Assembly: GCA_030650095.1 (NCBI GenBank)
Contig: JAUSEE010000001.1
Span: 8,199-72,198, forward strand
DNA from: Candidatus Buchananbacteria bacterium
GTDB lineage: Bacteria; Patescibacteriota; Patescibacteriia; 2-01-FULL-39-33
Direction: 5' to 3'
Length of the DNA: 64,000 nucleotides
In this document: piece by piece, positions 1 to 64,000 of the stretch
Numbering within the stretch: position 1 is the stretch's first letter
Layout: every line of letters starts with the position of its first letter
Position numbers and translations under genes: made by a program
Notes under the pieces: generated by a model
What the model was told of the DNA's origin: nothing
The model's database searches: none
Seen by the model: the letters and a program-made list of their open reading frames with translations, nothing else

Positions 1-816
1 ATCATTCTCATACGTCACGACAGAAAAAACTCTAGAAGCTGATTTAGAAACAAAAGGTCCAGTCCCGCGGTAATCACCAAGTTCTAATTTTTCGACTTTT
101 TTTATTTCTATTGATTTATTTAGATTCTTAGCCGCTTCTTCTATAAAATCTTGAGCTATTTTGGCAGACATACCAAACCCCATCTCATCGAACACTAAAA
201 TTTTATCACCATCTTTTAAATATTTTTTACAACTTTCTTCAATTTCTTCTTTGGTTTTTAAAACGAAGGGGTTTTCCTGAATCTTAGTATTAATAAATTT
301 TTTTAAATCATCAGTTTCATTAGGCCATACACCAAATTTTTCCATTGATTCTATTTCTGGTTCAGGATGACCTGTTTCGAGAGCATATTCATGATATATC
401 CTTTTTCTCCATTCCCAGTCTTTTTGTAACGCCCTTACTCCTTTAGGATTTACAGTAAGAAATAAGGGTTGTTTTTTATCAGGGAAAGCTGTTTTGTATG
501 CTTCTTTAAAAATTATTCCATAGGGAATTGATGAAGATTGGGTTAAAAATATCACGTCGAAATTTTCTCGATCTAAGTATTTAGTTAGATGTTTAAATGT
601 CCCAATATCTCTTTCTCCTTCCAACCACTTTTTTTCAAATTCATTTATTTTTCTAAAATGTAAAACATTTTCTTCAATTGACGGTTCTTCATTGTTATTA
701 GAATCAGGATTTTCTCCACTCGCCAACCCATCAAATCCCGCCTCATTTTCCGTTGGATACTCAAGTCCTTCGTTAAGATTTTCTTGATTGATTTTTGGTT
801 CTTCAAATCTTGGCAT
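1..816 (-). CDS. Hypothetical protein, C-terminal part only (N-terminus at 816, ORF runs off the left edge). It was missed by the ORF track because it is truncated.
   Basis: Open minus-strand frame from ATG (complement of 814-816) to the window start. Translation begins MPRFEEPKINQENLNEGLEYPTENEAGF...KKQPLFLTVNPKG...ILVFDEMGFG; no family recognised. Confidence 0.45.
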   Translation of the reverse strand, partial: MPRFEEPKINQENLNEGLEYPTENEAGFDGLASGENPDSNNNEEPSIEENVLHFRKINEFEKKWLEGERDIGTFKHLTKYLDRENFDVIFLTQSSSIPYGIIFKEAYKTAFPDKKQPLFLTVNPKGVRALQKDWEWRKRIYHEYALETGHPEPEIESMEKFGVWPNETDDLKKFINTKIQENPFVLKTKEEIEESCKKYLKDGDKILVFDEMGFGMSAKIAQDFIEEAAKNLNKSIEIKKVEKLELGDYRGTGPFVSKSASRVFSVVTYEND

Positions 817-820
817 ATTT

Positions 821-1033
821 TTATTTTATTAAATCATCGACAGAAACACCTAACCCTTTAGCAATCTTTGCCATAGTTTCAATCGTTGGATTCGGAGTTG
901 CCCCCGATTCTATTTTAATAATCACATTATAAGCAATATCAGCCCGCTTCGAAAGACCGTCTTGCGAAATACCCAATTTATCTCGGTATTTTTTAATATT
1001 TCTGGCTATTGTTGGCAATTCTTTTGGTTTCAT
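821..1033 (-). CDS. XRE-family helix-turn-helix transcriptional regulator (70 aa)
   Basis: ORF track. Short HTH protein with a typical XRE/Cro-like helix (IARNIKKYRDKLGISQDGLSKRADIAYNVIIKIESG). Divergently oriented to the recombinase. Confidence 0.7.
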   Translation of the reverse strand: MKPKELPTIARNIKKYRDKLGISQDGLSKRADIAYNVIIKIESGATPNPTIETMAKIAKGLGVSVDDLIK

Positions 1034-1132
1034 AGTATAATTATACTAGTATAGTAGTTAAATAAGTTTTACTACTATAACTTTATCAAAATTCGAGTAT
1101 TTTATCAATAATTTTTTAAAGCCCGCTTTTGG

Positions 1133-1367
1133 CCAAAATGAAGTTCGAGCCGATATTTTTTCCAGGTTCTTTGGCGGTTTTTAATCCGAAAGGGCGGGCG
1201 GATGGAGGGGTTGGGGGAGGAAATCCGCCCGATCATCAATTTTTGGGGGTGAAATCGGTTCGAATTTTTTTGTAAACACACCGCCAATCGGTATTTGCCC
1301 AGTTTTCGGGCAGAAGTTTCAGAATTCGCCAACCAGTTTTGGCCTGAAATTCAAATTTTTTGGCTTC
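1133..1367. repeat. Left inverted-repeat copies. 1281-1367 is the exact reverse complement of 2790-2876 (87 bp). 1133-1161 is the reverse complement of 2762-2790 (29 bp). A 119-bp GC-rich spacer separates them, and their order is non-colinear with the right copy.
   Basis: Direct base-by-base comparison of both strands. Confidence 0.85.
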
Positions 1368-1427
1368 TAATTCTTAAAGAATTGCCAAAAGCGGACTTTA
1401 AAAAATTATTAGTTTAATCTCAAATAT

Positions 1428-2939
1428 ATGAAGTATTTTATCTACGCTCGCAAGTCCACTGATAGCGAAGAACGGCAGATATTAAGCATTGAATCCCAGA
1501 TTGCTGAGTTATATGAATTTGCCGCCAAAGAAAAACTGGAAATCGCCGCTTCGCTGTGCGAAGCGAAAACCGCCAAAGAACCTGGCCGAACGGTGTTCGG
1601 GGAAATGCTGGATCGGATTTGCGCCGGTGAAGCCGGAGGAATTTTGGCTTGGCACCCGGACCGGCTCGCAAGAAATTCAATTGACGGAGGCAAAATCATT
1701 TATCTTTTGGACACAGGCCAGATCAAGGACTTAAAATTTCCCACCTTTTGGTTTGACAGCACTCCACAAGGGAAATTCATGATGAACATTGCCTTTGGCC
1801 AAAGCAAGTACTATATCGACAATCTTAGTGAGAATATACGGCGAGGTCATCGGGCTAAGCTAAGGAAAGGTATTTGGCCAATCTTTGCCCCGTTGGGCTA
1901 CCTGAATAACCAACAGACCAAAGGCATTGATCTTGACCGAGAAAGGGCGCCTTTGGTCAAGAAATGCTTTGAGTTGTACGCTACGGGCGAATATACCCTT
2001 AAAGCCCTAAGGGATGTAATCAGTCAAGCGGGGCTAAGAAGCTACCGAGGCAATGTTCTGGCGGTGGCCTGTGTCCAAAGAATGCTCAAAAACTCAATTT
2101 ACTACGGCCTTTTCAAGTTTAACGATGAAATGCACGAGGGAACGCATGAGCCGATTATTTCCAAGAAACTTTTTGATGAAGCTCAACAAGTGATGAATAA
2201 CCGAGGCAAGAAGAAAAGAAAACGAAAACACGAGTTTACTTTTTCTGGACTGATGAAATGCGGGAAGTGCGATTGCCTCATTACTGCTGAAAAACAAAAA
2301 GGCCACAATTATTATCGCTGTACCAAGAAAAAGCAAACCTGCGACGAAAAATATCTGCGGGAAGAATCACTTGTTGAACAGATGAAAGAAATTATTCAAA
2401 AAGTTTCCTTGCCAGACGATTGGGCAAAAAACATGCTCGCCGAGATTGAGCTGGAAAGAGAGCAGGCCAGAAAAGATGGCGAGGTTTTTGGGCAAAAGTT
2501 GGAAGTGAGAAAAACAGAAATCGAGCAAACTATGGAACGCCTGCTTGATTTGTTCATTGAAGGCAAAAATATTGAGCCAGAGGAGTATCACGCTAAAAAA
2601 CAAAAACTTCTCATTGAGAAGTGTGAGGTTAGTCAGCAAATCAAGGATTTTGCCCAAAAAGGAAATAATTGGCTCGAACCCATGAAAGAAATGATTCTAG
2701 CCAGCAGCCAAGCCAAAATTCTATTGTCGCGGGGCGACAATTCGCAAATCCGAGCATTTCTAAAAAATATCGGCTCGAACTTCATTTTGGAAGCCAAAAA
2801 ATTTGAATTTCAGGCCAAAACTGGTTGGCGAATTCTGAAACTTCTGCCCGAAAACTGGGCAAATACCGATTGGCGGAGAGTGAGGGATTTGAACCCTCGA
2901 TACCTTTCGGTATACACGCTTTCCAAGCGTGCGCACTAG
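1428..2939 (+). CDS. Large serine recombinase (resolvase/invertase catalytic domain, recombinase domain and C-terminal zinc ribbon). The true stop is uncertain because the track ORF reads through the tRNA-Ser on the opposite strand.
   Basis: N-terminal YARKSTDSEERQILSIESQ catalytic-serine motif; CGKCDCLITAEKQKGHNYYRC zinc-ribbon motif; 503 aa. The last 23 codons are the antisense of the tRNA. Confidence 0.85.
   Translation: MKYFIYARKSTDSEERQILSIESQIAELYEFAAKEKLEIAASLCEAKTAKEPGRTVFGEMLDRICAGEAGGILAWHPDRLARNSIDGGKIIYLLDTGQIKDLKFPTFWFDSTPQGKFMMNIAFGQSKYYIDNLSENIRRGHRAKLRKGIWPIFAPLGYLNNQQTKGIDLDRERAPLVKKCFELYATGEYTLKALRDVISQAGLRSYRGNVLAVACVQRMLKNSIYYGLFKFNDEMHEGTHEPIISKKLFDEAQQVMNNRGKKKRKRKHEFTFSGLMKCGKCDCLITAEKQKGHNYYRCTKKKQTCDEKYLREESLVEQMKEIIQKVSLPDDWAKNMLAEIELEREQARKDGEVFGQKLEVRKTEIEQTMERLLDLFIEGKNIEPEEYHAKKQKLLIEKCEVSQQIKDFAQKGNNWLEPMKEMILASSQAKILLSRGDNSQIRAFLKNIGSNFILEAKKFEFQAKTGWRILKLLPENWANTDWRRVRDLNPRYLSVYTLSKRAH
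2762..2876. repeat. Right copy of the inverted repeat (partners at 1281-1367 and 1133-1161). It covers the recombinase 3' end and 6 nt of the tRNA-Ser 3' terminus.
   Basis: Exact reverse-complement identity, checked by eye. Confidence 0.85.
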
Positions 2940-2959
2940 ACCAACTATGCGAACTCTCC
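2871..2959 (-). tRNA. tRNA-Ser (anticodon GGA), 89 nt, CCA encoded
   Basis: Minus-strand cloverleaf: acceptor GGAGAGT/ACTCTCC, anticodon stem-loop ACGC-TTGGAAA-GCGT, long variable arm, T-arm GAGGG-TTCAAAT-CCCTC, terminal GCCA. Confidence 0.8.
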
Positions 2960-3000
2960 AAATTATTGGCTAACCGATTGGTTAGCCATTTGTGCTTTTA

Positions 3001-3177
3001 TTAATATTCTTTCTTGTCTTGTCCCTTAAACGGGCCATTATGCTTGATTAATGGCTTCGAAATGTTCTTACTGCCGCACTTGGGACAAGTACGGGGAATA
3101 TTTTCGCCTTGATCACCTGCCGGTCCACTGGTGGTGCAATCAGTGCATTGCCAACTGGGGTTGTATTGGTATACCAT
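3001..3177 (-). CDS. Small zinc-ribbon protein (58 aa, CxxC...CxxC). Not in the ORF track because it is under 60 aa.
   Basis: Translation MVYQYNPSWQCTDCTTSGPAGDQGENIPRTCPKCGSKNISKPLIKHNGPFKGQDKKEY. Paralog of the next gene. Confidence 0.55.
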   Translation of the reverse strand: MVYQYNPSWQCTDCTTSGPAGDQGENIPRTCPKCGSKNISKPLIKHNGPFKGQDKKEY

Positions 3178-3223
3178 CTTTCGTACCTCGCTTGAGTTGG
3201 TGGATTGATAAACATTTTGGATT

Positions 3224-3391
3224 TTAGTACCTTTTCAAAGAATCTTCGTCAAAGGGACCGCCTTTTTTAAGCGGCGTACAAAGTATATTCTTACTGCCAC
3301 AATTGGGACACTTTGAAGGAGTTATTGTTTTGATAGATCCAGAATGATTACAATCCGTACAATACCAAAAAGGTTCTATTTTTTGTACCAT
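3224..3391 (-). CDS. Small zinc-ribbon protein (55 aa), paralog of 3001-3177
   Basis: Translation MVQKIEPFWYCTDCNHSGSIKTITPSKCPNCGSKNILCTPLKKGGPFDEDSLKRY. A strong Shine-Dalgarno sequence (AGGAGGTG) lies 8 nt upstream. Confidence 0.6.
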   Translation of the reverse strand: MVQKIEPFWYCTDCNHSGSIKTITPSKCPNCGSKNILCTPLKKGGPFDEDSLKRY

Positions 3392-3562
3392 GTCTTACAC
3401 CTCCTGTTTCTTGTTTGGGTTTCTTAAGACTAAACAAATTTTACCTAAAATAATCGATTTTGTCCACAAAAATAACTAATTTAGCCATTTATCACAACAA
3501 ATAATGAACCCGACCCCGCTCTAAAGAGCGGGGTATCCGGGCAGCAACATTATAAAAAACCA

Positions 3563-3589
3563 AAAAGCGGCCTCATCAGCCGCTTTTTT
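3563..3589 (-). terminator. Rho-independent terminator downstream of the thioredoxin-like gene
   Basis: aaaagcggc-ctcatcag-ccgcttttttt hairpin with a T-run in the minus-strand sense. Confidence 0.6.
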
Positions 3590-3598
3590 TATGAGAAA

Positions 3599-4195
3599 CT
3601 ATTTAATTATATCTTTAATTAAAGCTTCAAATTCTGATTTCTCAGCATTCAAATCATCTTGCTGTTCAAAGCCATTGCCTATTCTGGAATATTTACAGCC
3701 GAAAACAAAAGTTGGGATTGATCCGCCCGGATTGAATTCCCTGTAAATAGCCAAGTCTTTGGCGGGCACGACAGATTCCTTTTCGGGAGTTAGGGCATTA
3801 TCATTAATGTCTACTTCCCAGTGATACGCTACGATTTTTCCGGCCTCAACATATTTTTTAACCACTTCGTCAAAAGCGTCTTTTATCCACTGACAATGAG
3901 GGCACCAGGTTGTAGAAAACAAGTAAACAACCGGTTTGCCATCTTCCTTGCAGATTTCAGCTCCGGCTTTTTCCGAAAAAGTAGCTACTCCAGCCACATT
4001 AGCCGGGTTTTGAGCTGCTGGCTGAACTTGATTGTTCTGGCCCGTGGTATCCTGTTGTCCGGCCACTTGCGGATTGGTGTCATTTTTAGAAGTTAAGAAA
4101 AAAACACCTAGGATTATTAAACCGATAACGCTCACCGAGGCTATGCCGCCGAAAAGCCCTAAAAGAAATTGCTGATTTTTTGGATCTTCACTCAT
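3599..4195 (-). CDS. Membrane-anchored thioredoxin-fold thiol:disulfide oxidoreductase (TlpA/ResA-like)
   Basis: N-terminal transmembrane helix and a WCPHCQ active-site motif. Confidence 0.7.
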   Translation of the reverse strand: MSEDPKNQQFLLGLFGGIASVSVIGLIILGVFFLTSKNDTNPQVAGQQDTTGQNNQVQPAAQNPANVAGVATFSEKAGAEICKEDGKPVVYLFSTTWCPHCQWIKDAFDEVVKKYVEAGKIVAYHWEVDINDNALTPEKESVVPAKDLAIYREFNPGGSIPTFVFGCKYSRIGNGFEQQDDLNAEKSEFEALIKDIIK

Positions 4196-4229
4196 ATTTC
4201 TTATTTTATTTATTATTATTTTTTAATTA

Positions 4230-5690
4230 TTATTTTATATTTGGTTTTTGCTGGTGCCAATCAGTAGCCAATTGATACTGATAACCGGCCCGTAAAATAG
4301 TCTTTTCATCGAATCTTTTTCCCAGGAGCTGTACACCAACGGGTAAACCGCCGACTAAACCAGCCGGGATGGCTAAACCGCAAATGCCGGCTAAAGATGC
4401 CGGAATAGTGAAAACGTCGGCCAAGTATTCTTTAAGCGGATCAGACATATTCTCGCCCATTTTCCAGGCGAGCGCAGGCGACACTGGAGTAAGTATAACA
4501 TCAACATCAGAAAATGTCTTGTCGAAATCCTGTTTAACCAAAGTTCTAACCTGCATGGCTTTCTTGTAGTAAGCGTCATAATAGCCGGCCGAAAGCGCGT
4601 AAGTGCCGATCATTATTCTTCTTTTAACCTCATCCCCAAAACCGCTTGATTTAGTGTTTAAATAAATATCCAGCAAATCCTTGCCGTCCCTCTTAGACAG
4701 GCCGTATCTGATGCCGTCATATCTGGCCATATTAGAGCTCACCTCGCTGGGACAAATAATGTAATAAACGGCCACAGCCAAATCGGTGTGAGGCAAGCTT
4801 ACATCCACAACCTCCGCGCCCATGTCCTCAAATTTTTTAGCCGCCGCCAAAACAACATTCCTCACCTCTTCATCCAGGCCCTCGATAAAATATTCCTTGG
4901 GCAAGCCGATTTTCAAGCCTTTAACATCTTTTTTAATTTCTTTTAAGTAATCATCCACTTTTTCAGCCGGAGTCGTTGAATCTTTTTTATCATATCCGGC
5001 AATTTGTTGCAAGACAAAAGCCGCATCTGCCACATTTTTAGTTATAGGCCCGATAGTATCCAAAGAAGAAGTCATAGCCATGACGCCGTATCTGGAAACG
5101 CGTCCATAGGAAACTTTCAAGCCGGTCACGTTGCAAAATGAAGCCGGTTGGCGAATTGAGCCGCCGGTGTCTGTGCCGAGGGCGTAAATGCACATATCCG
5201 AAGCGGTGGCCGCCGCCGAACCGCTGGAACTGCCGCCGGGCACACGCTCTAAATCCCAAGGATTATGAGTGGGGAAAAAACCTGATTTTTCTCCGGAATT
5301 GCCCATGCCAAATTCGTCTAAATTGGCTTTACCGATTATTACTCCGTCACCTGTCCTGATTTTTTCTACTACCGTGGCATCATAGGGCGGAATATAATTT
5401 TCCAATATCTTGGAAGCGGCCGTAGACCTTAAATCTTTGGTGCAAAAAAGATCTTTCACCGCCACCGGTATGCCGGCCAGTGGCGACAATGGTGATTTGT
5501 TTTTAATTTTCTTATCAACTGCTTTGGCCTGAAGAATAGCTCCATCTTCATTTATGGTAATGAAAGCCTTGATTTGGCCATTGAAAGACTCTATCTGCTT
5601 TAAGCAACTTTTAGTTATTTCTTCGCTAGAAAACTTTTTATCCCTTAAGCCTTCAAAAGTTTCTAAAACAGTCAGTTTATTTAAATCCAT
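4230..5690 (-). CDS. gatA: Glu-tRNA(Gln)/Asp-tRNA(Asn) amidotransferase subunit A
   Basis: Amidase signature GGSSSGSAAA and GatA-like termini; follows gatC. Confidence 0.9.
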   Translation of the reverse strand: MDLNKLTVLETFEGLRDKKFSSEEITKSCLKQIESFNGQIKAFITINEDGAILQAKAVDKKIKNKSPLSPLAGIPVAVKDLFCTKDLRSTAASKILENYIPPYDATVVEKIRTGDGVIIGKANLDEFGMGNSGEKSGFFPTHNPWDLERVPGGSSSGSAAATASDMCIYALGTDTGGSIRQPASFCNVTGLKVSYGRVSRYGVMAMTSSLDTIGPITKNVADAAFVLQQIAGYDKKDSTTPAEKVDDYLKEIKKDVKGLKIGLPKEYFIEGLDEEVRNVVLAAAKKFEDMGAEVVDVSLPHTDLAVAVYYIICPSEVSSNMARYDGIRYGLSKRDGKDLLDIYLNTKSSGFGDEVKRRIMIGTYALSAGYYDAYYKKAMQVRTLVKQDFDKTFSDVDVILTPVSPALAWKMGENMSDPLKEYLADVFTIPASLAGICGLAIPAGLVGGLPVGVQLLGKRFDEKTILRAGYQYQLATDWHQQKPNIK

Positions 5691-5701
5691 ATAAATTATA
5701 A

Positions 5702-5986
5702 TTACAAAATCTTTGGCACTTTGATGTAGCCGTTGCTGTTTTGGAAAGAAGAGGCCACCAGTTCATCACTGATGCCCGATTCTTCAATTTTATCTTCGCG
5801 CATAATATTGGTTAAGCCTGTCACTTGTGAGGTTTCTTCCACGCCGGAAGTATCCACGGCTTGTAATTTTTCTACGTAATCCAAAATATCAGACAATTGC
5901 TGGCTGTACAATTTAGCCTCATCTTCGGACAGATTTAATCTGGCCAATTTGGCGATATGCTCAATTTCTGATTTAGATAGTTTCAT
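5702..5986 (-). CDS. gatC: Amidotransferase subunit C
   Basis: 94 aa, ...IAKLARLNLSEDEAKLYSQQLSDILDYVEKL, immediately upstream of gatA. Confidence 0.85.
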   Translation of the reverse strand: MKLSKSEIEHIAKLARLNLSEDEAKLYSQQLSDILDYVEKLQAVDTSGVEETSQVTGLTNIMREDKIEESGISDELVASSFQNSNGYIKVPKIL

Positions 5987-6108
5987 TGGAATTTTATGAT
6001 TAATAACCCGTGTTGAAAGCTCTTATTTTTAGCTATAAATCCAACGCCGTAAACTAAAAAGATTCTATCATTTATAGCGCCTTTTGGCAATGTGTTCATT
6101 TTAAACAT

Positions 6109-8100
<1,992 letters not shown>

Positions 8101-9000
8101 TTAATAGCCTTTGGTGATATCTTCTTGGGAGAATAAGACGAAACCGAAGAGTCCGGATGAAGGATCACGAGGCGGTATATTGGCATAAACGGCCTGCCGG
8201 CTGCCATGATAAGTGCCAACGGCTTTAATGGTTATGTTGGAAATTCCTTTTGGATTGTAACTGTTATTATAATTAACGCTGTTGCAACCACTCAAGCCTT
8301 TCTTTTCATCATAGGCGGTTACCACTAAATTATCAACAAAGTCGCCGCTGGTGCCCAAGACTTTCAGCTCCACCAAATAATCTCTGGCCGGCAAGGAATT
8401 GCCTTGGATGTCTTTATCTTTAAAATCAAAACAAACAGGATTATTAAGCTGGGTGCTGTCGCTTATTTCTATCTTATTAATATCGGTGTAATAAACCAAA
8501 GCGCCAGCTTCGCTCACCGGATTGATTTGAGTAAAAATAACCTGCAGCTTGGGAGAATTGACGCCCTTAAACCAAGCTATTTTTATGCTCTGGGAAGTAT
8601 TGGTGCCGCCGCTCCGGCCGATAAAATATAATTTTACGCTCTGGCCGTTATAAAGACGTTGCCTAAAAAAAGTAGATTCATAATCAGACGATTCCCCGAT
8701 AGTCCAATCACTTAGGCCGTCACCATCAAAGTCGCTGCTTTTATCAATAGCCGACAAAGAATCGGGCGCGCCGGAAAAATCGCCTATTTTCTCTTTGCCT
8801 CCATGCCTGAACAAATAAAGTGTTCTCTCTATGGCTGAATCAGCAAAATAATAAGAGACGACGGAATTATCGATTTCTTGGGCTTGGCGCAAATCCGATA
8901 TTATAAAAACTCCAAAACTTAAAGCAATGGAAAGCAGAATGGCCATGATCATTAGAGCCATTATCAGTATAACGCCTTTTTCGTTTTTGTTATTTAACAT
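8101..9000 (-). CDS. PilX-like type IV pilus minor component or assembly protein
   Basis: N-terminal KGVILIMALMIMAILLSIAL hydrophobic segment typical of the PilX N-domain; sits at the distal end of the pilin cluster. Confidence 0.5.
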   Translation of the reverse strand: MLNNKNEKGVILIMALMIMAILLSIALSFGVFIISDLRQAQEIDNSVVSYYFADSAIERTLYLFRHGGKEKIGDFSGAPDSLSAIDKSSDFDGDGLSDWTIGESSDYESTFFRQRLYNGQSVKLYFIGRSGGTNTSQSIKIAWFKGVNSPKLQVIFTQINPVSEAGALVYYTDINKIEISDSTQLNNPVCFDFKDKDIQGNSLPARDYLVELKVLGTSGDFVDNLVVTAYDEKKGLSGCNSVNYNNSYNPKGISNITIKAVGTYHGSRQAVYANIPPRDPSSGLFGFVLFSQEDITKGY

Positions 9001-9002
9001 AA

Positions 9003-9611
9003 TTATCTTTTGTAAACCCGGCTGGATATGGTGGTTTGAATGGTGATTTCCTTTTGAAACGCCGGATTGATGCTTTTATTTTTCAATTTAAGAAAAATTA
9101 TCACCCGAAGCTGGCTGTTGGTTATCGGCTCGGTGTTCCATTTATCTTCTTGGGTGGGAATAATATAAAATTTGGCATCTATAACTTCCACATCATCGGC
9201 GTTAAGATTAGCGGCTAGGCCGTTGACGCTGTATTCCAAATTATTGCCGCTGGTGGATTTAGTGATAGAAACATTATTACCCAATTCATCTTTTAAAAAT
9301 TGAATGTAATCTTGGGGCTGTGTTTGCTCAATGGGATATTCTATTTCTCTGGCTCTTATCTCTCTGGCTATTTTTTCTACCATGTAGCGTCCGTCATTTT
9401 GCAATCTTTGGTAATTGGCCGTATTCCTATGAAGGTTGTTAGCATTAAAATAAACAGCGGCAATTATAACCGAAGCAATGGCAAAAATGCCTATAACCAC
9501 CACCACCTCGGCTAGGCTAAAACCAAAGCGTTTGACGCCTAACTTATAACGCCTAACGCTAATATCTTTATTTTTTAATAATGCCTCGGAGCATTTTGCC
9601 AATTTTTTCAT
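9003..9611 (-). CDS. Prepilin-type minor pilin (pseudopilin)
   Basis: Class III signal G|FSLAEVVVVIGIFAI. Confidence 0.65.
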   Translation of the reverse strand: MKKLAKCSEALLKNKDISVRRYKLGVKRFGFSLAEVVVVIGIFAIASVIIAAVYFNANNLHRNTANYQRLQNDGRYMVEKIAREIRAREIEYPIEQTQPQDYIQFLKDELGNNVSITKSTSGNNLEYSVNGLAANLNADDVEVIDAKFYIIPTQEDKWNTEPITNSQLRVIIFLKLKNKSINPAFQKEITIQTTISSRVYKR

Positions 9612-9631
9612 TTTAATTTTTTACCTTTAAG

Positions 9632-10285
9632 CTATTTCCAATTAAAAAACCTTTCATTAACAAATGTCTGCCTGTTTTGACCATTAATACTCCAAGACAC
9701 AGTTGATTTTACATCCAACCCAACTTTCAATTCTGATTCCAAACAAACCGTATCTTTAACTGTAAAATCAACTGATAAATCATCACATTTCAAATCGCTG
9801 TTTACATCAGCGCAGCAAATATTTTTAATTTCAATAAAACGACGATAAATCGTCGGCTGCCCTAAATTGTCATGGCTGTACAAACCGGAAGTCGGATCTT
9901 GATAAATCTTCGCCTTATCATCACTAATATTATCAACATTGGCATAATCAATATAAACACTGTCGGAAAATATATTCTGAGCCACGCCGGTGCCGTCACC
10001 GCTTAAGCCGCTGTCCCAATTGCAAGGATCATAATCTATACCGTTATAAGAACAATTGTCATTATTATCTATATAAAGCCAATTGGAATCCCTGATGTTT
10101 TTAACTATTTCTACGCCCTCACGAGCTAAATTAATAGCTAAAACCCTGGCGCCTGATTCCTGTTCACCATTAAAATTAGAAATAAAAAGATTCCAGACGC
10201 TGAATAAGCCAACGGTGATTACCCCAATAGCCACCACCAGTTCCAATAAGCTTTGGCCATTTTGATTTTTATTTAAACAAGGCAT
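9632..10285 (-). CDS. Prepilin-type minor pilin
   Basis: G|QSLLELVVAIGVITVGL prepilin cleavage motif with glutamate at +5. Confidence 0.65.
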   Translation of the reverse strand: MPCLNKNQNGQSLLELVVAIGVITVGLFSVWNLFISNFNGEQESGARVLAINLAREGVEIVKNIRDSNWLYIDNNDNCSYNGIDYDPCNWDSGLSGDGTGVAQNIFSDSVYIDYANVDNISDDKAKIYQDPTSGLYSHDNLGQPTIYRRFIEIKNICCADVNSDLKCDDLSVDFTVKDTVCLESELKVGLDVKSTVSWSINGQNRQTFVNERFFNWK

Positions 10286-10295
10286 TATCTCGATT

Positions 10296-10817
10296 TTAAT
10301 TATTCAATATATCCATCCGGCCCGAAACGCTATTTATCCTTATCTTTTTGGAAATAGTTTGATCACCGGTGTGCTCCAGATTGATAGAAACTTCGCTCGC
10401 CCCAGACAGCACGTCATCAATATAAATCTTAATATCGCTTCTTGGCGGAGTAATTTCTACTCTTAAAACATTGCCGGTTATATCCACAATGGATTTATCA
10501 AGCGCCACATTGTCGATGTCAATAATTTCACCGGTGGCAGTTTTGGCTTTTAAATTATAAAAGCAATCAGTTAAGCAACTGTTTATTTCAAAAATATAAG
10601 CTATGGGCACTTCGCCTGAAGCCGCTTGTCCGGAAAGAGAAGACGTTTGCATTCTTTTTATGCCATCCAGTAGCAAACGGGCCTGGTTATCCATATCCCT
10701 GGCTTTTTCATTGCCGCGAAAATTAATAATTGTTAGGCTGGAAAAAATAGCAATAATGCCAATAACGATTATCATTTCGGCTAAAGTAAAGCCCGGCGAC
10801 ATTTTAGTTTTTTTCAT
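10296..10817 (-). CDS. Prepilin-type minor pilin
   Basis: G|FTLAEMIIVIGIIAI motif. Confidence 0.7.
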   Translation of the reverse strand: MKKTKMSPGFTLAEMIIVIGIIAIFSSLTIINFRGNEKARDMDNQARLLLDGIKRMQTSSLSGQAASGEVPIAYIFEINSCLTDCFYNLKAKTATGEIIDIDNVALDKSIVDITGNVLRVEITPPRSDIKIYIDDVLSGASEVSINLEHTGDQTISKKIRINSVSGRMDILNN

Positions 10818-10821
10818 AATT

Positions 10822-11604
10822 TTAAAACCAGCTTAAATACCAATTAATTATGCCCTGTCCCCAGAATAGAGCGATGATTGTTCCAATAGCCAAAAAAGTG
10901 CCGAAAGGAATCTGGGATTTTAATTTCTTTTTTCCGCCTATAACAAAGAGAATGGAAATCACAGCCCCGATGATATAAGAAAAAAACAAAGCGACAATAA
11001 CAGCTTTAGCTCCCAGCATCAAACCCATCAAAGCGCCCAGACGCAGATCTCCTCCCCCAATCCAACTCCCTTTGGAAATAAAAAATTGCAAAGCGAAAAA
11101 ACCAAAACCGATAATTGCGCCTGTGAACAGATTAAAGAAAGAAAAACCGATGATCAGATTTAAAATCAAAGCCACAGCCATGGCCGAAAAGGTTATCCGG
11201 TCTAAAATAAGATACCACCTTAGATCATAAACAAAAATAACCACCAAAAAACTGATAAAAATAAGATTCCTAAGCCAAATCAAAAAAACCGATGAATTGT
11301 AAAAAAGATTATCAAAACTAAGCGGGCCGATAATATTATAGGTGGCTAAAACAAATAATAAGCCGGTGGTCAGTTCCACCAGCGGATACTGCCAAGATAT
11401 TTTTTTATGGCAATAGCGGCACTTCCCCGCCTGGATTATAAAGATAAAAATAGGGATGAGATCAATGGGTTCAAGAACATGGTGGCAGTGGGGGCAACTG
11501 GATCGTGATTTTACAATATTACCGCCCTCATGGATTCTAATGATAACCACATTTAAAAAACTGCCGATAACTGCCCCGAAAATAAATATTAATAGATAAA
11601 GCAT
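10822..11604 (-). CDS. pilD: Prepilin peptidase (A24 family)
   Basis: N-terminal CPHC...CRYC zinc-binding tetrad and a polytopic membrane body. Confidence 0.85.
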   Translation of the reverse strand: MLYLLIFIFGAVIGSFLNVVIIRIHEGGNIVKSRSSCPHCHHVLEPIDLIPIFIFIIQAGKCRYCHKKISWQYPLVELTTGLLFVLATYNIIGPLSFDNLFYNSSVFLIWLRNLIFISFLVVIFVYDLRWYLILDRITFSAMAVALILNLIIGFSFFNLFTGAIIGFGFFALQFFISKGSWIGGGDLRLGALMGLMLGAKAVIVALFFSYIIGAVISILFVIGGKKKLKSQIPFGTFLAIGTIIALFWGQGIINWYLSWF

Positions 11605-11621
11605 TGGATATAATTCTAAAT

Positions 11622-12029
11622 TTACCTGCCCAAACCTTCTTTAGTCAAAGCATACTTACCACTGGGCAGGCCCAGTAAACTGCCCTCCAAATAAAATTCC
11701 ACTCTAAAATTATCATCAGCCATTTGCGCCACCACATACCTTAAGTTGTCTAAATTAACAGGATCAATTATGTTAGCCGTATTTAAAGTTTTATCGCCCT
11801 GGCCGGCGCAAAAGTTTATCAGAGAGCCTTCACTGCATTCCGGTATCTTATAAGTATTGAATTTAAAAAAGTAAATGTTCATTTCCGATTCCAAAACTCT
11901 CATATCGCCCAACCTCTCATAATCTCGGCTTCTGGTGGAATTATAAAAAAACCACCATAGTAACAATATTATGGCAAAAATTAATAAAATGAAGTAAATA
12001 ATGGTTTTAAGACGTACTTTAAAAGGCAT
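11622..12029 (-). CDS. Hypothetical membrane-anchored protein in the pilus locus
   Basis: N-terminal transmembrane helix; no recognisable family. Confidence 0.4.
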   Translation of the reverse strand: MPFKVRLKTIIYFILLIFAIILLLWWFFYNSTRSRDYERLGDMRVLESEMNIYFFKFNTYKIPECSEGSLINFCAGQGDKTLNTANIIDPVNLDNLRYVVAQMADDNFRVEFYLEGSLLGLPSGKYALTKEGLGR

Positions 12030-12258
12030 AATAATAAATCACAAATTAAAAATCATAAATAACAAATGAATTACAATAACCAAAATTACAAAAATATTTT
12101 TTAAATTTTGAATGTTTTAGGCTCTTTTTACCTGCCATAAATACTATTTGGACCTGCCCGCCATTGCCTAAAGACATGGCCGATGGCAGGCGGGGCTTGA
12201 TATTTTTAATTTGATATTTATACTATTATACCATAAAACATGGTCATAACAAAAATCC

Positions 12259-12285
12259 CCCAAAAATTGGGGGATTTTATATCAA
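12259..12285 (-). terminator. Rho-independent terminator of pilA
   Basis: aaatccccc-aaaaatt-gggggattt hairpin followed by a T-run in the minus sense, immediately after the pilA stop. Confidence 0.7.
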
Positions 12286-12298
12286 AACCGGATAAAAA

Positions 12299-12697
12299 CT
12301 AGGGGCAAACCGGAGAAGCAGCCGTTGGATCGGTAGCACTTTCTACGGCTTGACCGGTAGAGTCAACGCAGAAATTACCGGTGGCCGAACACAAATCAGC
12401 ATAAGCAGCCCAAGCTGTGTCGCCAGTTCCGCCTACAACCACCTGATAAGCGGTTTCGTCGCTACAAGCTGGTGGAACAATAGCAGGAGTAACATCACCA
12501 ACATCAAAACCGGTGTAAACACCTGTTTCAAAAGTCACAGCGGCGAAAGTTCTAAGTTGGGATAAATCGCTCTTGATTTGAGCATCGTTAGCCTTATTTC
12601 TGGCCGTATTTAAAGAAACAACAGCCAAAGAAGAAAGCAAGCCGATGATAGCAATAACCACCAACAATTCAATTAAAGTAAAACCTTTTTTATTCAT
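12299..12697 (-). CDS. pilA: Major type IV pilin. The start is taken at the internal Met (MNKKG|FTLIELLVV), because the track's upstream 24-aa extension is unlikely.
   Basis: Canonical prepilin leader and G|FTLIELLVVIAIIG; Cys-rich C-terminal domain; dedicated terminator. Confidence 0.8.
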   Translation of the reverse strand: MNKKGFTLIELLVVIAIIGLLSSLAVVSLNTARNKANDAQIKSDLSQLRTFAAVTFETGVYTGFDVGDVTPAIVPPACSDETAYQVVVGGTGDTAWAAYADLCSATGNFCVDSTGQAVESATDPTAASPVCP

Positions 12698-12727
12698 AAA
12701 ATAAATTATTAATTTTCTTGATTTTTG

Positions 12728-12741
12728 TCCACTCGAGTGGA
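12728..12741. promoter_or_regulatory. 14-bp perfect palindrome tccactcgagtgga, 31-44 bp upstream of the pilA start. Candidate operator.
   Basis: Exact dyad symmetry read from the sequence. It sits in the promoter window of a gene that also has its own terminator. Confidence 0.35.
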
Positions 12742-12860
12742 TGAAAACCTGAATTGGATACTTATCCAATCAAGCATTCTTAGACTTTTCTCGACCTTTT
12801 ATTTTTTAATAATATCCACAGTCTGATTACATTATACCACAAAAAACATAATTGTCTTAA

Positions 12861-14072
12861 TTAAAATACAGCTGACAATTGCCACATGGGCAGTATGACA
12901 GCCGCCACAAACCCGCCCACTACTATGCCCAGGATTATCATAATGAGCGGTTCTATCAGTACCGACAAATTAGCCACCGAATTATCAATTTCCCGGCTGT
13001 AAAATTCCGTAATTTTATCCAAAATATCTTCCAATTTGCCGGTTTCTTCACCCACGTTTATCATCTGCGAAACCAAAGCCGGCATATATTTATTAGCTAA
13101 AATACTTTCCGAGAGCGAACCGCCTTCGTCAACATCTTTAATCGTCTGATCAATCATCTCTTCATAGATAACATTGCCCACAACACGCTTAACCACCTTC
13201 AAAGCTCGGGAAACCGGCACGCCGCCCTTGAGCAGAGTATTTAAACTCCTGGTCATGCGCACTACATAAATATTGACGGCAATCGTGCCAAAGCCTGGCA
13301 CTTTTATTTTAAATAGATCAAAGATTCTTCTGCCTTTTATTGTTCTTCTGGTAAAAAAGAAAAAGCCGTTGACAATTGCTACCACTAATATGACAACTAA
13401 GAACCAATAATATTTAAGGAAATCGGCTAGGCCGATTAAAATCCTGGTAACTAGTGGCAGACGCGCTCCCGAATCCTTTAAAACCTGAGTCATTTGCGGA
13501 ACAACAAAAATCATAATAATCAAACCGACAATAAACAAACCGGCCAAGATAATAGCTGGGTAAATCATGGCGCCTCTTACTTTTGATTGCAAATCATAAT
13601 CCTTCCCTTGCTGATCGGCTAAATAAATCATCACCTCGCTCAAGCGCCCGGAACTCTCGCCGGAAGCTATAATATTAGTGTAAAAATCGCTAAAAACATG
13701 GGGATAAGTCGCCATGGCTTGGGATAATTTAGCGCCGCCATCCACCTCATCGGCGATGCCGGCTATGATGGATTTAAAATATTTGTTATCAGACTGTTTA
13801 ACTAATATCCCCAAAGCTTTGACAATGGGCAGATTAGCGTCCACCATCACCGACAACTGCCGGAAAAATATGACTTTTTCCTTAACTTTAACTTTATTTA
13901 AAAAACCAAGAATTTTATTCTCAAAATATTTATAATTTTGTTTTTTAATTTCCAAAACTGACAGTCCCTTTTCCAACAGCAAAATAACCACCACATCTTC
14001 CGATATGGCGTCAACCACGCCCTCAATCAGCTGATTTTTTTCATTTTTAGCTTTGTAGGAAAATAATGACAT
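12861..14072 (-). CDS. pilC: Type IV pilus inner-membrane platform protein (GspF/PilC family)
   Basis: 403 aa, two GspF repeats, three transmembrane segments. Confidence 0.85.
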   Translation of the reverse strand: MSLFSYKAKNEKNQLIEGVVDAISEDVVVILLLEKGLSVLEIKKQNYKYFENKILGFLNKVKVKEKVIFFRQLSVMVDANLPIVKALGILVKQSDNKYFKSIIAGIADEVDGGAKLSQAMATYPHVFSDFYTNIIASGESSGRLSEVMIYLADQQGKDYDLQSKVRGAMIYPAIILAGLFIVGLIIMIFVVPQMTQVLKDSGARLPLVTRILIGLADFLKYYWFLVVILVVAIVNGFFFFTRRTIKGRRIFDLFKIKVPGFGTIAVNIYVVRMTRSLNTLLKGGVPVSRALKVVKRVVGNVIYEEMIDQTIKDVDEGGSLSESILANKYMPALVSQMINVGEETGKLEDILDKITEFYSREIDNSVANLSVLIEPLIMIILGIVVGGFVAAVILPMWQLSAVF

Positions 14073-14082
14073 TGATTTTAAT

Positions 14083-15150
14083 TTATCTTAAAGATGATTC
14101 TAAGATCTTCTTATCGGTGGCGTTATCCAGGGCAACTTCCCTGGAAACTTCCATGGATTTTACTAATTTTGCTAGAACATAATTAAAAGATACCATGCCT
14201 TCATTTCTGGAAGTCTGAATTATATTTTCTAGGCCGGCTACATTGCCACTTAAAATAATGGATTTAATAGCTTCATTGATTATTAAAATTTCCTGGATAA
14301 TGGTTACACCGCCTCCTATTTTAGGAATGACTTTCTGGCAGATTATGGCTTCCAAGGAAGTAGCCAGTAAATCCCTCACCCTTTCCTGGTCATAGGCTGG
14401 AAACATATCCAAAATACGAGCAATCGTATTGGAGGCCGAATCGGCGCTGACCGAGCTAAAAACAAGCGAGCTCCTGGCTATTTCCAGAGCAGGCGGAATT
14501 ACTTCCGGTTTATTCATCTCCTCCAAGAAAAGGACATCGCCGTTTTCTTCTTCAAAATATTTCAAAGCCTCCACAAAAGAATTGGTGTCAAGGCCCACTT
14601 CCCTTTGTTCAATAATGCTCTGATTATTGGTAAAAACATATTCTATCGGATCTTCAATGGTTATAATATACTCTTTACGAGACCTATTTATCTCTTCAAT
14701 CAAAGCGGCAATGGTGGTAGACCGGCCGGCGCCAAAGGGACCGGAAACTATGATAAGACCGCTTTTCCTTTTAACTAAATCAGACAAGATGGGGTTTAAT
14801 TTTAATGATTCCAGCGTTGGGACTTGGAGGGGTATATACCTTAAAGACACCGACAAAAAGCCACGCTGATAAAAAATATTTATTTTAAATCTTAAGTTAC
14901 TATCAAAATTATAAGCCAAGACAATTTCTTTATTGTCTGATAACTTCTTTTTATTCTTGCCGTCAAGCAGAAAATCCACTACGGCTTGCATAAAATCCTG
15001 GGTGATAACCGCCTGATCATCCAAAGAAACCAATTCGTCATCTATCCTTAAAACTGGATTATTGCCAACCGAAAAATGGAGATCGGAGGCCCCCCTTTTG
15101 ACAGCATCGGTTAAAATATTTTTAATGATTAGTTCTTGACTTACTGACAT
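14083..15150 (-). CDS. pilT: PilT-like hexameric ATPase (retraction-type), with an atypical Walker A
   Basis: PilT-size (355 aa) with a PilT-like N-domain. Walker A reads GPFGAGRST (Arg where the Lys is expected). Asp box reads DVLFLEEM. Confidence 0.7.
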   Translation of the reverse strand: MSVSQELIIKNILTDAVKRGASDLHFSVGNNPVLRIDDELVSLDDQAVITQDFMQAVVDFLLDGKNKKKLSDNKEIVLAYNFDSNLRFKINIFYQRGFLSVSLRYIPLQVPTLESLKLNPILSDLVKRKSGLIIVSGPFGAGRSTTIAALIEEINRSRKEYIITIEDPIEYVFTNNQSIIEQREVGLDTNSFVEALKYFEEENGDVLFLEEMNKPEVIPPALEIARSSLVFSSVSADSASNTIARILDMFPAYDQERVRDLLATSLEAIICQKVIPKIGGGVTIIQEILIINEAIKSIILSGNVAGLENIIQTSRNEGMVSFNYVLAKLVKSMEVSREVALDNATDKKILESSLR

Positions 15151-15178
15151 AAGTTTACATCCTAGTAGATTAACTGGT

Positions 15179-15565
15179 TCATTTGATTTTTACCAAATCC
15201 TTTATTTTCGCCACTACTTCGGAGGGCATAAAATGAGCCTTGATTAAATAATCATTGGCTCCCAAACTCAAGCCCCTTTCCACATCGGCTTTCTGGCTTA
15301 AATTGGTTAAAAGGATAATGGGAATATCCTTTAACTTATGATCTTTTTTAATATTTTCCAAAACTACAAAACCATTTATTTTGGGCAAAATCAAATCCAA
15401 AAGAACTACAGCCGGTTTCTTTTTAGAAACCAATTCCAAACCTTTCTCGCCATCATAAGCCACATAAACATCAAAGCCTTCCAACTCAAATTTGGTTTTA
15501 TAAAGATCGGCCAAAAAAACATCGTCTTCTATAATTAAAATAGGAATGTGATTCTTTTTAAACAT
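15179..15565 (-). CDS. Stand-alone response-regulator receiver domain (CheY/PilH-like)
   Basis: IEDD...DGEKGLEL...LLDLILPKINGF receiver motifs; 128 aa; no output domain. Confidence 0.8.
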   Translation of the reverse strand: MFKKNHIPILIIEDDVFLADLYKTKFELEGFDVYVAYDGEKGLELVSKKKPAVVLLDLILPKINGFVVLENIKKDHKLKDIPIILLTNLSQKADVERGLSLGANDYLIKAHFMPSEVVAKIKDLVKIK

Positions 15566-15592
15566 AATATCTATAATAAATTATTAATCTAA

Positions 15593-17338
15593 CTAGCTTT
15601 GGGAAGCTCTGATAATTTCTTCCACCGTGGTGATGCCTTTCAGGCATTTGATGATTCCATCCTGCATTAGAGTTACAAAGCCCTGTTTCTTCATCAAGGC
15701 CCTGACATCATCCATGACAAAATCCCTGGCTATCAAATCCCGGAATTCGCTGCTGATTTCTAGAATCTCGGCCACAACCGTTCGGCTCACATAGCCGGTA
15801 TTGCCGCATTCAACACAGCCGGCGCCTTTATAAAAATCATACTGGCCGCGGAATTCTTTCAAATATTGTTCGGGCATATCTTCTATTTCTTTCATAACTA
15901 TTTTTTCGGCTGTCGACGGCAATTTCATCTTTTGCTTGCAACTCGGGCAAATTTTTCTCACTAGGCGCTGGGCCATTAAAATATTTAAAGTGGAAGCCAA
16001 AAGAAACGGCTCTCCTTTCATATCAATCAAGCGCGGAATGGCTCCCCAAGCGCTGTTAGTGTGAAGGGTGGAGAAAACCAAATGGCCGGTTAGGCCGGCA
16101 TGAACAACCAGCTCGGCGGTTTCATTGTCTCTTATTTCTCCCACCATGATAACATTGGGATCTTGGCGCAAAATAGCTCTAAGGCCCGAAGCGAAATTAA
16201 AGCCTATTTCCGGACTAATCTGCGATTGGTTAATGCCTTCGATATAATATTCAATCGGATCTTCCAGGGTGGTGATATTTATGCCTTCGCCGTTTAGCAT
16301 ATTTAAAACAGAATAAAGAGCAGTTGTTTTACCGCTGCCGGTCGGGCCGGTTAACAAAAATATGCCGTGGGGCTTGGTGATATTATTGTCTATAATTTTA
16401 ATATGATATTCGCTAAAGCCTAATTCGGTAAGATTAGGTATGCCGGCTGAAGTGTCCAAAACCCTCATCACCACCTTTTCGGCATTTAACATGGGGAAAA
16501 CAGAAACCCTCAAATCGATTTCATCGCCGTTTAATTTCATTCTAATACGTCCGTCTTGTGGTTTCCTGGTTTCATCTAATTTTAAATTTGCCAAAACTTT
16601 TATCCTGGAAACAACGGCATTATAAAGATAGCCGGGCAAAGTGATAGTGGTGTGTAAAACGCCGTCAACCCGATACCTCACGCGCCCATCGCGATGTTTT
16701 GGTTCGATATGAATATCAGACGCCCCGCCCTCAACGGCGTGCCGGATTATAACCGAAACTATCTTGGCTACCGGCGCTGATTTTATAACATCAACACTGT
16801 CACCGGTTTCTTCCAAGTTTATATTTTCAGCCTGCTCGCCTTCGGTGAACTTTTCTCGGGCTGATTCCAGCGCTGTGCCGATTTCTTTTTTAAATCCGCT
16901 ATATTGCCTAACAATACTTTGATAATCAGACAAAGAGATGGAGAAATATTGAGGTGTAAGGCCTTGCTGGCCAGCCAAAAATTCAATAGCCTCTTGCGCT
17001 TTAAAATCTTGCGGATTAACCAACCCAACCTTAATAATTTCATCTTGCTTGTCAAAAATAACCATTTCATAGTTTTTAGCCACTTTTTGAGGCAATAGAT
17101 TTAATATTTCCGGTTCCACCTTGGCATCCGATAAACTAATCGACTCCATATTAAAAGCTTGCCCCTTAATTTTCGCGAAATCATCAGGAGAAAATATATT
17201 TTTAGATACAAAAACTTCTTCCGCTGATTTAGCGGAAACTTCCATTTCTTGTTCTACAGCCAAAAGCTGTTCTGATGTTATCAGGCTTTTTTGCAGCAGA
17301 AAATCTTTTATCTGTTCTAATTTTCTTTTATTATCCAT
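15593..17338 (-). CDS. pilB: Type IV pilus assembly ATPase (GspE family)
   Basis: GspE_N domain, Walker A GPTGSGKTT, tetracysteine CPSC...CVEC. Confidence 0.9.
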   Translation of the reverse strand: MDNKRKLEQIKDFLLQKSLITSEQLLAVEQEMEVSAKSAEEVFVSKNIFSPDDFAKIKGQAFNMESISLSDAKVEPEILNLLPQKVAKNYEMVIFDKQDEIIKVGLVNPQDFKAQEAIEFLAGQQGLTPQYFSISLSDYQSIVRQYSGFKKEIGTALESAREKFTEGEQAENINLEETGDSVDVIKSAPVAKIVSVIIRHAVEGGASDIHIEPKHRDGRVRYRVDGVLHTTITLPGYLYNAVVSRIKVLANLKLDETRKPQDGRIRMKLNGDEIDLRVSVFPMLNAEKVVMRVLDTSAGIPNLTELGFSEYHIKIIDNNITKPHGIFLLTGPTGSGKTTALYSVLNMLNGEGINITTLEDPIEYYIEGINQSQISPEIGFNFASGLRAILRQDPNVIMVGEIRDNETAELVVHAGLTGHLVFSTLHTNSAWGAIPRLIDMKGEPFLLASTLNILMAQRLVRKICPSCKQKMKLPSTAEKIVMKEIEDMPEQYLKEFRGQYDFYKGAGCVECGNTGYVSRTVVAEILEISSEFRDLIARDFVMDDVRALMKKQGFVTLMQDGIIKCLKGITTVEEIIRASQS

Positions 17339-17341
17339 GGT

Positions 17342-17629
17342 TTATGGTGTTTTCGGCTTAAACGGATCACCTCGATTCGGGTTGGCTTGGTCAATTGATA
17401 TCGGCCATTCGCCGTAATGCCTTAATTGGCTAAGTTCACTAATGATTTTTTGTTTTAACTCCTTATCAATAGTCGTTCTAAGCAAAGGAGTTGTCACAAT
17501 TTGATAATCATTGCCTAAAACCAATTTCTTGATATTGGGCCAAAATAGCCAGCCAATTATAAAAATAATTATTATTATCACAATAATGGCTAAGAAACTT
17601 TTAGATAATTTTTTATGGCTTAAAATCAT
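17342..17629 (-). CDS. Small pilus-assembly membrane protein, PilP-like. Start taken at the internal Met, which avoids an 83-nt overlap with pilO.
   Basis: Transmembrane helix, position directly after pilO, and a C-terminal GDPFKP motif reminiscent of the PilP R/NPF motif. Confidence 0.4.
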   Translation of the reverse strand: MILSHKKLSKSFLAIIVIIIIIFIIGWLFWPNIKKLVLGNDYQIVTTPLLRTTIDKELKQKIISELSQLRHYGEWPISIDQANPNRGDPFKPKTP

Positions 17630-17633
17630 AATT

Positions 17634-18257
17634 CTACTCACTGGGATAATAATAAGTTGATAATTCCAATTTATAACCGGCTTCTTCCGGCGTGAAACTG
17701 ATGGCTTTGACGTCAAAAATCATCAGACTTGATTCCAAAGCTTCTATGAATCTGCCAAAATTGCCATAATTATTTCCGCCCAAACCGCTGACTTTCATTT
17801 CCAAATCAACTCTTTTTATATGGCCGTCTTTTAAGCCGTTATCCGCCGCCTCACTCGCTTGGATATTTTCCACGATAAAACTATGCTCACTCGCCAATTG
17901 GGTTAATTGGATGATGACCGAAGATAAATCAAACTTTCCAGGCAAGGCCAAACTAAGCTGCCTTTCTTCCTCGGGAGTAAACTCAATTATTTTATTGGAA
18001 TACTGGCTTAAGAATTCGCTATCGGCTTTGAGTTTGGCCACTTCTTCTTGCAAGGCCGTAAAAGATTTATCTTGAGCTGATTTCATTTTCCATTTGGGCG
18101 CAACAATTAAATAATAGCCGACCAGCAAAATAATAATGACAACTAAAACAACAATAAGCTTGAAATATTTATTTAAAGCTTCGGCATATCTTTTACCCGA
18201 TTTGGATTGGTGGTTATTATTTTCCACCGCCTTGTTTATCTCTTTTATCTCGGCCAT
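17634..18257 (-). CDS. pilO: PilO-like inner-membrane pilus alignment protein
   Basis: Single transmembrane helix plus coiled coil, 207 aa, between pilN and the PilP-like gene. Confidence 0.6.
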   Translation of the reverse strand: MAEIKEINKAVENNNHQSKSGKRYAEALNKYFKLIVVLVVIIILLVGYYLIVAPKWKMKSAQDKSFTALQEEVAKLKADSEFLSQYSNKIIEFTPEEERQLSLALPGKFDLSSVIIQLTQLASEHSFIVENIQASEAADNGLKDGHIKRVDLEMKVSGLGGNNYGNFGRFIEALESSLMIFDVKAISFTPEEAGYKLELSTYYYPSE

Positions 18258-18293
18258 CTATGTTGGATTAATATTATGATGTTACTTTTGAAT

Positions 18294-19520
18294 TTATTTG
18301 GTAAAAACCCCGTCAGTTAAAGCCAGATTTATCTCGAATTTTACTCCCTTAACTCCGGCATTATCACCGCTGACAACCTCCAGATTATTGACTTTTATTT
18401 GGCTGACAAAATCATCAGCCTGCTCTAAAGCGGTTATTTGCCGAGCGGCTTTCCTATAGCTATCAGCTATTTGTTCTTCAACCGTATTGCCGCTGCCAAT
18501 GGAGGCCACGGCCGGCAACATGAATTCTCCGGATGTGTCGGCAGTAAATTCGGTATAATAAACATCATCCAGCGTGTATCTTTCCAGCAAGCTAAAGAAT
18601 TTGGTCCAATAAATATGCTTTTGAAGCAATTTATTTATAGCTAATAACTTGTCCTGCAACATGATATTTTTTTGCTGAATATCCTTAAAACCGTTAATAT
18701 ACGAAACTAATTCGCCCTTGTTTTTATTAAGCTGGGAAATTTTTTCTTGAGTGGACTTTTGTTGTAAATCAATGACCGTATAAGCTAAAGTGACTATCAA
18801 GGCCGGAATAACTACGGCTAATATTATGCCGATAATTTGTTGGCGGCCCTTGGGATATTTTCTAAATAAAAGCTCTTCGGGTATCAGGTTTATATCCAAT
18901 TTTGATTTTTCCATTTTAGGAGCGGTGTGATATTTACCCTTTATTTTTTCCGGCGCCTTGGGAGATTCAATTGTCTTTTTCGGCCAGGCTTTTTTATCTA
19001 TTTTCGCCGGCTTTGGAACCCTGGGCTGGGGAGAAAAAATATTTTTCCACTTGGCAAAAAATCCTCTCTTTTTAGGGGTATGGTTGTATTTAAAGTCTAC
19101 TTGCCTCTCCAGCGATTTTCTTATCGGTTCGCTGGGCATCTGTCTGGGCGCAATTTTTTCGGCACTAGGCTGTTTAACCGGTTGCGCTGGACCGGAGCTT
19201 AAAAAATTACCCTGGGGCCTGTATACAGATCGTCCCCTATTTTCTTGATATTTAATAGTCTGGTTTTTAACGGGTTCCGGCCAAGTATTTTTTTGTTCAA
19301 ACAGCGGAGTCTTGGCTAGAGAAGCTGGCTTTATTTTCCGGCCGAAAATTTCCGACCACATGGATCGGATCGGCTTAGATGGCTTTACCTGGGCAGTAGC
19401 ACTATCTTTTTTGCCGGCTGACAAATCAATGGTAAAAACTTTAGGCTTTTTAGCCGCTCTAAGCGCTTCTTTTTGTTCTCTGCTTCTCATTTCTTCCGGC
19501 AGAAGATTTATATTAGCCAT
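18294..19520 (-). CDS. pilN: PilN with a long Lys/Pro-rich insertion
   Basis: N-terminal MANINLLPEE PilM-binding motif; a second DINLIPEEL copy just before the transmembrane helix; C-terminal PilN domain. Confidence 0.7.
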   Translation of the reverse strand: MANINLLPEEMRSREQKEALRAAKKPKVFTIDLSAGKKDSATAQVKPSKPIRSMWSEIFGRKIKPASLAKTPLFEQKNTWPEPVKNQTIKYQENRGRSVYRPQGNFLSSGPAQPVKQPSAEKIAPRQMPSEPIRKSLERQVDFKYNHTPKKRGFFAKWKNIFSPQPRVPKPAKIDKKAWPKKTIESPKAPEKIKGKYHTAPKMEKSKLDINLIPEELLFRKYPKGRQQIIGIILAVVIPALIVTLAYTVIDLQQKSTQEKISQLNKNKGELVSYINGFKDIQQKNIMLQDKLLAINKLLQKHIYWTKFFSLLERYTLDDVYYTEFTADTSGEFMLPAVASIGSGNTVEEQIADSYRKAARQITALEQADDFVSQIKVNNLEVVSGDNAGVKGVKFEINLALTDGVFTK

Positions 19521-19620
19521 GTTTTTTACTTAGCTTTTTAGTTGATCAGCTAGTTAGGATTTAGTCGTATTTATTTTATAAACATCGCCTAACAAGCCTT
19601 GAAACTATGATCTAATTAGA

Positions 19621-20739
19621 TTACTCTATATCCCTCATGGACAAGCCCACGGCTATGGCGAACTTAGCGCCCAACCGGTCTAAAATCGGTTTTAATTCGG
19701 TAGGAAAAATAATTCTAGCCCAAGGATCGCCAATATAAGTATTAATATTCAACACTTTAGAAATATAACCTGGCAAATTGCCCAAAAGAGACGAACCGCC
19801 GGTTAAAATTATTTTTTCCACTTTTTTCTTGTTTTGCTCTTGATAAGAATTGAGGGTGTATTTAATTTCGTTTAAAATAGGAGAAAAGGCTTTTTCCACG
19901 GTTTGAGGCAAAGAGTTATCGGCTGTTTCGGAACCCAAGGATAAATCCTGCTTAAATTGCTCGGCTCGGTCAAAATTAACATTCAAACTGTTGGAAATAG
20001 CTCGAGTCATAACCGTTCCGCCCATTTCCAAACTGCGACTTAAAACCGGTATGCCTTTCTCCACCATCGCTATGCTGGAAGTGCTGGCGCCGAAATCAAC
20101 CAGCATAATAGTTGATTTGTCATTGCCCACCAGCGATCTGATTAAGGCAAAATTTTCCGTTTCCAAGCTTAAAAGAGTCAAACCGGCCACATTGAATATA
20201 TCAACATATTTTCTCACCAGGCTCTTGCTGGCCCCCGTGAGCAGAATCCTTAAATTTTTTTGCGGCTTGGAAAAGATCTTGCTCATGGGTTTATTAGCTT
20301 GGTTTTCACCATAGCTTTGACTAAAATCTGATATTTTAGAGCCGTCGCTTTCCTCTATTTCTTCTATTATTTTCCAATCCAATATTATATCTTCCAGCGG
20401 CATGGGAATTATCTTTTTCGCTTCCCAGCTGATAGCCGAAGCTAGTTCTTTTTTAGGCAGATTGGGCAGATTTAATATTGAAGTAAAAACAGAAAAATTG
20501 GGCAAAGCCGCAATAACTTTTTTGGAAGATGTTTTGGCTTTAGCGCATATTTCATTGATAATAGCCGCCGTGCCAGCTGTATCGTCAACCAAATTTCTTA
20601 TTTCAGCCGGCTTTTTTTCTATAAACCCATAAGTCACCAATCTGGGCCGGCCCTTGAAATTAGAAAGTTCAATCACCTTGATAGATGATGTTCCTATATC
20701 AATTCCTAAATAACTTGATTTTGAAGAAAAAATACCCAT
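19621..20739 (-). CDS. pilM: PilM actin-like ATPase
   Basis: LGIDIGTSSIKVIEL phosphate-1 motif and actin fold length. Confidence 0.85.
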   Translation of the reverse strand: MGIFSSKSSYLGIDIGTSSIKVIELSNFKGRPRLVTYGFIEKKPAEIRNLVDDTAGTAAIINEICAKAKTSSKKVIAALPNFSVFTSILNLPNLPKKELASAISWEAKKIIPMPLEDIILDWKIIEEIEESDGSKISDFSQSYGENQANKPMSKIFSKPQKNLRILLTGASKSLVRKYVDIFNVAGLTLLSLETENFALIRSLVGNDKSTIMLVDFGASTSSIAMVEKGIPVLSRSLEMGGTVMTRAISNSLNVNFDRAEQFKQDLSLGSETADNSLPQTVEKAFSPILNEIKYTLNSYQEQNKKKVEKIILTGGSSLLGNLPGYISKVLNINTYIGDPWARIIFPTELKPILDRLGAKFAIAVGLSMRDIE

Positions 20740-20763
20740 AAACTATTACGCTTTTATTTAAAA

Positions 20764-22569
20764 TTAGTAGGCAAAATCCCTTATGACCGGCAAACCTTCT
20801 ACAAAACCGCTCAAAGCTTTGGGCGGATTGGCTGTTAGGCGGCCATCATAAATAACTCTTTCAGACCCTTGTAAAATTTCAGCAAAAGTTCGGCCGAAAT
20901 CAAAGGCTTTAGCAATCACTAAACCTAAAACGGTAAAAGATTTATCGGAATCGCCGGAAAAAAATACACCGCAGCCGTTTTGTTGGTATTTATGATAATC
21001 AGGGCTAGATGAAGCTGATAACTGGCAAGCTGTGACTCCATCGCCTAAAACTACAAATACGCCAACAACATCCGTGACACTGGGATCAATAATAACATCG
21101 CCTTTTACTATCCACACCACGGAAGCTAATTCATTTAATTTTGAAGGAATGCTTGAACTGTAAGAAATATTACTTTCAATCTTTAAATTGCCATCTACAA
21201 TTATTATACCATTTCCTGGCACATTAGCGCTACCATTTACAAATTGCAGTTGACTGGTAATTTGCAGATTATCTTTAAAATGATAAACCTCACCTTTTAA
21301 TACGTCTCCGCTGGGCCCAGTCCAAGAACTTTGCGACAAATCATTAACTATTTGTCCGTATTTATTTCTGGTTCCACCGGATGCTACTTTATTAATCATG
21401 CCAGCCATATCAATTTTACCCAAAGCATTCCTATAAATACCTCCGCTAGGTGATTTCTCTAAAAAACCGGTATCCACGCCTTGCACCAGACCGCTGGCGA
21501 TATCTTCGCAATTTTGGGATTTGATGTTGGCATTAATATCTTCCGCCAAGATACAATAAGTGGCATTGTTGCCGGAAGAGCCGGCTTTCTGCCTCACCCA
21601 TTTGGGCGTATAAATAGAGCCATAAAGAGTTTGCAGCCAAGGAAAGACAGTATAACCGGAGCCGAATTCGGAATTAAAATGCACCCAACCGGCTCCGTTC
21701 AAGCCATCACCCGTTCCATTCCAGGACCAGCCCACTAATTGGCCATCGCCCAGATTTTTGTTGACACCATAGAGTTCACAACTAGTGCATTTGCCATTGT
21801 AGCCGCCATCGGTATTGCAAACTATTCTAGATGTGCCAGAAACTGCTCCACTTATCTTGTGGCAATCGGAACAACTGGTGCAAATATTGCCACTGCCGTT
21901 TACTACTGATTCTTCGTTGGGATTGGGTATGTTAACGCCGTCAAAATTAGTTTTGGTAAAACAAGTATTACAACTGTCAAATTCCGTATCTGAATAAGCT
22001 AAACAGGGCGGCACTTCCACCGGCACAGGCGGCGTGCCTTGCATCACAATAGTCCACTGTGTGCATTTGGGCTGACAATCGTAGCAAGCTTCGCCAAAAG
22101 ACGCTCCCTGATAACTGCCACGGCCCAGTTTCATCCAGCCATCGCCGTCCAAAGATAATACTTTGGCCCAGCCGGTTATCTTGCCGGTTAAACTGTCCAT
22201 GGTGGTATCCAAACCTCCAGTGGGAGGAGCGCCCAAGCAACCGACGCTGGAATCGCCTCGGCCATTGCCAAAACAAACCCAACCGACATTCTCCGACCAG
22301 CCATAACCGGAAATATTGTTGCCGGAATCTATTTTAACGCTGTAATCTACTCCGCTGGAAAGACATTCACCGGGATTAAGCAACAAGCAATTGTTGGAAT
22401 TTAAAGATATCCAGCCATAATTATCCGACCAAAGCCAGCCGGCAAAAGAAAAAGTTATGCCTTGTGATTCAACCGGCCTAAAACCATAACCAAATAATCC
22501 AACCAAGCCCACTAAGGCCACGATCAGAATAATTAAGATTGGTTTAATTATTTTATATGTTAAGAGCAT
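20764..22569 (-). CDS. Secreted or signal-anchored Cys-rich protein with repeated Gly-Trp motifs. Hypothetical; lies upstream of pilM.
   Basis: N-terminal transmembrane helix; repeated motifs GWISLN, GYGWSENVGWVCFG, GDGWMKLG, GWSWNGTGDG; 601 aa. Confidence 0.5.
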   Translation of the reverse strand: MLLTYKIIKPILIILIVALVGLVGLFGYGFRPVESQGITFSFAGWLWSDNYGWISLNSNNCLLLNPGECLSSGVDYSVKIDSGNNISGYGWSENVGWVCFGNGRGDSSVGCLGAPPTGGLDTTMDSLTGKITGWAKVLSLDGDGWMKLGRGSYQGASFGEACYDCQPKCTQWTIVMQGTPPVPVEVPPCLAYSDTEFDSCNTCFTKTNFDGVNIPNPNEESVVNGSGNICTSCSDCHKISGAVSGTSRIVCNTDGGYNGKCTSCELYGVNKNLGDGQLVGWSWNGTGDGLNGAGWVHFNSEFGSGYTVFPWLQTLYGSIYTPKWVRQKAGSSGNNATYCILAEDINANIKSQNCEDIASGLVQGVDTGFLEKSPSGGIYRNALGKIDMAGMINKVASGGTRNKYGQIVNDLSQSSWTGPSGDVLKGEVYHFKDNLQITSQLQFVNGSANVPGNGIIIVDGNLKIESNISYSSSIPSKLNELASVVWIVKGDVIIDPSVTDVVGVFVVLGDGVTACQLSASSSPDYHKYQQNGCGVFFSGDSDKSFTVLGLVIAKAFDFGRTFAEILQGSERVIYDGRLTANPPKALSGFVEGLPVIRDFAY

Positions 22570-22641
22570 TAATCTTGGTAAAAAATAAAAATTATTCTTT
22601 CAATTTAAAGTATTATGGCTCTGTTTGATAAGAATGTTGGC

Positions 22642-25600
22642 TTATAAATTACAACAATAAATTCTTTGTTCTTGAGTGCCACCCGCACCAACTTCTCTAA
22701 TGTCAACGCCAGCCATATACTGCACGCCAGGACATACCGCTCCAAGTTGACTCCAACCTGTCCAAGTACAATTCCCTCGAGAATTACTATCCGCTGTGAT
22801 ATTGCCACTCATAGTTATGCTGCCATTTGAAGTGGAATTACCATCAAGAAATAAGTCACCTGATATTCCCGTATTGTCGTTAATAAATAATCTGCCCGAA
22901 TTAGCTGTACCGTCATTGTGAATGCCGTAGCGGACATCCATCCAATCGTCAACTAAAACATCACTTTCACCAAAACCTGGCCAAATTGAACTAATAATAG
23001 AATTGCCGTTGGTCTCTAGCCGCATAGTCATATTGTGATTGCCCAAATTATCACTGGTGGCAGCGGCATTAGCCGGAGCCCAGGCCGAACCGTTCCAAGT
23101 TAGAACTTGGTTGCTACTTGGAGTAGTCGCCGAAATTACGCGTCCTTGCAATTGATTAGCATTCCATACAGCCGAACCGATTTGAGCTGAAAATTGAGTG
23201 CCACTTAGTGTTAAGCCGCTACCAGCCGTATAAGTGTTGCCAGAGCTTGGAGTTGACGGCACCCAACCCAATAATGAATCATAAGTCAATACTTGTCCGG
23301 CGGTTGGACCACCAGACCACCCATCAGAAACATTACGCCCTAATAATTTATTGGCGTTCCATATAGCCGAGCCAGCTTGAGCTGAAAATTGAGTGCCACT
23401 TAGTGTTAAGCCGCTACCAGCAGAATAAGAAGTGCCGCCCGTGTCAGCTGCCGGAGCCCAAGATGAGCCGTTCCATTTCAAGACTTGTCCGCTGGCCGGA
23501 GCGGTAACCGCAATTGAGCGTCCTTGAAGCTCATTAGAATTCCATAGGGCCGAGCCAGCTTGAGCTGAAAATTGAGTGCCAGTTAAAGTTAAGCCGCTAC
23601 CAGCAGAATAGGTGCTACCACTTGTGGGCGTGCCGCAAACCAAGCCGCCATTGAAGCCCGTGACATATTGGCCAGTCGAACAATTGGAGTTTGCGATCCT
23701 TGCCACCGGCACAGAACCGACAGCTAAGGTTCCGGACTGATCCACTCGGAATATATCGGCGTTATTGGCGCTATTTCTAATATTAAATGGACTCCAACCG
23801 CTAGCTGAAATTAATCTTAACCTCTCCCCATTGGGAAATTGGTCACTGCCATCAATTTGAAGTTTAGCTCCTGGACTAGTAGAATTTATCCCCACTGATC
23901 CAACTTGTGTAATGGTAAGAATTTTTTCTCCACCATAAGCACTTGCCTGTTCAATATAAAAATTTTTATAATCATTCCATGCGGAATATATTTCCCATGT
24001 TGCGGTATCATCTGTTTGTAATCTCAAACCTGATTTGCCATTTCCAGGCACACTACCGCCCTGGAGTGTTAGCTGGGGTCCATTAACATCGAGCACATGT
24101 AATTTGGTATTAGTTGTGCCAGGCTGGCCAATACTTAATTGCCCTTGGATATAAGCTCCATCCACAATACTTAATTTCCCACCGTAATCAGTGCCATCAT
24201 TATGAAGATTGCCCCTTACATCCATACTGTCATTAACCACCACATCGGTTTCGCCAGTGCTTAGATAGTTAATAATTTGTTGGCCATTGGTACTTAAAAC
24301 TTGAGTCATGGTGTGATTACCTAAATTATCGGCTCCACCACTAACTGTCCGCCACTCGGCATTACCAGTATTATCAATAGCTGTTAAAACTTTATTATTG
24401 GACGGACTGCCATAATTAATCTGAATTGGGCCTTCAATCCTAAGTTTATCATTTCCATCACCCACCCAAATAGTATCAGCACCGTTACCAGTGCTATAAA
24501 TTGAATTTGTATAAAGACTGCCAGCGCTTGATAAAAACACATCGCCAGCAACATCCAGTCTACGATTAGTAGACGGATTGGTTGTACCAATACCAACCTG
24601 GCCTAAAGCATTGCTAAATATTACTGAATTACCAAGAGTATCGGCTGCCGTAAATTTCGGCACATAATTAAGTGTTCCACTACCGCCGATTCCACCGGCG
24701 GCGCCACCCGCCAAACTAACCCAACCTGTGGCAGTACGGCCTTCAAAACCAGATCCTGTATAACGGATTGTCCCAGGATTGTTATTAGTCGTGTTGCCTA
24801 ATTTAACCGCCCCATTAACTTCTAATTTTTCCGCCGGTGACATAGTCCCGATGCCGACATTGCCGCCGTTTTTAATAATCATTCTAACATTACTATCTAG
24901 AGTGACATTATTAATATCATTTGCCGCTCCGGAGGGCGCCGTAGAAATCAGCCAATCGCCGCTTGGATTGCCATCACTGTCGGCGCTAAATGAAATTCTT
25001 CCGCTCGGTCCGTCATATTCGTAATACCAATTTCCCGTCACCCTGTCCCAATTAGAATTGGAAAAGATGCCGCTGGAAAACTTATCGGCTGAAGTGTAAG
25101 CACCTAATAATTGAATGACGCCCCCGCCGGCGCTGGAATTGTTGGTATTGGGAGAAATATTTAGTGTGGGAGAATAAATAGCCACTACGCCATTTTGATA
25201 TATTGTCATTTGATTGCCGGCACCGTCGCCTCCGCCCAAACTCCAAAAATTTAAGCTCTTGCCGTTTTGATCAACATATATGCCCCAATGATCATTATCA
25301 TTTCCGCCATACTGCAACTGAAGTTCCGGATTTTGAGTATAATCAGAAATTCTAGCCTGTGCGATCCCGGTAGTATCATCATTAATCTCTAATTTTACTT
25401 GCGGACTCGCTGTGCCGATGCCAATTTTGCCATTTTGGCTGATATAAAATCTAACAACGCCATTGGACATTGGGTCCCCATCCTTGGCGTTGGATTGACG
25501 CAGACTAAAATCGCCATATTGGCTCATACTGGTACCTATTGCCCAGTTCCTATTTCCACTATCATTAAACGTGTTATAAAGACCCAAAGTGGCATTGACG

Positions 25601-26418
25601 CCTGATATGGTTAGTCTTTGCTCCGGACTCGCTGTGCCAATGCCGACATTCCAACTCAAATCATTGGGATAAAGTGATGAACCTGTTTGAGTAAAGTAAC
25701 CAGCGCCGGAGCTAACCGGCCAACTGGATTTGCAATTATTGCCAATGCATAATTCACTGGCGCTGAAATGCCCGCTGGAAGTGGCATTGCCACCGGTATC
25801 AACTATAAACCTGTTGGTTCCGCCTTTTTGTAAAAGTAATAAGCTGCCGGCGGAAGCTGAAGCGCTGATATTGCCATAAAGCAAATTCTGTCCCGCTCCC
25901 AAAGTTTCGGCCAAACCGCCAAACATCAATTGTTTGCTAACTTGTAAATTACCATAAACATTCAAACCAAATCCAGTGGCGCCGACTGCCCAATTGCCAA
26001 GATTAAAATTAGTAGAACCGGTTCCATCAACTCTAATAGCTTTACCGTTATTTACGTAAATATCCTTGGTCGTACTGACATTGCCAGTTATTCCAACATT
26101 ACCGCCAAATAGAGCATTGCCGCCAACACTGATTGAACCGGGTTGCGAAGATGGATAATTAAGATAAACCGGAGTATAAATACTGCCGCCGGTTATCGTG
26201 CAAGTGGAACAATCCAGAGATTCGTGCGGGGTTGGTAGTCCAGCTGCGGGACGGCAAATACCGCCACAAACAACATCTGCGCCTTCACACACTAAATCAC
26301 CCTGACTTGCCGGGCAATGAGAAGCCAATACCGGTTGAGGTGAAATAAAAGCCAGAGTTAGAACAATAAGAGCAAGAGAGGTTAGTGATAAGCAATGGGA
26401 TGCTAATTTTAATGACAT
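22642..26418 (-). CDS. Giant secreted repeat protein (1258 aa), tail-fibre/beta-helix-like, with three tandem ~60-aa repeats
   Basis: Signal peptide; recurring xGIGTxSPxxKLxVxG motifs; three copies of the repeat YSAGSGLTLSGTQFSAQAGSAIWNxN; ends in -CCNL. Confidence 0.6.
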   Translation of the reverse strand: MSLKLASHCLSLTSLALIVLTLAFISPQPVLASHCPASQGDLVCEGADVVCGGICRPAAGLPTPHESLDCSTCTITGGSIYTPVYLNYPSSQPGSISVGGNALFGGNVGITGNVSTTKDIYVNNGKAIRVDGTGSTNFNLGNWAVGATGFGLNVYGNLQVSKQLMFGGLAETLGAGQNLLYGNISASASAGSLLLLQKGGTNRFIVDTGGNATSSGHFSASELCIGNNCKSSWPVSSGAGYFTQTGSSLYPNDLSWNVGIGTASPEQRLTISGVNATLGLYNTFNDSGNRNWAIGTSMSQYGDFSLRQSNAKDGDPMSNGVVRFYISQNGKIGIGTASPQVKLEINDDTTGIAQARISDYTQNPELQLQYGGNDNDHWGIYVDQNGKSLNFWSLGGGDGAGNQMTIYQNGVVAIYSPTLNISPNTNNSSAGGGVIQLLGAYTSADKFSSGIFSNSNWDRVTGNWYYEYDGPSGRISFSADSDGNPSGDWLISTAPSGAANDINNVTLDSNVRMIIKNGGNVGIGTMSPAEKLEVNGAVKLGNTTNNNPGTIRYTGSGFEGRTATGWVSLAGGAAGGIGGSGTLNYVPKFTAADTLGNSVIFSNALGQVGIGTTNPSTNRRLDVAGDVFLSSAGSLYTNSIYSTGNGADTIWVGDGNDKLRIEGPIQINYGSPSNNKVLTAIDNTGNAEWRTVSGGADNLGNHTMTQVLSTNGQQIINYLSTGETDVVVNDSMDVRGNLHNDGTDYGGKLSIVDGAYIQGQLSIGQPGTTNTKLHVLDVNGPQLTLQGGSVPGNGKSGLRLQTDDTATWEIYSAWNDYKNFYIEQASAYGGEKILTITQVGSVGINSTSPGAKLQIDGSDQFPNGERLRLISASGWSPFNIRNSANNADIFRVDQSGTLAVGSVPVARIANSNCSTGQYVTGFNGGLVCGTPTSGSTYSAGSGLTLTGTQFSAQAGSALWNSNELQGRSIAVTAPASGQVLKWNGSSWAPAADTGGTSYSAGSGLTLSGTQFSAQAGSAIWNANKLLGRNVSDGWSGGPTAGQVLTYDSLLGWVPSTPSSGNTYTAGSGLTLSGTQFSAQIGSAVWNANQLQGRVISATTPSSNQVLTWNGSAWAPANAAATSDNLGNHNMTMRLETNGNSIISSIWPGFGESDVLVDDWMDVRYGIHNDGTANSGRLFINDNTGISGDLFLDGNSTSNGSITMSGNITADSNSRGNCTWTGWSQLGAVCPGVQYMAGVDIREVGAGGTQEQRIYCCNL
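23060..23640. repeat. Three near-identical ~190-bp tandem DNA repeats inside the giant gene
   Basis: A core segment ...cttgagctgaaaattgagtgccacttagtgttaagccgctaccagc... recurs three times with 1-2 substitutions. Confidence 0.8.
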
Positions 26419-26453
26419 ATTTTTAATTAGAAATAATTTAGAAATAATAATTT

Positions 26454-27569
26454 TTATTTACAGCAAGCAAAGACCTTAGAGTAATTGCAAGATTTTAAAA
26501 GCGCCTTACCGCCTGTGGCGCTAAATTGCCAAACAGAAGCAATGGAATCACTAGTAGCCACATTCCAACCTCCACAATCATTGGCAGATTTAGCAAACTC
26601 CGGCGAACCACTATTTATCCAAGCTTCTGTGCCACTGGGCATGGCTACACCCGAGCGAATGCTGTAGAGAATTTCTTCGGCGCTGCAAACATGGCTGCCG
26701 GCTATAATTGTATTGCATGTGTCATTGGCGCCGACATAACCGCCTTGGTTGCCATTAAAAGTTTGAGTGGTAACTCCCTTATACTGCCCCAAACCGGCAC
26801 CGGTATCGGCTAAACATTGGCCGGCATCGGTACAAAAATTAGAAGCCGTTACCACGCCAGCGCTGGAAAACTTAACCCGGTCATTGCCGCTGCTCCAAAA
26901 TCTTAAATCATTAGTGCCATTGCCAGCCGGGCCATCATGATAAATGCCCCAATAAGCTCCAACTCCAGCTACGCTTTGAATGTCAATTTCGGCATTAGAA
27001 ACGGTGTTATAGATATGTAAATCCTTATTAGGAGTATCTGTGCCTATACCTATTTTTCCACTTTCGTGAACTCTAAAAACCGGGTTGCCAGATTCATTTT
27101 CTATATTTAAATAAGAATAACCTCCAGCAACCTCACGAGTTATATATAATCCCTCTTTATTACTTGGATTTCCCATATTTATGCTTAATTTAGCAAAAGA
27201 TAGTGGCCAAACCCCAGTTAAAACCTCGCCAATGCCGACATTGCCACCATCATAAAATATGCCGGTCGTCGTGGCTTTCCAGGTTAGAACATCAGCCCAG
27301 GTTGTTTGGCAATCAGTGCCTCCTGTGCCAAAGCATAATTCACTGGTGTTAATGGTTGTTCCTATTGTTAACCCGCCTGATTTTGTTTGATCTATTGGCC
27401 CGGCATTAAGCGGAGGAGCAATATTGCCGGAGGGCGGCGGCAAGGTTGGCTCTTGCCAAACGGCCAAGGCAAAATTAAAGCTGATTGAAAACACAGCTAA
27501 AATAACAGCGGCAAAGATGAAGCCGGCTAAAAACGAATACAATTCCCCTCTGTTTTTATTGCCTTCCAT
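26454..27569 (-). CDS. Secreted paralog of the giant repeat protein (371 aa)
   Basis: Signal anchor; IGIGTDTPNKDLHIY motif; ends in -ACCK. Confidence 0.55.
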   Translation of the reverse strand: MEGNKNRGELYSFLAGFIFAAVILAVFSISFNFALAVWQEPTLPPPSGNIAPPLNAGPIDQTKSGGLTIGTTINTSELCFGTGGTDCQTTWADVLTWKATTTGIFYDGGNVGIGEVLTGVWPLSFAKLSINMGNPSNKEGLYITREVAGGYSYLNIENESGNPVFRVHESGKIGIGTDTPNKDLHIYNTVSNAEIDIQSVAGVGAYWGIYHDGPAGNGTNDLRFWSSGNDRVKFSSAGVVTASNFCTDAGQCLADTGAGLGQYKGVTTQTFNGNQGGYVGANDTCNTIIAGSHVCSAEEILYSIRSGVAMPSGTEAWINSGSPEFAKSANDCGGWNVATSDSIASVWQFSATGGKALLKSCNYSKVFACCK

Positions 27570-27585
27570 AGAGTAATAAGTCGTG

Positions 27586-27614
27586 TTGACTTATCAACAG
27601 TTATAATATACAAT
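27586..27614 (+). promoter_or_regulatory. Candidate sigma70-like promoter for lemA
   Basis: ttgact, 17-bp spacer, tacaat, about 100 bp upstream of lemA. Confidence 0.3.
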
Positions 27615-27714
27615 TTTATTATACAATAAAATCGTGATAATAAGAAGTAAGTTTTATTTATTATAACATAAAATCAACTTCCAATTAAAGCGATCTAATA
27701 ACTAATTAAAAAAT

Positions 27715-28272
27715 ATGGAAAATCTCATTTGGATTATCTTGGCGGCCATAGTAGTAATAGCCTTCTGGCTAATCGCTGTCTACAATGGCTTAATCACTCT
27801 TAAAAACAGAACAGATGAAGCTTGGTCCGACATTGACGTCCAGCTCAAAAGACGTTATGATTTAATCCCCAATTTAATAGAGGCAGTCAAGGGTTACGTC
27901 CAGCATGAACAAGGAACTTTTCAAAAAGTTGTAGAAGCCAGAAACGCCGCCATGAACCAGTCTGGCAGTGTGGAAGACAAAGCTAAAGCGGAAAATATGC
28001 TTTCTTCAACCTTAAAGTCTATTTTTGCCTTGGCCGAAAGCTACCCTGATCTAAAAGCCAACCAAAATTTCTTAAAGCTTCAAGATGAGTTATCCGATAC
28101 CGAAAATAAAATCCAAGCCTCCAGAAGGTTCTACAATGGCAACGCCAGGGATTTCAACATTAAAATTGAAGTTTTTCCTAATAACTTAATAGTTAACATT
28201 TTGAAATTCAAAAAATTTGATTATTTTGAAGCCGAAGCCGGAGAAAAAGAAAACATTGCCGTAAAATTTTAG
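27715..28272 (+). CDS. lemA: LemA family membrane protein
   Basis: N-terminal transmembrane helix followed by a conserved LemA core (NGLITLKNRTDEAWSDIDVQLKRRYDLIPNLIE). Confidence 0.85.
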   Translation: MENLIWIILAAIVVIAFWLIAVYNGLITLKNRTDEAWSDIDVQLKRRYDLIPNLIEAVKGYVQHEQGTFQKVVEARNAAMNQSGSVEDKAKAENMLSSTLKSIFALAESYPDLKANQNFLKLQDELSDTENKIQASRRFYNGNARDFNIKIEVFPNNLIVNILKFKKFDYFEAEAGEKENIAVKF

Positions 28273-28422
28273 TTATTATTTAAACTTAATAAATCTCAAA
28301 TCCAAAATTACAAATATCAAATAAATTATAAATCTAAAATTCCAATGTATTTGTAATTTATAATTTGGTTATTGAAATTTATTTGGAGCTTGAGGTTTTT
28401 TAATTTGTAATTTTTTTAATGT

Positions 28423-29307
28423 ATGTACAATCAAATTGATTCTAACAAAAGAAAAACTTGGCTACTTATAGTTATTTTTATTGTTTTGATATCGGTTTTG
28501 GGCTATTTTCTGGATTATGCCACAGAAGCCGGTAGTGGCATACTGATTATAGCCATTGTTATATCCATATTAATGAGCCTGTTTGGTTATTTTTCCGGTG
28601 ATAAAGTGGCTCTTATGACTGCCGGGGCTAAACAAATCAAGCCAAATGACAACCCTTATGTTTATAAAATGGTGGAAAATCTTTGCATCACAGCCGGCCT
28701 GCCAACTCCTAAAGTTCATCTTATAGAAGATGAGGCCATTAACGCCTTTGCCACCGGACGTGATCCCAAGCATGCTTCTATCGCTATCACCACCGGAGCT
28801 ATAAGCAGATTAGAGAATGAGGAATTGGAAGGCGTTATCGCTCATGAACTTTCTCATATTAAAAATTATGATATTAGATTAATGACCGTGGTTATTGTTT
28901 TGGTGGGTATTATCGCCTTGCTTTCCGATATGTTCTTGCGTATGACTTTTTTTGGCGGGGGCAAAAGAGATAATGGCAAAGGCGGCCATCCGGTTTTATT
29001 GATTGTTGGATTGGTACTGATAGTACTGTCCCCTATTATCGCCCAGCTGATAAAATTTGCGGTTTCCAGAAAGCGCGAATATTTGGCCGACGCTGCCGGC
29101 TCGCTTCTAACCCGTTATCCCGAAGGACTAGCCAAAGCGCTGGAAAAAATCAAAAATGACCAGGCTGTTTTAAAACGAGCCAACAATGCCACCGCTCATC
29201 TTTATATTTCCAGTCCGTTTAGAGGCACCAAAAAATTCCTAGCCAACGCTTTCTCCACTCACCCGCCACTTGAAGACCGCGTAATTAAATTAAGATCAAT
29301 GGCTTAA
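28423..29307 (+). CDS. htpX: HtpX-like M48 zinc metalloprotease
   Basis: HELSHIKNYD HExxH motif and four transmembrane segments. The LemA-HtpX pairing is a known arrangement. Confidence 0.85.
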   Translation: MYNQIDSNKRKTWLLIVIFIVLISVLGYFLDYATEAGSGILIIAIVISILMSLFGYFSGDKVALMTAGAKQIKPNDNPYVYKMVENLCITAGLPTPKVHLIEDEAINAFATGRDPKHASIAITTGAISRLENEELEGVIAHELSHIKNYDIRLMTVVIVLVGIIALLSDMFLRMTFFGGGKRDNGKGGHPVLLIVGLVLIVLSPIIAQLIKFAVSRKREYLADAAGSLLTRYPEGLAKALEKIKNDQAVLKRANNATAHLYISSPFRGTKKFLANAFSTHPPLEDRVIKLRSMA

Positions 29308-29310
29308 ATT

Positions 29311-31788
29311 ATGGAAGAGACTTTTGAAAAATTTTCCAACAACTATAAAAAATCATTAAAAAAAGCAGCCGAACTGGCTACTGATCTTGGGCATGAACTG
29401 ATAAACCCTTGGCATATACTCTACGGTCTCATCTCCCAAAGGGGCAGCGTGGGCGCAGAACTTTTAACCTCTTTGGAAATAAAAACAGATGATATTAGGA
29501 ATAATATCGCCAGAATGTCGCAAGGCGATTTTAAAATAGAATTAAAAACAGCGCCTAAATTTTCCCAGCCGGCTAAAAGAATAATTCAGAAATCCATAAA
29601 GATTGCCTACATCAACGAACATAAATACATCGGCACCGAACATCTTTTGGCGGCTATTTTAGAAGCCAATGATGCTAACGTGGAAAGTTTGCTTAATCTG
29701 CTCAAGGTTTCTAAAAATGAAGTTTCCCAGCAAGTTATTGCCATTTTAAAAAGCGCCTCAAAAATACCGGCCCTAACCGAAACCTTCAAAGTCATAGAAA
29801 AAGAAGAAGATTATGAAGATTATGACTTTTTGGAAAAGAAACAATCGGTTTTGGATTTATTCGGCACCGAACTAACCTCCAAGAGAATGCAGAAAAAGAT
29901 TGACTCCGTTATCGGCCGAGACGAGGAAATACTTAGGATTATCCATATACTTTCCAGAAGAAATAAAAACAATCCCATCATTTTGGGCGAACCGGGCGTG
30001 GGAAAAACAGCCATTGTCGAGGGCTTGGCTAAAAAGATTGTAAATGGCGAAGTGCCCGAAACGCTTTTAAATAAAAAAATTTATATGCTGGATTTAACCT
30101 CAACTGTTTCCGGCACTATGTACCGTGGCGAATTTGAGGGCCGAATCAAACAAATAATTGATGAGGTTAGAAACAGGCCGGAAGTTATTCTATTTATAGA
30201 TGAAATACATAATATCGTCGGCACCGGCTCGGCTTCCGGCTCTATGGATGCCGCCAATATTTTAAAACCGGCTTTAGCGCGCGGTGAAATAAGATGCATC
30301 GGCGCCACCACTTTTGGCGATTACAGGAAGAGTATAGAAAACGATCCGGCTCTTAACAGAAGATTCCAGCCGGTTAAGCTGGTTGAACCGTCAGAAATCC
30401 AAACCAAAGAAATTCTGCAAGGCATTAAAAATTATTTTGAAAATTTCCATCGGGTAGAGATAAGCGATGAAGCTATAAACTTTTCCGTGGAACTGAGCCA
30501 AAAATACATCACCGACAAATTTTTGCCGGATAAAGCCATTGATCTTATAGATGAAGCCAGCGCCGCCATTAGGGTCAACAAAAAGCCTTCCGCTTTGGAA
30601 CAAAAAATAAAAAAATTAAGATTAGATATCTTAGAGTTGCAAAAAAAGAAAAATCAAGCCGTAATAGATGAAAATTATGATTTAGCTATCAAGCTAAAAA
30701 ACCAAAGCCAGGAATTGGAAGATGAATTATCTAAGATGGAGGAGCGAATTAAAACGCAAAAAGATAAAATGATCGGTACCATCTTTGGACATGATATCGC
30801 CAAAATAGTGGCTAAATCAACCGGCATACCAGCCGAAGATTTAATCGCCTCGGAAAAAAGAAAAATCATGCGCTTGGATAACTCACTGCAAAAGAAAATT
30901 ATCGGCCAAGATAAGGCGACCAGCTCTATTGCGCAATTCATAAAAAGAGCCAAAGCCGGACTCACACCAGAAAACAAGCCTCTGGCTTCATTTTTACTCC
31001 TAGGACCAAGCGGCACGGGTAAAACCCATACAGCCAGAATATTGGCCGAGGAATTATTCGGCCAACGCGATGCTTTGATCAAAATAGACATGTCCGAATA
31101 CAGTGAAAAATTCAATACTTCCAAATTAATAGGCGCTCCGGCCGGTTATGTCGGTTACAAGGAAAGCGGCCAATTGACCGAAAAAGTAAAACATAAGCCC
31201 TACTCCATAGTTTTGTTTGATGAAATCGAAAAAGCCAACCCCGACATTTTTGATCTTCTACTGCAGGTATTGGAAGACGGTTATTTAACCGACGCCGCCG
31301 GCACTAGAATAAATTTCCGCAATACTATCATTATTATGACTTCCAATATCGGCTCCCAGCACTTTAGCGATAAAAATGAGATGATTGGCTTTGATTCTCA
31401 GACTGGTAAAATTAACAGCCGGCCGAAAGAAAAAATAATGGAAGAAATTAAGGATTTCTTTAAAATAGAATTCATCAACAGACTGGATGAGATTATTTAT
31501 TTTTCTCCCCTCTTGGAAAATGACTTGGAAAAAATAACCAAACTTGAATTTGATGATTTAGCTTCAAAATTATCCAGAAAAGGCATCCAGGCTGAATTTG
31601 ATCAATCAGTGGCCAAAATCATTGCCAAAGAAAGCCAAAAAATTGATCAGGGCGCCAGAGGCATTAAAAAAACCATGCAAAAAATGATAGAATCGATTAT
31701 CTCACAAAAAATGTTGGAAGATGAAATAACTGCCGGCTCAATTATAAAAATAACAGCTGAAAAGGGAAAGATTAAAATTAAGGTTTAA
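29311..31788 (+). CDS. clpC: Clp/Hsp100 AAA+ ATPase, ClpC-like
   Basis: Two Clp_N repeats; Walker A GEPGVGKTA in NBD1 and GPSGTGKT in NBD2; short UVR-like coiled coil; 825 aa. Confidence 0.8.
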   Translation: MEETFEKFSNNYKKSLKKAAELATDLGHELINPWHILYGLISQRGSVGAELLTSLEIKTDDIRNNIARMSQGDFKIELKTAPKFSQPAKRIIQKSIKIAYINEHKYIGTEHLLAAILEANDANVESLLNLLKVSKNEVSQQVIAILKSASKIPALTETFKVIEKEEDYEDYDFLEKKQSVLDLFGTELTSKRMQKKIDSVIGRDEEILRIIHILSRRNKNNPIILGEPGVGKTAIVEGLAKKIVNGEVPETLLNKKIYMLDLTSTVSGTMYRGEFEGRIKQIIDEVRNRPEVILFIDEIHNIVGTGSASGSMDAANILKPALARGEIRCIGATTFGDYRKSIENDPALNRRFQPVKLVEPSEIQTKEILQGIKNYFENFHRVEISDEAINFSVELSQKYITDKFLPDKAIDLIDEASAAIRVNKKPSALEQKIKKLRLDILELQKKKNQAVIDENYDLAIKLKNQSQELEDELSKMEERIKTQKDKMIGTIFGHDIAKIVAKSTGIPAEDLIASEKRKIMRLDNSLQKKIIGQDKATSSIAQFIKRAKAGLTPENKPLASFLLLGPSGTGKTHTARILAEELFGQRDALIKIDMSEYSEKFNTSKLIGAPAGYVGYKESGQLTEKVKHKPYSIVLFDEIEKANPDIFDLLLQVLEDGYLTDAAGTRINFRNTIIIMTSNIGSQHFSDKNEMIGFDSQTGKINSRPKEKIMEEIKDFFKIEFINRLDEIIYFSPLLENDLEKITKLEFDDLASKLSRKGIQAEFDQSVAKIIAKESQKIDQGARGIKKTMQKMIESIISQKMLEDEITAGSIIKITAEKGKIKIKV

Positions 31789-31803
31789 TATTTATCGTTT
31801 AGC

Positions 31804-31830
31804 AAAAAATCCGCTTTAAGCGGATTTTTT
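31804..31830 (+). terminator. Rho-independent terminator of clpC
   Basis: aaaaatccgc-tttaa-gcggatttttt. Confidence 0.7.
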
Positions 31831-31845
31831 AATAACAGAAATTTT

Positions 31846-32320
31846 TTGTCATCCCGAGCCTATCCTTACTGTCATTGCGAGGCACGAAGCAATCCCGTGT
31901 GATATGAATATATCTGTCATCCCGAGCGTAGTCGAGGGATCCCTTTTTATTTAATATATAATTCCTCTTGTTACTTTTGGTCCGCCAAAAGTAACCAAAA
32001 GCTCGCGAACGTAAAAAATCATATCATTTGGCCTCCCGATATATCGGGAAGCACAATATTTTTTAATGTTCGCCTTATTTTATTATAATTTTATAAATAA
32101 ACATGGCGACAATTGAAAAGACTGTCATTGCGAGGGAGCGGAGCGAACGAAGTAATCTTATGTTTATATCACCTGGGATTGCTTCGCTATGCTCGCAATG
32201 ACTTCTTGAAACATTTTGCGGCCAAAAGGTTTCAAGAGGATATTTGGCGGACCAAAAGTAACAGAAGAAAATTTCCTTGGCTTGTTATTATAAAAAATGT
32301 TATAATAAATAAATAATTTA
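31846..32320. repeat. Composite intergenic repeat region A. It contains hairpin modules gtcatcccgagc..., gtcattgcgagg...gaagcaatc (31871-31895 and 32124-32202), ttgttacttttggtccgccaaaagtaacc..., gcacaatattttttaatgttcgcc... and ttttgcggccaaaaggttt. Paralogous to region B.
   Basis: Multiple 20-60 bp blocks identical or near-identical to blocks in 38940-39650. Confidence 0.8.
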
Positions 32321-32328
32321 AGGTAAAA

Positions 32329-32982
32329 ATGTCAGATAATTTAGCCCATAAATTAAATAATTTTGGTTTAGGCTCTCCAACCCGTCCGGCACCGGAAAGG
32401 AACGATTTTTATGATTCAACCTCACCGGAATTAGCCCTTAACAGAATGAAATACCAAGCCCGCCAGCCACAGAACGAAACAGCTAAACCGGATAAACCAG
32501 CCAGAGATAATAAGGGTGGAAGCACGGCTAATCAACTTAGCCAAGCTAAAAATATCGCCACCAAAGCCCTGTCCGGCGAGGGTGATACTGAAGAAGTTGC
32601 GGAATTAGGAGCTAAAACCGGAACAGCCTGGCTTTTAACCACCCTCTGGGGCTCAGTTTGGCTTGACTACACACTACTGTCCCTTTTGGGACTAAACGCC
32701 ATGTTGGTTGTTTCTCTGGTTTTGCCCAACTATGTCTGCCAATTCGGCGACGATTATCTAATAGGCAAATGGATACCCAGCAGGGATTTAGCCAAATGGA
32801 CAGAAATAATCATACTCATGGTTATAAATGTGATGGTTTTCTCAATTATTATCATATCGGTAGTGTTTATTTATAAGCTAGTCGCTTGTGGCACATGGGA
32901 TCTCTTCAATATTGCTCTATCTGGAGTATTGCCAGGCGGAGATACTGTTCTTTCTGAAGCGCAAAAAAGATGTTTTCAATAA
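32329..32982 (+). CDS. Hypothetical polytopic membrane protein
   Basis: Four predicted transmembrane segments; no family recognised. Confidence 0.5.
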   Translation: MSDNLAHKLNNFGLGSPTRPAPERNDFYDSTSPELALNRMKYQARQPQNETAKPDKPARDNKGGSTANQLSQAKNIATKALSGEGDTEEVAELGAKTGTAWLLTTLWGSVWLDYTLLSLLGLNAMLVVSLVLPNYVCQFGDDYLIGKWIPSRDLAKWTEIIILMVINVMVFSIIIISVVFIYKLVACGTWDLFNIALSGVLPGGDTVLSEAQKRCFQ

Positions 32983-32999
32983 ATCAATAACTTTAAAAT

Positions 33000-34250
33000 A
33001 TGAATTTAGATTGGAAAAAAATAGGCATTATCGCTTTATTCATCGGCGCTGTAGTTTTGTTTGGCTTTTTTATTTATTACTTCTTTTTCCGCCCGTTATT
33101 TTTGCCGACCGCTCCTGGAGATGAAAATATCAACCAAGTAAACGGACAACTGCCGGCCACTGTCAATATCAATGGGCGAATATATATCGTAGATTCCAAT
33201 ACCGGACTGCCGATACTCAATGCCAATGCCGATGATATAACTAATATTCCTACAAGCGAACAGCCATCAGCCACGGCCCAAGGCGGCCTAACCCAAGTTA
33301 GCCAACTAACCAATTCGCCGTCGCTTTTTTCGGCCACCTATAACAACGGCCAAGTAATTTATTACAACCCCAAAGACGGAAAATTTTATGTTATTTCCGC
33401 TGATGGAACAATTAAAGAGTTTAACAGCCAGGTATTTCATAATGTCAGCCAAGTGACTTGGTCGCAAAATAGAAACAAAGCTGTCTTAGAATATCCGGAC
33501 GGATCAAATATAATTTATGATTTTACCACCGGCAAGCAATTAACCCTGCCTCAGCATTGGTACGATTTTAATTTTTCTCCCACCGATCAGCAAATAGCTT
33601 TCAAAAGTGATGCGCTTGATCCGGAAAACAGGTTCTTGGCCGTTTCGCAATTAGACGGCTCCCAACCGATTATTTTGGAAAATATAAGTGATCAGGGGGA
33701 TAGGTTTACAGTTAATTGGTCGCCCAACAAACAAATGGTGGCCACCTACTCCCAAGGCAAGGATTTGGATAAATCAGAAATTTATTTTGTCGGCTTGGAC
33801 AACGAAAATTTTAAATATATGCTGGTAGAAGGCCGTGATTTTAGAGGCCAGTGGTCCCCCACCGGGGACAAGATGGTTTATAGTGTTTACAGCTCCAGTA
33901 ACAATTTCAAGCCTCAACTTTGGATTTCCGATGCCAACCCTGATTCCATCGGCAATAATCGCCGCAGCCTGGGATTGGAAACCTGGTCTGATAAGTGCAC
34001 CTTTTCCGGCAATAACAAAGTTTATTGCGCCGTACCGACAATTCTGCCATCCGGAGCCGGCTTAAACGACAAAATAGCCAATAGCATAGCCGATCAGATA
34101 TACGAAATCAATCTAGAAACCGGAGCTAAGACTTTAATAGCCAGTCCTAATGGTGATCATACTATTTACAATATGATTGTTAATGAAAATCTTAAATATC
34201 TGATATTCACCGATAAAAATAACAATAGAATTTATAAAATTAACTTGTAA
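33000..34250 (+). CDS. Membrane-anchored TolB-like (PD40) beta-propeller protein
   Basis: N-terminal transmembrane helix, then repeated W-x-P/S-D-G-x-x-i/v blades (VTWSQNRNKAVLEYPDGS, FNFSPTDQQIAF, VNWSPNKQMVAT, GQWSPTGDKMVY). Confidence 0.6.
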   Translation: MNLDWKKIGIIALFIGAVVLFGFFIYYFFFRPLFLPTAPGDENINQVNGQLPATVNINGRIYIVDSNTGLPILNANADDITNIPTSEQPSATAQGGLTQVSQLTNSPSLFSATYNNGQVIYYNPKDGKFYVISADGTIKEFNSQVFHNVSQVTWSQNRNKAVLEYPDGSNIIYDFTTGKQLTLPQHWYDFNFSPTDQQIAFKSDALDPENRFLAVSQLDGSQPIILENISDQGDRFTVNWSPNKQMVATYSQGKDLDKSEIYFVGLDNENFKYMLVEGRDFRGQWSPTGDKMVYSVYSSSNNFKPQLWISDANPDSIGNNRRSLGLETWSDKCTFSGNNKVYCAVPTILPSGAGLNDKIANSIADQIYEINLETGAKTLIASPNGDHTIYNMIVNENLKYLIFTDKNNNRIYKINL

Positions 34251-34253
34251 AAC

Positions 34254-34331
34254 GTCATTGCGAGGTACGAAGCAATCCTGTGTTTAATAAACCAGAAGAT
34301 TGCTTTGGTCGTTTCACTCCCTCGCAATGAC
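34254..34331. repeat. Palindromic hairpin element (family gtcattgcgagg...gaagcaatc / gattgctt...cctcgcaatgac)
   Basis: 24-nt arms with imperfect complementarity, read directly. Confidence 0.8.
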
Positions 34332-34352
34332 AAGAAAGCCATTTACCTCGTC

Positions 34353-35111
34353 ATGAACAATGGTATCCTAAATAACCAAAATATAAAAATGCTTAGGCAT
34401 AGAAAACCAAATTATTTAAAATTTATTTTGTTGGTACTGGGAGTTATATTTATTTCTTTTCTAATATTGGCTATGTTCACTCGTCCACTGGAAACAAAAA
34501 GCGATCCCCTGGCTGATGCTTTAAAAAATTTTAACCCCCAGTCAAATATCGAATCATCCAATCTTATAAGTTATGTTAAGAAAAATATCATAACCGAGCC
34601 AACTGTTAACCCTGATTCGCCTGTTTTAGGGCCCGCTGATGCTCCCGTAACCATATTTGAATTTTCTTGCTACGGTTGTCCCGCCAGCCGGGATATCCAG
34701 CCAATTTTAAAAGAGGTACTGGCCAAATACCCGGATAAAGTTAAATTGGTTTGGAAAGATTTAACCCTGCCCGATCTTTACCCTCAAGCCGAACTGGCCC
34801 ATTTAGCTTCCAGATGCGCCCAGGAGCAAAGCAAGTTTTGGCCATATCAAGAACAGCTTTGGCAAAATCAAAATGATTTTTCACTCAACAATCTAAAGAA
34901 AATCGGCCAAGATATTGGCCTCAACGCTTCTACACTAAATGATTGCATCACTAGTAAAAAATTCCAAAACTTAATAGACGCCGATGTCAGCGAGGCTGCC
35001 CAGTTGATGATTTCCGGCACTCCCCATTTTTACATCAACAGCCAAGAAATATTCGGCCTAGCCACTTTGGAAGATTTTGAAACTGTTATAAATGCAGAAT
35101 TAAACAGATGA
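34353..35111 (+). CDS. DsbA-family thiol:disulfide oxidoreductase, membrane anchored. The start is uncertain (34353 or 34389); the track's 34305 start lies inside the hairpin repeat.
   Basis: Transmembrane helix and a thioredoxin fold with a CYGC active site. Confidence 0.65.
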   Translation: MNNGILNNQNIKMLRHRKPNYLKFILLVLGVIFISFLILAMFTRPLETKSDPLADALKNFNPQSNIESSNLISYVKKNIITEPTVNPDSPVLGPADAPVTIFEFSCYGCPASRDIQPILKEVLAKYPDKVKLVWKDLTLPDLYPQAELAHLASRCAQEQSKFWPYQEQLWQNQNDFSLNNLKKIGQDIGLNASTLNDCITSKKFQNLIDADVSEAAQLMISGTPHFYINSQEIFGLATLEDFETVINAELNR

Positions 35112-36013
35112 TTAATTTGATAAACAGAAAAATAATTTTTTATTCTTTTCTATTAATAATTTTGTTATCAACTATTTTTTTTAATTTTAGAGCTAACATT
35201 GCTTCGGCCCAGGATGCAGTAGAAGTTGGATCAACAAAACAACTTTTCGTGCCCAATGTTCCTATAGGAGAATTCAAGGGCGGCCAAATTGATAATGAAC
35301 TACTGGGCAAATACTTTGGCGCTTGGTACAATTTCATCGTCGGCACTGTGGGCATACTAGCTACGGTTATTATTATGTGGGGCGGATTCAAATGGCTCAC
35401 TTCCCGGGGAAACTCAGCCGCCATATCCGATGCCAAAGACCGGATTTATTCAGCTTTAATTGGACTATTTTTAGTTTTTTTGTCTTATACTTTGCTCTAT
35501 CTTATCAATCCCAAATTACTCACCATTAATCTGCCTACGCTGGAAAAAGCCCAAACAGATATTATTGAAACACTTCAAAGGGAAGAACCGCAAGGCCAAG
35601 ATATATCTAGTGGGACTCAAATAGACCGGGCCAAACAAGATGCCAACCTGGCAACTTTTACCGGCCAAGGAATAGATGTTCAAACTCCACAAGTACGGCT
35701 TGACGGCCTAACACCGGAAATTATGAATGTCACCCAGCAAGTCAGAGAAGATTTTGGCCAAGACATAACTGTAACTTCCGGCTATGATCCTGAAAGATCA
35801 AACAGAGATTCCCAGCATATTGTGGGTGAAGCCGTTGATTTAGAAAGAAACACTCCCTTTGATAATTTTATGAGAAATGAAGTGATTGGTAATGCGCCAG
35901 AAGTTTGGAGATATAATGACCAGCCAGCCTATAGAGTTAACTACCATGGAGTAGAAATAATAGTCATAGATGAAACTGTAAATAACTGTTGGCACATAGA
36001 CACTAGATACTAG
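35108..36013 (+). CDS. Secreted protein with a TrbC/VirB2-like pilin module fused to a C-terminal M15-family (VanY-like) zinc peptidase domain
   Basis: Signal peptide; two hydrophobic helices separated by TSRGNSAAISDAKDRIYS; C-terminal SGYDPERSNRDSQHIVGEAVDL (SxHxxGxAxD motif). Confidence 0.5.
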   Translation: MINLINRKIIFYSFLLIILLSTIFFNFRANIASAQDAVEVGSTKQLFVPNVPIGEFKGGQIDNELLGKYFGAWYNFIVGTVGILATVIIMWGGFKWLTSRGNSAAISDAKDRIYSALIGLFLVFLSYTLLYLINPKLLTINLPTLEKAQTDIIETLQREEPQGQDISSGTQIDRAKQDANLATFTGQGIDVQTPQVRLDGLTPEIMNVTQQVREDFGQDITVTSGYDPERSNRDSQHIVGEAVDLERNTPFDNFMRNEVIGNAPEVWRYNDQPAYRVNYHGVEIIVIDETVNNCWHIDTRY

Positions 36014-36027
36014 CAATTAAATATTTT

Positions 36028-36900
36028 ATGCTAAAACCAAAAAAATTCTTAGCAGTTGCTCTAATATTATTTTTGATGTTGCCCTTAATTCTAGCAGCCC
36101 AAAGCCCGGACCAAGCAGGAGACCAAAATAGTTGCGACAGCACTGAAGGTTTATGCCTCAATGTGCCCATAGGCAATGTTAAACATGTTTCTGGCTTTGA
36201 GGAATATTTCAAGCTTTGGTATGAATTTATTGTCGGCACTGTGGGCATACTAGCTACGGTTATTATTATGTGGGGCGGATTCAAATGGCTCACTTCCCGG
36301 GGAAACTCAGCCGCCATATCCGATGCCAAAGACCGAATTTATTCGGCGATTATTGGCTTGTTTTTGGTTTTTTTATCTTATAATATTTTAGCTATTATCA
36401 ATCCTAATTTGGTCTCTATAGGCCTCCCCACATTGGGCACGGCTAAAACAGTAACAGTTAGCAGCTCCGGCCGTGGCACTGGCACTGGAAGCAGTTTGCC
36501 TCCATTAGAAGATATAGATACATCGCCGCTACCGGGCTCAATCAACATAGATTACGAATTTATACCAGATGATCCTGAATTAGAAGATTATTGGGAATTT
36601 AATCAAGAAGTTAGATTTTCACCAGACGGCTTGGGCGAATACTGGGCCTCTTGGGATAATATGGGTGACCAGGCAGAAATACTATACTTTTTAAGAGCCT
36701 CCAGAGATTTGGGCATGGACTTTACTATCACCGGAATTCAAACGGGAGAGGGGTTGTTTGAAGTAACTGATAATGGTACAGTTAACCCCGATGATCCGTT
36801 TGATCAAACTTATGTGAGTTTCACACTCGATGGAGAGATTGTGGGTGACATATTGGGAGTCAGGATATCACTGCCCGAGTATTTGCCCAATTTTGATTAA
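36028..36900 (+). CDS. Secreted paralog with the same TrbC/VirB2-like module and an acidic C-terminal domain
   Basis: 104 nt (36232-36335) are 100% identical to 35339-35442; signal peptide; acidic D/E-rich tail. Confidence 0.5.
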   Translation: MLKPKKFLAVALILFLMLPLILAAQSPDQAGDQNSCDSTEGLCLNVPIGNVKHVSGFEEYFKLWYEFIVGTVGILATVIIMWGGFKWLTSRGNSAAISDAKDRIYSAIIGLFLVFLSYNILAIINPNLVSIGLPTLGTAKTVTVSSSGRGTGTGSSLPPLEDIDTSPLPGSINIDYEFIPDDPELEDYWEFNQEVRFSPDGLGEYWASWDNMGDQAEILYFLRASRDLGMDFTITGIQTGEGLFEVTDNGTVNPDDPFDQTYVSFTLDGEIVGDILGVRISLPEYLPNFD

Positions 36901-36917
36901 AAATAAAAATTAGTTCA

Positions 36918-38252
36918 ATGAGTAAAATATCTATAGTTCATGAATGTTCCAATTGCGGCGCTCAATTTTCCAAATGGCAGGGCCGTTGCAATGAATGCGG
37001 ATCATGGGGCACGGTCAGCCAGGAGTCAATTAATTTGGAAACAAAAAAAGACACCCTAGTATCGCCTGACAAGCCAATAAACTTTAACGACATTGGCTTG
37101 CAGGAAAAAGAAAGAATTAAAATAGGCCTAGGCGAAGTGGATAGGGTTTTAGGAGGCGGCCTTGTTGCCGGCTCTTTAGTTTTACTGGGCGGAGACCCAG
37201 GCATAGGCAAATCAACTTTGGCCTTGCAAATAGCCCAAGGCGTGGGTGATACGCTTTATATTTCTGGTGAAGAATCAGCCCACCAGATTAAAATGAGAGC
37301 CAATAGATTAAAATCAAATCTATCCGGCTTAAAGTTTATACCGCAAACCAGCCTGGAAAAAATCATCGCCACTATTTTGGATCAAAAGCCAAAATTAGCC
37401 ATAATCGATTCCATCCAAACTATTAATTCGTCTGATTCAGCAACCGGCATCGGCTCGGCGGCTCAAATCACCGCCTGCACTAGCAAGCTGATGGAACTAT
37501 CAAAAAAATCAGGCATTCCTATAATCATCATAGGCCATGTCACCAAAGAAGGGTTTGTGGCCGGACCAAAAACATTGGAACATCTGGTAGACACGGTGCT
37601 GTATTTGGAAAGCGACAACCGGGATTTCTATAAGATACTTCGAGGCGTCAAAAACAGATTCGGCTCCACCGGAGAGATAGGCGTTTTTGAAATGACCGAA
37701 GTTGGACTGAAAGAAGTGATAAATCCAACTAATATTTTTGTCGAAAGCCACAGCTCCCCTGCTTCCGGCACAGCCATATCTATAATTATGGAAGGCACGC
37801 GCGCTTTTCTGGTAGAAATACAAGCGCTGGCCTCCAAAACCAGTTTTGGCTATCCACAAAGAAAATCAACCGGCTTTGATTTAAACCGCTTGCAAATGAT
37901 CATTGCTGTTATTTCTAAAATGGCCAAGATTAACCTGGCCAACCATGATATTTATTTAAATATTGCCGGCGGTTTAAAAATAAAAGAAACAGCTACTGAT
38001 CTGGCTGTCTGTTTGGCCATAGTTTCGGCTTATTTGGAAAAATCAATAAGCCAAAATCTATTGATTTTAGGCGAAGTGGGACTCTCGGGTGAAATAAGGG
38101 CCGTATCACAAATAGATAGAAGGATAAAAGAGGCTTCTAAACTTAAATTTAACCGTATAATCACTGCCAAAAATCAAGCTATCAGAAATGTAGAGGACTT
38201 AGAAATTATCCAAGTGTCTAACATAAGCGAAGCCATTAGAACCATATCCTAA
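36918..38252 (+). CDS. radA: DNA repair protein RadA/Sms
   Basis: CSNCGAQFSKWQGRCNECGSW zinc finger, Walker A GDPGIGKST, Lon-like C-terminal domain. Confidence 0.9.
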   Translation: MSKISIVHECSNCGAQFSKWQGRCNECGSWGTVSQESINLETKKDTLVSPDKPINFNDIGLQEKERIKIGLGEVDRVLGGGLVAGSLVLLGGDPGIGKSTLALQIAQGVGDTLYISGEESAHQIKMRANRLKSNLSGLKFIPQTSLEKIIATILDQKPKLAIIDSIQTINSSDSATGIGSAAQITACTSKLMELSKKSGIPIIIIGHVTKEGFVAGPKTLEHLVDTVLYLESDNRDFYKILRGVKNRFGSTGEIGVFEMTEVGLKEVINPTNIFVESHSSPASGTAISIIMEGTRAFLVEIQALASKTSFGYPQRKSTGFDLNRLQMIIAVISKMAKINLANHDIYLNIAGGLKIKETATDLAVCLAIVSAYLEKSISQNLLILGEVGLSGEIRAVSQIDRRIKEASKLKFNRIITAKNQAIRNVEDLEIIQVSNISEAIRTIS

Positions 38253-38330
38253 ATTATTACTGTCATTGCGAGGCACGAAGCAATCTCATATTTACATTAC
38301 CTAAGATTGCTTCGCTACGCTCGCAATGAC
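38252..38330. repeat. Palindromic hairpin element (cleanest copy of the family)
   Basis: gtcattgcgaggcacgaagcaatc - 19-nt loop - gattgcttcgctacgctcgcaatgac. Confidence 0.85.
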
Positions 38331-38359
38331 AGAAAACGTAAACAGAAGCAGCAAACAAC

Positions 38360-38902
38360 ATGCCTAAAAAACTGCCACAAAATTTTTACCAATCAGATAC
38401 TCTTAAAGTAGCTAGGGAGCTACTCGGAAAATATCTAATCAGAAAAATTGGTAGTAAAAAAATAATCGGCCAAATAATAGAAACCGAGGCTTACTGCGGA
38501 CCAAACGATTTGGCGTCCCATGCCAGTTGCGGACGCACCGCCAGAACAGAAATTATGTTCGGCCCGGCCGGTTATTTGTATGTTTATATGATCTATGGCA
38601 TGTACTATTGCCTCAATATTGTCACCGAAGAAAAAGACAATCCCAGCGCTGTTTTAATCAGAGCCGTGAAACCTGTTGCCGGCTTAGACTCTAAAATCAA
38701 AACCGACGGGCCGGGCAAATTGTGCCGGGCTTTTAAAATTGATAAAAAACAAAATAATACTAAAGTTTTTGGGAAAGAAGCAGAAATCTGGATTGAAGAT
38801 TGGCAGGAGAAAACAAATAAAATAAAATCTTCACCCCGGATTGGAGTAGACTATGCCCAAGAGTATAGGGATAAGCCTTGGAGATTTTATATTGAAGATT
38901 AA
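38360..38902 (+). CDS. mpg: DNA-3-methyladenine glycosylase (Mpg/AAG family)
   Basis: IETEAYCGPNDLASHA...GPAGYLYVYMIYGMYYCLN core motifs. Confidence 0.8.
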   Translation: MPKKLPQNFYQSDTLKVARELLGKYLIRKIGSKKIIGQIIETEAYCGPNDLASHASCGRTARTEIMFGPAGYLYVYMIYGMYYCLNIVTEEKDNPSAVLIRAVKPVAGLDSKIKTDGPGKLCRAFKIDKKQNNTKVFGKEAEIWIEDWQEKTNKIKSSPRIGVDYAQEYRDKPWRFYIED

Positions 38903-38912
38903 AAAATTCTGG

Positions 38913-38934
38913 GTAATTTTTGTTACGTAGCATG
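38913..38934. repeat. 22-bp perfect palindrome gttacgtagcatgctacgtaac just after the mpg stop
   Basis: Exact dyad symmetry. Confidence 0.7.
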
Positions 38935-38939
38935 CTACG

Positions 38940-39650
38940 TAACATTTTAGTTTTAAAATATTACTTCTGTCCCATTAAAATACCTTTATGAAACACCATG
39001 GCCTTAGAATATTTCTCTTGTTACTTTTGGTCCGCCAAAAGTAACCGAAAGCTCGCGAACGTAAAAAATCATGGCTAAATTTCTCCCCAGCTCACTAAAG
39101 ACAATAATCAAAACAGCGACAGAATATTGTCTTCTTAACGTTCGCTGGTAGGAGAAATTAGCACAATATTTTTTAATGTTCGCCTTATTTTATTATAAAA
39201 CCGGCGACAATTGAAAAATTTAAGGAGAAGGCAAAACGAGAGCACTGCGTTGGCTTATTGTCTATAAGCCGAATCTTCAATGTTTGAGCCCAACCCGTTC
39301 AATAGATAATTAAAGGGGTTGGGCGAGTTTTGAAGATTAGCGGTGCGAAGTTTTAAATTTGACTATAAATTTTTCACTGTCGCGAGTTTTGGGGAAACCT
39401 TTTGCGGCCAAAAGGTTTTAAAAAGAAATTATGTATTAAAAGTCATCTAATCGTCATTGCGAGGGAGCGGAGCGAGTGAAGCAATCCCAAGTAACATAAA
39501 CATAAGATTGCTTCGTGCCTCGCAATAACAAATAAAAAGGGATCCCTCGACTACGCTCGGGATGACAGATATATTTATATTACCTGGAATTGCTTCTCCG
39601 CCCTGGGCGGATCATAATGACAGTAAGCAGATCTAGATAGTTGAATAAAA
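38940..39650. repeat. Composite intergenic repeat region B. Same module set as region A, in the same orientation but with the modules shuffled. It adds hairpins 39463-39527 and 39541-39640 (gggatccctcgactacgctcgggatgacag is the reverse complement of a region A module).
   Basis: Block-wise identity to 31846-32320. Confidence 0.8.
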
Positions 39651-39653
39651 GTA

Positions 39654-41729
39654 TTACTCCAAATGCGAGCTAAAACTCATACTCTCTAGTTTTTCCCCAA
39701 GTTTGGGAAAATCTTCCAATTTATAATTATCAATAAAATCTTCGGCCGCTGAACTAGCTGATTTGGCTAAAACAAAATCATCCAAAGTAGCTATTTTAAG
39801 GCTAGCCAAGCCCGATTGTTCATAGCCGTAAATCTGTCCGGCGCCGCGGTATTTTAAATCCCTTTTAGCCAATTCAAAACCATCGCTGCACTCGGACATA
39901 ACATTTAATCTTTCCATGGTTTTTAGATCATTACTGTCGCTAAAGAGAAAACAATAAGACTGATAATTATTCCTGCCTACTCGTCCTCTAAACTGATGAA
40001 GCTGGGCCAAACCGAACCTCTCGGCCCCTTCGATCATTATCACGCTGGCATTTTTAACATCAACCCCCACTTCAATAACCGAAGTAGACACCAGCATTTT
40101 GGTTTGTCCTCTGACAAAATCAGACATGGCTTTTTCTTTTTCCATCGGCTTCATTTTGCCATGAAGCAAGCCTATAGCTAAATCAGGAAATACCTGTTTG
40201 TCCAGCTTGGCAAATTCTTCCGTTACAGATTTGGCTCCTAATTTATCCGATGGATCAATTAAAGGACAGACCACAAATACTTGACGGCCAGCTTTAATCT
40301 GCCGATTGATAAAATCATAAGCAGCTATTCTTTTTTCTGGCGGCACAACCTTGGTAATAATTTTTTTCCGGCCCAAGGGCATTTGCCTGACAATAGACAA
40401 ATCCAAATCTCCATAAACAGTCAAAGCCAAAGATCTCGGTATGGGTGTGGCGGTTAAGGACAAGAAATGAGCAATCTTGTGGCTTTTCTGTTTGATCTCT
40501 TCCCTTTGGGAAACGCCAAAACGGTGCTGTTCATCGACTACCACTAAAGCCAGCTGATCAAATTCCACGCTTTTTTGGATTAGAGCGTGTGTTCCTATAA
40601 TAATATCTATTTCTCCTTTTTTACATTTTTCTAAAAATTCAGATTTAGAAACGTTTTCACCGTTTATTATTCTTTGGCTTCCGGTTAATAGACCGATGTT
40701 TAATAAACTGCCTAATAAACTATTGAATGTTTCAAAATGCTGTCTGGCTAATATTTCCGTGGGTGATAAAAAAGCGGATTGTTTTTTATTTAAAGCAATA
40801 TTATAAGCGGCGATAGCGGCTACTATGGTTTTGCCGGATCCGACATCGCCTTCAACCAGCCTGTTCATCGGCAAACCGTTTTTCATATCAATTATTATTT
40901 CCCAAGCGGCTTTCCTTTGATCATCGGTGAGCGTAAAAGGCAAATTGGCTACAAATTCCTTAGTTTCGTTTTCAAAAAAAACTATTCTGTACGATTTGCG
41001 CTCATTAAGCTGTTTTCTTAAAATTTTCGACCAAAGTTGAATAACAAAAAGCTCATCAAAGGCCAATCTTTTTCTGGCCCCATCAATATCATTTTTATTT
41101 TCAGGAAAATGAATATTTTTTACCGCTCGATTTAAGGAGAGCAGGGATTGCTTTTTAACTATGGGAGCGGGCAAATAATCAGCCACATGATTAGCTAAAC
41201 TGATGACGCTTTTTATTAAAAATCTTAACTGCTTTTGGCTTAGGCCGTGAGTTAAAGGATAAATCGGGACTATCCGGGCGGTATGAGTAGGACTTTTGCC
41301 TACTTTTTCATATTCGGGAGAATTGAGATAAACATTAATCAAGTCACCCGACACTTTGCCCGATAAGCTCACTTTATCTCCTGGTTTTAAACTTTTAGCA
41401 ATCCAAGGCTGATTAAACCATATTACTTTTATAGAGCCAGTGTCATCTGTCACCATGGCCTCGATTAAAACCTTTCTTTTTCTAAAACTGCGCCGGCTGG
41501 AAATCAATTCTATTTGGCCGACTACGGTAGCTAAACTATCTATCTCTAAATTTTTGATAGGCGTAATTTTCGAAAAGTCCTCGTAACGGAAGGGATAATA
41601 AAAAATGAGATCGTAGACGGTCTCAATTCCTAATCTTTTCAGTTTTGAATAAGTAGATAATCCTACCTTATTCAACTCTTTAACTTTTGTCTCTAAACTG
41701 ATCATTTGCCAAAAATATGTTACTGACAA
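39654..41729 (-). CDS. recG: ATP-dependent DNA helicase RecG
   Basis: Wedge N-domain, helicase motifs (GDVGSGKT, DEQHRFGV), 691 aa. Confidence 0.9.
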   Translation of the reverse strand: MSVTYFWQMISLETKVKELNKVGLSTYSKLKRLGIETVYDLIFYYPFRYEDFSKITPIKNLEIDSLATVVGQIELISSRRSFRKRKVLIEAMVTDDTGSIKVIWFNQPWIAKSLKPGDKVSLSGKVSGDLINVYLNSPEYEKVGKSPTHTARIVPIYPLTHGLSQKQLRFLIKSVISLANHVADYLPAPIVKKQSLLSLNRAVKNIHFPENKNDIDGARKRLAFDELFVIQLWSKILRKQLNERKSYRIVFFENETKEFVANLPFTLTDDQRKAAWEIIIDMKNGLPMNRLVEGDVGSGKTIVAAIAAYNIALNKKQSAFLSPTEILARQHFETFNSLLGSLLNIGLLTGSQRIINGENVSKSEFLEKCKKGEIDIIIGTHALIQKSVEFDQLALVVVDEQHRFGVSQREEIKQKSHKIAHFLSLTATPIPRSLALTVYGDLDLSIVRQMPLGRKKIITKVVPPEKRIAAYDFINRQIKAGRQVFVVCPLIDPSDKLGAKSVTEEFAKLDKQVFPDLAIGLLHGKMKPMEKEKAMSDFVRGQTKMLVSTSVIEVGVDVKNASVIMIEGAERFGLAQLHQFRGRVGRNNYQSYCFLFSDSNDLKTMERLNVMSECSDGFELAKRDLKYRGAGQIYGYEQSGLASLKIATLDDFVLAKSASSAAEDFIDNYKLEDFPKLGEKLESMSFSSHLE

Positions 41730-41760
41730 ATTATACTTGTAGATTTATACCAATAACTAG

Positions 41761-41832
41761 TGTCCTCAAGAGGAATTGAACCTCTATTTCAGGCTCCGCA
41801 AGCCGGCGCTCTATCCTTTGAGCTATGAGGAC
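41761..41832 (-). tRNA. tRNA, anticodon reads GCG (Arg?). CCA is not encoded.
   Basis: Acceptor GTCCTCA/TGAGGAC, D-arm GCTC-AAAGGATA-GAGC, anticodon arm CCGGC-TTGCGGA-GCCTG with one C/U mismatch, T-arm AGAGG-TTCAATT-CCTCT. Confidence 0.6.
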
Positions 41833-41857
41833 GAATAAAAGAATAATCTTTTAAAAA

Positions 41858-42361
41858 TTAAATCCTCAATAGACGGCGCAATCTTTCAGATAATGGTTCA
41901 GCTTCCCTTTCCAAATCTTCTTTTAAGAATTGCAACAGGAATTCCCTTATCCCAATAACATCCAAGCCGTCTAAATCAACAACCAATCTACCCCTAAGCG
42001 GATTTTTGAAATCCACGTATAAATTCTTAATGCCATGATCCTGATAAATGATAAAGAAATTATCAATATGTTTATAGAAAAAGAAGTTCTTGCCATGCTT
42101 TATGCCATCATTGGTGATAGTACAATCCACCAACTCCGGTTGCTTGAATTCATACATTATGACTACCAAATAAAACAAGACCAGGAAGACGGCAAAAAGA
42201 TAATTAATGGTGTATATCGCCCAACCAACCATTAGAGCAATAATTAAAAACGATATTAAATACCAAGCTACGCTCTTTTGATATTTAACATAATCATGGC
42301 ATTTCCAAGAAAAAACCACCTCGCTTAATTGTTGATTTTCTGTTTTGTTTGGCATGGACAT
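41858..42361 (-). CDS. Hypothetical membrane protein (two transmembrane helices plus a cytoplasmic domain)
   Basis: ORF track; hydrophobic hairpin; no family recognised. Confidence 0.45.
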   Translation of the reverse strand: MSMPNKTENQQLSEVVFSWKCHDYVKYQKSVAWYLISFLIIALMVGWAIYTINYLFAVFLVLFYLVVIMYEFKQPELVDCTITNDGIKHGKNFFFYKHIDNFFIIYQDHGIKNLYVDFKNPLRGRLVVDLDGLDVIGIREFLLQFLKEDLEREAEPLSERLRRLLRI

Positions 42362-42400
42362 ATTTTTAATAAAAATTATTTTATAATCTTTTTAAAATAC

Positions 42401-42631
42401 CTATAAACCGCACAAATGCATGCTAACAGCGGCTTTTATGGCTTTAAACCTATCTTCTGATAATTCCGGAAAAACATCTCTGATTTTTTGTTCAAATTTA
42501 TTCCAACTGCCATCATCATCTTTGTTTAAATCTTCTTCGACAAATTGTTCTATCCTCTCATTAAAGAGAGCTAATTCTTCAGCCGCGGTCATTTTTTCTT
42601 CATCAACTTCACTTTTATTTTCAAAATTCAT
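42401..42631 (-). CDS. Small acidic hypothetical protein (76 aa)
   Basis: ORF track; Glu/Asp-rich. Confidence 0.35.
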   Translation of the reverse strand: MNFENKSEVDEEKMTAAEELALFNERIEQFVEEDLNKDDDGSWNKFEQKIRDVFPELSEDRFKAIKAAVSMHLCGL

Positions 42632-42716
42632 GGTTAGAAAAATTATTAATTACTTTATCTCAAAAATTGGGATAAAAATTTATATGCGGAGAGGGTGGCC
42701 TGGCCTGCCGGTAGGC

Positions 42717-42868
42717 AGGGATTTACGGAATAATTTGCCACCAAAAAGTGGCAAATTATTCTGTCCTGGGTGGCCGCCAATCCTGCGCCAGCTCGGATTG
42801 GCTTAAAGTTTCGTTTCGACGCTCGGCTTCCGCCTTGCTTCTCACTCAACTTGCCACCCGTTCAAATC
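42717..42868. repeat. 152-bp structured element R, copy A. It is preceded by a displaced 14-nt tRNA-Ser(TGA) 3'-end fragment plus 25 nt of that tRNA's downstream flank (42658-42696).
   Basis: Near-identical to 43045-43196 (3 substitutions). Contains a 14-bp perfect stem (gaataatttgccac/gtggcaaattattc) and an 8-bp stem (gccaatcc/ggattggc). Confidence 0.8.
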
Positions 42869-42922
42869 CCGCTATCTCATATCTAAATTTTTATCCTAAA
42901 AATTGGGATAAAAATTTATATG

Positions 42923-43009
42923 CGGAGAGGGTGGGATTCGAACCCACGGTCCCCGTGAAGGGACTTCAGTTTTCAAGACTGACACATTCGACCACTCTGT
43001 CACCTCTCC
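42923..43009 (-). tRNA. tRNA-Ser (anticodon TGA)
   Basis: GGAGAGG acceptor, anticodon loop CTTGAAA, long variable arm, T-arm GTGGG-TTCGAAT-CCCAC. Confidence 0.8.
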
Positions 43010-43044
43010 ATCTAAAATTGTATTATCACTTACTGCAGAGAAGG

Positions 43045-43196
43045 AGGGATTTACGGCATAATTTGCCACCAAAAAGTGGCAAATTATTCTGTCCTGGGTG
43101 GCCGCCAATCCTGCGCCAGCTCGGATTGGCTTAAAGTTTCGTTTCGGCGCTCGGCTTCCGCCTTGCTTCTCACTCAACTTGCCACCTGTTCAAATC
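43045..43196. repeat. Element R, copy B. It is preceded by an 18-nt fragment (tgcagagaaggagggatt) matching the 3' end of tRNA-Ser(GCT) with 1 mismatch.
   Basis: See copy A. Confidence 0.8.
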
Positions 43197-43255
43197 TTAG
43201 CTTCTTTCATAAGCTGATTTGAGAATGAGGATAAACCACATTATCAAATCATCTG

Positions 43256-43345
43256 CGGAGAAGGAGGGATTCGAACCCTCGATACGCTTAAAAAACGTAT
43301 AACGGATTAGCAATCCGCCGCTTTCAGCCACTCAGCCACCTCTCC
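43256..43345 (-). tRNA. tRNA-Ser (anticodon GCT)
   Basis: Acceptor GGAGAGG, anticodon arm CGGAT-TGCTAAT-CCG, long variable arm, T-arm GAGGG-TTCGAAT-CCCTC. Confidence 0.8.
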
Positions 43346-43491
43346 AGTTATTCGAAGATAACTAAAGCATTTTATCACAAAAAAGTCGTCTTGTAAATAC
43401 CCTAAATTAAAGATAAAAATGTGCAAACTGATGCTAATCTTGTCTTTATTATAACATAATACCGCTAAGCTATCAAAAACAGTTTATTTTA

Positions 43492-44196
43492 TTAACTTCT
43501 TATTAAAACCAAGCCCCAAACCGTTTTATAGCCCGCTTCTTTTAATTTTTTGGCGCATTCCTCCAGAGTTGATCCGGTAGTATAGACATCGTCTACTATA
43601 ACAATCGGCTTATTATAATCGGCTTGCAAATTGACAGTGGTTTTGAAACTGCCGGTAATATTAACATGCCTTTTACTGGCGCCCAGACCCACTTGATGGC
43701 GATTGTACTTTATCTTTTTTAACAATTGATCATTAATTTTATTACCACCAATACCGCTGATGATATCGCAAATCAATTGCGATTGATTAAAGCCTCTCTC
43801 CAAAAATCTCCTAGGGTGAAGCGGCACGGGTGTTAAAACAAAAAAATCCCGCCAAAGGGGATTCTTGCCAAAGTATTCCACAAATCTTGGTTTCAAATGA
43901 TTAAAAATATCAGGAATAAAATTATATTTTACCAGATGTATCATTTTCTGGCTTAACTTGTTGTTCTCCAAAATTACCAACAGTCCATCCAGATTGGAAA
44001 TATGACGGCAATAGCCGCAAACCTGTCCGTCTTTGTTTTCCAAACCGCAAATCGGGCATAAATTATAATTATACAACCTTAATTGGCTCAAACATCTAAG
44101 GCAAAGCCAGTCGCCTTCAGCTCTACAAGACAAGCACTTAATGGGAAAAATAATGTCTAAAAATATTTTTTTTAATTTACTGCCAAACAGCTTCAT
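43492..44196 (-). CDS. comFC: ComF-family protein (competence; phosphoribosyltransferase domain)
   Basis: N-terminal Cys4 (CLSCR...CLRC...CPIC...CGYC) and the PRTase motif IVIVDDVYTTGST. Confidence 0.8.
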   Translation of the reverse strand: MKLFGSKLKKIFLDIIFPIKCLSCRAEGDWLCLRCLSQLRLYNYNLCPICGLENKDGQVCGYCRHISNLDGLLVILENNKLSQKMIHLVKYNFIPDIFNHLKPRFVEYFGKNPLWRDFFVLTPVPLHPRRFLERGFNQSQLICDIISGIGGNKINDQLLKKIKYNRHQVGLGASKRHVNITGSFKTTVNLQADYNKPIVIVDDVYTTGSTLEECAKKLKEAGYKTVWGLVLIRS

Positions 44197-44740
44197 CTAC
44201 TTTCCAGTCATCGCCTGTTTTTAAAACACTAAGTTGAACTTTGGAATAATCAATTATCGGTTCGGCTTGCTCGCCTTGGAATTTACTTAGCTGAAGCGAT
44301 ATTAAAACCATGGCCTTATCTGCGCTTAAATATATAAGCTGGTTATTTAGAGCCTTGGCTTCTTGAGCTTCAAAACCATTAGTTCCTATTCGAGAAGTGG
44401 CGATGAAACTATCAATGGAAGATTGCATTTTAGATGTGGACAATATTTTTAAATCTTCTAAATTCTTAAACTTGGCATCGCTGGAATAGCTGGCAAACCT
44501 CTCGGCAAAGGAAGAAGTAAGCGATTCTAGCCCCAAAGGGTAATCCTTTTCCGTGCTTTGTCTTTCGGCGCTAGGCGGAGGCAACAAATCAATTTGGCCA
44601 AGAGACGTGGGCTGATTGCCATTTTCATTTTCTGGCGGATTAACTTCGGCCGGTTTTTTATTGAAAAAAAATAAAAATATCAAAACTGCCGCCACTAAGG
44701 CCAGCGCTGAAATTAAAATTATTTTATTTCTTCTGGACAT
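44177..44740 (-). CDS. Membrane-anchored extracytoplasmic protein, possible VirB8-like T4SS component
   Basis: N-terminal transmembrane helix, ~150-aa periplasm-type domain, position directly downstream of virB4. The VirB8 assignment is speculative. Confidence 0.3.
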   Translation of the reverse strand: MSRRNKIILISALALVAAVLIFLFFFNKKPAEVNPPENENGNQPTSLGQIDLLPPPSAERQSTEKDYPLGLESLTSSFAERFASYSSDAKFKNLEDLKILSTSKMQSSIDSFIATSRIGTNGFEAQEAKALNNQLIYLSADKAMVLISLQLSKFQGEQAEPIIDYSKVQLSVLKTGDDWKVDEAVWQ

Positions 44741-44759
44741 GTTATTAAATATTTAATAT

Positions 44760-46658
44760 TTATTCTCTGGCTAACGACTGCTCGAATTCTTTCTTGGCTT
44801 GTTCAATTTCCAGTAGCTGCCTGGGATCAGAAGTTATCAATTGATCTTCCGAATAAGAAGCAACTACTCTTATGGCCGCATGCTTAGCGCCGGCAAAAAA
44901 GATGCCTTCACCCACACCGCATTCCAACAGCAAGTATTTTTCCCCTTCGGTAAGCAGGAATGTCTTTTGAATCAAACTGGCGGCAGCAGGCGACTGCTTC
45001 ATAAGAAGCTGTAAAGACGAGTTATTAACAATGGCTTGGCCATAAGGAGAAGTCAAAAAATCATTAACATCTTGGGTAATCGTGGTAACGCCCAAATAAT
45101 ACTTACGGCATCTTTTGACCAAGGCAAATATAAACTTGGCGCTATCCTCTCTTTGCATCAGCCACCAGGCTTCATCCACTACCAGTATCCTTCTTTTGGT
45201 TTCGCTTCTAACCACATTCCAAATATAATTAACGATGGTATAAATGGCCAGGGGTTTTAATTCATCCTCTAAATCACGCACACTGAAAGCCACCAATTGA
45301 TTATTCATGGCCACATTGGTGGGATTATTCAAGAGTCCGGCAAAAGTGCCTTCGGTGTATTTTTTTAATCTTAAAACTATATTTTCACCATTTTCCATGC
45401 CTTCCAAAATCTCTGCAAAATCCTGCATAATAGGCGGTTCCACCAGAGATAAATCAGTATTGGCTGTTATATCTTTTTTGGCGTAAGTCTCCAGCAGGGC
45501 TCTGTCGATTATGGAATCTTCTTCCGGTGTGATATCGCCGATCATCAGTTTAATCAAACCCTTGACTGTTATCACCGCTCCCCTGATGATATCATCGGTC
45601 CTGGCATCTTCGCCAATGGATCTGGGCAAATCAAAAGGATTTATCTTGCTCTCGGAATTAAGGGAAACATCAATATAGGTTCCACCGACAGCATCGCACA
45701 GATGCTTGTATTCCCTTTCGGGATCAATAATGATAACTTCGGTGCCAAACATCAAGCTTCTTAAAACTTCTAATTTTATGGCGTATGATTTGCCGGCGCC
45801 GGAAGTGGCAAAAACAACCGAGTTGGCATTTTGCAGAGAAAATCTGTCAAACAGAATCAAACTGTTATTATGCCTATTGATGCCAAAGAGCACTCCGTTG
45901 TCAGAGGTTAAATCGGAAGAAACAAAGGGAAAAGAACTGGCCGCCGGAGAGGTGTTCATATTGGTTAGAATCTGCAGATCATCGGAAGCAATGGGCAAAG
46001 TGGAATTAAAGCCTTGTTCGGCTTGATAAAAAACCCTTCTGGAATAAACCAAAGTGGAACCCAAAATATTTTCTACGCTTTCACAAGAATTGTCTAAGGC
46101 CTCCAGAGTCTTATCATAAACAGTTATATACAAAGCTGTCTGAAAAAAATGCTCAATGCCTTGGGTTAAATCATCCCTTAATTTTTCCATATCTCTTAGA
46201 GCCGTTTCCCGAAGCGGATCGCGAGGAGCGCCTTTTTCGGCATCAGAAATAAGTCCGGCTTGCAAGGCGCCGACTTTTTTCTTGAGCTGTTTTAAAATGA
46301 TAGGAGCTTTAACCGGATAAAAATAAATAGCCATATCAGCCGTAACATTAAGGTTGATAATGGGGGCAAACCAGCCCACATTTATATATCTGGGATATTC
46401 AATGACAAAAATCGTTTTGATAAAATAATCCCCCAATTTAATATACGAGCCGGTTACTTCCAGTGAAGCCGGAGAAATAAAATCACGCACCGAAACAATG
46501 CCCCGCCTATAAACCCTTTCTTCCTCCAGGGCTTTTTTGCTGGTTTGTATCTCTTGAGAGAGCATTTCTTTTCTTTGGCTGGCAGTCAAAGCCGGAGCCC
46601 GGTCCAGTTCCTGTGCTCTTGTTTTATCAACCTTATTCAGTTGACTTGGATCAAACAT
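44760..46658 (-). CDS. virB4: VirB4/TrbE/CagE-family type IV secretion ATPase
   Basis: Walker A ATSGAGKS, Walker B VVDEAWW, 632 aa (a short N-domain). Confidence 0.8.
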   Translation of the reverse strand: MFDPSQLNKVDKTRAQELDRAPALTASQRKEMLSQEIQTSKKALEEERVYRRGIVSVRDFISPASLEVTGSYIKLGDYFIKTIFVIEYPRYINVGWFAPIINLNVTADMAIYFYPVKAPIILKQLKKKVGALQAGLISDAEKGAPRDPLRETALRDMEKLRDDLTQGIEHFFQTALYITVYDKTLEALDNSCESVENILGSTLVYSRRVFYQAEQGFNSTLPIASDDLQILTNMNTSPAASSFPFVSSDLTSDNGVLFGINRHNNSLILFDRFSLQNANSVVFATSGAGKSYAIKLEVLRSLMFGTEVIIIDPEREYKHLCDAVGGTYIDVSLNSESKINPFDLPRSIGEDARTDDIIRGAVITVKGLIKLMIGDITPEEDSIIDRALLETYAKKDITANTDLSLVEPPIMQDFAEILEGMENGENIVLRLKKYTEGTFAGLLNNPTNVAMNNQLVAFSVRDLEDELKPLAIYTIVNYIWNVVRSETKRRILVVDEAWWLMQREDSAKFIFALVKRCRKYYLGVTTITQDVNDFLTSPYGQAIVNNSSLQLLMKQSPAAASLIQKTFLLTEGEKYLLLECGVGEGIFFAGAKHAAIRVVASYSEDQLITSDPRQLLEIEQAKKEFEQSLARE

Positions 46659-46683
46659 AAATAAAAAAATAAAAAATTATTAA

Positions 46684-47358
46684 CTACTGCTCCACATCTA
46701 ATTTATTGATATCAGCTATCTTCTGGCTTTCAGAAATAGTCGGATTATAGGTATTATAAAATAGTTCTATCAGTGATTGGGTGTTTAAAATAGAAACTCT
46801 AAGTCCCATGCTCATTAAGCCGGAAATTATTTTATCAACTTCAATGAAAAGCTCCTGATGGCGCTTGGAAAATTCTTTTTGGCTTAATTTAATCAGTTTG
46901 GTCGGTGAAACAACATCGGTGCTTCTTTCCCAAAAATTTCTTTTTTTGCCAAAAGACGCGTTATAATAAACCACTACGTAGAATTTTTTGGTCATGATAT
47001 CTCCTAATTCCACTAATTCGGAAATATATTTTCGGTATTCCGATGTTTGGAGTTTGAGTAAATCATTGGCCTGCTCCTCTTCGGCTCTTTTGATATCCGC
47101 CAAGTAATTATCCAAATTCAACTTCCGGGATTGTATCACTATTTGCAAAGTGGTATCCAAGGAATTTAAAAAAGATATATAGCCGGCCACAATGGCATTT
47201 TGTTCTTCTTCTGATTTCAAAGCAAAATTCATGCTGGATACCAGAAGAACGGATCGAAGAGTGCCATCTTTCATAATAACAGCATCATCCCTTATTTCAG
47301 AAATAGTCATGTAGCTTTGGGTGCTGGGTGTGGATTTTGTCGCTTTTCTGTTAGCCAT
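46684..47358 (-). CDS. Hypothetical protein between the PrgI-like gene and virB4. Possibly a detached N-terminal VirB4 domain.
   Basis: Position and size only. The VirB4 ORF lacks the ~200-aa N-domain seen in longer homologs. Confidence 0.3.
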   Translation of the reverse strand: MANRKATKSTPSTQSYMTISEIRDDAVIMKDGTLRSVLLVSSMNFALKSEEEQNAIVAGYISFLNSLDTTLQIVIQSRKLNLDNYLADIKRAEEEQANDLLKLQTSEYRKYISELVELGDIMTKKFYVVVYYNASFGKKRNFWERSTDVVSPTKLIKLSQKEFSKRHQELFIEVDKIISGLMSMGLRVSILNTQSLIELFYNTYNPTISESQKIADINKLDVEQ

Positions 47359-47379
47359 ACTTGCTTAACTTTAGCTATT

Positions 47380-47841
47380 TTATTTCTTTAAATTATTTAC
47401 ATGATTGATTACGCCTTCTCCTTGATAAACGCCGCCGGTATCAACTATCAGGGCTAATTCAGACAGATTAGAAGCATTGATAATCTTTTTTCTAACAGCC
47501 ACTTCCGGCCCCTTTTCTTCTTTGGGCTTTTTTAAACTCATTTTTATATCCGCCTCACTGATGGTTTTACGCCAAATTTTAAGCTTGGGATTTTTGATGG
47601 TAGTTATAAAATTAAGCAGGAAATTATGAAAATGCTGGCCGTTTATTTTAATGAAAGCAAAGGTAACGGTGATGACCAAAACCAGCAAGCCGGAAACCAC
47701 AAACAAAGAAAAATCAAAAATTTTATAAAAGATAAAAATAATGATTCCTCCTATTACCATCTCTATAAACTGGCGGACAGTTATGGGGCCGATTATCCTG
47801 TCTTCAACATCTAAAAATTGTGGTACGGTTATTTGTTCCAT
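47380..47841 (-). CDS. PrgI/VirB3-like small membrane protein
   Basis: EDRIIGPITVRQFIEMVIGGIII motif, two transmembrane helices, position upstream of virB4. Confidence 0.55.
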   Translation of the reverse strand: MEQITVPQFLDVEDRIIGPITVRQFIEMVIGGIIIFIFYKIFDFSLFVVSGLLVLVITVTFAFIKINGQHFHNFLLNFITTIKNPKLKIWRKTISEADIKMSLKKPKEEKGPEVAVRKKIINASNLSELALIVDTGGVYQGEGVINHVNNLKK

Positions 47842-47905
47842 AAACCATGAATAGTAAATTATAAATTCAAAATATCAAGCTCCAAATAAATATCAAATCT
47901 CAAAC

Positions 47906-48274
47906 TCAAATTGGCTTATTTTTGCTCTTTTCTATTATAGCAGCAAATATTTTTAAAAGCTGACAGGTTTCATCCAAAAGCAGCTCCATTTTCACCTTAA
48001 GCCGCGGATTGGCTTCAATAATCAGTTTTAACCAATAGACTGTCTCTTTAGCTTCTTTACGACATATCCTCATTCTAAATTGAAAATCTTTTTTTGTTTC
48101 AGTTTCATTAGCTTCTCTATAATTAGCCCCTAGCGATAACCCCGATCTAACCACCTGCCTTACCAATACATTATTAACAATGTTTAGTGGAATATTCTTC
48201 GCCATTTTTATTATTCTCTTGCCATATTCCAGTGTTCTATCTTCAAGGTCATAACTATTTGTAATTTCTACCAT
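47906..48274 (-). CDS. Four-helix-bundle protein (23S rRNA intervening-sequence protein family)
   Basis: YGKRIIKMAKNIP...QVVRSGLSLGANYREANE core typical of this family; 122 aa. Confidence 0.65.
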   Translation of the reverse strand: MVEITNSYDLEDRTLEYGKRIIKMAKNIPLNIVNNVLVRQVVRSGLSLGANYREANETETKKDFQFRMRICRKEAKETVYWLKLIIEANPRLKVKMELLLDETCQLLKIFAAIIEKSKNKPI

Positions 48275-48328
48275 TGTGATTTATTTGATATTTGAAATTT
48301 TGAATTTGTTATTTTATATTTTTAGTGT

Positions 48329-49819
48329 TTAATATCTTAAATCTTTATTTATCTCCCCAATAGAGTTGAATTCTTCTATAGATAAGGTGGGCTTATGGCT
48401 TTCTATTCTCTCATTAATTATATCATCAATGCTGCGTCCCTGTCGCATGCTTTCCTGGCCCAACAACCTGTAAAATCTGTTAATTTCATTTTTATGCCAG
48501 GCTTCTACCGCTTCTAATTTCTTTATATAGGAATCTTTCTCCAGCAGTTCTATCTTGTCTTTTATTTTAGCGGTAGCCTCATGAGGCGTCTGTCCCAGCC
48601 GGCGGAAATTTATCAAAGTCATAGTGCCCAGCTCTTCCACTGGCCCGACCAGTGTAGTGTTTATCCTAACGCCATCCACCGATGGCTTGCCAAATCTGAT
48701 ATTTCTGGGTGAGAGTGTTGATTTGGCCATAGGCTGAGGCTGTGGAGCAATAGGAACTTTAGTTTCCAGCGGTTTTATGGCCGCTGGCAAAACTAGTGGA
48801 GTTGGAGCCACCGGCACAGGAGGAACAATTTTAATTTTTTCTGGAACATTAATGGGTTGAACTTTTCTGATTTGATTAAAATCAGTTATCTTCGGCCGAA
48901 TCATTAAATCATCGCCTTGCGGTGATTTTATCACCGGCAAACCGTCTTCTTCTTCAATTTTAGGCGCCAAAGACAAATCCGGTTTGACTAGCCTTTTTTC
49001 TGCCACTTTCGGCTCACTTACCGCTGGCGCCGGTTCTTTTATTATCGAGCCATTCTTTTTGGCTTCCAAAGTGGTTTTAGCCGGAACAAAGGGCTTTTTA
49101 ACCGGAAAGTTAATTGGTTTTTTTTCACTGGATGTTTCCCCTTCTTTAGGCAAAAGTCCTTGGCTTATTTTTTCACGAATTAAAGCAATCACTTTTCCCG
49201 CTTCGTCCTCGGTCATGGCCAAACCGCCTACCTTACGGCTTTTCTTTAAAACTTCCAATGTTTCCATTTCGTCTCTGATATCTTTTAGCCGCGCCATAAT
49301 TATATTTTTAAAACGGCTTAAAATAACTTCATCTCCATTAATGCTGTAACCGGACTGCGAAATAATAAGTTCGGCCAAAGAAGAATAATCATGTGCTTTT
49401 GGCTTACTAGCAGAAGAAGAAATTATTTTTTTTATTTCTTCGTCGTCTTCGGGTGAAAAAGAAATGTGGGTATTAGGTTGAACTGGTTGTTTTATTTGTG
49501 GCTCTTTACTGTCTATTTCAGCCGATCCGCCCAAGCCGTTAAGCAATTCTTCCACCCCGCTGATTTGATCTTTGAGCGGCATAAACCTGCTTAAAACGGC
49601 AGCCAGAGCTATTTTTTTTACAGTCTCTTCGTCTTTTCTAACCGCTTTTTTAAGTTCGGGCAAAAAATCAGCCAGTTTAACCGAACCTAAAATAATTCTG
49701 GAAATCAACTTGATTATTTCTTTGATTTCACTATCGGTCAAAGCAAAAGATGCCAGCCAAGCATTGGCCTTTTTTAATTCTACCACATCATCAAAAATAT
49801 TTTTAATTTCTTCCGACAT
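48329..49819 (-). CDS. Hypothetical protein with a Pro/Lys-rich linker (T4SS accessory?)
   Basis: ORF track; low-complexity middle; no family recognised. Confidence 0.35.
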   Translation of the reverse strand: MSEEIKNIFDDVVELKKANAWLASFALTDSEIKEIIKLISRIILGSVKLADFLPELKKAVRKDEETVKKIALAAVLSRFMPLKDQISGVEELLNGLGGSAEIDSKEPQIKQPVQPNTHISFSPEDDEEIKKIISSSASKPKAHDYSSLAELIISQSGYSINGDEVILSRFKNIIMARLKDIRDEMETLEVLKKSRKVGGLAMTEDEAGKVIALIREKISQGLLPKEGETSSEKKPINFPVKKPFVPAKTTLEAKKNGSIIKEPAPAVSEPKVAEKRLVKPDLSLAPKIEEEDGLPVIKSPQGDDLMIRPKITDFNQIRKVQPINVPEKIKIVPPVPVAPTPLVLPAAIKPLETKVPIAPQPQPMAKSTLSPRNIRFGKPSVDGVRINTTLVGPVEELGTMTLINFRRLGQTPHEATAKIKDKIELLEKDSYIKKLEAVEAWHKNEINRFYRLLGQESMRQGRSIDDIINERIESHKPTLSIEEFNSIGEINKDLRY

Positions 49820-49831
49820 TTTAGATTATTT

Positions 49832-52510
49832 TTAGATGTCTTTTAACTGATCAGCTCTCTTTTGTTCTGTAGAAGCAGGAGCTGTACCAACTGCCTGTCT
49901 TCTGACTTCGGTAGCGATCTTGCTAGCCAAAGCTCCACCCTCAGTGGAAGTACTTAGTGTTTTGATAACATTAATATTCATTTTTTCACCAGCTATTTCC
50001 ATTTGGGAACCACTTCTATTTAAACCTTTCATAAATTCAGCGTCTTTAGCTGATACAGTAGCCATAACATCTTGAAGTATGGCTCGTTTTTCGGCATTAA
50101 CTTTTACGCCACCCACGGTACTATCAGCAATATTAACTTCATTGAATGAGGCGCCAGAAGCTAGAGCATTTTTAAACGTTCTTTGGTATTGTAATTTATC
50201 ACCAGTGGCAATCTCGGCTTCTGTTATTTTATTAATAACAGCTTCAAAACTATCAGATAATTTCTTTTTGATAATTGGTGATTGATCTTTAAACTGGTTG
50301 GGACTAACCAAGTCACCAAAACTCTTAACAAATTCCTCGCTGACCTCCTTCATCTTTTTGCCAATATCACTGCTATTGTTGGACACAAAAGTTCTAATAG
50401 AGTCAACATCATCGGTATTAGTCTGGTCAAAGGTCTGCATGACATGATTAAAGCTGGTAGCTTTATTAAATCTGTCACGCATTTTTTCACCGCTATCAGT
50501 AAGTTTACCACTGCCATCACGTTCAAAAGTGTTATGATCAACCTTGCCATAAATCGCTGTCTTTTGTTTATCGGTTAAATCACTATACATTTCACTTTCA
50601 TCTTTTTCTTTGGTATGTTTAGCCATGAATGTAGCCAATTCATCACCTTTGGGTGTAGAACCTTTAGGCGCCAGGGCATCGTTCAAAGATAAAAGCTGAG
50701 TTTCACTCAAACTGCCCATCATTTCATGAGCTTTAACCTTGCCCGTCCTAACATCAGAAGTAAAGGCATCTGTGCGGAAAGTTTTGCCGTCATCACCCAT
50801 ATAAACCGTATCATAAGCCAAGCCCGGATTATATTTTTTGGTGTTGTCCATAAAGGTAGCAGCCAACTCTGGCGGCAACATCTTTTTGGCATCGTTGATC
50901 AATTTAATATTTTCGGCTCTGTTGGCTGTGTCATCATCTCTAAACATGCCTTGCTTCATCATAGCTTGAGTAGCGGCAATCTTAGCATATTTATCACCTT
51001 TAGTAGCCAGTGATCGCAAGTCTTTTTCACTCATGTCATCAACCTTAAGGGCGCTGGCTCTAGTAGTAATCCTTTCTTGTTCGGCTTTAGCTTTGGTGGT
51101 AGCCAGTTTAATTTGTCGTTTGTCCACTGCTTGCCCACCTAGCCTGCCAAGTATGGGTATTTTTCTAGCTAGCGGTATAGCCATAGCACCAGCTAATACT
51201 CCGGCGCCAGCCAAGCCGGCGGTGCCAGCTACAGTACCAATAGCGGCCTTTTTGCCCCATTTTTGCAAACCAGCCACGCCTTTGCCGGCCCACTGGGCTC
51301 CGGCCACACCGGTTTTTTGGCCAAAAACCAAACTGCCCACCATTAAGCCGATAATTATTAAGAAATCAAAAACGTTTACCGGATCTTCTAATTCCGATAA
51401 TCCTATTTTCTTATTCAAATCATCTGTTTTACTTAGAAGTATGCTGGCGCCATCATTAACTTGGTATGCTCCCTCTTTGCCACTGCTAATTGTACTAGGA
51501 TCTTGAACATTAATTGAACCGCTGAAAAACGACAGGTAAAGAAAAAACAACATTATCGGTCCCACCACCAAATATTTAGTTATTTCACTCCACCACATGC
51601 CGGCGTATTGCTGGCCTTTGGGGAAAGTGGTGAGAAGATAGGCCAGGGGTGACAGAATAATCAAAAACCAGAGCATAACGATCCTATAAACCAAAATAAT
51701 GGTAATAATGGCAATTACCACTACAGCCACCACCGATAATATTAGGGCAAATAAAAGCGTTTTAATGGCTGCCCCAGGGCTTAAACTGCCAGGAACTGGC
51801 TCGGTCCAATCAAACTGTCCGGCATCAATGCGGTAAAGCTTGTCCAAGCCTAGAGCTAAAAGTATGATATTGCCACCACTGCTAACACCCTGTATGGTCC
51901 CGGCAAACCAGAGTGTTAAGACTTGGGAACCGTCAATCATAATGCCGGTAAAAGTTTTGGAGAAATTTATTAAAACCGCCATCACCAGCAGTTTGGGCAG
52001 AAGCTGGCGATTATAATTGGGCACCCTTAAAATCGTGCCCACAGCTATGGCTAAAAGAATAACGATAAAGAAATTATTAGCCACATCACGCACAATCGCC
52101 CAACCATTGATAACTATTTGATTATCTAAGAAATGATTATAACTGGCTACTTTAACCATGACTATTATTAAAAGATTAACCAGCCAGCTGAAAAAGGTGG
52201 CGATATAAAAAACTATCCAAGCAAAGACATTGGCAATGGAATTTTCGGTGCTGTTAGCATCATCGCCTGCCTTAGGCACGCCACTCGCCATACAATCATT
52301 ATAAATACGTTTAAGTTCACTTCCATCCGGATCAGTTGTGTTACTTGTTTTACTGGCAGCATAATCACCGCATTCTTTGTCTCGTGAATCAATAAAGCTA
52401 CTTCCAGCAGCTATTGCCTGAACAAAAGAAACGGAACTACTAAAAACTACCACCAACAAAAGAGTAGTTAGTAGTACGGCGCTGATTAATTTTTTTCTTT
52501 TGGTGGTCAT
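49832..52510 (-). CDS. VirB6/TrbL-like polytopic membrane protein with N- and C-terminal soluble extensions
   Basis: Signal peptide, 6-7 transmembrane helices in the middle, Gly/Ala-rich segment, long C-terminal domain; 892 aa. Confidence 0.5.
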   Translation of the reverse strand: MTTKRKKLISAVLLTTLLLVVVFSSSVSFVQAIAAGSSFIDSRDKECGDYAASKTSNTTDPDGSELKRIYNDCMASGVPKAGDDANSTENSIANVFAWIVFYIATFFSWLVNLLIIVMVKVASYNHFLDNQIVINGWAIVRDVANNFFIVILLAIAVGTILRVPNYNRQLLPKLLVMAVLINFSKTFTGIMIDGSQVLTLWFAGTIQGVSSGGNIILLALGLDKLYRIDAGQFDWTEPVPGSLSPGAAIKTLLFALILSVVAVVVIAIITIILVYRIVMLWFLIILSPLAYLLTTFPKGQQYAGMWWSEITKYLVVGPIMLFFLYLSFFSGSINVQDPSTISSGKEGAYQVNDGASILLSKTDDLNKKIGLSELEDPVNVFDFLIIIGLMVGSLVFGQKTGVAGAQWAGKGVAGLQKWGKKAAIGTVAGTAGLAGAGVLAGAMAIPLARKIPILGRLGGQAVDKRQIKLATTKAKAEQERITTRASALKVDDMSEKDLRSLATKGDKYAKIAATQAMMKQGMFRDDDTANRAENIKLINDAKKMLPPELAATFMDNTKKYNPGLAYDTVYMGDDGKTFRTDAFTSDVRTGKVKAHEMMGSLSETQLLSLNDALAPKGSTPKGDELATFMAKHTKEKDESEMYSDLTDKQKTAIYGKVDHNTFERDGSGKLTDSGEKMRDRFNKATSFNHVMQTFDQTNTDDVDSIRTFVSNNSSDIGKKMKEVSEEFVKSFGDLVSPNQFKDQSPIIKKKLSDSFEAVINKITEAEIATGDKLQYQRTFKNALASGASFNEVNIADSTVGGVKVNAEKRAILQDVMATVSAKDAEFMKGLNRSGSQMEIAGEKMNINVIKTLSTSTEGGALASKIATEVRRQAVGTAPASTEQKRADQLKDI

Positions 52511-52590
52511 TAAGATACTATTAGATGTTTTTTATTTGTTTATAACATGGGATTGCAAATCTTACTGTCACTAGGAGCTGTCTTCCTTTT

Positions 52591-52684
52591 GTCATTACGA
52601 GGGAGCGAGGCGGGTCCTCGCAAAGGCGGGGAAGCAATCTTATGGTTTGCATCACCTGGGATTGCTTCATTCTTCGCAATGACA
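52591..52684. repeat. Palindromic hairpin element (gtcattacgagggagcgagg...cttcgcaatgac) between the giant gene and the VirB6-like gene
   Basis: Same family as 38252-38330. Confidence 0.75.
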
Positions 52685-52736
52685 GTTTAGGACATAGGGT
52701 TGTTTGCCCGCCTTAGACAAATCGCCATGACACATA

Positions 52737-55700
52737 TTATTGATTTTTATTTATGGTAAGTGAAACTGTTACCGGGTCATTAGATTTATTCCAATTATCA
52801 TAAACAGTTATTTCCACCTCCACAGTACAACTATCATTATTGCAATCAGTGTCCGGAATACTGCTAACTTTATTAAAATCATAAAGATGGTACAAAAGGA
52901 AAGGATTTTCCGGATTGGTTCTGTTTCTAAGCGACACACCGCTAACTTTTGATTTTTCTCCATCTTTCCAATCAATGACATAGGCGGTAAGAGGCAGCTG
53001 ATCAGGATCAATCAAGGTGGTAAAAGCCAGTTTGGCCAAACCAACACCATTATAAATAGTGGGATCGATGCTATTGTTTATTATTTTGCTGGTTACTTTT
53101 GGCTTAACATAACAAGGCTGAACACTAGATTCTTCCCTTTTATCGCCAGTAGCGCCACCATTGCATTCCCCACTGGGTATGGATAAATAATCTTCCCGGC
53201 TAGGATCCTCCTTATATACTCCGCCTCTATCAGCCACTGGGCCATCTAGACAGTCGCCATTGGCCGCGCGATTATCACCTTCACATTTATTCCAGCGCCA
53301 CTTCCAAGCTCCATAGCTTTGAGCGAATAACTGCTGTAGACCATCTTGGCTATGAATTTCGCCCATTCTGGCTTGATAAGGAGGGGCAAAACCGCCCAGT
53401 CGCGGTGGCTCATAAAGCAAGGGAGTATTAAAAATGCCGGCGCGGCTGCTCCAATTAACCGGATTTGGACTGCCGGAAGGAGAAACTATGGCGCCAAAAG
53501 GCTGATAATCAGATGATTGATAAGTGGAGGCATCAAGCGCAGAAACATCCCCGCCGGATCCACCGCCAAACCAACCACCCAATTGGCCTAGAAGCCCTTG
53601 GAGAAACTCAATAAATACTCCGCTACCGGGCACTTCGGCTGCATCTGATCCATTATATGTAAAATCAATATTATCCAAGAATTTATTAAAATCAAACGGA
53701 TCATAATAATAATACTTGCCCGTAGTTTCACCCTCGGCTTTATTTCTGGCTTCGGCATCATTATTGATAAAGCCCGATCCTGGAGTTACCCGATTAGCAT
53801 AAGCCTTATTGGTGCCCGAAGAAGTTACCACTCTCACTAAGCTGTCACAATAATTAATATCAAAATCACCTTTGATAGTCATACGTATATAGACCGCGTC
53901 GGCTTCGGCTGTGGATCTAACAAACCAAGACGCGCCCAAAATATCACCATCCAAATCCGGAATCGGATCAGTGGCGCCACCAGTAATGCCACCAGCTTGC
54001 GTATCATCTATGATTTTCAGTCCCATGAGCGGACCAAAATAAACTCCTAAATCTCCCTGAGACTGCAACAACTGTGTTAATTGTTCAATTATACCGCCAA
54101 TATTACCTGTAGCTATTTCATAAGGGATAGGTATTGGCAGACAAATCAAGAAACCGCCTTCTCCACCTAAACCGACACAAAATGGTATGGCCGCCCAACC
54201 TTTCCACTCGCGCTTATCAGTATCATAGGTTAGGGTTTTATTAACCGGAATCATAACAACAAAGCCCACATCATGCTGAAAACCAAAACCGGTAACTTTA
54301 AGCTTGATTCTATCAACATAAGGGAACCTAAAGAGCGAGCGGTAATCATCTTTGATATTCATCGGACTAAAGTTCATTTGCTGGCCGGTGTTGATATCCG
54401 AAAAACCAGATACCACTTCTTGGGCATCAGAGCTTAAAGACAGGGCTACGCCTGATTTAGAAAAATCCACATTAAATCTCTTTTTTTCCACGCAATAATC
54501 CAAAGGCAATCTGTCGTTATAACCGCCAACCTCGTTTAATATCTCGCCCTGAAGCTGATCTACCGGCCACCATTGCAAGCATTGTTTGGAATTGTTGGGA
54601 TCCACTAGTAAGCAATAGCCGTAACTGCCGTAGAATAAATTATTGCCTTCCAAATACCGGCAAGACAGCGCATCTTCGGCCGGATAAATACGGCAACTTC
54701 GGGTTAAATAATTATCAGTTAAATCATTTGGCGTGGACAGATCATTGCTAACCTTTAGAATCGGCTTAAGAGAAATATCGTCAAATAAAGCCGTCCCGCC
54801 CAAAGCGCATTCAGTGAGCTGGTTGTTATCATTACAACCGCCTATATTAACATGATTTTTCAATTTAATTCTTATTTTATCGGTGTTAAGGGAGGGATTA
54901 AACTCAAACATTCTTTTGGTCCAAGACAAGCCACTCACTAAAGACAATTCGGTGGGATATTTCCAGTCGCCCCAACTGCCTCCTTCGGTGTGTTCCCGGT
55001 ACTGAATCTGCGATTGGATTACTTCATTTCCATCGGGATAATTCAAGCCAGAAGAATTAATCCAGCCGGAAAGGATATAGGGATCACCGCCGAAAACATC
55101 AATTTCCTCCGACAGGGCTTCGTAGAAAGAGTTTAAAATCAAATGCCTGGATCCGTCCGGACTGCTCTTGGTATCTTTGGCTACGCTAAACTTATAATCA
55201 TGCCAACCCACAGCTTCCGACTTATACGATTCACTGTCATCACCGGTAGATTCCGAGGGGCTCCAGCCCAAAGGTTCGGTGGAATTGGTTACCACCGATT
55301 CAAAATTGCCGTTGGTAATAGAACCGGCATTGCCGAATTGAGTCATTAGATAATAAGGGAAATAACCTGCCACATTAATGCCGCCGGGGAAATTCTTGCC
55401 CACGGAAGCATAGCCGGTTTTATAAAAATCTTTCTCGCTGTAATTTTCATCGGTTATTTCGCCTGATTTCAAAATAAAATTATTACAGACGCCTTTTTCA
55501 TCAACCGAAGCGCACAGCCCCAAATCCAAGCAACGGTCGTTATTGCCATAAATCGGATCAACACTATTGGGATCATCTTTTTCATAGGTAGTACAATAAA
55601 GCCAATTGTAACAAGTTCTATCCGGCTGGACTTTTAAAATAACATTAGCATCGCCTTTGGCCGGCGGGGTAGCCGATATAGGCGTCGTCGGATCTTGGTT

Positions 55701-58700
55701 TGGCTTGTCCATTTGCTCCTTGTAACTGGCGCCGGCATCAAAAGTGAGGTAGTTAACATTTCTGTCTGAAACACTTTTAGCTGAATAATTAATCGAGCCT
55801 CTGTCGTTAAACAAAACACAACCGGAATTATAATCTATTAAGCCGTTGCAGCCGGTGTAATCAACTTTGGCGGAGAGGGCATAATAAACGCCTGATTGCA
55901 CCAATCTTAGATTATTAACTGCTTGGGGCGCAGGGATAACTAATTTTACGAGGCAAGTCGTATGGGAATTATAAATTATATAAAACCGGCCGCTGGCAGA
56001 TTTGGGCGAACCTATATTGCCACCGGTGATATTCATACTGTCATCAGGTGAAACCATTAGCCCGGTGCAGGGAGTCGAAGATGCTATTTCGATTTTAGCT
56101 TTGGTAGTAGCACTCTCATCCACCGAGAAAGAATAAAGCGTGTGAGACAATAGATTTATATTTTGTGACAAGCCGGTGCCATTTCCATCCCAATGATCTG
56201 GAATATCATTGCCATCAGCATCTTGACTTAAATCAACATTTAATATTTCATTTTTATAAACTTCGGTTATCGGATCAATGTATTCGGTGCAACTGCTTTG
56301 TTCGGCCGGGCAAAGCCCCACCCAATTCTGATAGCTGGCGGTGGTGCCACCGGGCGTCGGCCAAGCATCTTCACTAGGCATTCTGTAGCTGTTAAACCAG
56401 CCCACGGGCTGGACTTTATTTTCCGGAGAACCGGTGCCAATGGTTTGAAGATAAGTGACATCGCAGGGTTCGGTAGTGCCTTTCTTATACCACTGCGCCT
56501 GGGCTTGGCCTAAATCCGTCCTGTATTCACAAACCCTATCTCTGGGGTCTTTGAAATAAGAAACATTCCTGGAGCCGACAAATTCCTGGCACCAGAGGGC
56601 GCTGGCCTGGCATAAATCAGTGGCGTATCTATCGGGCTGATTTTTAAGATAAGAATCAGCATAGCCAACAACTTCATCTTGATTGTTAATTTTGGGCAAG
56701 CCGTAAGCTAAGCAACCCTTATCTTCCGATTTGCAATTATATTTAGAATCATTAACTATGTAAACAAAATTGTCACTGGGCACAGTTACCTGCGATGGGT
56801 CGCCTGAATTATAAGTTGCGCCGTAATAAGAATCGGAATTGTAGGTATCTATTAATTGTTCGCAACCCACGGCATCGCGACGGCACAAATTTTCAAAAGA
56901 TTTTAAAAACCAATTCTTATTGGAACGATCACGATACTCTTGACAGCCGATCATTTTTCCCGGATTGCTCCTCTCTGGATTTAGAGCATCGCCGGCACCG
57001 TAAGGCTGACTAATAATATTGTCGCAAACAAAAGGAGTAAACCAAGAATTTTCAATGGCATAGACGCTTTGAGGCAATTCTTTAAGCAAAATATTATCAA
57101 TGTAAATCACCTGTCCGCTGGGGATATTTATTTCTATATTCTGCTCGAAATAACCAGTGCCACTGCCCCAGCTAACTTGCACCGGGCCAAGATCATAACG
57201 ATTCCATTCATTGGTTATGGGAATAGGCAAATCTCCGGCTGTTACCACATCCGGATGGCCAACTATAAATGAGCCCTCTGGCGGCGCCTGTGAAAACCTG
57301 ATGGAATCAAGATCAAAGCCAGCATTGCCTTTAGCCCAAAAACTAATGGCATAAGATTTGTCTTTTTTGATTAAGACTGTTTTGGAGAACTGGCGAGAAC
57401 TATTGAGGCTGTTGGTAAGAGAATTTCCGCCCGGATGGGTAGCTTCGCTGGCTATCGTACCTCCCTGCCAATCCATGGCGCCGGATTCAAAATCAGACAA
57501 AAAGATATTCCTAAAGCTGCTGCCCTTATTGCCGGTGTATTCCCGACAGCCTTTTAAATTAGCCGAGCAAGTCTGGCCTTGGCCGGGAATGGCCATATAA
57601 ATACACTCGCCAAACTGATTATAATAGCCTTGATTGTTTCGACAATCCTGGGCGGCTTCAGCCTCATCATTTTGAGTTTGGGTTCGGCGGTAAGGATGGC
57701 AATCGCTGGAAACATAAATAACCCGTGACAACAACCGGTAATGAATATTGCCACTGACATCATAAAATTCACGGCAGTCCGGATTGGAATTCAAATCAGA
57801 AGACAAACAAGCGGCATCGTTAGTGTTTGGATCATCACTGGGCACAGGATCACCGCAAACATTGTCGCCGTTTAAATTATTAGGGTAGCTTAAATTGGTA
57901 CAGGGAGGAGTGCCCACGCCAGAAGTATCATTGGAGCCTTTCAAAGTGAAAACTTTAAGCTGATAACCGGTGGTATCACTGCCTTCCCAAGTATAATAAG
58001 TGACTTCATCGCCGTAGGCATCAGGCTTCTGGCAAGTCCTAAACTGAGTATAGTATTCCAAACCTTCTCCGCCTCTGGCTACTTCGTCTAAATTGGTGAA
58101 TTCGTCACAGCCGGCAGCGGCGGCAGAACAATATTGAATAGGATCTTTGGCAATGAATTGCTTGTATTTGGCCGAAACAAAACTGGTCGGCTCCTGCTTA
58201 TAAACCTGATAGCCGGCGCACTCCGACGGACAGACATCAGCCGAAGTGATTGTTCCGGGCACAGCCGGATCGCCATTTACCGGAGTATAGAGTTCGCAGT
58301 TCATCTCGCTTTTTATGCAAACACTGGAATAATTGGCACAAGCCGGATTGCGGCCGAATATAACCTGCTGCAGTTCGGTTAAATTGGTAGGCCAGTTACC
58401 AGCAGAGGTTAAATAGCAATCGTAATAATCGGGCGCTTTTTTAAGATAAGTTAATTGCGAGGCCGGCCTCTGGCTGGGGTTGTAAGAGGTGTAAGATGTA
58501 GGAATATTAATGCCGGCTGAAACCGCTTCTAGTTTGACAGCGTCAAAGTAAGCTTCTTTTAGACCGCTGCTACCTTGGTTGATAAACAAGCGCGGACTAA
58601 CTACTTCGTCCGGGCTGTTCCAAACAAAGCTAGTGCTAACCGTTGTCCATTTATACAAATCCGCTTCGGCAAATGTATTCGGTTCGGTGGTTATGCTGGC

Positions 58701-61700
58701 GTCATCGTTAAGAGATACAAAATAACTGCCTATTTTTTGAATATAAACCCTGGCTGATAAAATATATTTATTGCCATTTATTAAAGTAAGCGGACTAAGA
58801 GAAGCGGTGGCCGAAAAATAAGCGCAATGTTGAGAGTTTGAATCAAAATCAGATCTTAAACCGATAGATTTATCGCCATCTGCGCCGGAATTAACGACAA
58901 ATATTTCACAGGAGCCGTGATTGCCACTAGCGCCGGGCTCCCCTATCCAATGATTTAAATCACTGTAATAATCTTCAAAACTGCCATCAACTATCAAGTT
59001 GCTGCCCAAATCTGATTTCACTCTGATAAACTGGCTGCAGCCGACAGCTGATGAACTGCAAGCCTGGGCATCGCGATCAAAGTATATTTCTGAATCGGTA
59101 TTATCTTGAGAGCCAATATTAAGCCAAACATCACCGGTAGTGCAAGAACCAAGCGCTTCTTTTAGGCTAAAGTCATCAAAAAATACCGTACCCGTTGTGC
59201 CGGCATTAGTGATAACCCTTATTTCTATGCTATCACCGGCCTGGATATTCTGGGTGCTGAAATTAACGGAATATTCTTGCCAATTATCGCTCAAAAGGCC
59301 AATGGTTTGACTGCCAACTTCCAAACTGGAAGAAAATACTTTGACATCAAAACTGCCCAAGCTGATATTGCCGCGCAAATAAAATGATAATTTATAATTC
59401 TTGTTCGCCTCTACGCCGGAATTAACTGACAAGGTGGTTGAAAGGGGCGTGGTATTATTAAAACTCACACTCTCCAGTGAATACGAGCCGGTACGCTTGC
59501 TAATGTCGGATCTAAATTGCCTATTGGTATCATTTTGATAGCTTTCCTGCCAAAAACGGGCATCCCAACTGGCATTACCGATTAATTCAAAACTGTTATT
59601 GAAAGGAGTTAAAATATCAATGGAGTTCAAACACTTATCCAACGAGCATCTCACACCGTCAAAAGGCACGGTGCAAGACTCCCCGCTAAAATCACAACCG
59701 CCGTCAGTGGCACAAACTTTATCCATCACTATGCCGGCGTTAGCGGAATAAGCCGTTTGCTTCCATTGTTCTACTTCTAAACCGGAAACTGTACAACCAA
59801 CCAATGTATTGCAAGTTTTAAGTGTTTTTTCACTCTCGCTATTTAGCCAAGTGTTATCTTTGATATTATACAGTGTGCTGTACCACCGGCAACCGGCCGA
59901 CTGGGAACTGCAATCGCTATAATCAAGAGTATTGGCCAGATAAGACCCGGTGGTGCCATTTTTCGATTGGAAAGTTTGGCAAGTGTTGAAGCGCGGCTGG
60001 CAATTGGTGGAGTTTAAATTCCAAATTTTTCTTTCTTCGGTGCAATAGCCATAAGCCGTGCAATTGCCATCGGAATCTTCGGTTAAGCATTGCTGTTCAT
60101 CAGCGCAATACTGATTGCGAACCACCGATCCGTCTTGAGAACTGGCTCTGGTATTTTGATCGCCATAACCCTCACGGCGGCAGAAAAGTTCCGGCGCTTT
60201 TAAAACCCACTGGGGATCAATCAGATTTTGGAAGGTGGAAGAAGCATGATTAAATTCTTTGAGCAAATCGCCCAAGGTGTAATTCTGCTGTTCCTGTTTG
60301 GACTGGCTGATATACCTAGCGGCGATTTCCCAACCAACCGGCACGATTCTGTATTTTCTTAAAATAACAATATTTCTTAAAGAAAAAGATTCCTGCGGAT
60401 TGACATTATCAATCGGCGGCACAAATTGCCTGTTTAAAATCGAGGCCGGCAGATCTTTGACTAATTTCTTTTCCCTGATCGCTTGGGACAAAATGGGATC
60501 TATCACGCAATCAGTCGGGCCGGGATTTATTTTATTAGCTTCGGTGCAATTGGTTAATTTGTTTAAAATATCATATGGACCGCCTATGGCCAGATTGCTT
60601 TCGATTAAGTTTAAAAATCTTTCTTTGGCGCCAATGGAACCTTCCACATAAGGCGATGATTCCGGATTAAGAAGTGAAGCAAAGCGGGAAAGATTGGGCA
60701 GATTAAAGCCTTTATTTCCGTCCGAGCTGCCACTCTTAAAATAACCGGTTTTTAGGTTCTCTAAAAGTTGGCCGACTAAGGTGTCCAAAAATGTCTGTAT
60801 AAAATCCCAAACAGTTCCAGTGAAAGTGGAATCTTCTTTACCAGCTCTTTCTTGAGCTACTTCGTGTTGGTTTTTTACCATAGTGCCGGGAGTCAAAACC
60901 CAGCCGGTTAGGGTTTTTAGATCTTTAAAACCTTGATTGATGGAGGCTTCCAAGGCGGAAACACCGGTTTTTTCTTTAACCTTATCCATCAAAGACGAGC
61001 TGGTTTTTAAATAGATGCCAATATCGTTTTCGCTGGCATTTAAATAATTGCTGTATTCAACATTAAAATTAGCATCAGTAATGGCTGATCGCCAGTTTTT
61101 AACCATGCCGGTAAAATTACAGGTTGGTTTCTTGATCCGATCGCCTCTTAAGCTGGTTTTGATCATCAGTTCCACATTAAAATTGGGCCGGCATAAATTA
61201 ACGCCGAATTCCTTGTCTATTTCATCAATAAAAGTGCCGGCGGCATTATCGGCCGTGTTTTTCAAATAAGCGCCGATGCCTTCGGTGATAAACAACGGCT
61301 TTTGGCCTTTGCCGCCGGAAGCGATCCAAGAAGCGGTATCATAAGCCAGTTGTTTGGAAAAAGCGCTTAACATGGATTTCCAAGCGCCAGCCAAAACATC
61401 TCTCCAAGTCTGTTTTTCTACCTCTCTTAAGCTATCAGCGGCGATGTGTATTTGGTTGTTTTCGGTGACAACAACATTCTGGCATTGGCTGGCATTAATA
61501 GCCGACTGCACAGCTGTTTTCATAGCCTGGCTACAATCAAAAGTCACGCCATTTGCTGTTCCTGTTATAGGTACAGGAATACATTCTATGGCTAGAGCTT
61601 CGGCTAGCGCTTTTCCATTACAGGCTATAGCAGATTCAATCGCCGCGCCCGAGCCGGCAGTAGCTTCAGCCGCAGTTAGAGCTAACGTCCCCATTGTACT

Positions 61701-61790
61701 AGGAGATAGAGCCCTAACAAATCCAATTGATGCCAAAAACAAAAATAGCGGAACAAGCAAAAATAAAAATTTTATCCTAAGACTCTTCAT
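52737..61790 (-). CDS. Giant secreted Cys-rich protein (3017 aa) with multiple CBM4/9-like carbohydrate-binding modules
   Basis: Signal peptide. At least five modules start with (S/N)GNFE/SFEDY...W and end in beta-sandwich-like segments. More than 100 Cys. Confidence 0.6.
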   Translation of the reverse strand: MKSLRIKFLFLLVPLFLFLASIGFVRALSPSTMGTLALTAAEATAGSGAAIESAIACNGKALAEALAIECIPVPITGTANGVTFDCSQAMKTAVQSAINASQCQNVVVTENNQIHIAADSLREVEKQTWRDVLAGAWKSMLSAFSKQLAYDTASWIASGGKGQKPLFITEGIGAYLKNTADNAAGTFIDEIDKEFGVNLCRPNFNVELMIKTSLRGDRIKKPTCNFTGMVKNWRSAITDANFNVEYSNYLNASENDIGIYLKTSSSLMDKVKEKTGVSALEASINQGFKDLKTLTGWVLTPGTMVKNQHEVAQERAGKEDSTFTGTVWDFIQTFLDTLVGQLLENLKTGYFKSGSSDGNKGFNLPNLSRFASLLNPESSPYVEGSIGAKERFLNLIESNLAIGGPYDILNKLTNCTEANKINPGPTDCVIDPILSQAIREKKLVKDLPASILNRQFVPPIDNVNPQESFSLRNIVILRKYRIVPVGWEIAARYISQSKQEQQNYTLGDLLKEFNHASSTFQNLIDPQWVLKAPELFCRREGYGDQNTRASSQDGSVVRNQYCADEQQCLTEDSDGNCTAYGYCTEERKIWNLNSTNCQPRFNTCQTFQSKNGTTGSYLANTLDYSDCSSQSAGCRWYSTLYNIKDNTWLNSESEKTLKTCNTLVGCTVSGLEVEQWKQTAYSANAGIVMDKVCATDGGCDFSGESCTVPFDGVRCSLDKCLNSIDILTPFNNSFELIGNASWDARFWQESYQNDTNRQFRSDISKRTGSYSLESVSFNNTTPLSTTLSVNSGVEANKNYKLSFYLRGNISLGSFDVKVFSSSLEVGSQTIGLLSDNWQEYSVNFSTQNIQAGDSIEIRVITNAGTTGTVFFDDFSLKEALGSCTTGDVWLNIGSQDNTDSEIYFDRDAQACSSSAVGCSQFIRVKSDLGSNLIVDGSFEDYYSDLNHWIGEPGASGNHGSCEIFVVNSGADGDKSIGLRSDFDSNSQHCAYFSATASLSPLTLINGNKYILSARVYIQKIGSYFVSLNDDASITTEPNTFAEADLYKWTTVSTSFVWNSPDEVVSPRLFINQGSSGLKEAYFDAVKLEAVSAGINIPTSYTSYNPSQRPASQLTYLKKAPDYYDCYLTSAGNWPTNLTELQQVIFGRNPACANYSSVCIKSEMNCELYTPVNGDPAVPGTITSADVCPSECAGYQVYKQEPTSFVSAKYKQFIAKDPIQYCSAAAAGCDEFTNLDEVARGGEGLEYYTQFRTCQKPDAYGDEVTYYTWEGSDTTGYQLKVFTLKGSNDTSGVGTPPCTNLSYPNNLNGDNVCGDPVPSDDPNTNDAACLSSDLNSNPDCREFYDVSGNIHYRLLSRVIYVSSDCHPYRRTQTQNDEAEAAQDCRNNQGYYNQFGECIYMAIPGQGQTCSANLKGCREYTGNKGSSFRNIFLSDFESGAMDWQGGTIASEATHPGGNSLTNSLNSSRQFSKTVLIKKDKSYAISFWAKGNAGFDLDSIRFSQAPPEGSFIVGHPDVVTAGDLPIPITNEWNRYDLGPVQVSWGSGTGYFEQNIEINIPSGQVIYIDNILLKELPQSVYAIENSWFTPFVCDNIISQPYGAGDALNPERSNPGKMIGCQEYRDRSNKNWFLKSFENLCRRDAVGCEQLIDTYNSDSYYGATYNSGDPSQVTVPSDNFVYIVNDSKYNCKSEDKGCLAYGLPKINNQDEVVGYADSYLKNQPDRYATDLCQASALWCQEFVGSRNVSYFKDPRDRVCEYRTDLGQAQAQWYKKGTTEPCDVTYLQTIGTGSPENKVQPVGWFNSYRMPSEDAWPTPGGTTASYQNWVGLCPAEQSSCTEYIDPITEVYKNEILNVDLSQDADGNDIPDHWDGNGTGLSQNINLLSHTLYSFSVDESATTKAKIEIASSTPCTGLMVSPDDSMNITGGNIGSPKSASGRFYIIYNSHTTCLVKLVIPAPQAVNNLRLVQSGVYYALSAKVDYTGCNGLIDYNSGCVLFNDRGSINYSAKSVSDRNVNYLTFDAGASYKEQMDKPNQDPTTPISATPPAKGDANVILKVQPDRTCYNWLYCTTYEKDDPNSVDPIYGNNDRCLDLGLCASVDEKGVCNNFILKSGEITDENYSEKDFYKTGYASVGKNFPGGINVAGYFPYYLMTQFGNAGSITNGNFESVVTNSTEPLGWSPSESTGDDSESYKSEAVGWHDYKFSVAKDTKSSPDGSRHLILNSFYEALSEEIDVFGGDPYILSGWINSSGLNYPDGNEVIQSQIQYREHTEGGSWGDWKYPTELSLVSGLSWTKRMFEFNPSLNTDKIRIKLKNHVNIGGCNDNNQLTECALGGTALFDDISLKPILKVSNDLSTPNDLTDNYLTRSCRIYPAEDALSCRYLEGNNLFYGSYGYCLLVDPNNSKQCLQWWPVDQLQGEILNEVGGYNDRLPLDYCVEKKRFNVDFSKSGVALSLSSDAQEVVSGFSDINTGQQMNFSPMNIKDDYRSLFRFPYVDRIKLKVTGFGFQHDVGFVVMIPVNKTLTYDTDKREWKGWAAIPFCVGLGGEGGFLICLPIPIPYEIATGNIGGIIEQLTQLLQSQGDLGVYFGPLMGLKIIDDTQAGGITGGATDPIPDLDGDILGASWFVRSTAEADAVYIRMTIKGDFDINYCDSLVRVVTSSGTNKAYANRVTPGSGFINNDAEARNKAEGETTGKYYYYDPFDFNKFLDNIDFTYNGSDAAEVPGSGVFIEFLQGLLGQLGGWFGGGSGGDVSALDASTYQSSDYQPFGAIVSPSGSPNPVNWSSRAGIFNTPLLYEPPRLGGFAPPYQARMGEIHSQDGLQQLFAQSYGAWKWRWNKCEGDNRAANGDCLDGPVADRGGVYKEDPSREDYLSIPSGECNGGATGDKREESSVQPCYVKPKVTSKIINNSIDPTIYNGVGLAKLAFTTLIDPDQLPLTAYVIDWKDGEKSKVSGVSLRNRTNPENPFLLYHLYDFNKVSSIPDTDCNNDSCTVEVEITVYDNWNKSNDPVTVSLTINKNQ

Positions 61791-61796
61791 AAAAAA

Positions 61797-62612
61797 TTAA
61801 TTGCTCTCGGCGTTAAGCTTGGTTAAAAACATGGTTTTTAGTTCTTCATCGCTAACCTGTGATAAAATCTCGGCCGATGCGCCCTGCTCTATCATCAGTT
61901 GCCTGATTTGAGCGCCGGTTAGATTTTTTAAATCATCAATTGAATTCAAGCCGCTCGAATTAACATTAGTGGAATCAGCCGGATTCTGGCCGGCCAAAGC
62001 TTGCTGATAAGTGGTTAAAAGTTGATCATCAGTTATCTTGTCCAGCTGATCTTGGGGAAAACCGTTTTGTAAAAGCAGCGCCCGAAGAGCTTGCGGATCA
62101 GACCCGCTTAGTAACAACGTTTGCCCACTTCCTGAATTTAAGTTCTGGTTCAAATAAACAGCCTCGGTTCTAAAACAGTTATCACCAGTAGAGCAATTAG
62201 GATCGTGGCCAGCAGTAATCTCCTCTTTATCGGAAACGCCGTCACTGTCGCTGTCAGCCAAATAGGGGCTGGTGCCATAAACACTTAGCTCATCATAATC
62301 GGATAAGCCGTCGCCGTCGGTGTCTTTTTGCTGCTGGGCTAAGATAGCTAAAGCATCACTAGAAGAACTGGTATCTTGGCCAGCCAGAAGCATTAAATCG
62401 GTTACCGGCTTTCTTAGCGAGCTGGAAAATTGAGTTATGCCTAAAATAACAGCAAAAAAAGACACAACCAAAACCAAAGCCACAACTGCTTTTTCTTTGG
62501 CGGATCTTTTGTCAACAGATATACTGCCCTCTTCTTGCAAAAAAACATCTTGATTTTCATCCTGCAGATACTCTGCCGACTGATTGTTGTTAAACTGATT
62601 TTCACCTTCCAT
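61797..62612 (-). CDS. Membrane-anchored protein with thrombospondin type-3-like Ca-binding repeats
   Basis: Transmembrane helix; DTDGDGLSDYDE and DSDSDGVSDKEE repeats. Sits 7 nt upstream of the giant gene. Confidence 0.55.
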   Translation of the reverse strand: MEGENQFNNNQSAEYLQDENQDVFLQEEGSISVDKRSAKEKAVVALVLVVSFFAVILGITQFSSSLRKPVTDLMLLAGQDTSSSSDALAILAQQQKDTDGDGLSDYDELSVYGTSPYLADSDSDGVSDKEEITAGHDPNCSTGDNCFRTEAVYLNQNLNSGSGQTLLLSGSDPQALRALLLQNGFPQDQLDKITDDQLLTTYQQALAGQNPADSTNVNSSGLNSIDDLKNLTGAQIRQLMIEQGASAEILSQVSDEELKTMFLTKLNAESN

Positions 62613-62788
62613 TAAGTGTGGATAAAACAGTTAAGTACAAATTAATTATAACATAAAAAGACGTTTGCAACAAAATAATAAAGCTGGCGTTTTGCCAGCA
62701 GTATTAGAAAAGTGATTTTAAACTAAATAAAGTTAAGTTAAATTGTTTATTTGAATATTATCAGTATTAAAAAAGTCAGAAAAATATT

Positions 62789-63625
62789 TTATTTTTGTGT
62801 TTTTGTGATTTCGAGTTTTTGTAATAATTTCACCCAATCTTCCATAGCCAGATCCTGGGCCCTGATCTTTTCTGTTAGACCCATATCTTTTAAGAAGCCT
62901 TTTATTTGATCATTTCCTAGGTGCAAGCCATTGGCCAAATTGTTATGAAGCTGTTTCCTTTTGGCCGAAAAGCCTATCTTGGCCACTTTAAAGAATGCTT
63001 TAGGATCAGAAAAAGGCAGAGAACTTTTTAATTTTAAGCTAATAACAGCCGAATCAACCTGGGGCGATGGCCAAAAAGAATTACGGCTCACCTCAAAGAG
63101 AATTTTAGGCTCGGCATAAAACTGAACCGACAAAGACAGCAAACTCATCTCCCCTTTCTTAGCTACAATCCTTTGAGCCACTTCCTTTTGGATCATGATA
63201 ATCATCTCGATTGGCGGATTTTCTGTTTCCAAAAAATTCCTAATGAAATTAGAAGTGATATTATAAGGTAGATTAGCCACTATTTTATAAGGTCTTTTTA
63301 AGTCCAGCGTCGAGATGTTAAGCTTTAAAATATCGCCTTCAATTATTTTTAAATTAGGCGCTGAAGCGTATTTTTTCCGTAAAAAATAAATTAATTTTTT
63401 ATCTAATTCTACTGCTGTCACCTGGCCCGATTGTTTAATCAAATCATCGGTTAAAACTCCCAAGCCGGGGCCTATTTCCAAAACCACATCTTTTGGGCCT
63501 AATTTGGCTGATTGGATTATCTTTTCCATCACATTCTGATCAAATAAAAAATTCTGCCCCTTGCTTTTAGTCGGGGTGATGTTATATTCTTGGCAAATAG
63601 CTTTAATTTCAGAGATTGTGAGCAT
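62789..63625 (-). CDS. rsmA: 16S rRNA (adenine1518/1519-N6)-dimethyltransferase
   Basis: KSKGQNFLFD and VLEIGPGLGVLT SAM-binding motifs. Confidence 0.9.
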   Translation of the reverse strand: MLTISEIKAICQEYNITPTKSKGQNFLFDQNVMEKIIQSAKLGPKDVVLEIGPGLGVLTDDLIKQSGQVTAVELDKKLIYFLRKKYASAPNLKIIEGDILKLNISTLDLKRPYKIVANLPYNITSNFIRNFLETENPPIEMIIMIQKEVAQRIVAKKGEMSLLSLSVQFYAEPKILFEVSRNSFWPSPQVDSAVISLKLKSSLPFSDPKAFFKVAKIGFSAKRKQLHNNLANGLHLGNDQIKGFLKDMGLTEKIRAQDLAMEDWVKLLQKLEITKTQK

Positions 63626-63649
63626 ATATAAAAATTTTCAATTTATCAT

Positions 63650-64000
63650 TTAAAATAAAAGATAAAGTAAAGACATAGCTGCCGCCAAAATAAACACCGC
63701 ATTCCAGCCGGGAGTAAAAAATTGTAAGAGAATTATAGCTAAAACAATAGCTATAATCTTGCCCAAAACCAAAGACATTTCAAAAAATAATATGGTTTTG
63801 GTAATGGAAGTGTCTTGGGCATTCTTGTAGGTGATAGCGGTCATCGGAATAGCCACCAACTGTTTGGATATTCTGGAATACGAATCAACTAAGAAAACCC
63901 CTAAGATGCTTCTGGTGACCAGCCGGAGCAGCCAACTGAAAAAATACAAAACAACGCCGAATTTTAAAAGCCACTTGCCATCGCCTTTATCGGTTACCCG
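63650..64000 (-). CDS. Hypothetical polytopic membrane protein, partial. The reading frame stays open to the right edge, and the track's TTG start at 63949 is probably internal.
   Basis: No stop in frame between 63949 and 64000; hydrophobic segments. Confidence 0.4.
   Translation of the reverse strand, partial: RVTDKGDGKWLLKFGVVLYFFSWLLRLVTRSILGVFLVDSYSRISKQLVAIPMTAITYKNAQDTSITKTILFFEMSLVLGKIIAIVLAIILLQFFTPGWNAVFILAAAMSLLYLLF

Follow-up and report, generated by a model that had tools for sequence, protein, structure and literature searches.

A tRNA-Ser(GGA)-inserted element of a large serine recombinase that probably carries a second, inverted attP

The 64-kb stretch of DNA analysed here (the window) holds most of an integrative element of ~3.2 kb, which is inserted into the 3' end of a tRNA-Ser(GGA) gene and has its recombinase gene at the right end. 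From left to right the element consists of the left end x'-e, which lies outside the window, a cargo gene and an XRE-family regulator gene on the minus strand, the repeats a-b-c, the contiguous blocks x|d, palindrome y with repeat a', the gene of a large serine recombinase (LSR) on the plus strand, within which e', c' and b' are located, and finally arm d' and the minus-strand tRNA gene (Table 1). Solely the XRE regulator and the LSR are conserved as genes of the element. The cargo differs among related elements: the cargo ORF of the window has only the first 38 residues in common with that of L001, and neither the cargo ORF of L001 nor that of L029 matches a Pfam or PHROG family. Domain and PHROG searches detected no replication initiator, relaxase, packaging or transfer gene in the element. 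Contig L126, which is 100% identical to positions 1-1172, goes 217 nt beyond the left edge of the window, through the rest of the cargo ORF and e' into the first 30 nt of x.

Table 1. Features of the element within the window (plus-strand coordinates)
Feature	Position	Strand	Remarks
Cargo ORF	1-816	-	Starts at 816 and runs off the left edge; 322 aa in the identical contig L126; cargo arc
XRE-family helix-turn-helix regulator	821-1033	-	70 aa; HTH_3 in the near-identical L001 protein; divergent from the recombinase
Two palindromes	1034-1079		TAGTATAATTATACTA at 1034-1049, the second with 9-bp arms at about 1050-1079; promoter-like hexamers of either strand overlap with them
Repeat a	1107-1133		Inverted copy of a' (1384-1410); arms co-vary between loci; carries a -35/-10-like pair
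Repeat b	1133-1161		Inverted copy of b' (2762-2790, recombinase codons 445-454)
Repeat c	1162-1181		Inverted copy of c' (1566-1585, recombinase codons 46-53)
Block x	1182-1280		Probable P' arm of the second, inverted attP; pairs with x', the element's left end
Arm d	1281-1367		Probable P arm of the second, inverted attP; core CCGC at 1281-1284
Palindrome y, AATTCTTAAAGAATT	1368-1383		Hairpin in relatives, stem co-varies; between d and the a' promoter
Repeat a'	1384-1410	+	Promoter-like TTGCCA-16-AATTAT just 5' of the recombinase start codon (consensus match)
Large serine recombinase ORF	1428-2939	+	503 aa; conserved protein ends near 2876, later codons are antisense tRNA
Segment e'	1524-1547	+	Codons about 33-40; inverted copy e adjoins x' at the left end, outside the window
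Segment c'	1566-1585	+	Partner of c
Perfect inverted repeats within the coding sequence	1639-2721	+	Members of a conserved nested set
Segment b'	2762-2790	+	Partner of b
Arm d'	2790-2876	+	P arm of attR; last 29 conserved recombinase codons; core GCGG at 2873-2876
tRNA-Ser(GGA)	2871-2959	-	Target, B' half of attB; T-arm motif TTTGAAC at 2888-2894, 11 nt from the core

The recombinase matches three Pfam families above their cut-offs, PF00239 (Resolvase, residues 4-149), PF07508 (Recombinase, 172-259) and PF13408 (Zn_ribbon_recom, 272-318), as well as PHROG 95 'integrase' (E = 1.7e-71). By these matches the protein has the three domains expected of an LSR, namely the resolvase catalytic domain, the recombinase domain (DBD1) and the zinc ribbon (DBD2). 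It belongs to a clade with 7842 database matches and is less than 30% identical to its nearest homologues from cultured phages and plasmids. A look-up returned no entry for the recombinase of the window itself and an entry for its XRE regulator. Recombinase and tRNA are present as described in the initial annotation, except that the ORF does not end with the repeat but passes it and continues antisense through the tRNA to 2939. In about 12 of 120 homologues the C-terminal tail is encoded by x' rather than by the antisense strand of the tRNA gene. No recognisable directionality factor was found by domain search or in the neighbourhood of related loci, where the XRE regulator is the sole conserved partner, with a homologue upstream of the recombinase and on the opposite strand in 38 loci. 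Between the two genes, 1034-1079 is a putative operator and divergent promoter region, judged by consensus matches; the plus strand carries a promoter-like TTGGCA-18-TATAAT at 1012-1041 (11 of 12 matches to the consensus), and the -35/-10-like pair in repeat a reads opposite to that in a'.

Inverted repeats are concentrated around the recombinase gene. The region 1080-2980 contains seven perfect ones of at least 13 nt, compared with a mean of 0.43 and a median of 0 in 1.9-kb windows moved in 300-nt steps across the whole 64 kb. Both pairs reported initially, the exact 87-nt pair d/d' and the exact 29-nt pair b/b', are present, and the former is part of an extended match of 95 nt with 97% identity (1276-1370 / 2787-2881). 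Two further pairs are c/c' (20 nt, exact) and a/a' (27 nt, one mismatch). The GC-rich block of 119 bp that had been noticed between the left-hand pieces (1162-1280) also exists, but since 1162-1181 is itself repeated as c, the truly unique part is 1182-1280, that is, block x. The proposed search for further copies of this block led to x', the left end of the element, about 190 nt to the left of the window, as is confirmed by the independent contig L126. Block x has a TTCGAA motif at 1259-1264, 16 nt from the core, and a conserved hairpin (1196-1203 / 1223-1230) with a G-rich loop; ARAGORN and Rfam found no tRNA-like or Rfam RNA in the GC-rich block, and with Rfam covariance models no family was detected in 1100-1430, the tRNA alone scoring above threshold. 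Within the gene, the pairs 1639-1653/2707-2721, 1706-1720/2065-2079 and 2485-~2497/~2648-2660 belong to a nested arrangement (P about 0.003 for seven random chords).

Several simple origins of these repeats can be dismissed. The left-hand pieces are non-colinear, as had been remarked, and their order a-b-c-x-d is neither colinear with nor a cyclic permutation of the gene order, which excludes a degenerate colinear inverted copy of the gene. Chance is ruled out by the local enrichment and by recurrence in independent assemblies. In a transposon or insertion sequence with terminal inverted repeats the termini would match each other, but x' and d' are unrelated and each pairs with the internal x|d instead. 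Likewise, an insertion into a pseudo-site of a second recombinase gene, suggested by e' and c flanking the x copies, was rejected, as the junctions lie at the distal x ends and not at the core.

The tRNA gene itself is intact (57.3 bits), and the element supplies just its CCA plus the core, the CCA being provided by TGG at 2871-2873 in d'. The unoccupied tRNA-Ser genes of the window, which end ...|GCGGAGAG without an encoded CCA, represent empty sites in the same genome. Thus the element shows the insertion at the 3' end and the restoration of the tRNA by element sequence that define tRNA-gene islands. Comparison of the homologous loci of relatives, as had been proposed for defining the att core, placed it at GCGG, tRNA positions 71-74: a core of GCGG, CGG or TGGCGG is found at both junctions of the related loci, and attL and attR thus share a short direct core there, while the left-end module of the window's own element is known via L126. 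The direct repeat in these elements is only 4-6 nt long. The initial annotation had expected a short direct core of this kind and saw a long inverted repeat in its place; the repeat and the layout are indeed atypical for LSRs, but the GCGG core is present as well. Across the related loci the targets comprise ten tRNA species (Ser 42, Gln 8, Leu 6, Asn 5, Arg 4, and Asp, Trp, Ala, Glu and Lys 1 each), and the tRNA abuts the recombinase gene in 70 of 91 loci.

With the core in place the long repeats can be assigned to attachment sites. Arm d' is the P arm of attR, in line with the earlier proposal that the repeat is linked to recombinase action at tRNA-Ser, with x' as its counterpart in attL, the P' arm. 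The internal site agrees with attR in the P arm up to TGGCGG in at least 35 elements, and with attL in the P' arm from GCGG/CGG onward, again in at least 35. Furthermore, in at least 35 elements and with several target types, the distance of TTCGAAC from the core is 16 nt in P' and 11 nt in the tRNA. In large serine integrases the motif for DBD2 sits 5 bp further from the centre in attP than it does in attB (PMC11722253), and the two distances match this spacing rule. Blocks x and d adjoin (x|d, 1182-1367), and together they are exactly reverse-complementary to the d'|x' junction that is expected on circularisation, which indicates a complete second attP in inverted orientation inside the element. 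On this sequence logic, the element is probably an LSR integrative element with two attP copies, and the 87-nt repeat would be the P arm of the duplicated site. A full-text literature search returned no description of an LSR element with an inverted internal attP, and the doubled-site layout is apparently undescribed for LSRs.

The arrangement recurs widely. Of 69 informative related loci, 62 contain a d/d' repeat (median 90 nt, range 68-158), while an x/x' repeat occurs in 37 loci (median 109 nt). The related recombinases are only ~52% identical, yet the layout is kept across the ten tRNA targets, in hosts that include Patescibacteria, Gammaproteobacteria, Kiritimatiellia, Dehalococcoidales and Nitrospira. 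Six loci also came up in viral contigs. Within a locus the d arms are 99% identical, as against 57% between loci, and the corresponding values for the x arms are 99% and 60%, indicating concerted evolution. The synonymous sites of the recombinase gene are constrained at e', b' and d', with e' as the top window. The locus had also been considered a scar of successive integration and inversion, or else an assembly artefact, to which the non-colinear order of the left-hand pieces and the fact that contigs often end at the repeats would correspond. A dead scar or an artefact is nevertheless highly improbable: dozens of separate assemblies, produced by different assemblers, show the pieces in an unchanged order, more than 60 independently assembled contigs contain the arrangement, and the arms change in concert despite the divergence of the family, with synonymous sites under constraint.

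The initial annotation favoured a self-inverting, inverton-like cassette, in which frequent flipping of 1368-2789 by the recombinase, with the 87-nt repeats on either side, would act as an on/off or read-out switch. The repeats do enclose the gene with its promoter region, and flipping of the segment restores the 3' end of the gene as had been predicted, so that the full-length protein with the tail ...TDWRCVYKKIRTDFTPKN is kept. In addition, the internal attP and attR are mutually inverted, in some rearranged forms (L073, L079, L115) the tRNA is upstream of the gene, and tandem arrays occur among the related loci, which suggests that occupied sites remain usable. By contrast, the orientation is nearly invariant: XRE and recombinase are divergent in 38 loci and co-directional, with XRE upstream, in 1, and the recombinase reads into the tRNA in 70 of 91 loci (A-form) whereas the tRNA is upstream in only 4 of 82 (B-form), although such counts from assemblies report the majority state and would miss flipping at low frequency. 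With one orientation so strongly dominant, the second attP copy is not a balanced flip-flop. Moreover, the enzyme is a large serine integrase with sites of the attP/attB type and not a small invertase with short identical sites, and L079 is better read as integration via the other attP copy, since its cargo remains on the opposite strand. Frequent inversion as a switch is therefore unlikely.

Rearranged forms are found all the same. L012 is an intact isomer with flipped cargo, L021 and L115-L119, the latter encoding protein P0036, are deletion derivatives of flipped isomers, and L079 and L073 appear to have integrated through the other attP copy. The existence of such isomers (L012, L021, L079, L073, L115) means that inversion or alternative integration has occurred, and the doubled attP seems to let the element rearrange itself. 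The contig of L096, which begins with d'x' and has x d in its interior, fits a circular or tandem permutation.

For the element with two attP copies the following course can be proposed. The LSR would integrate the circular form by recombination of attP with attB, with the crossover in GCGG. In the circle the two inverted attP copies would part an LSR arc from a cargo arc, and integration could proceed through either copy. Recombination between the copies would flip one arc relative to the other; our guess is that homologous recombination is responsible, but the LSR could also mediate this step. Canonical LSRs recombine attP with attB only, or attL with attR when a directionality factor is present, so that an LSR which flips arcs or builds the tandem arrays would depart from canonical behaviour. 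Gene conversion at the DNA level may keep the two copies identical. The internal copy is located between the divergent genes, upstream of the recombinase start by 60-250 nt, and is most plausibly also a candidate LSR binding site for self-regulation. Not explained by this model are the short repeats a, b, c and e, the nested repeats within the gene, and the length of the d (about 90 nt) and x (about 110 nt) arms, which far exceed the requirement of an LSR site and have conserved inner boundaries.

An alternative reading is control at the RNA level, with a, b, c and d belonging to a long leader or small RNA and limiting recombinase expression as antisense modules, by pairing with the mRNA at the 5' UTR, at codons 46-53 and at the 3' end, similar to fold-back or antisense control of transposases. 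In its favour, the strong promoter-like site at 1012-1041 faces into a-b-c-x-d, the region 1100-1440 folds far better than shuffled sequence (z -5.2 and -7.5), b:b' and c:c' form one nested set with the intragenic repeats, and the synonymous constraint falls on e', b' and d'. However, mismatches compatible with G.U pairing are not in excess on either strand (61 G.T, 57 A.C and 71 other in the intragenic repeats), and those between the arms likewise have no consistent G.U bias, about half being of the transversion type. In L044 both e arms carry the same 21-nt insertion, which points to copying of DNA rather than selection for pairing. No Rfam family is found here, and d:d', a:a', e:e' and x:x' cross the nest of b:b' and c:c', for which reason, together with the missing G.U excess, a single RNA fold with all pairs was rejected. 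We consider RNA-level control improbable.

A single-stranded DNA stage is similarly doubtful. In this case the repeats would serve folding during uptake, transfer or replication, x|d would pair with both ends, and correction of mismatches in the stems would preserve the identity of the arms. The nested intragenic repeats, a mismatch spectrum free of wobble bias, arms far longer than a protein site requires and the occurrence across phyla without encoded transfer genes are all consistent with such a stage. Against it, no gene for a replication initiator, relaxase or packaging was detected and the reading is entirely inferential; in addition, pairing of a, b, c and e would cross the x/d stems, so that the two cannot form simultaneously. 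As a special case the internal inverted attP might be a built-in splint for circularisation of single-stranded DNA, which we regard as a long shot. In one strand of the integrated element x' would pair with x, and d with d'; both stems would stack into a duplex attP of ~200 bp in which the ends of the element abut at the core and the host flanks form flaps. Removal of these flaps and ligation by the host would yield a precise single-stranded circle without recombinase or directionality factor, on the principle of a padlock probe. If this were true, chromosomal DNA entering a cell as a single strand could re-establish the element in a new host, and the single-stranded phase would have left its traces in the nested gene repeats and in the concerted evolution without wobble. 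A milder alternative is that the LSR may recombine attP with attP, attL or attR without a directionality factor, which would result in a flip-flop like that of the 2-micron plasmid.

LSRs are prized for genome engineering because of their simple sites and one-way reaction. The very large clade to which the recombinase of the window belongs is unstudied, and for ten tRNA targets attP and attB can be read straight from the sequence. If the assignment of the two attP copies is right, the textbook layout is broken by a second intact attP kept inside the integrated element, which makes the element a natural test of whether the directionality rules of LSRs are universal. The design shows how a three-gene element without transfer genes can occur across phyla, and for assemblies of uncultivated bacteria it is a cause of contig breaks.

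Among the characterised systems, the integrases of phiC31, Bxb1, A118 and SPbeta (SprA) resemble the LSR of the window in the three-domain protein, the short core shared by attP and attB, the attP DBD2 motif placed 5 bp further out and the gene adjoining the att site. Unlike elements with these integrases, the element of the window targets the extreme 3' end of a tRNA, uses the last 29 codons of its gene as the P arm, appears to keep a second complete attP, inverted and identical to the first, and lacks a recognised directionality factor, with arrays hinting at reuse of occupied sites. With tRNA-gene islands, including tycheposons, it has in common tRNA-specific insertion with restoration of the tRNA, variable cargo and tandem accretion. 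In the tycheposon paper, tyrosine recombinases are given for 910 of 937 elements, which leave a direct partial tRNA repeat, and the terms searched there led to no passage on an internal inverted att copy (bioRxiv 10.1101/2020.12.28.424599).

As in Hin/hix and Gin/gix, inverted repeats with the crossover site enclose a segment in which the serine recombinase gene is located. Hin and Gin are small invertases acting on identical sites of about 26 bp with the help of a Fis-bound enhancer, and both states coexist within a population. The element of the window differs from them in having a large integrase (503 aa, with recombinase and zinc-ribbon domains), dissimilar flanking sites, one of the attP and one of the attR type, 87-nt arms and a nearly fixed orientation, the two orientations not both being common across loci. 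The CTX phage attP, which is formed by folded single-stranded DNA, and the attC sites of integrons are recombined by tyrosine recombinases through exchange of single strands; the likeness concerns solely the splint idea, in which inverted copies on one strand could pair into a double-stranded site. A serine recombinase cleaves both strands and, if it acted directly on a folded single strand, would break the chromosome.

The yeast 2-micron plasmid (FLP/FRT) is a circle with two long inverted repeats, each with a recombinase target, and with the recombinase gene in one of the two arcs. It differs from the element of the window, which has a serine instead of a tyrosine recombinase, is integrated, forms very unequal isomers and may be flipped by an agent other than its own recombinase; replication and partition genes of the 2-micron type were not detected in the element, whose cargo is variable. 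Nevertheless, the sequence logic of x|d and d'|x' suggests the same layout of a circle with two arcs, and both arc orientations are found, as L012 differs from the common form, albeit rarely (L012 intact; L021 and L115 derived).

The recombinase gene beside tRNA-Ser(GGA) is associated with the two mirror pairs reported in the initial annotation, both of which are present as described: d and d' are exact reverse complements over 87 nt (95 nt at 97% identity when extended), and b and b' over 29 nt. Two further pairs had been missed, c:c' (20 nt) and a:a' (27 nt, one mismatch), and because of them the left-hand region can be read as a contiguous mosaic a-b-c-x-d, of which the block x is the sole piece without a partner inside the window. 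Altogether, seven perfect inverted repeats 13 nt or longer fall within 1080-2980, against a mean of 0.43 per 1.9-kb window over the whole 64 kb.

Features of the recombinase locus and its surroundings (window coordinates)
Feature	Position	Strand	Remarks
XRE	821-1033	-	helix-turn-helix regulator
a and a'	1107-1133 and 1384-1410		mirror pair
b and b'	1133-1161 and 2762-2790		mirror pair
c and c'	1162-1181 and 1566-1585		mirror pair
x	1182-1280		GC-rich block
x hairpin	1196-1230		within x
d and d'	1281-1367 and 2790-2876		mirror pair
y	1368-1383		palindrome
LSR (large serine recombinase)	1428-2939	+	503 aa; resolvase, recombinase and zinc-ribbon domains
e'	1524-1547		within LSR
tRNA-Ser(GGA)	2871-2959	-	LSR ORF continues antisense through the tRNA, past the repeat
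Two adjacent small ORFs	3001-3391	-	58 and 55 aa, paralogous
Direct repeat, 26 nt	3062-3087 and 3285-3310		shared by the small ORFs
Strong hairpin	3509-3590		between convergent genes
tRNA-Arg(GCG), -Ser(TGA), -Ser(GCT)	41760-43345		both tRNA-Ser are unoccupied targets

The two small ORFs carry paired CxxC motifs and look like zinc ribbons. The hairpin between the convergent genes (aaaaagcggcc...ggccgcttttttt) gave weak sub-threshold matches in Rfam (OrzO-P, several sRNAs); its most likely role is that of a bidirectional terminator.

Databases hold 7842 relatives of the recombinase. The nearest (70-95% identity) come from very different phyla, and nearly all end in ...NWRRGRDSNPR..., the antisense translation of a tRNA 3' end. 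About 120 loci were gathered from genome and metagenome collections, and 62 of the 69 with enough flanking DNA for scoring carry the d:d' repeat (median 90 nt, range 68-158), always beginning near codon 455 and reaching the tRNA end; the other seven mostly have the repeat at a different distance (L022, L066, L112) or are deletion derivatives (L115). The b, c and a repeats occur at the same gene coordinates in relatives, and the design is kept at 52-56% identity, beside tRNA-Gln, Leu, Asn, Arg, Lys and others. This family-wide recurrence excludes an assembly artefact or a one-off scar. The initial interpretation stands only in part. Asn-targeting relatives (L074, L082, L071, L107) have different short repeats, the 40 nt directly 5' of the start codon being complementary to gene nt 262-281 and 357-376 in nested pairs, so that the principle of placing coding segments of the element upstream in antisense copy is shared, though realized with different segments. 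In the closest relative (95% identical; L029/L030, 7400-13470) the site end has diverged, and where an intact tRNA would be expected there are phage-like genes (Amidase_2, LysM and one for a 938-aa protein), which may belong to a neighbouring prophage at the same site. Cargo of related elements (L112, L114, L111) includes a DNA methylase, a TaqI-like restriction enzyme, DUF4145 and LMWPc, which suggests defence or accessory functions.

In relatives with long upstream flanks, x has an inverted counterpart (x'; 37 loci, median 109 nt) 0.8-5.5 kb further upstream. After x' comes e, which mirrors recombinase codons ~27-40. Since x and d are contiguous, x/d is the exact reverse complement of the junction d'/x' that joining of the element's ends would create and, judged from sequence, amounts to a complete attP copy in inverted orientation. 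For the window element x' and e were predicted just beyond the left edge; an independent contig, L126, 100% identical to window 1-1172, reaches 217 nt further left, where a 322-aa cargo ORF ends and e' (24 nt, 96%) and the first 30 nt of x come next, which marks the left end and gives an element size of ~3.2 kb. The internal site, attR and attL were compared in at least 35 elements: with attR the internal site has in common the P arm as far as TGGCGG, and with attL the P' arm starting at GCGG or CGG. The common core, GCGG, corresponds to tRNA positions 71-74. For all target classes examined, the distance between TTCGAAC and the core is 16 nt in P' and 11 nt in the T-arm of the tRNA, the same 5-bp offset of the DBD2 motif by which attP differs from attB among large serine integrases (PMC11722253). 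This anatomy, as far as sequence can tell, supports membership in the LSR integrase family and the definition of the crossover region. Both unoccupied tRNA-Ser genes of the window end .../GCGGAGAG and encode no CCA, so that the element gives tRNA-Ser(GGA) its CCA. The attP is duplicated in inverted orientation and its P arm is the 87-nt repeat; the elements that carry it make up a conserved LSR family with tRNA targets. The x hairpin, aligned between window and relatives, is conserved, with a GC stem of 8-11 bp closing a G-rich loop (GGAGGGGTTGGGGGAGG); the Leu-targeting relative L079 has a comparable G-rich motif.

The two attP copies evolve in concert. The d arms of one locus have a median identity of 99% (100% in 29 loci), whereas d' is 57% identical between loci and 77% inside the Ser-targeting group; for x the values are 99% within and 60% between loci. 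The sequences of a, b and c differ by subfamily, yet the partners always match. In L044 an identical 21-nt palindromic insertion (CCTGCCTGCCGGCCAGGCAGG, seven codons) is present both in the gene (nt 84-140) and in the distant inverted copy of e (~1.87-1.81 kb upstream of the recombinase start), indicating recent copying between arms with only ~18-nt common flanks. Arm mismatches have no consistent G.U-compatible excess on either strand and about half are of transversion type; we read this pattern as the work of copying or correction at the DNA level, and not of selection on RNA pairing. Gene segments that have a partner show higher synonymous codon identity (e' 0.88, b' 0.93, d' 0.90) than the remainder (0.72), with e' ranking first among all windows along the gene, so that they are constrained beyond their coding role.

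The recombinase gene itself contains 13 recurrent perfect inverted repeats of 8-16 nt (window 1639-2721; gene nt 175-1333 in relatives), and the window region stands clearly apart from the remainder of the 64 kb. Eleven are nested, with b:b' and c:c' prolonging the same nest, and seven random chords would all be non-crossing with a chance of 0.003. The nesting suggests physical folding of a single strand, but the mismatches (G.T 61, A.C 57, other 71) show no excess of G.T over A.C. Possible explanations are a long structured mRNA leader, an ssDNA phase and templated repeat correction. Covariation is limited because most helices have one dominant sequence. That x/d might serve in ssDNA as a splint, holding the two ends of the element against each other at the core so that it circularises without the recombinase, seems improbable.

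Isomers and derivatives of the element exist in nature. In the common form the recombinase reads into the tRNA (70 of 91 loci), and the upstream XRE gene is divergent in 38 loci and co-directional in one, which gives no support to the inverton-like switch of the initial annotation as a frequent event. In L079 and L073 the tRNA lies just upstream on the same strand and overlaps d, which is best explained by integration via the other attP copy; past d', L079 continues with an x'-like arm, cargo on the opposite strand and x at the contig end. L012 is an intact cargo-flipped isomer (flank/x' c' b' a' cargo(+) e' x/d y a' LSR d'/tRNA) in which all short repeats are direct. Deletion derivatives of flipped isomers have junctions at such short repeats: L021 lost the span between two e' copies and with it the gene's first 78 nt, and L115-L119 that between two b' copies, leaving a recombinase truncated after ...GSNFIL and fused to an XRE domain (P0036, the same protein on seven contigs). 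In tandem arrays (L007, L065, L100, L111, L112) the d' of one element abuts the x' of the next; an x'-encoded tail is found in ~12 of 120 homologues, and L096 is consistent with circular or tandem permutation. In L075 the recombinase cassette stands alone between two convergent tRNA-Ser genes (GCT, TGA), with a 158-nt repeat that takes in ~30 nt of each, as would be expected if the internal attP had recombined with a second tRNA and the intervening DNA had been lost.

We infer that the circular form would carry two inverted sites separating two arcs, with the recombinase gene in one, and could integrate through either attP copy. Flipping of an arc would happen, but be rare or short-lived. In the flipped state the short repeats would turn direct and cause deletions. 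Our guess leans towards homologous recombination rather than the LSR as the agent of flipping and array formation; LSR-mediated events, if true, would be non-canonical. The most conservative guess is that the recombinase binds the internal copy, which lies between the divergent promoters of XRE and LSR, and so would regulate its own expression, but this leaves the arm length of ~90-110 nt with conserved boundaries unaccounted for.

Among cultured phages and plasmids no homologue of the recombinase exceeds 30% identity, and in the literature searched no LSR element is described that has an inverted attP in its interior. The element is classed as an LSR integrative element, of which the internal inverted attP is what appears undescribed. 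Tycheposons and other tRNA islands use another enzyme and another layout. The proposed circle would resemble the yeast 2-micron plasmid, with two inverted sites, two arcs and the recombinase in one of them.

Follow-up and report, generated by a model that had tools for sequence, protein, structure and literature searches.

A large pilM-linked protein family and an adjacent variable slot of tail-fibre-like genes at the head of a Patescibacteria T4P cluster

The window analyzed here, a 64,000-nucleotide stretch from a Candidatus Buchananbacteria MAG (ultrasmall Patescibacteria/CPR), carries a T4P cluster of ~19.5 kb that runs from position 27569 down to 8101 on the minus strand. Three minus-strand ORFs of 371, 1258 and 601 aa, hereafter A, B and C, constitute its 5′ end, confirming the arrangement described in an initial sequence-only reading, namely three co-oriented genes located straight before pilM (Table 1). 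The intergenic gaps A-B, B-C and C-pilM measure 35, 72 and 24 nt, and a promoter/terminator scan, which returned fewer sites than shuffled sequence and is thus only weakly informative, detected no terminator-like sites in these three gaps. A, B and C are most likely transcribed together with pilMNO, and gene C is situated 10 kb from the four minor-pilin genes. The window also carries one DsbA-like and one thioredoxin-like gene, and within it the G-W, GIGT and Cys-Cys motifs considered below are restricted to the three genes. The G+C content over B is slightly elevated (0.44-0.46 vs ~0.39-0.41 nearby).

Table 1. Features at and around the head of the T4P cluster, with positions counted from the first nucleotide of the window.
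Feature	Position	Strand	Basis and remarks
lemA	27715-28272	plus	LemA E 2e-59 (Pfam); divergent, conserved; left border of variable slot
Promoter-like site between the divergent genes lemA and A (145-nt spacer)	27613-27640	minus	9/12 consensus match only; weak
Gene A, 371 aa	26454-27569	minus	ORF; first gene of the cluster; predicted secreted, fibre-like protein
A residues 1-37, hydrophobic signal/anchor helix	27459-27569	minus	Sequence reading, AF2 helix; probable cleavage behind (V/F)-L-A
A residues 38-70, conserved N-terminal segment of the mature protein	27360-27458	minus	Invariant columns in A-family alignment
A residues 108-240, two GIGT tail-fibre-like modules	26850-27248	minus	GIGT motifs (residues 108, 170)
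A residues 260-371, putative C-type-lectin-like domain with terminal -FACCK	26457-26792	minus	AF2 and Foldseek
Gene B, 1258 aa	22642-26418	minus	ORF; mosaic, predicted secreted, tail-fibre-like protein
B residues 1-75, signal peptide (1-32, ...VLA↓SH) and Cys-rich head	26194-26418	minus	Read from sequence
B residues 255-625, four fibre modules of the [VI]GIGTxxP type	24544-25656	minus	Motif search
B residues 931-1125, three tandem units of ~62 aa	23044-23628	minus	Protein repeats and DNA direct repeats
B residues 1212-1258, C-terminal 4-Cys mini-domain	22645-22785	minus	Conserved in relatives
Gene C, 601 aa	20764-22569	minus	ORF; predicted secreted; large unnamed pilM-linked family
C residues 1-36, Sec-type signal peptide without prepilin motif	22462-22569	minus	N-termini of 86 + 121 relatives
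C residues 40-300, four GW-pair beta units and Cys-rich insert	21670-22452	minus	Sequence motifs and AF2
C residues ~270-601, family-defining C-terminal module	20767-21762	minus	Profile matches, Foldseek, conservation
pilM	19621-20739	minus	PilM_2 E 2e-41 (Pfam); conserved partner downstream of C
Rest of T4P cluster (two rows below)	8101-19520	minus	Pfam; prepilin-like N-termini read from translations
pilN-like, pilO, small ORF, pilB, response regulator, pilT, pilC	within 8101-19520	minus	Rest of T4P cluster
Major pilin, 135-aa ORF, pilD, four minor-pilin-like genes	within 8101-19520	minus	Rest of T4P cluster

Protein C, described beforehand as Cys-rich with repeated G-W motifs, indeed contains 20 Cys and eight G-W dipeptides, the latter falling into four GWxWSxxxGW-type pairs, and is acidic (D+E 53 vs K+R 38). 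The N-termini of its relatives (86 + 121) display n-, h- and AQA-type c-regions; the signal peptide region is the least conserved part of C. No prepilin motif (G↓FxxxE) was found in C or in any of these relatives, whereas the genuine pilins of the same cluster do carry it; together with the Sec signal peptide and the lack of an N_methyl match in Pfam, this ruled out C as a pilin. Moreover, C has no membrane anchor and ends in ...LPVIRDFAY without a transmembrane segment. The AF2 model of C was confident (pLDDT 88.3, pTM 0.81). Within it, the Cys-rich insert (residues 151-266) displays CxxC pairs and very long beta strands (E161-177, E182-209 and E226-240; pLDDT above 89), and the C-terminal module consists of a beta-solenoid (~400-575) followed by a tail (576-601; ...GRLxANPPxxLxxFxEGLPVIRDF) in which conservation peaks, at 85% identity in close and 68% in mid-distance relatives.

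The sequence of C had no Pfam, NCBIfam, PHROG or PDB match, and its profile matched the PDB at chance level only. Foldseek placed nine ice-binding-protein structures among the top PDB matches to the solenoid (best E 2e-3, probability 0.99; target-normalised TM 0.38-0.48 over the nine) as well as ComZ, a T4P tip pilin (PDB 6QVI; E 2.5e-3), the structural matches of C being weak (E ~1e-3, query-normalised TM below 0.2) and restricted to the solenoid. The best viral Foldseek match was a DUF3494 protein, and the Pfam sequence search of C gave no DUF3494 match.

The relatives of C amount to at least 7,707 clusters at 50% identity (E <= 1e-3). Distant relatives always match profile positions ~250-577 and do so at their own C-terminus; their lengths range from ~450 to 3,000 aa, and the longer ones bear Laminin_G_3, DUF2341, FG-GAP or PKD front domains. 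In 63/67 GTDB species representatives, the C match was followed by a co-oriented pilM within 370 nt, the remaining four comprising one 565-nt gap, two contigs that end too early and one real exception. The co-occurrence with pilM proposed as a check in the sequence-only reading was thereby verified for C: a co-oriented pilM followed the C relative in 64 of the 65 testable species-level genomes, a synteny that may partly reflect shared descent among related genomes, and the two genes were also linked in 9/9 further clusters (11 loci), eight times in immediate adjacency and once at ~6 kb. This linkage persisted where the genes farther upstream differ (recJ/RNase H vs lemA/htpX/clpB) and held for relatives that share only the module (P0098, 999 aa, with Laminin_G_3; P0351, 1030 aa; P0343, 1887 aa, with DUF2341). 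Collectively, these observations define the C family as very large, without a Pfam, NCBIfam or PHROG match, and near-obligately linked to pilM.

Only 14 homologs of protein A were found, all from Patescibacteria, and those with known context always head the T4P cluster (the window, L001, L011/L083/L085, L017, L022 and L034). An AF2 helix spans residues 3-37, and VLA↓AWQEP is kept in the A-family alignment. The following segment (W-Q-E-P-T-x2-PP-x-G-N-I-APP-L-N-x-G-x3-Q-x-K-S-GGL-T-I-G) recurs in the leading fibre gene of numerous related clusters (e.g., L002_878 and L010_904) and also starts unrelated small proteins away from any pilM; with the narrower A-family alignment, the locus scan gave few true relatives and mainly non-pilus carriers of this motif. 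The GIGT-type modules of A match the PHROG tail fibre phrog_18345 (E 4.8e-6), partially and in the repeat modules only. The AF2 model of A was poor (overall pLDDT 53.9) outside the last 110 residues, which reached pLDDT ~75-80 with the element order b-a-a-b-b-b-b, and all of the top 50 Foldseek PDB matches to this C-terminal domain were C-type-lectin-like domains (CTLDs; probability <= 0.99, E ~1e-2). Besides this element order, CTLDs are characterized by a WIGL-like motif in b2 and a disulfide between helix a1 and the last strand; in A, W317-I318-x-x-G321 is invariant, helix 277-288 contains C285, and the final strand contains C369/C370. As in B, no prepilin motif was found (no N_methyl match in Pfam), and A had no match to Pfam Lectin_C or any other CTLD family. 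DUF1554, the UniRef name of one A relative (P0122), was rejected as an assignment, with 0/11 A-family members matching PF07588 at E <= 1. C-type-lectin-like tips occur in bacterial and phage adhesins such as intimin/invasin and Bordetella phage Mtd, which A appears to resemble as an elongated protein tipped distally by a CTLD-like domain; unlike them, it lacks a Pfam CTLD match and a nearby diversity-generating retroelement repeat, no template/variable repeat pair being detected anywhere in the window.

In protein B, the recurring GIGT motif noted at the outset was recovered as four exact [VI]GIGTxxP copies and one degenerate copy. At the DNA level, the coding pattern GGNATHGGNAC occurs six times in the window against 0.93 expected, and 5/6 copies are in coding orientation within the two genes, four in B and one in A. 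Toward its N-terminus (BLAST span 40-168), B resembles the N-terminal regions of L001_834 and L011_790. A module common to both proteins (B residues 221-395 vs the A 108-240 modules) is 27% identical; the earlier description of A as a paralog of B thus held for this one shared module (27% over ~190 aa, E 2e-6) and not for the rest of the protein. Farther downstream, the tandem units follow the pattern Y[ST]AGSGLTL[ST]GTQFSAQ...GQVLxWNGxxWxP, with homologous units in L011_798 and L001_941; a gap-free repeat finder located their three DNA copies at 23072-23620 (81-83% identical), and Tandem Repeats Finder reported no DNA tandem array in the region. B has no close ortholog, the best match reaching 39% identity over 15% of its length, and in related clusters its pieces have their counterparts in two distinct genes. 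Pfam, NCBIfam and PDB sequence searches of A and B returned chance-level matches only. Of the two repeat types initially suggested for B, the beta-helix gained no support, and the guess of a tail-fibre relationship received weak support from PHROG tail fibres (phrog_9942, E 1.3e-7; phrog_18345, E 2.8e-5), which matched B partially and in its repeat modules only, and relatives of B are named 'tail fiber domain-containing' proteins. The intramolecular-chaperone domain suggested alongside it, Peptidase_S74, was absent from A and B in Pfam, and is present in many B relatives.

Both proteins end in Cys-Cys, as the sequence-only reading had stated (A ...KVFACCK, B ...RIYCCNL). This terminus is conserved: CCx occurs in 10/11 relatives of A, and the B mini-domain, with the pattern C-x-W...C-P-x-G...(A/T)-G-V...Y-C-C-(N/E)-L, is kept with its CC in L001_941, L011_798 and P0235. 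The proposal that CC serves as a sorting or attachment signal was not supported, since the pair lies inside the last strand of the putative CTLD in A and closes the 4-Cys mini-domain in B. No transmembrane segment or charged tail follows the cysteines, and sorting signatures (LPXTG, PEP-CTERM and the like) were absent from A, B and C. The -CCx terminus of A would fit the disulfide framework of a C-type-lectin-like fold, and in both proteins the CC cysteines would form structural disulfides within the terminal domain, with the nearby-encoded DsbA-like system as their oxidant.

Furthermore, in ~36 related loci from species-level genomes the lemA-to-C slot is occupied by A and B relatives, and the fibre genes there are always co-oriented with and abutting C and pilM. 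Slot fibre genes also occur at P0140; the best long relative of B, found independently of C, resides in such a slot; lemA forms the border in 21 related loci. The slot is empty in L004, L005, L040-49, L044 and L048, the number and content of its genes vary, and one related cluster holds an Invasin_D3/Big_1 protein there. Nearest-relative identity dropped sharply across the slot, being 80-89% for LemA, 78-89% for PilM, 61-71% for C, 44-57% for A and 30-38% for B (B fragments only), with the conservation of C about equal to that of PilN and PilO. Judged from these comparisons, the lemA-to-C slot is hypervariable, and A and B are fast-evolving. The fibre modules are also found in many non-pilus proteins of other phyla.

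Among known systems, PilY1/PilC- and MshQ-type adhesins resemble C in being large T4P-cluster proteins that carry a Sec signal, lack a pilin motif and place a variable N-terminal part for binding in front of a conserved C-terminal module. Laminin_G_3 and DUF2341 are typical of MshQ. PilY1-type genes normally lie among the minor pilins, and PilY1/Neisseria PilC acts at the pilus tip together with these pilins and primes assembly. Unlike PilY1, C has no beta-propeller, its conserved module is a beta-solenoid, its gene precedes pilM, and its CPR host is monoderm-like; assignment of C to PilY1/Neisseria PilC was rejected because C had no Neisseria_PilC match in Pfam or NCBIfam and its C-terminus was modelled as a beta-solenoid. 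C appears to share with ComZ of Thermus thermophilus (6QVI), a competence pilin located at the tip, an ice-binding-type beta-solenoid in a T4P context, the nearest fold to the ComZ solenoid being FfIBP, an ice-binding-protein fold (PMC6561018). However, ComZ carries its solenoid within a pilin-like domain and is a DNA-binding protein, C by contrast being acidic, and no sequence similarity was found; a ComZ-like tip pilin was rejected for C, which has the solenoid-like fold but no GspK-like pilin domain and a Sec N-terminus. PilX2 of Nanosynbacter lyticus TM7x, which is needed for normal host binding and has been proposed as a PilY1-like adhesin (PMC12206443), is, like PilX1, comparable to C by description as a large T4P-locus protein of Patescibacteria without a PilD signal; in contrast to C, PilX2/PilX1 have a pilin-like 'lollipop' N-terminus and a beta-propeller or jelly-roll, and are encoded among pilins. 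The tapirins of Caldicellulosiruptor are comparable as secreted non-pilin beta-helix adhesins encoded beside a monoderm T4P locus (bioRxiv 10.1101/359786), yet they bind cellulose, their gene position differs, and the fold match was at chance level (6n2b, E 0.69).

With a likelihood that we place slightly above even, C is a pilus-linked non-pilin adhesin or adaptor comparable to PilY1, with A and B as exchangeable fibres for host recognition, a reading in which we infer secretion, pilus docking, adhesin function and host recognition. C would be exported by Sec with cleavage of its signal peptide, and its ~330-aa C-terminal module would most likely dock to a conserved partner of the pilus system, the likeliest candidate being the minor-pilin tip complex and the alternative the envelope machinery. 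The part preceding the module would form the binding end, built in C from GW-repeat beta units and the long Cys-rich beta ribbon and in its relatives from Laminin_G_3, DUF2341, FG-GAP or PKD domains, so that C may realize the functional architecture of PilY1/MshQ-type pilus adhesins from an unrelated fold. A and B would be Sec-exported surface adhesins that recognise host or prey cells, are made together with the pilus and diversify quickly, A with a C-type-lectin-like tip and B with tandem fibre repeats and a small 4-Cys knob. The sequence-only reading had proposed pilus-associated adhesins or tip proteins rather than random cargo; the association stood as linkage (C in 64/65 genomes, the slot in ~36 loci), with the tip location and a physical link to the pilus as hypotheses.

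It is possible, if on balance unlikely, that A and B are ordinary surface fibres in a recombination-prone slot, positioned there by shared ancestry with no functional tie to the pilus. Such an origin would suit the empty slots of some lineages and the varying content of the others, the same modules in non-pilus proteins of many phyla, and the N-terminal motif of A far from pilM. Nevertheless, the slot is filled in ~36 species-level genomes despite fibre divergence to 30-50% identity, the intergenic gaps are short and without terminators, and other lineages have direct fusions of adhesion domains to the C module. The near-constant place of C beside pilMNO, its PilN- and PilO-like conservation and the very long rigid beta ribbon of its model, together with the absence of PilQ from CPR genomes (PMC6744442), are also consistent with a structural role in the machine, in which C would be a collar or conduit outside the cytoplasm that leads the filament across the wall and S-layer of these monoderm-like cells and functionally replaces the missing PilP/PilQ. 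We regard this as distinctly unlikely, given that relatives swap the whole N-terminal half for binding domains and vary in length, which is unusual for a fixed part, and that C lacks a membrane anchor and bears a signal peptide of the cleavable kind.

Very improbable is the export of A, B and possibly C through the wall as exoproteins, cargo rather than components of the pilus, by a T4P machine that works in the manner of a type II secretion system, as with TcpF and CofJ: no homology to either was found, and fibre architecture with lectin tips is typical of cell-attached adhesins, although the genes lie in the machine's own operon, all three proteins have Sec signals, and the conserved terminal peptide of C could be a recognition tag. 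A and B resemble phage tail fibres and 'tail fiber domain-containing proteins' in their GIGT-type modules, tandem repeats and mosaic exchange of tips, and differ from them in lacking S74, in carrying Sec signals and in occupying a conserved chromosomal locus. That A, B and C are prophage remnants, with tail-fibre genes as cargo beside the pilus operon, is extremely remote despite the PHROG tail-fibre matches and the slightly raised G+C over B, as the slot holds no other phage genes, its chromosomal position is kept across dozens of species, and signal peptides are present while the S74 chaperone domain is absent.

An extension of the preferred reading, with C as adhesin or adaptor and A and B as exchangeable fibres, would make the C module a hitherto unrecognised pilus-docking domain that replaces PilY1 at the Patescibacteria tip and recruits A and B as swappable receptor-binding fibres, possibly through the conserved N-terminal WxEP...QxKxGGL segment. 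We consider this extension a long shot; if true, it would describe a retractile 'pilus armed with tail fibres' that catches host cells.

Cultivated Patescibacteria all live attached to other microbes and need T4P to attach, and their host-recognising molecules are largely unknown (PMC12206443, PMC9894109, PMC11880426); T4P mediate host binding in these organisms, and the proposed adhesin PilX2 lacks a PilD signal (PMC12206443; PMC9894109). Because the C family precedes pilM in nearly all related genomes and A and B are fast-evolving and tail-fibre-like, the three proteins are good candidates for host-gripping parts. Delineated here are the large C family, with a confident model, and the adjacent hypervariable cassette of putatively lectin-tipped fibre genes; the C module beside pilM and the neighbouring variable slot together constitute a usable genomic marker. 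Should these proteins prove to be the adhesin and host-range determinants, they would provide concrete targets for host specificity in a quarter of bacterial diversity.

Three co-oriented genes encoding proteins of 371, 1258 and 601 aa (A, B and C, respectively) lie directly upstream of pilM on the minus strand, as the sequence-only reading had described, and exact protein-database matches (locus tags Q7K65_00170 to Q7K65_00180) assign the window to a MAG of Candidatus Buchananbacteria. The intergenic gaps measure 35 nt (A-B), 72 nt (B-C) and 24 nt (C-pilM), and a scan of the window detected no terminator-like site in any of these gaps. Upstream, a divergent lemA-htpX-clpB group begins 145 nt from A. 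Within the pilus cluster, the response-regulator gene keeps its position in most related clusters.

Positions in the window of the genes and elements discussed
Feature	Window position	Strand	Description
Gene A	26454-27569	-	371-aa ORF
Gene B	22642-26418	-	1258-aa ORF
Gene C	20764-22569	-	601-aa ORF
C residues 151-266	~21772-22119		long predicted beta strands
pilM	19621-20739	-	PilM_2, E 2e-41
Cluster past pilM	to 8101		pilN-like, pilO, small ORF, pilB, response-regulator gene, pilT, pilC, major pilin, pilD, four minor-pilin-like genes (10296-10817, 9632-10285, 9003-9611, 8101-9000)
Response-regulator gene	15179-15565	-	single-domain, between pilB and pilT
Raised G+C over gene B	22001-26000		0.44-0.46
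DsbA-like oxidoreductase gene	34305-35111	+	
Membrane-anchored thioredoxin gene	3599-4195	-	CPHC motif
Large serine recombinase gene	1428-2939	+	503 aa
Recombinase element	1276-2959		
Inverted repeats	1276-1370, 2787-2881		95 nt, 97% complementary
tRNA-Ser(gga)	2871-2959	-	
Giant protein gene	52737-61790	-	3017 aa, sole domain match CBM_4_9
TrbL/VirB6-like gene	49832-52510	-	892 aa
Two T4SS_pilin/TrbC-like genes	35108-36900	+	one fused to Peptidase_M15
Repeated element copies	31886-32202, 34290-34332, 38261-38330, 39011-39072, 39475-39596		direct and inverted

The position of C next to pilM proved to be a stable property of its family. In context look-ups of nine C relatives, covering 11 loci and ranging from 61% identity to ~26% or to a match in the C-terminal module (described below) alone, pilM lay downstream in all nine clusters and was the very next gene in eight; in the ninth, a 1370-aa Gly-rich protein, a signal peptidase and an AbiEii insertion intervened. 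The C-pilM order persisted even with recJ and RNase H further upstream in place of lemA/htpX/clpB. A systematic screen with a single genome for each GTDB species then yielded 67 loci, which we searched with an HMM for PilM made from ten sequences. A co-oriented pilM started within 370 nt of the C match in 63 loci and after a 565-nt gap in one more; two contigs ended too soon for the check, and one locus had 7 kb of downstream sequence in which the HMM found no pilM. Co-occurrence with pilM thus held in 64 of the 65 testable species-level loci. Record titles named Buchananbacteria, Falkowbacteria, Uhrbacteria, Portnoybacteria, Parcubacteria and 'Patescibacteria group'. Many TPA bins labelled 'uncultured Gammaproteobacteria bacterium' (L016, L020, L023-L025 and many other loci) and single Vicinamibacterales (L065) and Acutalibacteraceae (L074) bins also carry the Patescibacteria-type cluster; mislabelling or mis-binning of the contigs is the probable explanation.

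Protein C had been read as Cys-rich with repeated G-W motifs, and we counted 20 Cys and four GW pairs. Neither C nor a profile of 86 of its relatives matched anything in Pfam, NCBIfam, PHROGs or the PDB sequence set. A word-indexed search recovered 127 relatives, every one from Patescibacteria, and an exhaustive profile search returned 7,707 50%-identity clusters at E <= 1e-3, 543 of them at E <= 1e-30. The distant matches covered only profile positions ~250-577, always at the extreme C-terminus of proteins of 450 to 1,900 aa, indicating that the family is defined by a C-terminal module of ~330 residues; ahead of it, long relatives carry Laminin_G_3, DUF2341, FG-GAP or PKD domains. Conservation varies along the protein accordingly: it is lowest in the signal peptide and highest over the final 26 residues (...GRLxANPPxxLxxFxEGLPVIRDF), with 85% identity among close and 68% among mid-distance relatives. 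At their N-termini, 86 + 121 relatives bear Sec-type signal peptides whose cleavage regions are AQA-like, and none of them contains a prepilin motif.

The AF2 model of C, built on the 86-sequence alignment, was confident (pLDDT 88.3, pTM 0.81). It comprises an N-terminal helix corresponding to the signal peptide, four small beta units on the GW pairs, an insert between units 3 and 4 that carries conserved CxxC pairs and whose very long strands reach 28 residues, and a beta-rich C-terminal domain. Foldseek found no strong match in the PDB; the top matches were beta-solenoids of ice-binding proteins of the DUF3494 type (E 2e-3, probability 0.99), alongside ComZ (E 2.5e-3), a solenoid-bearing pilin from the tip of the competence pilus of Thermus. 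DUF3494 again ranked first in a viral structure library, and the nearest fold to the ComZ solenoid is itself an ice-binding protein (PMC6561018). The likeness of C to these proteins is nevertheless weak and confined to the solenoid, and ComZ is a tip pilin, whereas C has no pilin domain. Residues 151-266 form predicted beta strands of 17-28 residues with pLDDT above 89, and their CxxC pairs (C162/165, C200/203, C230/233/236, C261/264) are kept at the ends of the long predicted strands; in the model, these pairs might act as knuckles of zinc-ribbon type or run along a ~9 nm beta ribbon as a disulfide ladder. This region grows to 34 Cys in some relatives.

The gap between divergent lemA and C, occupied here by A and B, behaves as a variable slot. 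Counting slot genes by GIGT motifs or BLAST similarity to A or B, we found one to three large co-oriented genes in ~36 of the 67 loci, and fibre-type genes in 19 of the 21 loci in which lemA was visible. B's best long relative (P0140), found independently of C, shows the same order of lemA, fibre, C and pilM. More distant lineages have an empty slot, and others encode one very long protein with extra domains fused onto the C module, such as a DUF2341 protein of 1887 aa that alone separates lemA from pilM. Compared with the nearest genomes, identity was 80-89% for LemA, 78-89% for PilM, 61-71% for C, 44-57% for A and 30-38%, in fragments only, for B. Judged from sequence, so steep a drop across the slot would be typical of surface proteins that exchange modules and evolve under diversifying selection. 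The G+C content over gene B is raised relative to either side (~0.39-0.41), which could reflect a Gly/Ala/Thr-rich composition or imported modules.

B contains the recurring repeats attributed to it, with four [VI]GIGTxxP motifs (their coding pattern has 6 occurrences in the window where 0.93 would be expected), and three tandem units of ~62 aa each whose DNA identity is still 81-83%. The description of A as its paralog holds for one common module (27% identity across ~190 aa) and fails outside it. B has no true ortholog, its best match reaching 39% identity over 15% of its length; rather, it is a mosaic of parts encoded as two separate genes in related clusters, its Cys-rich N-terminal head resembling proteins L001_834 and L011_790, and its tandem repeats and terminal mini-domain resembling L001_941 and L011_798 from the same two loci. 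PHROG tail-fibre profiles matched B (E 1e-7) and A (E 5e-6), in line with the suspected tail-fibre character; however, the intramolecular chaperone Peptidase_S74, present in many B relatives of other phyla annotated as tail-fibre-domain proteins, is absent from both. The A and B modules are therefore generic fibre building blocks rather than pilus-specific ones. The mature N-terminal motif of A (W-x-x-P-x3-PP-x-G-N-x-APP-x-N-x-G-x3-Q-x-K-x-G-x-L) also heads small, unrelated secreted proteins at four metagenome loci (L089, L090, L091, L092) whose retrieved flanks contain neither pilM nor a C gene, so the motif is a more general N-terminal module.

The Cys-Cys ends noted for both proteins are present (-YCCNL in B, -FACCK in A) and conserved, with -CCx in 10 of 11 A-family proteins and -Y-C-C-x-L in relatives of the B mini-domain. 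The AF2 model of A was poor overall (pLDDT 53.9), but its last 110 residues reached pLDDT ~75-80 in the order strand-helix-helix-four strands, and all of the best 50 Foldseek PDB matches were C-type lectin-like domains (probability up to 0.99, E ~1e-2). This fold canonically has a disulfide joining its first helix and its last strand. Several features of A fit it: C285 in the first helix, C369/C370 in the last strand, W317-I318-x-x-G321 resembling the WIGL motif, and six conserved cysteines. B instead ends in a separate mini-domain of ~47 aa with four Cys (C-x-W...C-P-x-G...G-V...Y-C-C-x-L), which is also conserved in one further protein and, for two other clusters, in the gene just ahead of C. 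Neither protein has a hydrophobic segment or charged tail after the CC. We conclude that the CC termini are structural cysteines with predicted disulfide pairing, not the sorting or attachment signals once suggested. The DsbA-like and thioredoxin genes of the window are in keeping with the abundance of conserved cysteines in A, B and C; further genes of the DsbA-like kind occur near the cluster in L002, L009, L011 and L014, and CPR genomes are enriched in such oxidoreductases (PMC6744442).

Elsewhere in the window, the large serine recombinase gene is flanked by inverted repeats and overlaps tRNA-Ser(gga) at its 3' end; the region may be an integrative or invertible element. The giant protein, TrbL/VirB6-like and T4SS_pilin/TrbC-like genes suggest a CPR-type, T4SS-like surface system, and a repeated element of ~56-72 nt (TGTCATTGCGAGG...CTTCGCT), with copies around 32-39.6 kb, looks MITE-like or REP-like.

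Collectively, the operon-like order, the pilM-tied family, the modular build, the Sec signals without a pilin motif and the lectin- and fibre-like domains lead us to infer that C is an adhesin or adaptor associated with the pilus but not itself a pilin. The earlier view of the three genes as pilus-linked rather than random cargo stands for gene order and family; that the proteins attach to the pilus is proposed. The main alternative for A and B is that they are ordinary surface fibres in a recombination hotspot, a reading kept alive by the empty slots in some loci and by the occurrence of their modules elsewhere. For C, the main alternative is an envelope collar or conduit, given a conservation similar to that of PilN/PilO and the absence of PilQ, but this fits poorly with domain swapping in the C family. 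The adhesin or adaptor role agrees with cultivated Patescibacteria, in which host attachment proceeds via type IV pili (T4P) and PilX2, a large protein encoded at the T4P locus without a PilD signal, is the proposed adhesin (PMC12206443, PMC9894109, PMC11880426). In kind, C would be a T4P accessory adhesin; the searchable literature yielded no description of its family or of the A/B/C cassette, and no Pfam or NCBIfam model covers it. By analogy with PilY1 elsewhere, the conserved C module would bind a conserved docking partner, for which the minor-pilin tip complex is the likeliest candidate, and the variable front of C would bind the target. A and B would be host-recognition fibres produced alongside the pilus; a more novel and much less likely reading has them riding on it via C.

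Follow-up and report, generated by a model that had tools for sequence, protein, structure and literature searches.

The window analysed here, a 64-kb stretch of a metagenome-assembled contig of Candidatus Buchananbacteria (class ABY1), contains two tandem paralogous genes, ORF A and ORF B, located on the forward strand between a DsbA-like gene and radA. The start codon of ORF A shares bases with the stop codon of the dsbA-like gene (ATGA) and radA starts 17 nt past the stop codon of ORF B. The features of this region are as follows.

32329-32982, forward strand: orf217, conserved upstream operon gene
33000-34250, forward strand: TolB-like beta-propeller, conserved upstream operon gene
34305-35111, forward strand: DsbA-like thioredoxin, conserved upstream operon gene
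35108-36013, forward strand: ORF A, 301 aa, probable long-form VirB2-like T4SS pilin with a predicted M15-type zinc peptidase head
35108-35206, forward strand: predicted signal peptide of ORF A, residues 1-33
35306-35515, forward strand: pilin core of ORF A, residues 67-136, comprising TM1, the KWLTSRGNS loop and TM2
35339-35442, forward strand: copy 1 of the gene-conversion tract, identical to copy 2 at all 104 nt
35516-35632, forward strand: acidic linker of ORF A, residues 137-175, pI 4.2
35633-36010, forward strand: head of ORF A, residues 176-301, predicted Peptidase M15A C-terminal/LAS-type domain
36028-36900, forward strand: ORF B, 290 aa, probable long-form VirB2-like T4SS pilin whose acidic head is lineage-specific
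36199-36408, forward strand: pilin core of ORF B, residues 58-127
36232-36335, forward strand: copy 2 of the gene-conversion tract, identical to copy 1 at all 104 nt
36526-36897, forward strand: acidic head of ORF B, residues 167-290, pI 4.05
36918-38252, forward strand: radA, conserved downstream neighbour

The original prediction of tandem secreted paralogs is borne out by the alignment of the two proteins, which extends over 169 aa with 51% identity (E 8e-48). The NCBI names are 'D-Ala-D-Ala carboxypeptidase family metallohydrolase' for ORF A (P0001, 100%) and 'pilin' for ORF B (P0014, 100%). The predicted arrangement of a signal peptide and, after it, two hydrophobic helices is likewise recovered in both proteins: three hydrophobic segments, an N-terminal signal-like one and two helices, are apparent from hydropathy, and the AlphaFold models place helices at residues 2-33, 65-98 and 103-133 of ORF A and at residues 5-22, 57-89 and 95-124 of ORF B. 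In ORF A the signal peptide can be read in the sequence as a basic n-region and a hydrophobic core ending in ASA followed by QD.

Both proteins had been assigned to the TrbC/VirB2-like pilins. This assignment holds through the sister family PF18895 (T4SS_pilin, gathering score 26.6 bits), which is matched by residues 72-132 of ORF A with 36.6 bits and by residues 64-117 of ORF B with 33.9 bits. It does not hold for PF04956 (TrbC/VirB2) itself, whose matches span both helices and score 17.6 and 20.8 bits, respectively, below the gathering score of 27.9. The VirB2-like call is therefore based on PF18895, since only this family exceeds its gathering score. The PF18895 match is shared by 98 of 99 long-form relatives, 36 of which also display sub-threshold PF04956 matches over both helices. 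An HMM built from the canonical pilins of 100-120 aa matches ORF A and ORF B (E 1e-20), and its comparison to all ORFs of the window revealed no other VirB2-like ORF. The proteins returned by a profile search with the 70-aa core were short pilins only, and the canonical short members retrieved measure 97-123 aa, leaving aside two fragments (56 aa and 88 aa). Sequence searches of the PDB with the full-length and core profiles returned no solved conjugative pilin, and the sole NCBIfam result was a sub-threshold match, to a Mycoplasma ICE pilin-like protein.

The two ORFs are thus probably old paralogs that belong to the Patescibacteria VirB2-like T4SS pilin family and have the long form typical of ABY1. 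In this long form, a Sec signal peptide and the short, conserved segment NVPIG precede a two-helix hairpin with the basic loop KWLTSRGNS; a disordered linker then leads to the head, which measures about 125 aa. The positive-inside rule and the analogy with VirB2/TraA lead one to expect a cytoplasmic loop and a head outside the membrane. The signal peptide, the hairpin, the tandem paralogs and the association with VirB4/PrgI/VirB6 are shared with the Patescibacteria VirB2-like pilins. Canonical PF18895 members, however, are about 100-120 aa long and end soon after helix 2, whereas about 165 aa of linker and head are added beyond this point in ORF A and ORF B. Similarly, the hairpin resembles that of the TrbC/VirB2 pilins (T-pilin, F-pilin TraA) in its size, its predicted topology and its basic inter-helix loop, but the Gram-negative members differ by their PF04956 scores and by the absence of a large C-terminal head, the host being here a monoderm.

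VirB2-like pilin arrays beside Patescibacteria T4SS genes have already been published (Wang et al. 2023, PMC10633639; Quinonero-Coronel et al. 2025, PMC12102498, searchable text). According to the searchable text of PMC12102498, identity within these arrays is low (mean 25%, maximum 54%) and the ABY1-type locus with radA, recG and comF was described in 2025. The pilin family, its tandem arrays and this type of locus are consequently known. Fused wall-enzyme domains and gene conversion are not mentioned in the same searchable text; long-form pilins with heads, peptidoglycan-acting heads and the gene-conversion tract go beyond the published text that is searchable.

The head of ORF A, modelled at a pLDDT of about 90, follows a linker predicted to be disordered at residues 141-161 (pLDDT <50), and is predicted to be an M15/LAS-type zinc peptidase. 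Residues 187-247 match PF08291 (Peptidase_M15_3) with 34.3 bits for a gathering score of 23.2; this match is restricted to profile positions 17-76 of 108, and such a partial coverage counts against the peptidase reading. The SxHxxGxAxD motif originally noticed in the first protein is present as SQHIVGEAVD, and the candidate zinc ligands, H-x6-D and a C-terminal histidine, correspond to H237, D244 and H296 (WHID). Across 12 aligned homologs D244 never varies, and H237 and H296 hardly do. Foldseek comparison to BFVD yields probabilities of 0.99-1.0 for phage 'Peptidase M15A, C-terminal' proteins. In the comparison of the full-length model to the PDB, helical proteins dominate and the match to MepA is weak (E 0.68); the only M15-like result of the full-length profile search against PDB sequences is a weak match to a 'LysM domain-containing protein' (9flh, E 0.028). 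The former designation 'VanY/M15-type' can therefore be retained for M15 and has to be abandoned for VanY, since PF02557 (M15B D,D-carboxypeptidase) is absent from the Pfam hits of both ORFs even at E<=10. SLT, lysozyme and CHAP catalytic domains were also searched with Pfam and are found in neither ORF.

The PF08291 score, the HxxGxAxD...WH motif and the matches of the model to phage M15A proteins relate ORF A to the M15A C-terminal/LAS zinc peptidases (PF08291; phage endolysin-type, MepA-like fold), of which it would nevertheless represent a divergent subfamily, with many relatives scoring below the Pfam threshold. The SGYR arginine is absent from its usual place. Most homologs read SGYRP where ORF A reads SGYDPERSNRDSQH. 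The conserved arginine of the SG[YF]R motif presumably plays the role it has in VanX/VanY-type enzymes, and the activity or specificity of ORF A may differ because of this replacement. Arginines located in a 2-residue insertion of ORF A might stand in for it. The head of ORF B is acidic, as had been predicted, with 27 D/E and 4 K/R. It can be aligned only with P0021 of locus L022, it matches no family, and no usable fold match was obtained in the PDB; the full model of ORF B is of low confidence (pLDDT 59).

In order to survey the heads of the long-form family, 99 representatives originating from a representative search were scanned with Pfam. Lysozyme heads were recognised in 9 of them, SLT in 7, M15_3 in 5, YkuD in 3 and NlpC/P60 in 1; the sole other family listed was DUF5084, with a single weak match. 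Every head that Pfam recognises in this set is thus predicted, from its family, to act on peptidoglycan. Many M15-like heads of relatives score below the Pfam threshold, and with a custom HMM the two motifs are seen intact in 17 M15-like heads and the first one in 23. Some paralogs of related genomes bear an SLT or a lysozyme head: an M15-like head, assigned by motif and sequence clustering, stands beside an SLT head in the pair of locus L003, and a lysozyme head beside an M15-like one in L008. VirB1-type wall hydrolases of monoderm T4SS, such as PrgK of pCF10 and TraG of pIP501, are membrane-anchored proteins combining SLT and CHAP. The pilin-head proteins resemble them as predicted membrane-anchored extracytoplasmic peptidoglycan enzymes tied to a monoderm-type T4SS, and the side-by-side glycosidase and peptidase heads of L003 and L008 would mirror their two activities. 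They differ from them by an M15/LAS peptidase in place of CHAP, by the use of a pilin hairpin as an anchor and by the distribution of the activities over separate paralogs. The likeness is one of function by analogy only.

A T4SS-like cluster had been noted 8 kb away from the pair, and VirB4, PrgI and VirB6 genes are indeed found at about this distance. The cluster comprises the following features.

44177-52510, reverse strand: T4SS core cluster, with no pilin gene inside
44177-44740, reverse strand: orf186
44760-46658, reverse strand: VirB4, ATPase part
46684-47358, reverse strand: VirB4, N-terminal part
47380-47841, reverse strand: PrgI/VirB3-like
47906-48274, reverse strand: 23S_rRNA_IVP-family gene
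48329-49819, reverse strand: orf495
49832-52510, reverse strand: VirB6/TrbL-like

The interval between the pilin pair and this cluster is occupied by radA, a DNA glycosylase gene, recG, tRNA genes and comF. Promoter and terminator scans gave consensus-level hints only of an operon running from about 32277 to 38944. Related loci repeat the order orf217, beta-propeller, (DsbA), pilin, pilin, RadA, (MPG), RecG, ..., orf186, VirB4, PrgI, orf495. The proposed check of co-occurrence with virB4 is positive, orf186/VirB4 being present in nine related loci (L007, L008, L012, L014-L016 and L017-L019); in the three Kerfeldbacteria loci among them (L017-L019), a single pilin directly adjoins orf186/VirB4. 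No separate VirB1-like wall-opening gene was found for the T4SS cluster among the ORFs scanned. The suggestion that the pair is the missing pilin or wall-remodelling part of the system is supported by this conserved VirB4/PrgI/VirB6 synteny and by the lack of any further VirB2-like ORF in the 64 kb. The pair is most likely the pilin and wall-remodelling part of the nearby T4SS.

The explanation that best accounts for these results together, and which we consider probable, is that ORF A and ORF B are long-form T4SS pilins displaying heads, that the M15 peptidase head serves to open the wall, and that the core is homogenised by conversion. The heads would be displayed at the wall, and also on a pilus if the proteins are polymerised into one, because the hairpin would place both proteins in the membrane pool acted on by the nearby VirB4/VirB3/VirB6 machine. 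The peptidase head of ORF A would cut the peptide stems of peptidoglycan and would therefore supply the wall-opening, VirB1-like function. A head of 125 aa per subunit may however fit poorly into a VirB2-type filament. Most VirB2-bearing Patescibacteria lack a recognisable VirB1 (PMC12102498, searchable text), an absence that would be explained if the wall enzymes of ABY1 sit on the pilin modules themselves. Concrete proteins would also become available, as heads of about 125 aa could be expressed alone and could reveal which wall and which bond are attacked. A large part of bacterial diversity belongs to the Patescibacteria.

The heads could instead be directed at the wall of a host bacterium and be borne outwards on the T4SS pilus or on a contact structure, as a weapon or drill. 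The Patescibacteria brought into culture are epibionts, and growth on the host requires the T4SS together with its pilin array (PMC10633639, PMC12857230) in the one lineage examined genetically; in Southlakia epibionticum the VirB2-like pilin arrays are essential (PMC10633639). The pilus is treated as a possibility only in PMC12857230. The diversity of the heads and their quick exchange are expected of molecules facing a varying target, and no relaxase or coupling protein could be recognised among the T4SS cluster genes that were scanned. The pilin pair is however not accompanied by any immunity-like gene, and YkuD heads are transpeptidases, more suited to remodelling a wall than to attacking one. 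We regard the host-directed function as rather unlikely. Rather doubtful, too, is a scheme in which an ABY1 T4SS pilus or short stalk would be built from mixed VirB2-like subunits bearing M15, SLT, lysozyme, YkuD, NlpC/P60 or acidic domains on flexible linkers; such a filament, covered with enzymes that cut peptidoglycan, would bore through a wall, possibly that of the host. Conversion would keep the hairpins compatible and recombination would swap the heads in order to track the walls encountered.

A further possibility is that the hairpin merely tethers wall enzymes or exoproteins to the membrane, with no pilus, no tie to the T4SS and an incidental synteny. Long heads are atypical for VirB2, and the pair shares its operon with genes of housekeeping type (radA, DNA glycosylase), about 8 kb away from those of the T4SS. 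The hairpin nonetheless belongs to the same family as the pilins of 100-120 aa found beside virB4 across the phylum (PMC12102498, searchable text), the Kerfeldbacteria pilin adjoins orf186/VirB4, and the invariant or nearly invariant columns of the loop and helices display far more conservation than a simple anchor needs. Such a plain anchor is improbable; if the heads were membrane-tethered housekeeping enzymes only, the present results would amount to a routine refinement of annotation.

The last point concerns the block of 100% identity with diverged flanks described in the original prediction. The two copies are identical at 104/104 nt and are bounded by a mismatch at either end; the window contains no third copy. 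They are included in a wider in-register repeat (35323-35558 and 36216-36451) of 82% identity. The A-B identity per 30-nt window rises through 0.33, 0.47, 0.87, 1.00, 1.00 and 0.97, then falls through 0.73, 0.70, 0.57, 0.50 and 0.17. Among codons specifying the same amino acid in the 70-codon core, 15/26 differ synonymously outside the block and 0/34 inside it (P ~2e-13), so that the block results neither from chance nor from ordinary protein-level purifying selection. Gene conversion and purifying selection had both been proposed; the former is retained and the latter set aside, because the comparison across genomes groups the cores by genome. In 12 of 15 genomes, the core DNA of both paralogs is closer to that of the partner than to any pilin of another genome, the identity between partners reaching 210/210 nt in L008, 98% in L013, 96% in L012, 95% in L005 and 94% in L014. 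Pre-core segments cluster by ortholog type (62% versus 31% aa identity), whereas the DNA of TM1 and the loop clusters by genome (90% versus 75% identity). This comparison shows the 104-nt block to be a recent gene-conversion tract.

Selection acting on the DNA or RNA itself, through an embedded promoter, an RNA structure or a binding site, was rejected as highly improbable: weak promoter-like matches exist in both copies (35349-35376 and 36242-36269, 9/12 positions), but the region shows no significant excess of them (31 found versus 22.7 +/- 4.8 expected), Rfam matches only tRNAs and none at the block, and the nucleotides appear unconstrained since orthologous cores encode nearly the same peptide with other codons, at an average between-genome nucleotide identity of 0.75. 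It is equally hard to credit that the block arose during assembly, by collapse or chimerism of a repeat in this metagenome-assembled contig, seen once, as the same pattern occurs with tracts of 35 to 210 nt in many independent assemblies of different projects, both ORFs remain in frame and the A-B identity falls off gradually on both flanks.

Within each genome, the hairpin-coding core is thus homogenised again and again by recombination between the tandem copies, which also re-assorts N-terminal segments and heads across the core. ORF A provides an example: its N-terminal segment matches copy 1 of L021 (score 90 versus 31) and its head matches copy 2 (score 508 versus 32), and by these similarities it is a mosaic of an L021-copy-1-like N-terminal segment and an L021-copy-2-like head. 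In general, N-terminal segments keep their orthology, heads are re-assorted and cores are homogenised within genomes. Concerted evolution of tandem surface-protein genes is familiar from the neisserial pilin genes, whose constant regions are under gene conversion. Another example is that of the tandem VirB2 paralogs of Anaplasma/Bartonella, cited in PMC12102498 (searchable text). In all these cases, tandem paralogs exchange sequence by homologous recombination and combine a constant assembly module with variable exposed parts. In the present one, unlike the others, it is the constant hairpin that is homogenised and whole enzymatic heads that are re-assorted, and no silent cassette system is seen. 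The concerted evolution of the hairpin together with the shuffling of heads is a clear case, on a small scale, of recombination bringing about modular evolution in very small genomes. A side effect was observed upon sequence clustering of the heads, where lysozyme-type and M15-type heads were placed together because conversion tracts run past the core in some genomes; the two types were properly separated by the Pfam scans.

The two tandem paralogs, ORF A and ORF B, each consist of a signal peptide, a pilin hairpin, a linker and a C-terminal head.

35108-36013, plus strand, ORF A, 301 aa
36028-36900, plus strand, ORF B, 290 aa

The ORF A start codon and the stop codon of the dsbA-like gene upstream overlap (ATGA), 14 nt separate the ORF A stop from the ORF B start, and 17 nt the ORF B stop from the radA start. 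The two proteins share 51% identity across the first 169 residues and are unrelated beyond. Exact matches, from a single 84.9-kb contig of a Candidatus Buchananbacteria MAG, are publicly named 'D-Ala-D-Ala carboxypeptidase family metallohydrolase' (ORF A) and 'pilin' (ORF B). Both proteins belong to PF18895 (T4SS_pilin), with 36.6 bits for ORF A and 33.9 bits for ORF B against a Pfam gathering score of 26.6. The TrbC/VirB2-like pilin call of the original prediction is thus retained through PF18895, but not through PF04956 (TrbC/VirB2) itself, whose Pfam matches are sub-threshold in both. Three hydrophobic segments are present in each protein, and the AlphaFold models of both display an N-terminal helix corresponding to the signal peptide, a two-helix hairpin (residues 65-98 and 103-133 in ORF A), a low-confidence linker (141-161 in ORF A, 127-165 in ORF B) and a C-terminal domain. 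The loop between the hairpin helices is basic (KWLTSRGNSAAISDAKDR). Following the positive-inside rule and the analogous, established topology of VirB2/TraA, this loop would be cytoplasmic and the head extracytoplasmic. The sole NCBIfam matches of the pair (35108-36897) are sub-threshold and concern NF045849, the 'Mbov_0395 family pilin-like conjugal transfer protein' of Mycoplasma ICEs (E 7e-4 and 8e-3 for ORFs A and B), a hint that VirB2-like hairpin proteins also occur in other wall-less or monoderm T4SS.

The head of ORF A matches PF08291 (Peptidase_M15_3) with 34.3 bits, above the gathering score of 23.2. VanY is absent among the Pfam matches of ORF A; the predicted M15 fusion therefore stands, but not its VanY type. 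This head is modelled with a pLDDT of about 90 and retrieves phage 'Peptidase M15A, C-terminal' proteins from BFVD with probabilities of 0.99-1.0. H237, D244 and H296 are conserved among homologs. Most homologs also retain the SGYR-motif arginine, which is missing from ORF A. The head of ORF B is acidic as predicted (pI 4.05); it has no Pfam family match and no fold match in the structure search, and the database protein P0021 is its only alignable relative.

The pair is preceded by genes for LemA, an M48 peptidase, ClpB, orf217, a TolB-like beta-propeller and a DsbA-like thioredoxin, and followed by RadA, a methylpurine glycosylase (MPG) and RecG. Some 8 kb from the pair, the minus strand carries a T4SS core comprising orf186, a VirB4 split into a P-loop part and an N-terminal part, a PrgI/VirB3-like protein, orf495 and a VirB6/TrbL-like protein. 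No other VirB2-like ORF was found in the 64 kb using the core sequences and HMMs of long and short pilins. The gene order comparison covered 16 GTDB species-representative loci plus six contigs obtained by protein look-ups. The genes follow a recurrent order throughout: orf217, beta-propeller, (DsbA), pilin, pilin, RadA, (MPG), RecG, ..., orf186, VirB4, PrgI, orf495. Three loci from Kerfeldbacteria have one long pilin adjoining orf186/VirB4, followed by beta-propeller and DsbA, and the sister contig L021 carries three consecutive pilins. The pilin pair is therefore syntenic with the T4SS, a co-occurrence that supports its proposed role as the pilin or wall-remodelling part of this system.

Orf217 (193-453 aa in relatives; no family match) and the 416-aa TolB-like beta-propeller are always located 5' of the pilins (window 32329-34250; L001, L003, L005-L019), except in Kerfeldbacteria, where both are 3' of the pilin beside the VirB4 cluster. 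Both may be T4SS accessory parts not yet recognised as such. Records L008-L010, L012 and L017 are labelled 'uncultured Gammaproteobacteria' despite a typical Patescibacteria gene order, and the L020 contig, labelled Candidatus Methylomirabilis sp., encodes a 658-aa protein (9830-11803) with a weaker pilin-core match; these labels are probably default or mis-binned MAG labels.

As originally noticed, positions 35339-35442 and 36232-36335 share a run of exactly 104 identical nt, which has mismatches immediately on each side and no third copy within the window. This block sits within a 236-nt in-register repeat of 82% identity and inside the 210-nt core (70 codons) encoding both hairpin helices and their loop. 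Identity between the ORFs per 30-nt window rises from 0.33 to 1.00, then falls to 0.17. Synonymous differences affect 15/26 same-amino-acid codons in the core outside the block and 0/34 inside it (P ~ 2e-13). Protein-level purifying selection, one of the two causes initially proposed, therefore fails to explain the block.

The other proposed cause, gene conversion, is supported by comparison across genomes. In 12 of the 15 genomes with a pair, the cores of both copies are closer to each other than to any pilin of another genome (210/210 in L008, 98% in L013, 96% in L012, 95% in L005, 94% in L014; 84% in the window, including the 104-nt run). Selection acting on the block at the nucleotide level could also preserve identity, but the different codon usage between genomes speaks against it, and the recurrence of the pattern across independent assemblies makes an assembly artefact unlikely. 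Gene conversion is further documented by the segment just 5' of the core, where two ortholog types are kept across six genomes:

type A, F[TV]PNVPIG.FKG
type B, C.LNVPIG.VK.VSG.E

Amino acid identity in this segment is 62% within a type between genomes vs 31% between types within a genome, whereas TM1-loop DNA groups the opposite way (90% within genome vs 75% within type). Alignment scores against the three-gene contig L021 reveal a mosaic structure of ORF A: the N-terminal segment follows copy 1 (90 vs 31), and the linker and head follow copy 2 (508 vs 32). Together, these sequence comparisons show concerted evolution of the core, in which recombination across it homogenises the hairpin and also re-assorts the heads.

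Most pairs in the compared loci carry a peptidoglycan-acting head on at least one pilin.

M15 heads: window, L005, L008, L011, L021, and L003 (by motif and clustering)
SLT heads: L003, L007, L009, L010, L012, L016, L021
Lysozyme heads: L008; L014 weakly
YkuD heads: L001

Glycosidase and peptidase heads are combined in two loci, L003 and L008. Exhaustive searching with a profile of the 70-aa core returned 58,368 cluster representatives at E<=0.001, and heads were surveyed in 99 of the top-ranking long forms with a single pilin module. Pfam recognised lysozyme (9), SLT (7), M15_3 (5), YkuD (3) and NlpC/P60 (1) heads, one weak DUF5084 match being the only further family listed; a custom HMM raised the number of M15-like heads to 17 with both motifs intact. 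The remaining heads match no Pfam family, as is the case for ORF B. Among these 99 forms, recognisable heads are thus confined to wall-acting enzymes.

Up to 17 pilin modules are found in single database polypeptides (P0082-P0105 and others; P0095, 1775 aa; P0087, 1147 aa). Such polypeptides may be genuine poly-pilins; alternatively, gene calling with a wrong genetic code may have joined tandem pilin genes.

The original observation is confirmed overall, and its interpretation is supported by PF18895, PF08291, synteny and the cross-genome core comparison. The VirB4/VirB6 machine would handle the hairpin, and the presumably extracytoplasmic head of ORF A would cut peptidoglycan stems and so provide a wall-opening function. 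Homogenisation of the core may preserve compatibility between the paralogs, or between them and the machine.

Predicted pilin subunits of the Southlakia epibionticum T4SS cluster are reported to be essential (Wang et al. 2023, PMC10633639). A survey of 3,035 genomes by Quinonero-Coronel et al. (2025, PMC12102498), based on PF18895 and PF04956, identified pilins in 1,948 assemblies; 441 arrays comprised 2-11 genes each, with a mean array pilin identity of 25% and a maximum of 54%. The authors add that VirB1 is missing from most VirB2-bearing genomes and that comF, recG and radA are common in ABY1 loci. A 2025 review restates these findings (PMC12857230). The searchable text and supplements of these three sources make no mention of pilin-wall enzyme fusions or pilin-core gene conversion. 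Within this limited view of the literature, the pair represents an undescribed architecture in a family that is already known.

Several further features of the window were recorded. The VirB6-like gene is followed by an ORF encoding a 3017-aa protein (52737-61790, minus strand) whose sole Pfam match is the carbohydrate-binding CBM_4_9. A four-helix protein of the 23S_rRNA_IVP family (47906-48274, minus strand) lies between the PrgI-like gene and orf495, and its L001 counterpart (10437-10802) also matches bAvd, an accessory protein of diversity-generating retroelements. A 1258-aa ORF (22642-26418, minus strand) without Pfam matches contains internal repeats at 23072-23620 with a start-to-start spacing of 183-378 nt. 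A type IV pilus locus (12861-20739, minus strand), separate from the T4SS pilins, comprises:

12861-14072, minus strand, PilC
14083-15150, minus strand, PilT-like ATPase
15179-15565, minus strand, response regulator
15593-17338, minus strand, PilB with MshEN domain
17634-18257, minus strand, PilO-like protein
19621-20739, minus strand, PilM

The small ORFs at 9003-12029 are candidate type IV pilin genes. The T4SS pilin operon is flanked by two pairs of intergenic direct repeats:

31961-32022 and 39011-39072, 62 nt, 97% identity, perfect hairpin inside
32147-32202 and 38275-38330, 56 nt, 86% identity

The core of the hairpin in the 62-nt repeat (GTTACTTTTGG-TCCG-CCAAAAGTAAC) occurs exactly twice in the window, where none is expected by chance, and in 0/20 related loci compared. 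Finally, a 164-nt direct repeat of 95% identity (42705-42868 and 43033-43196) surrounds the tRNA-Ser genes at 42922-43009 and 43255-43345, which suggests a local duplication of the tRNA-flanking segment.
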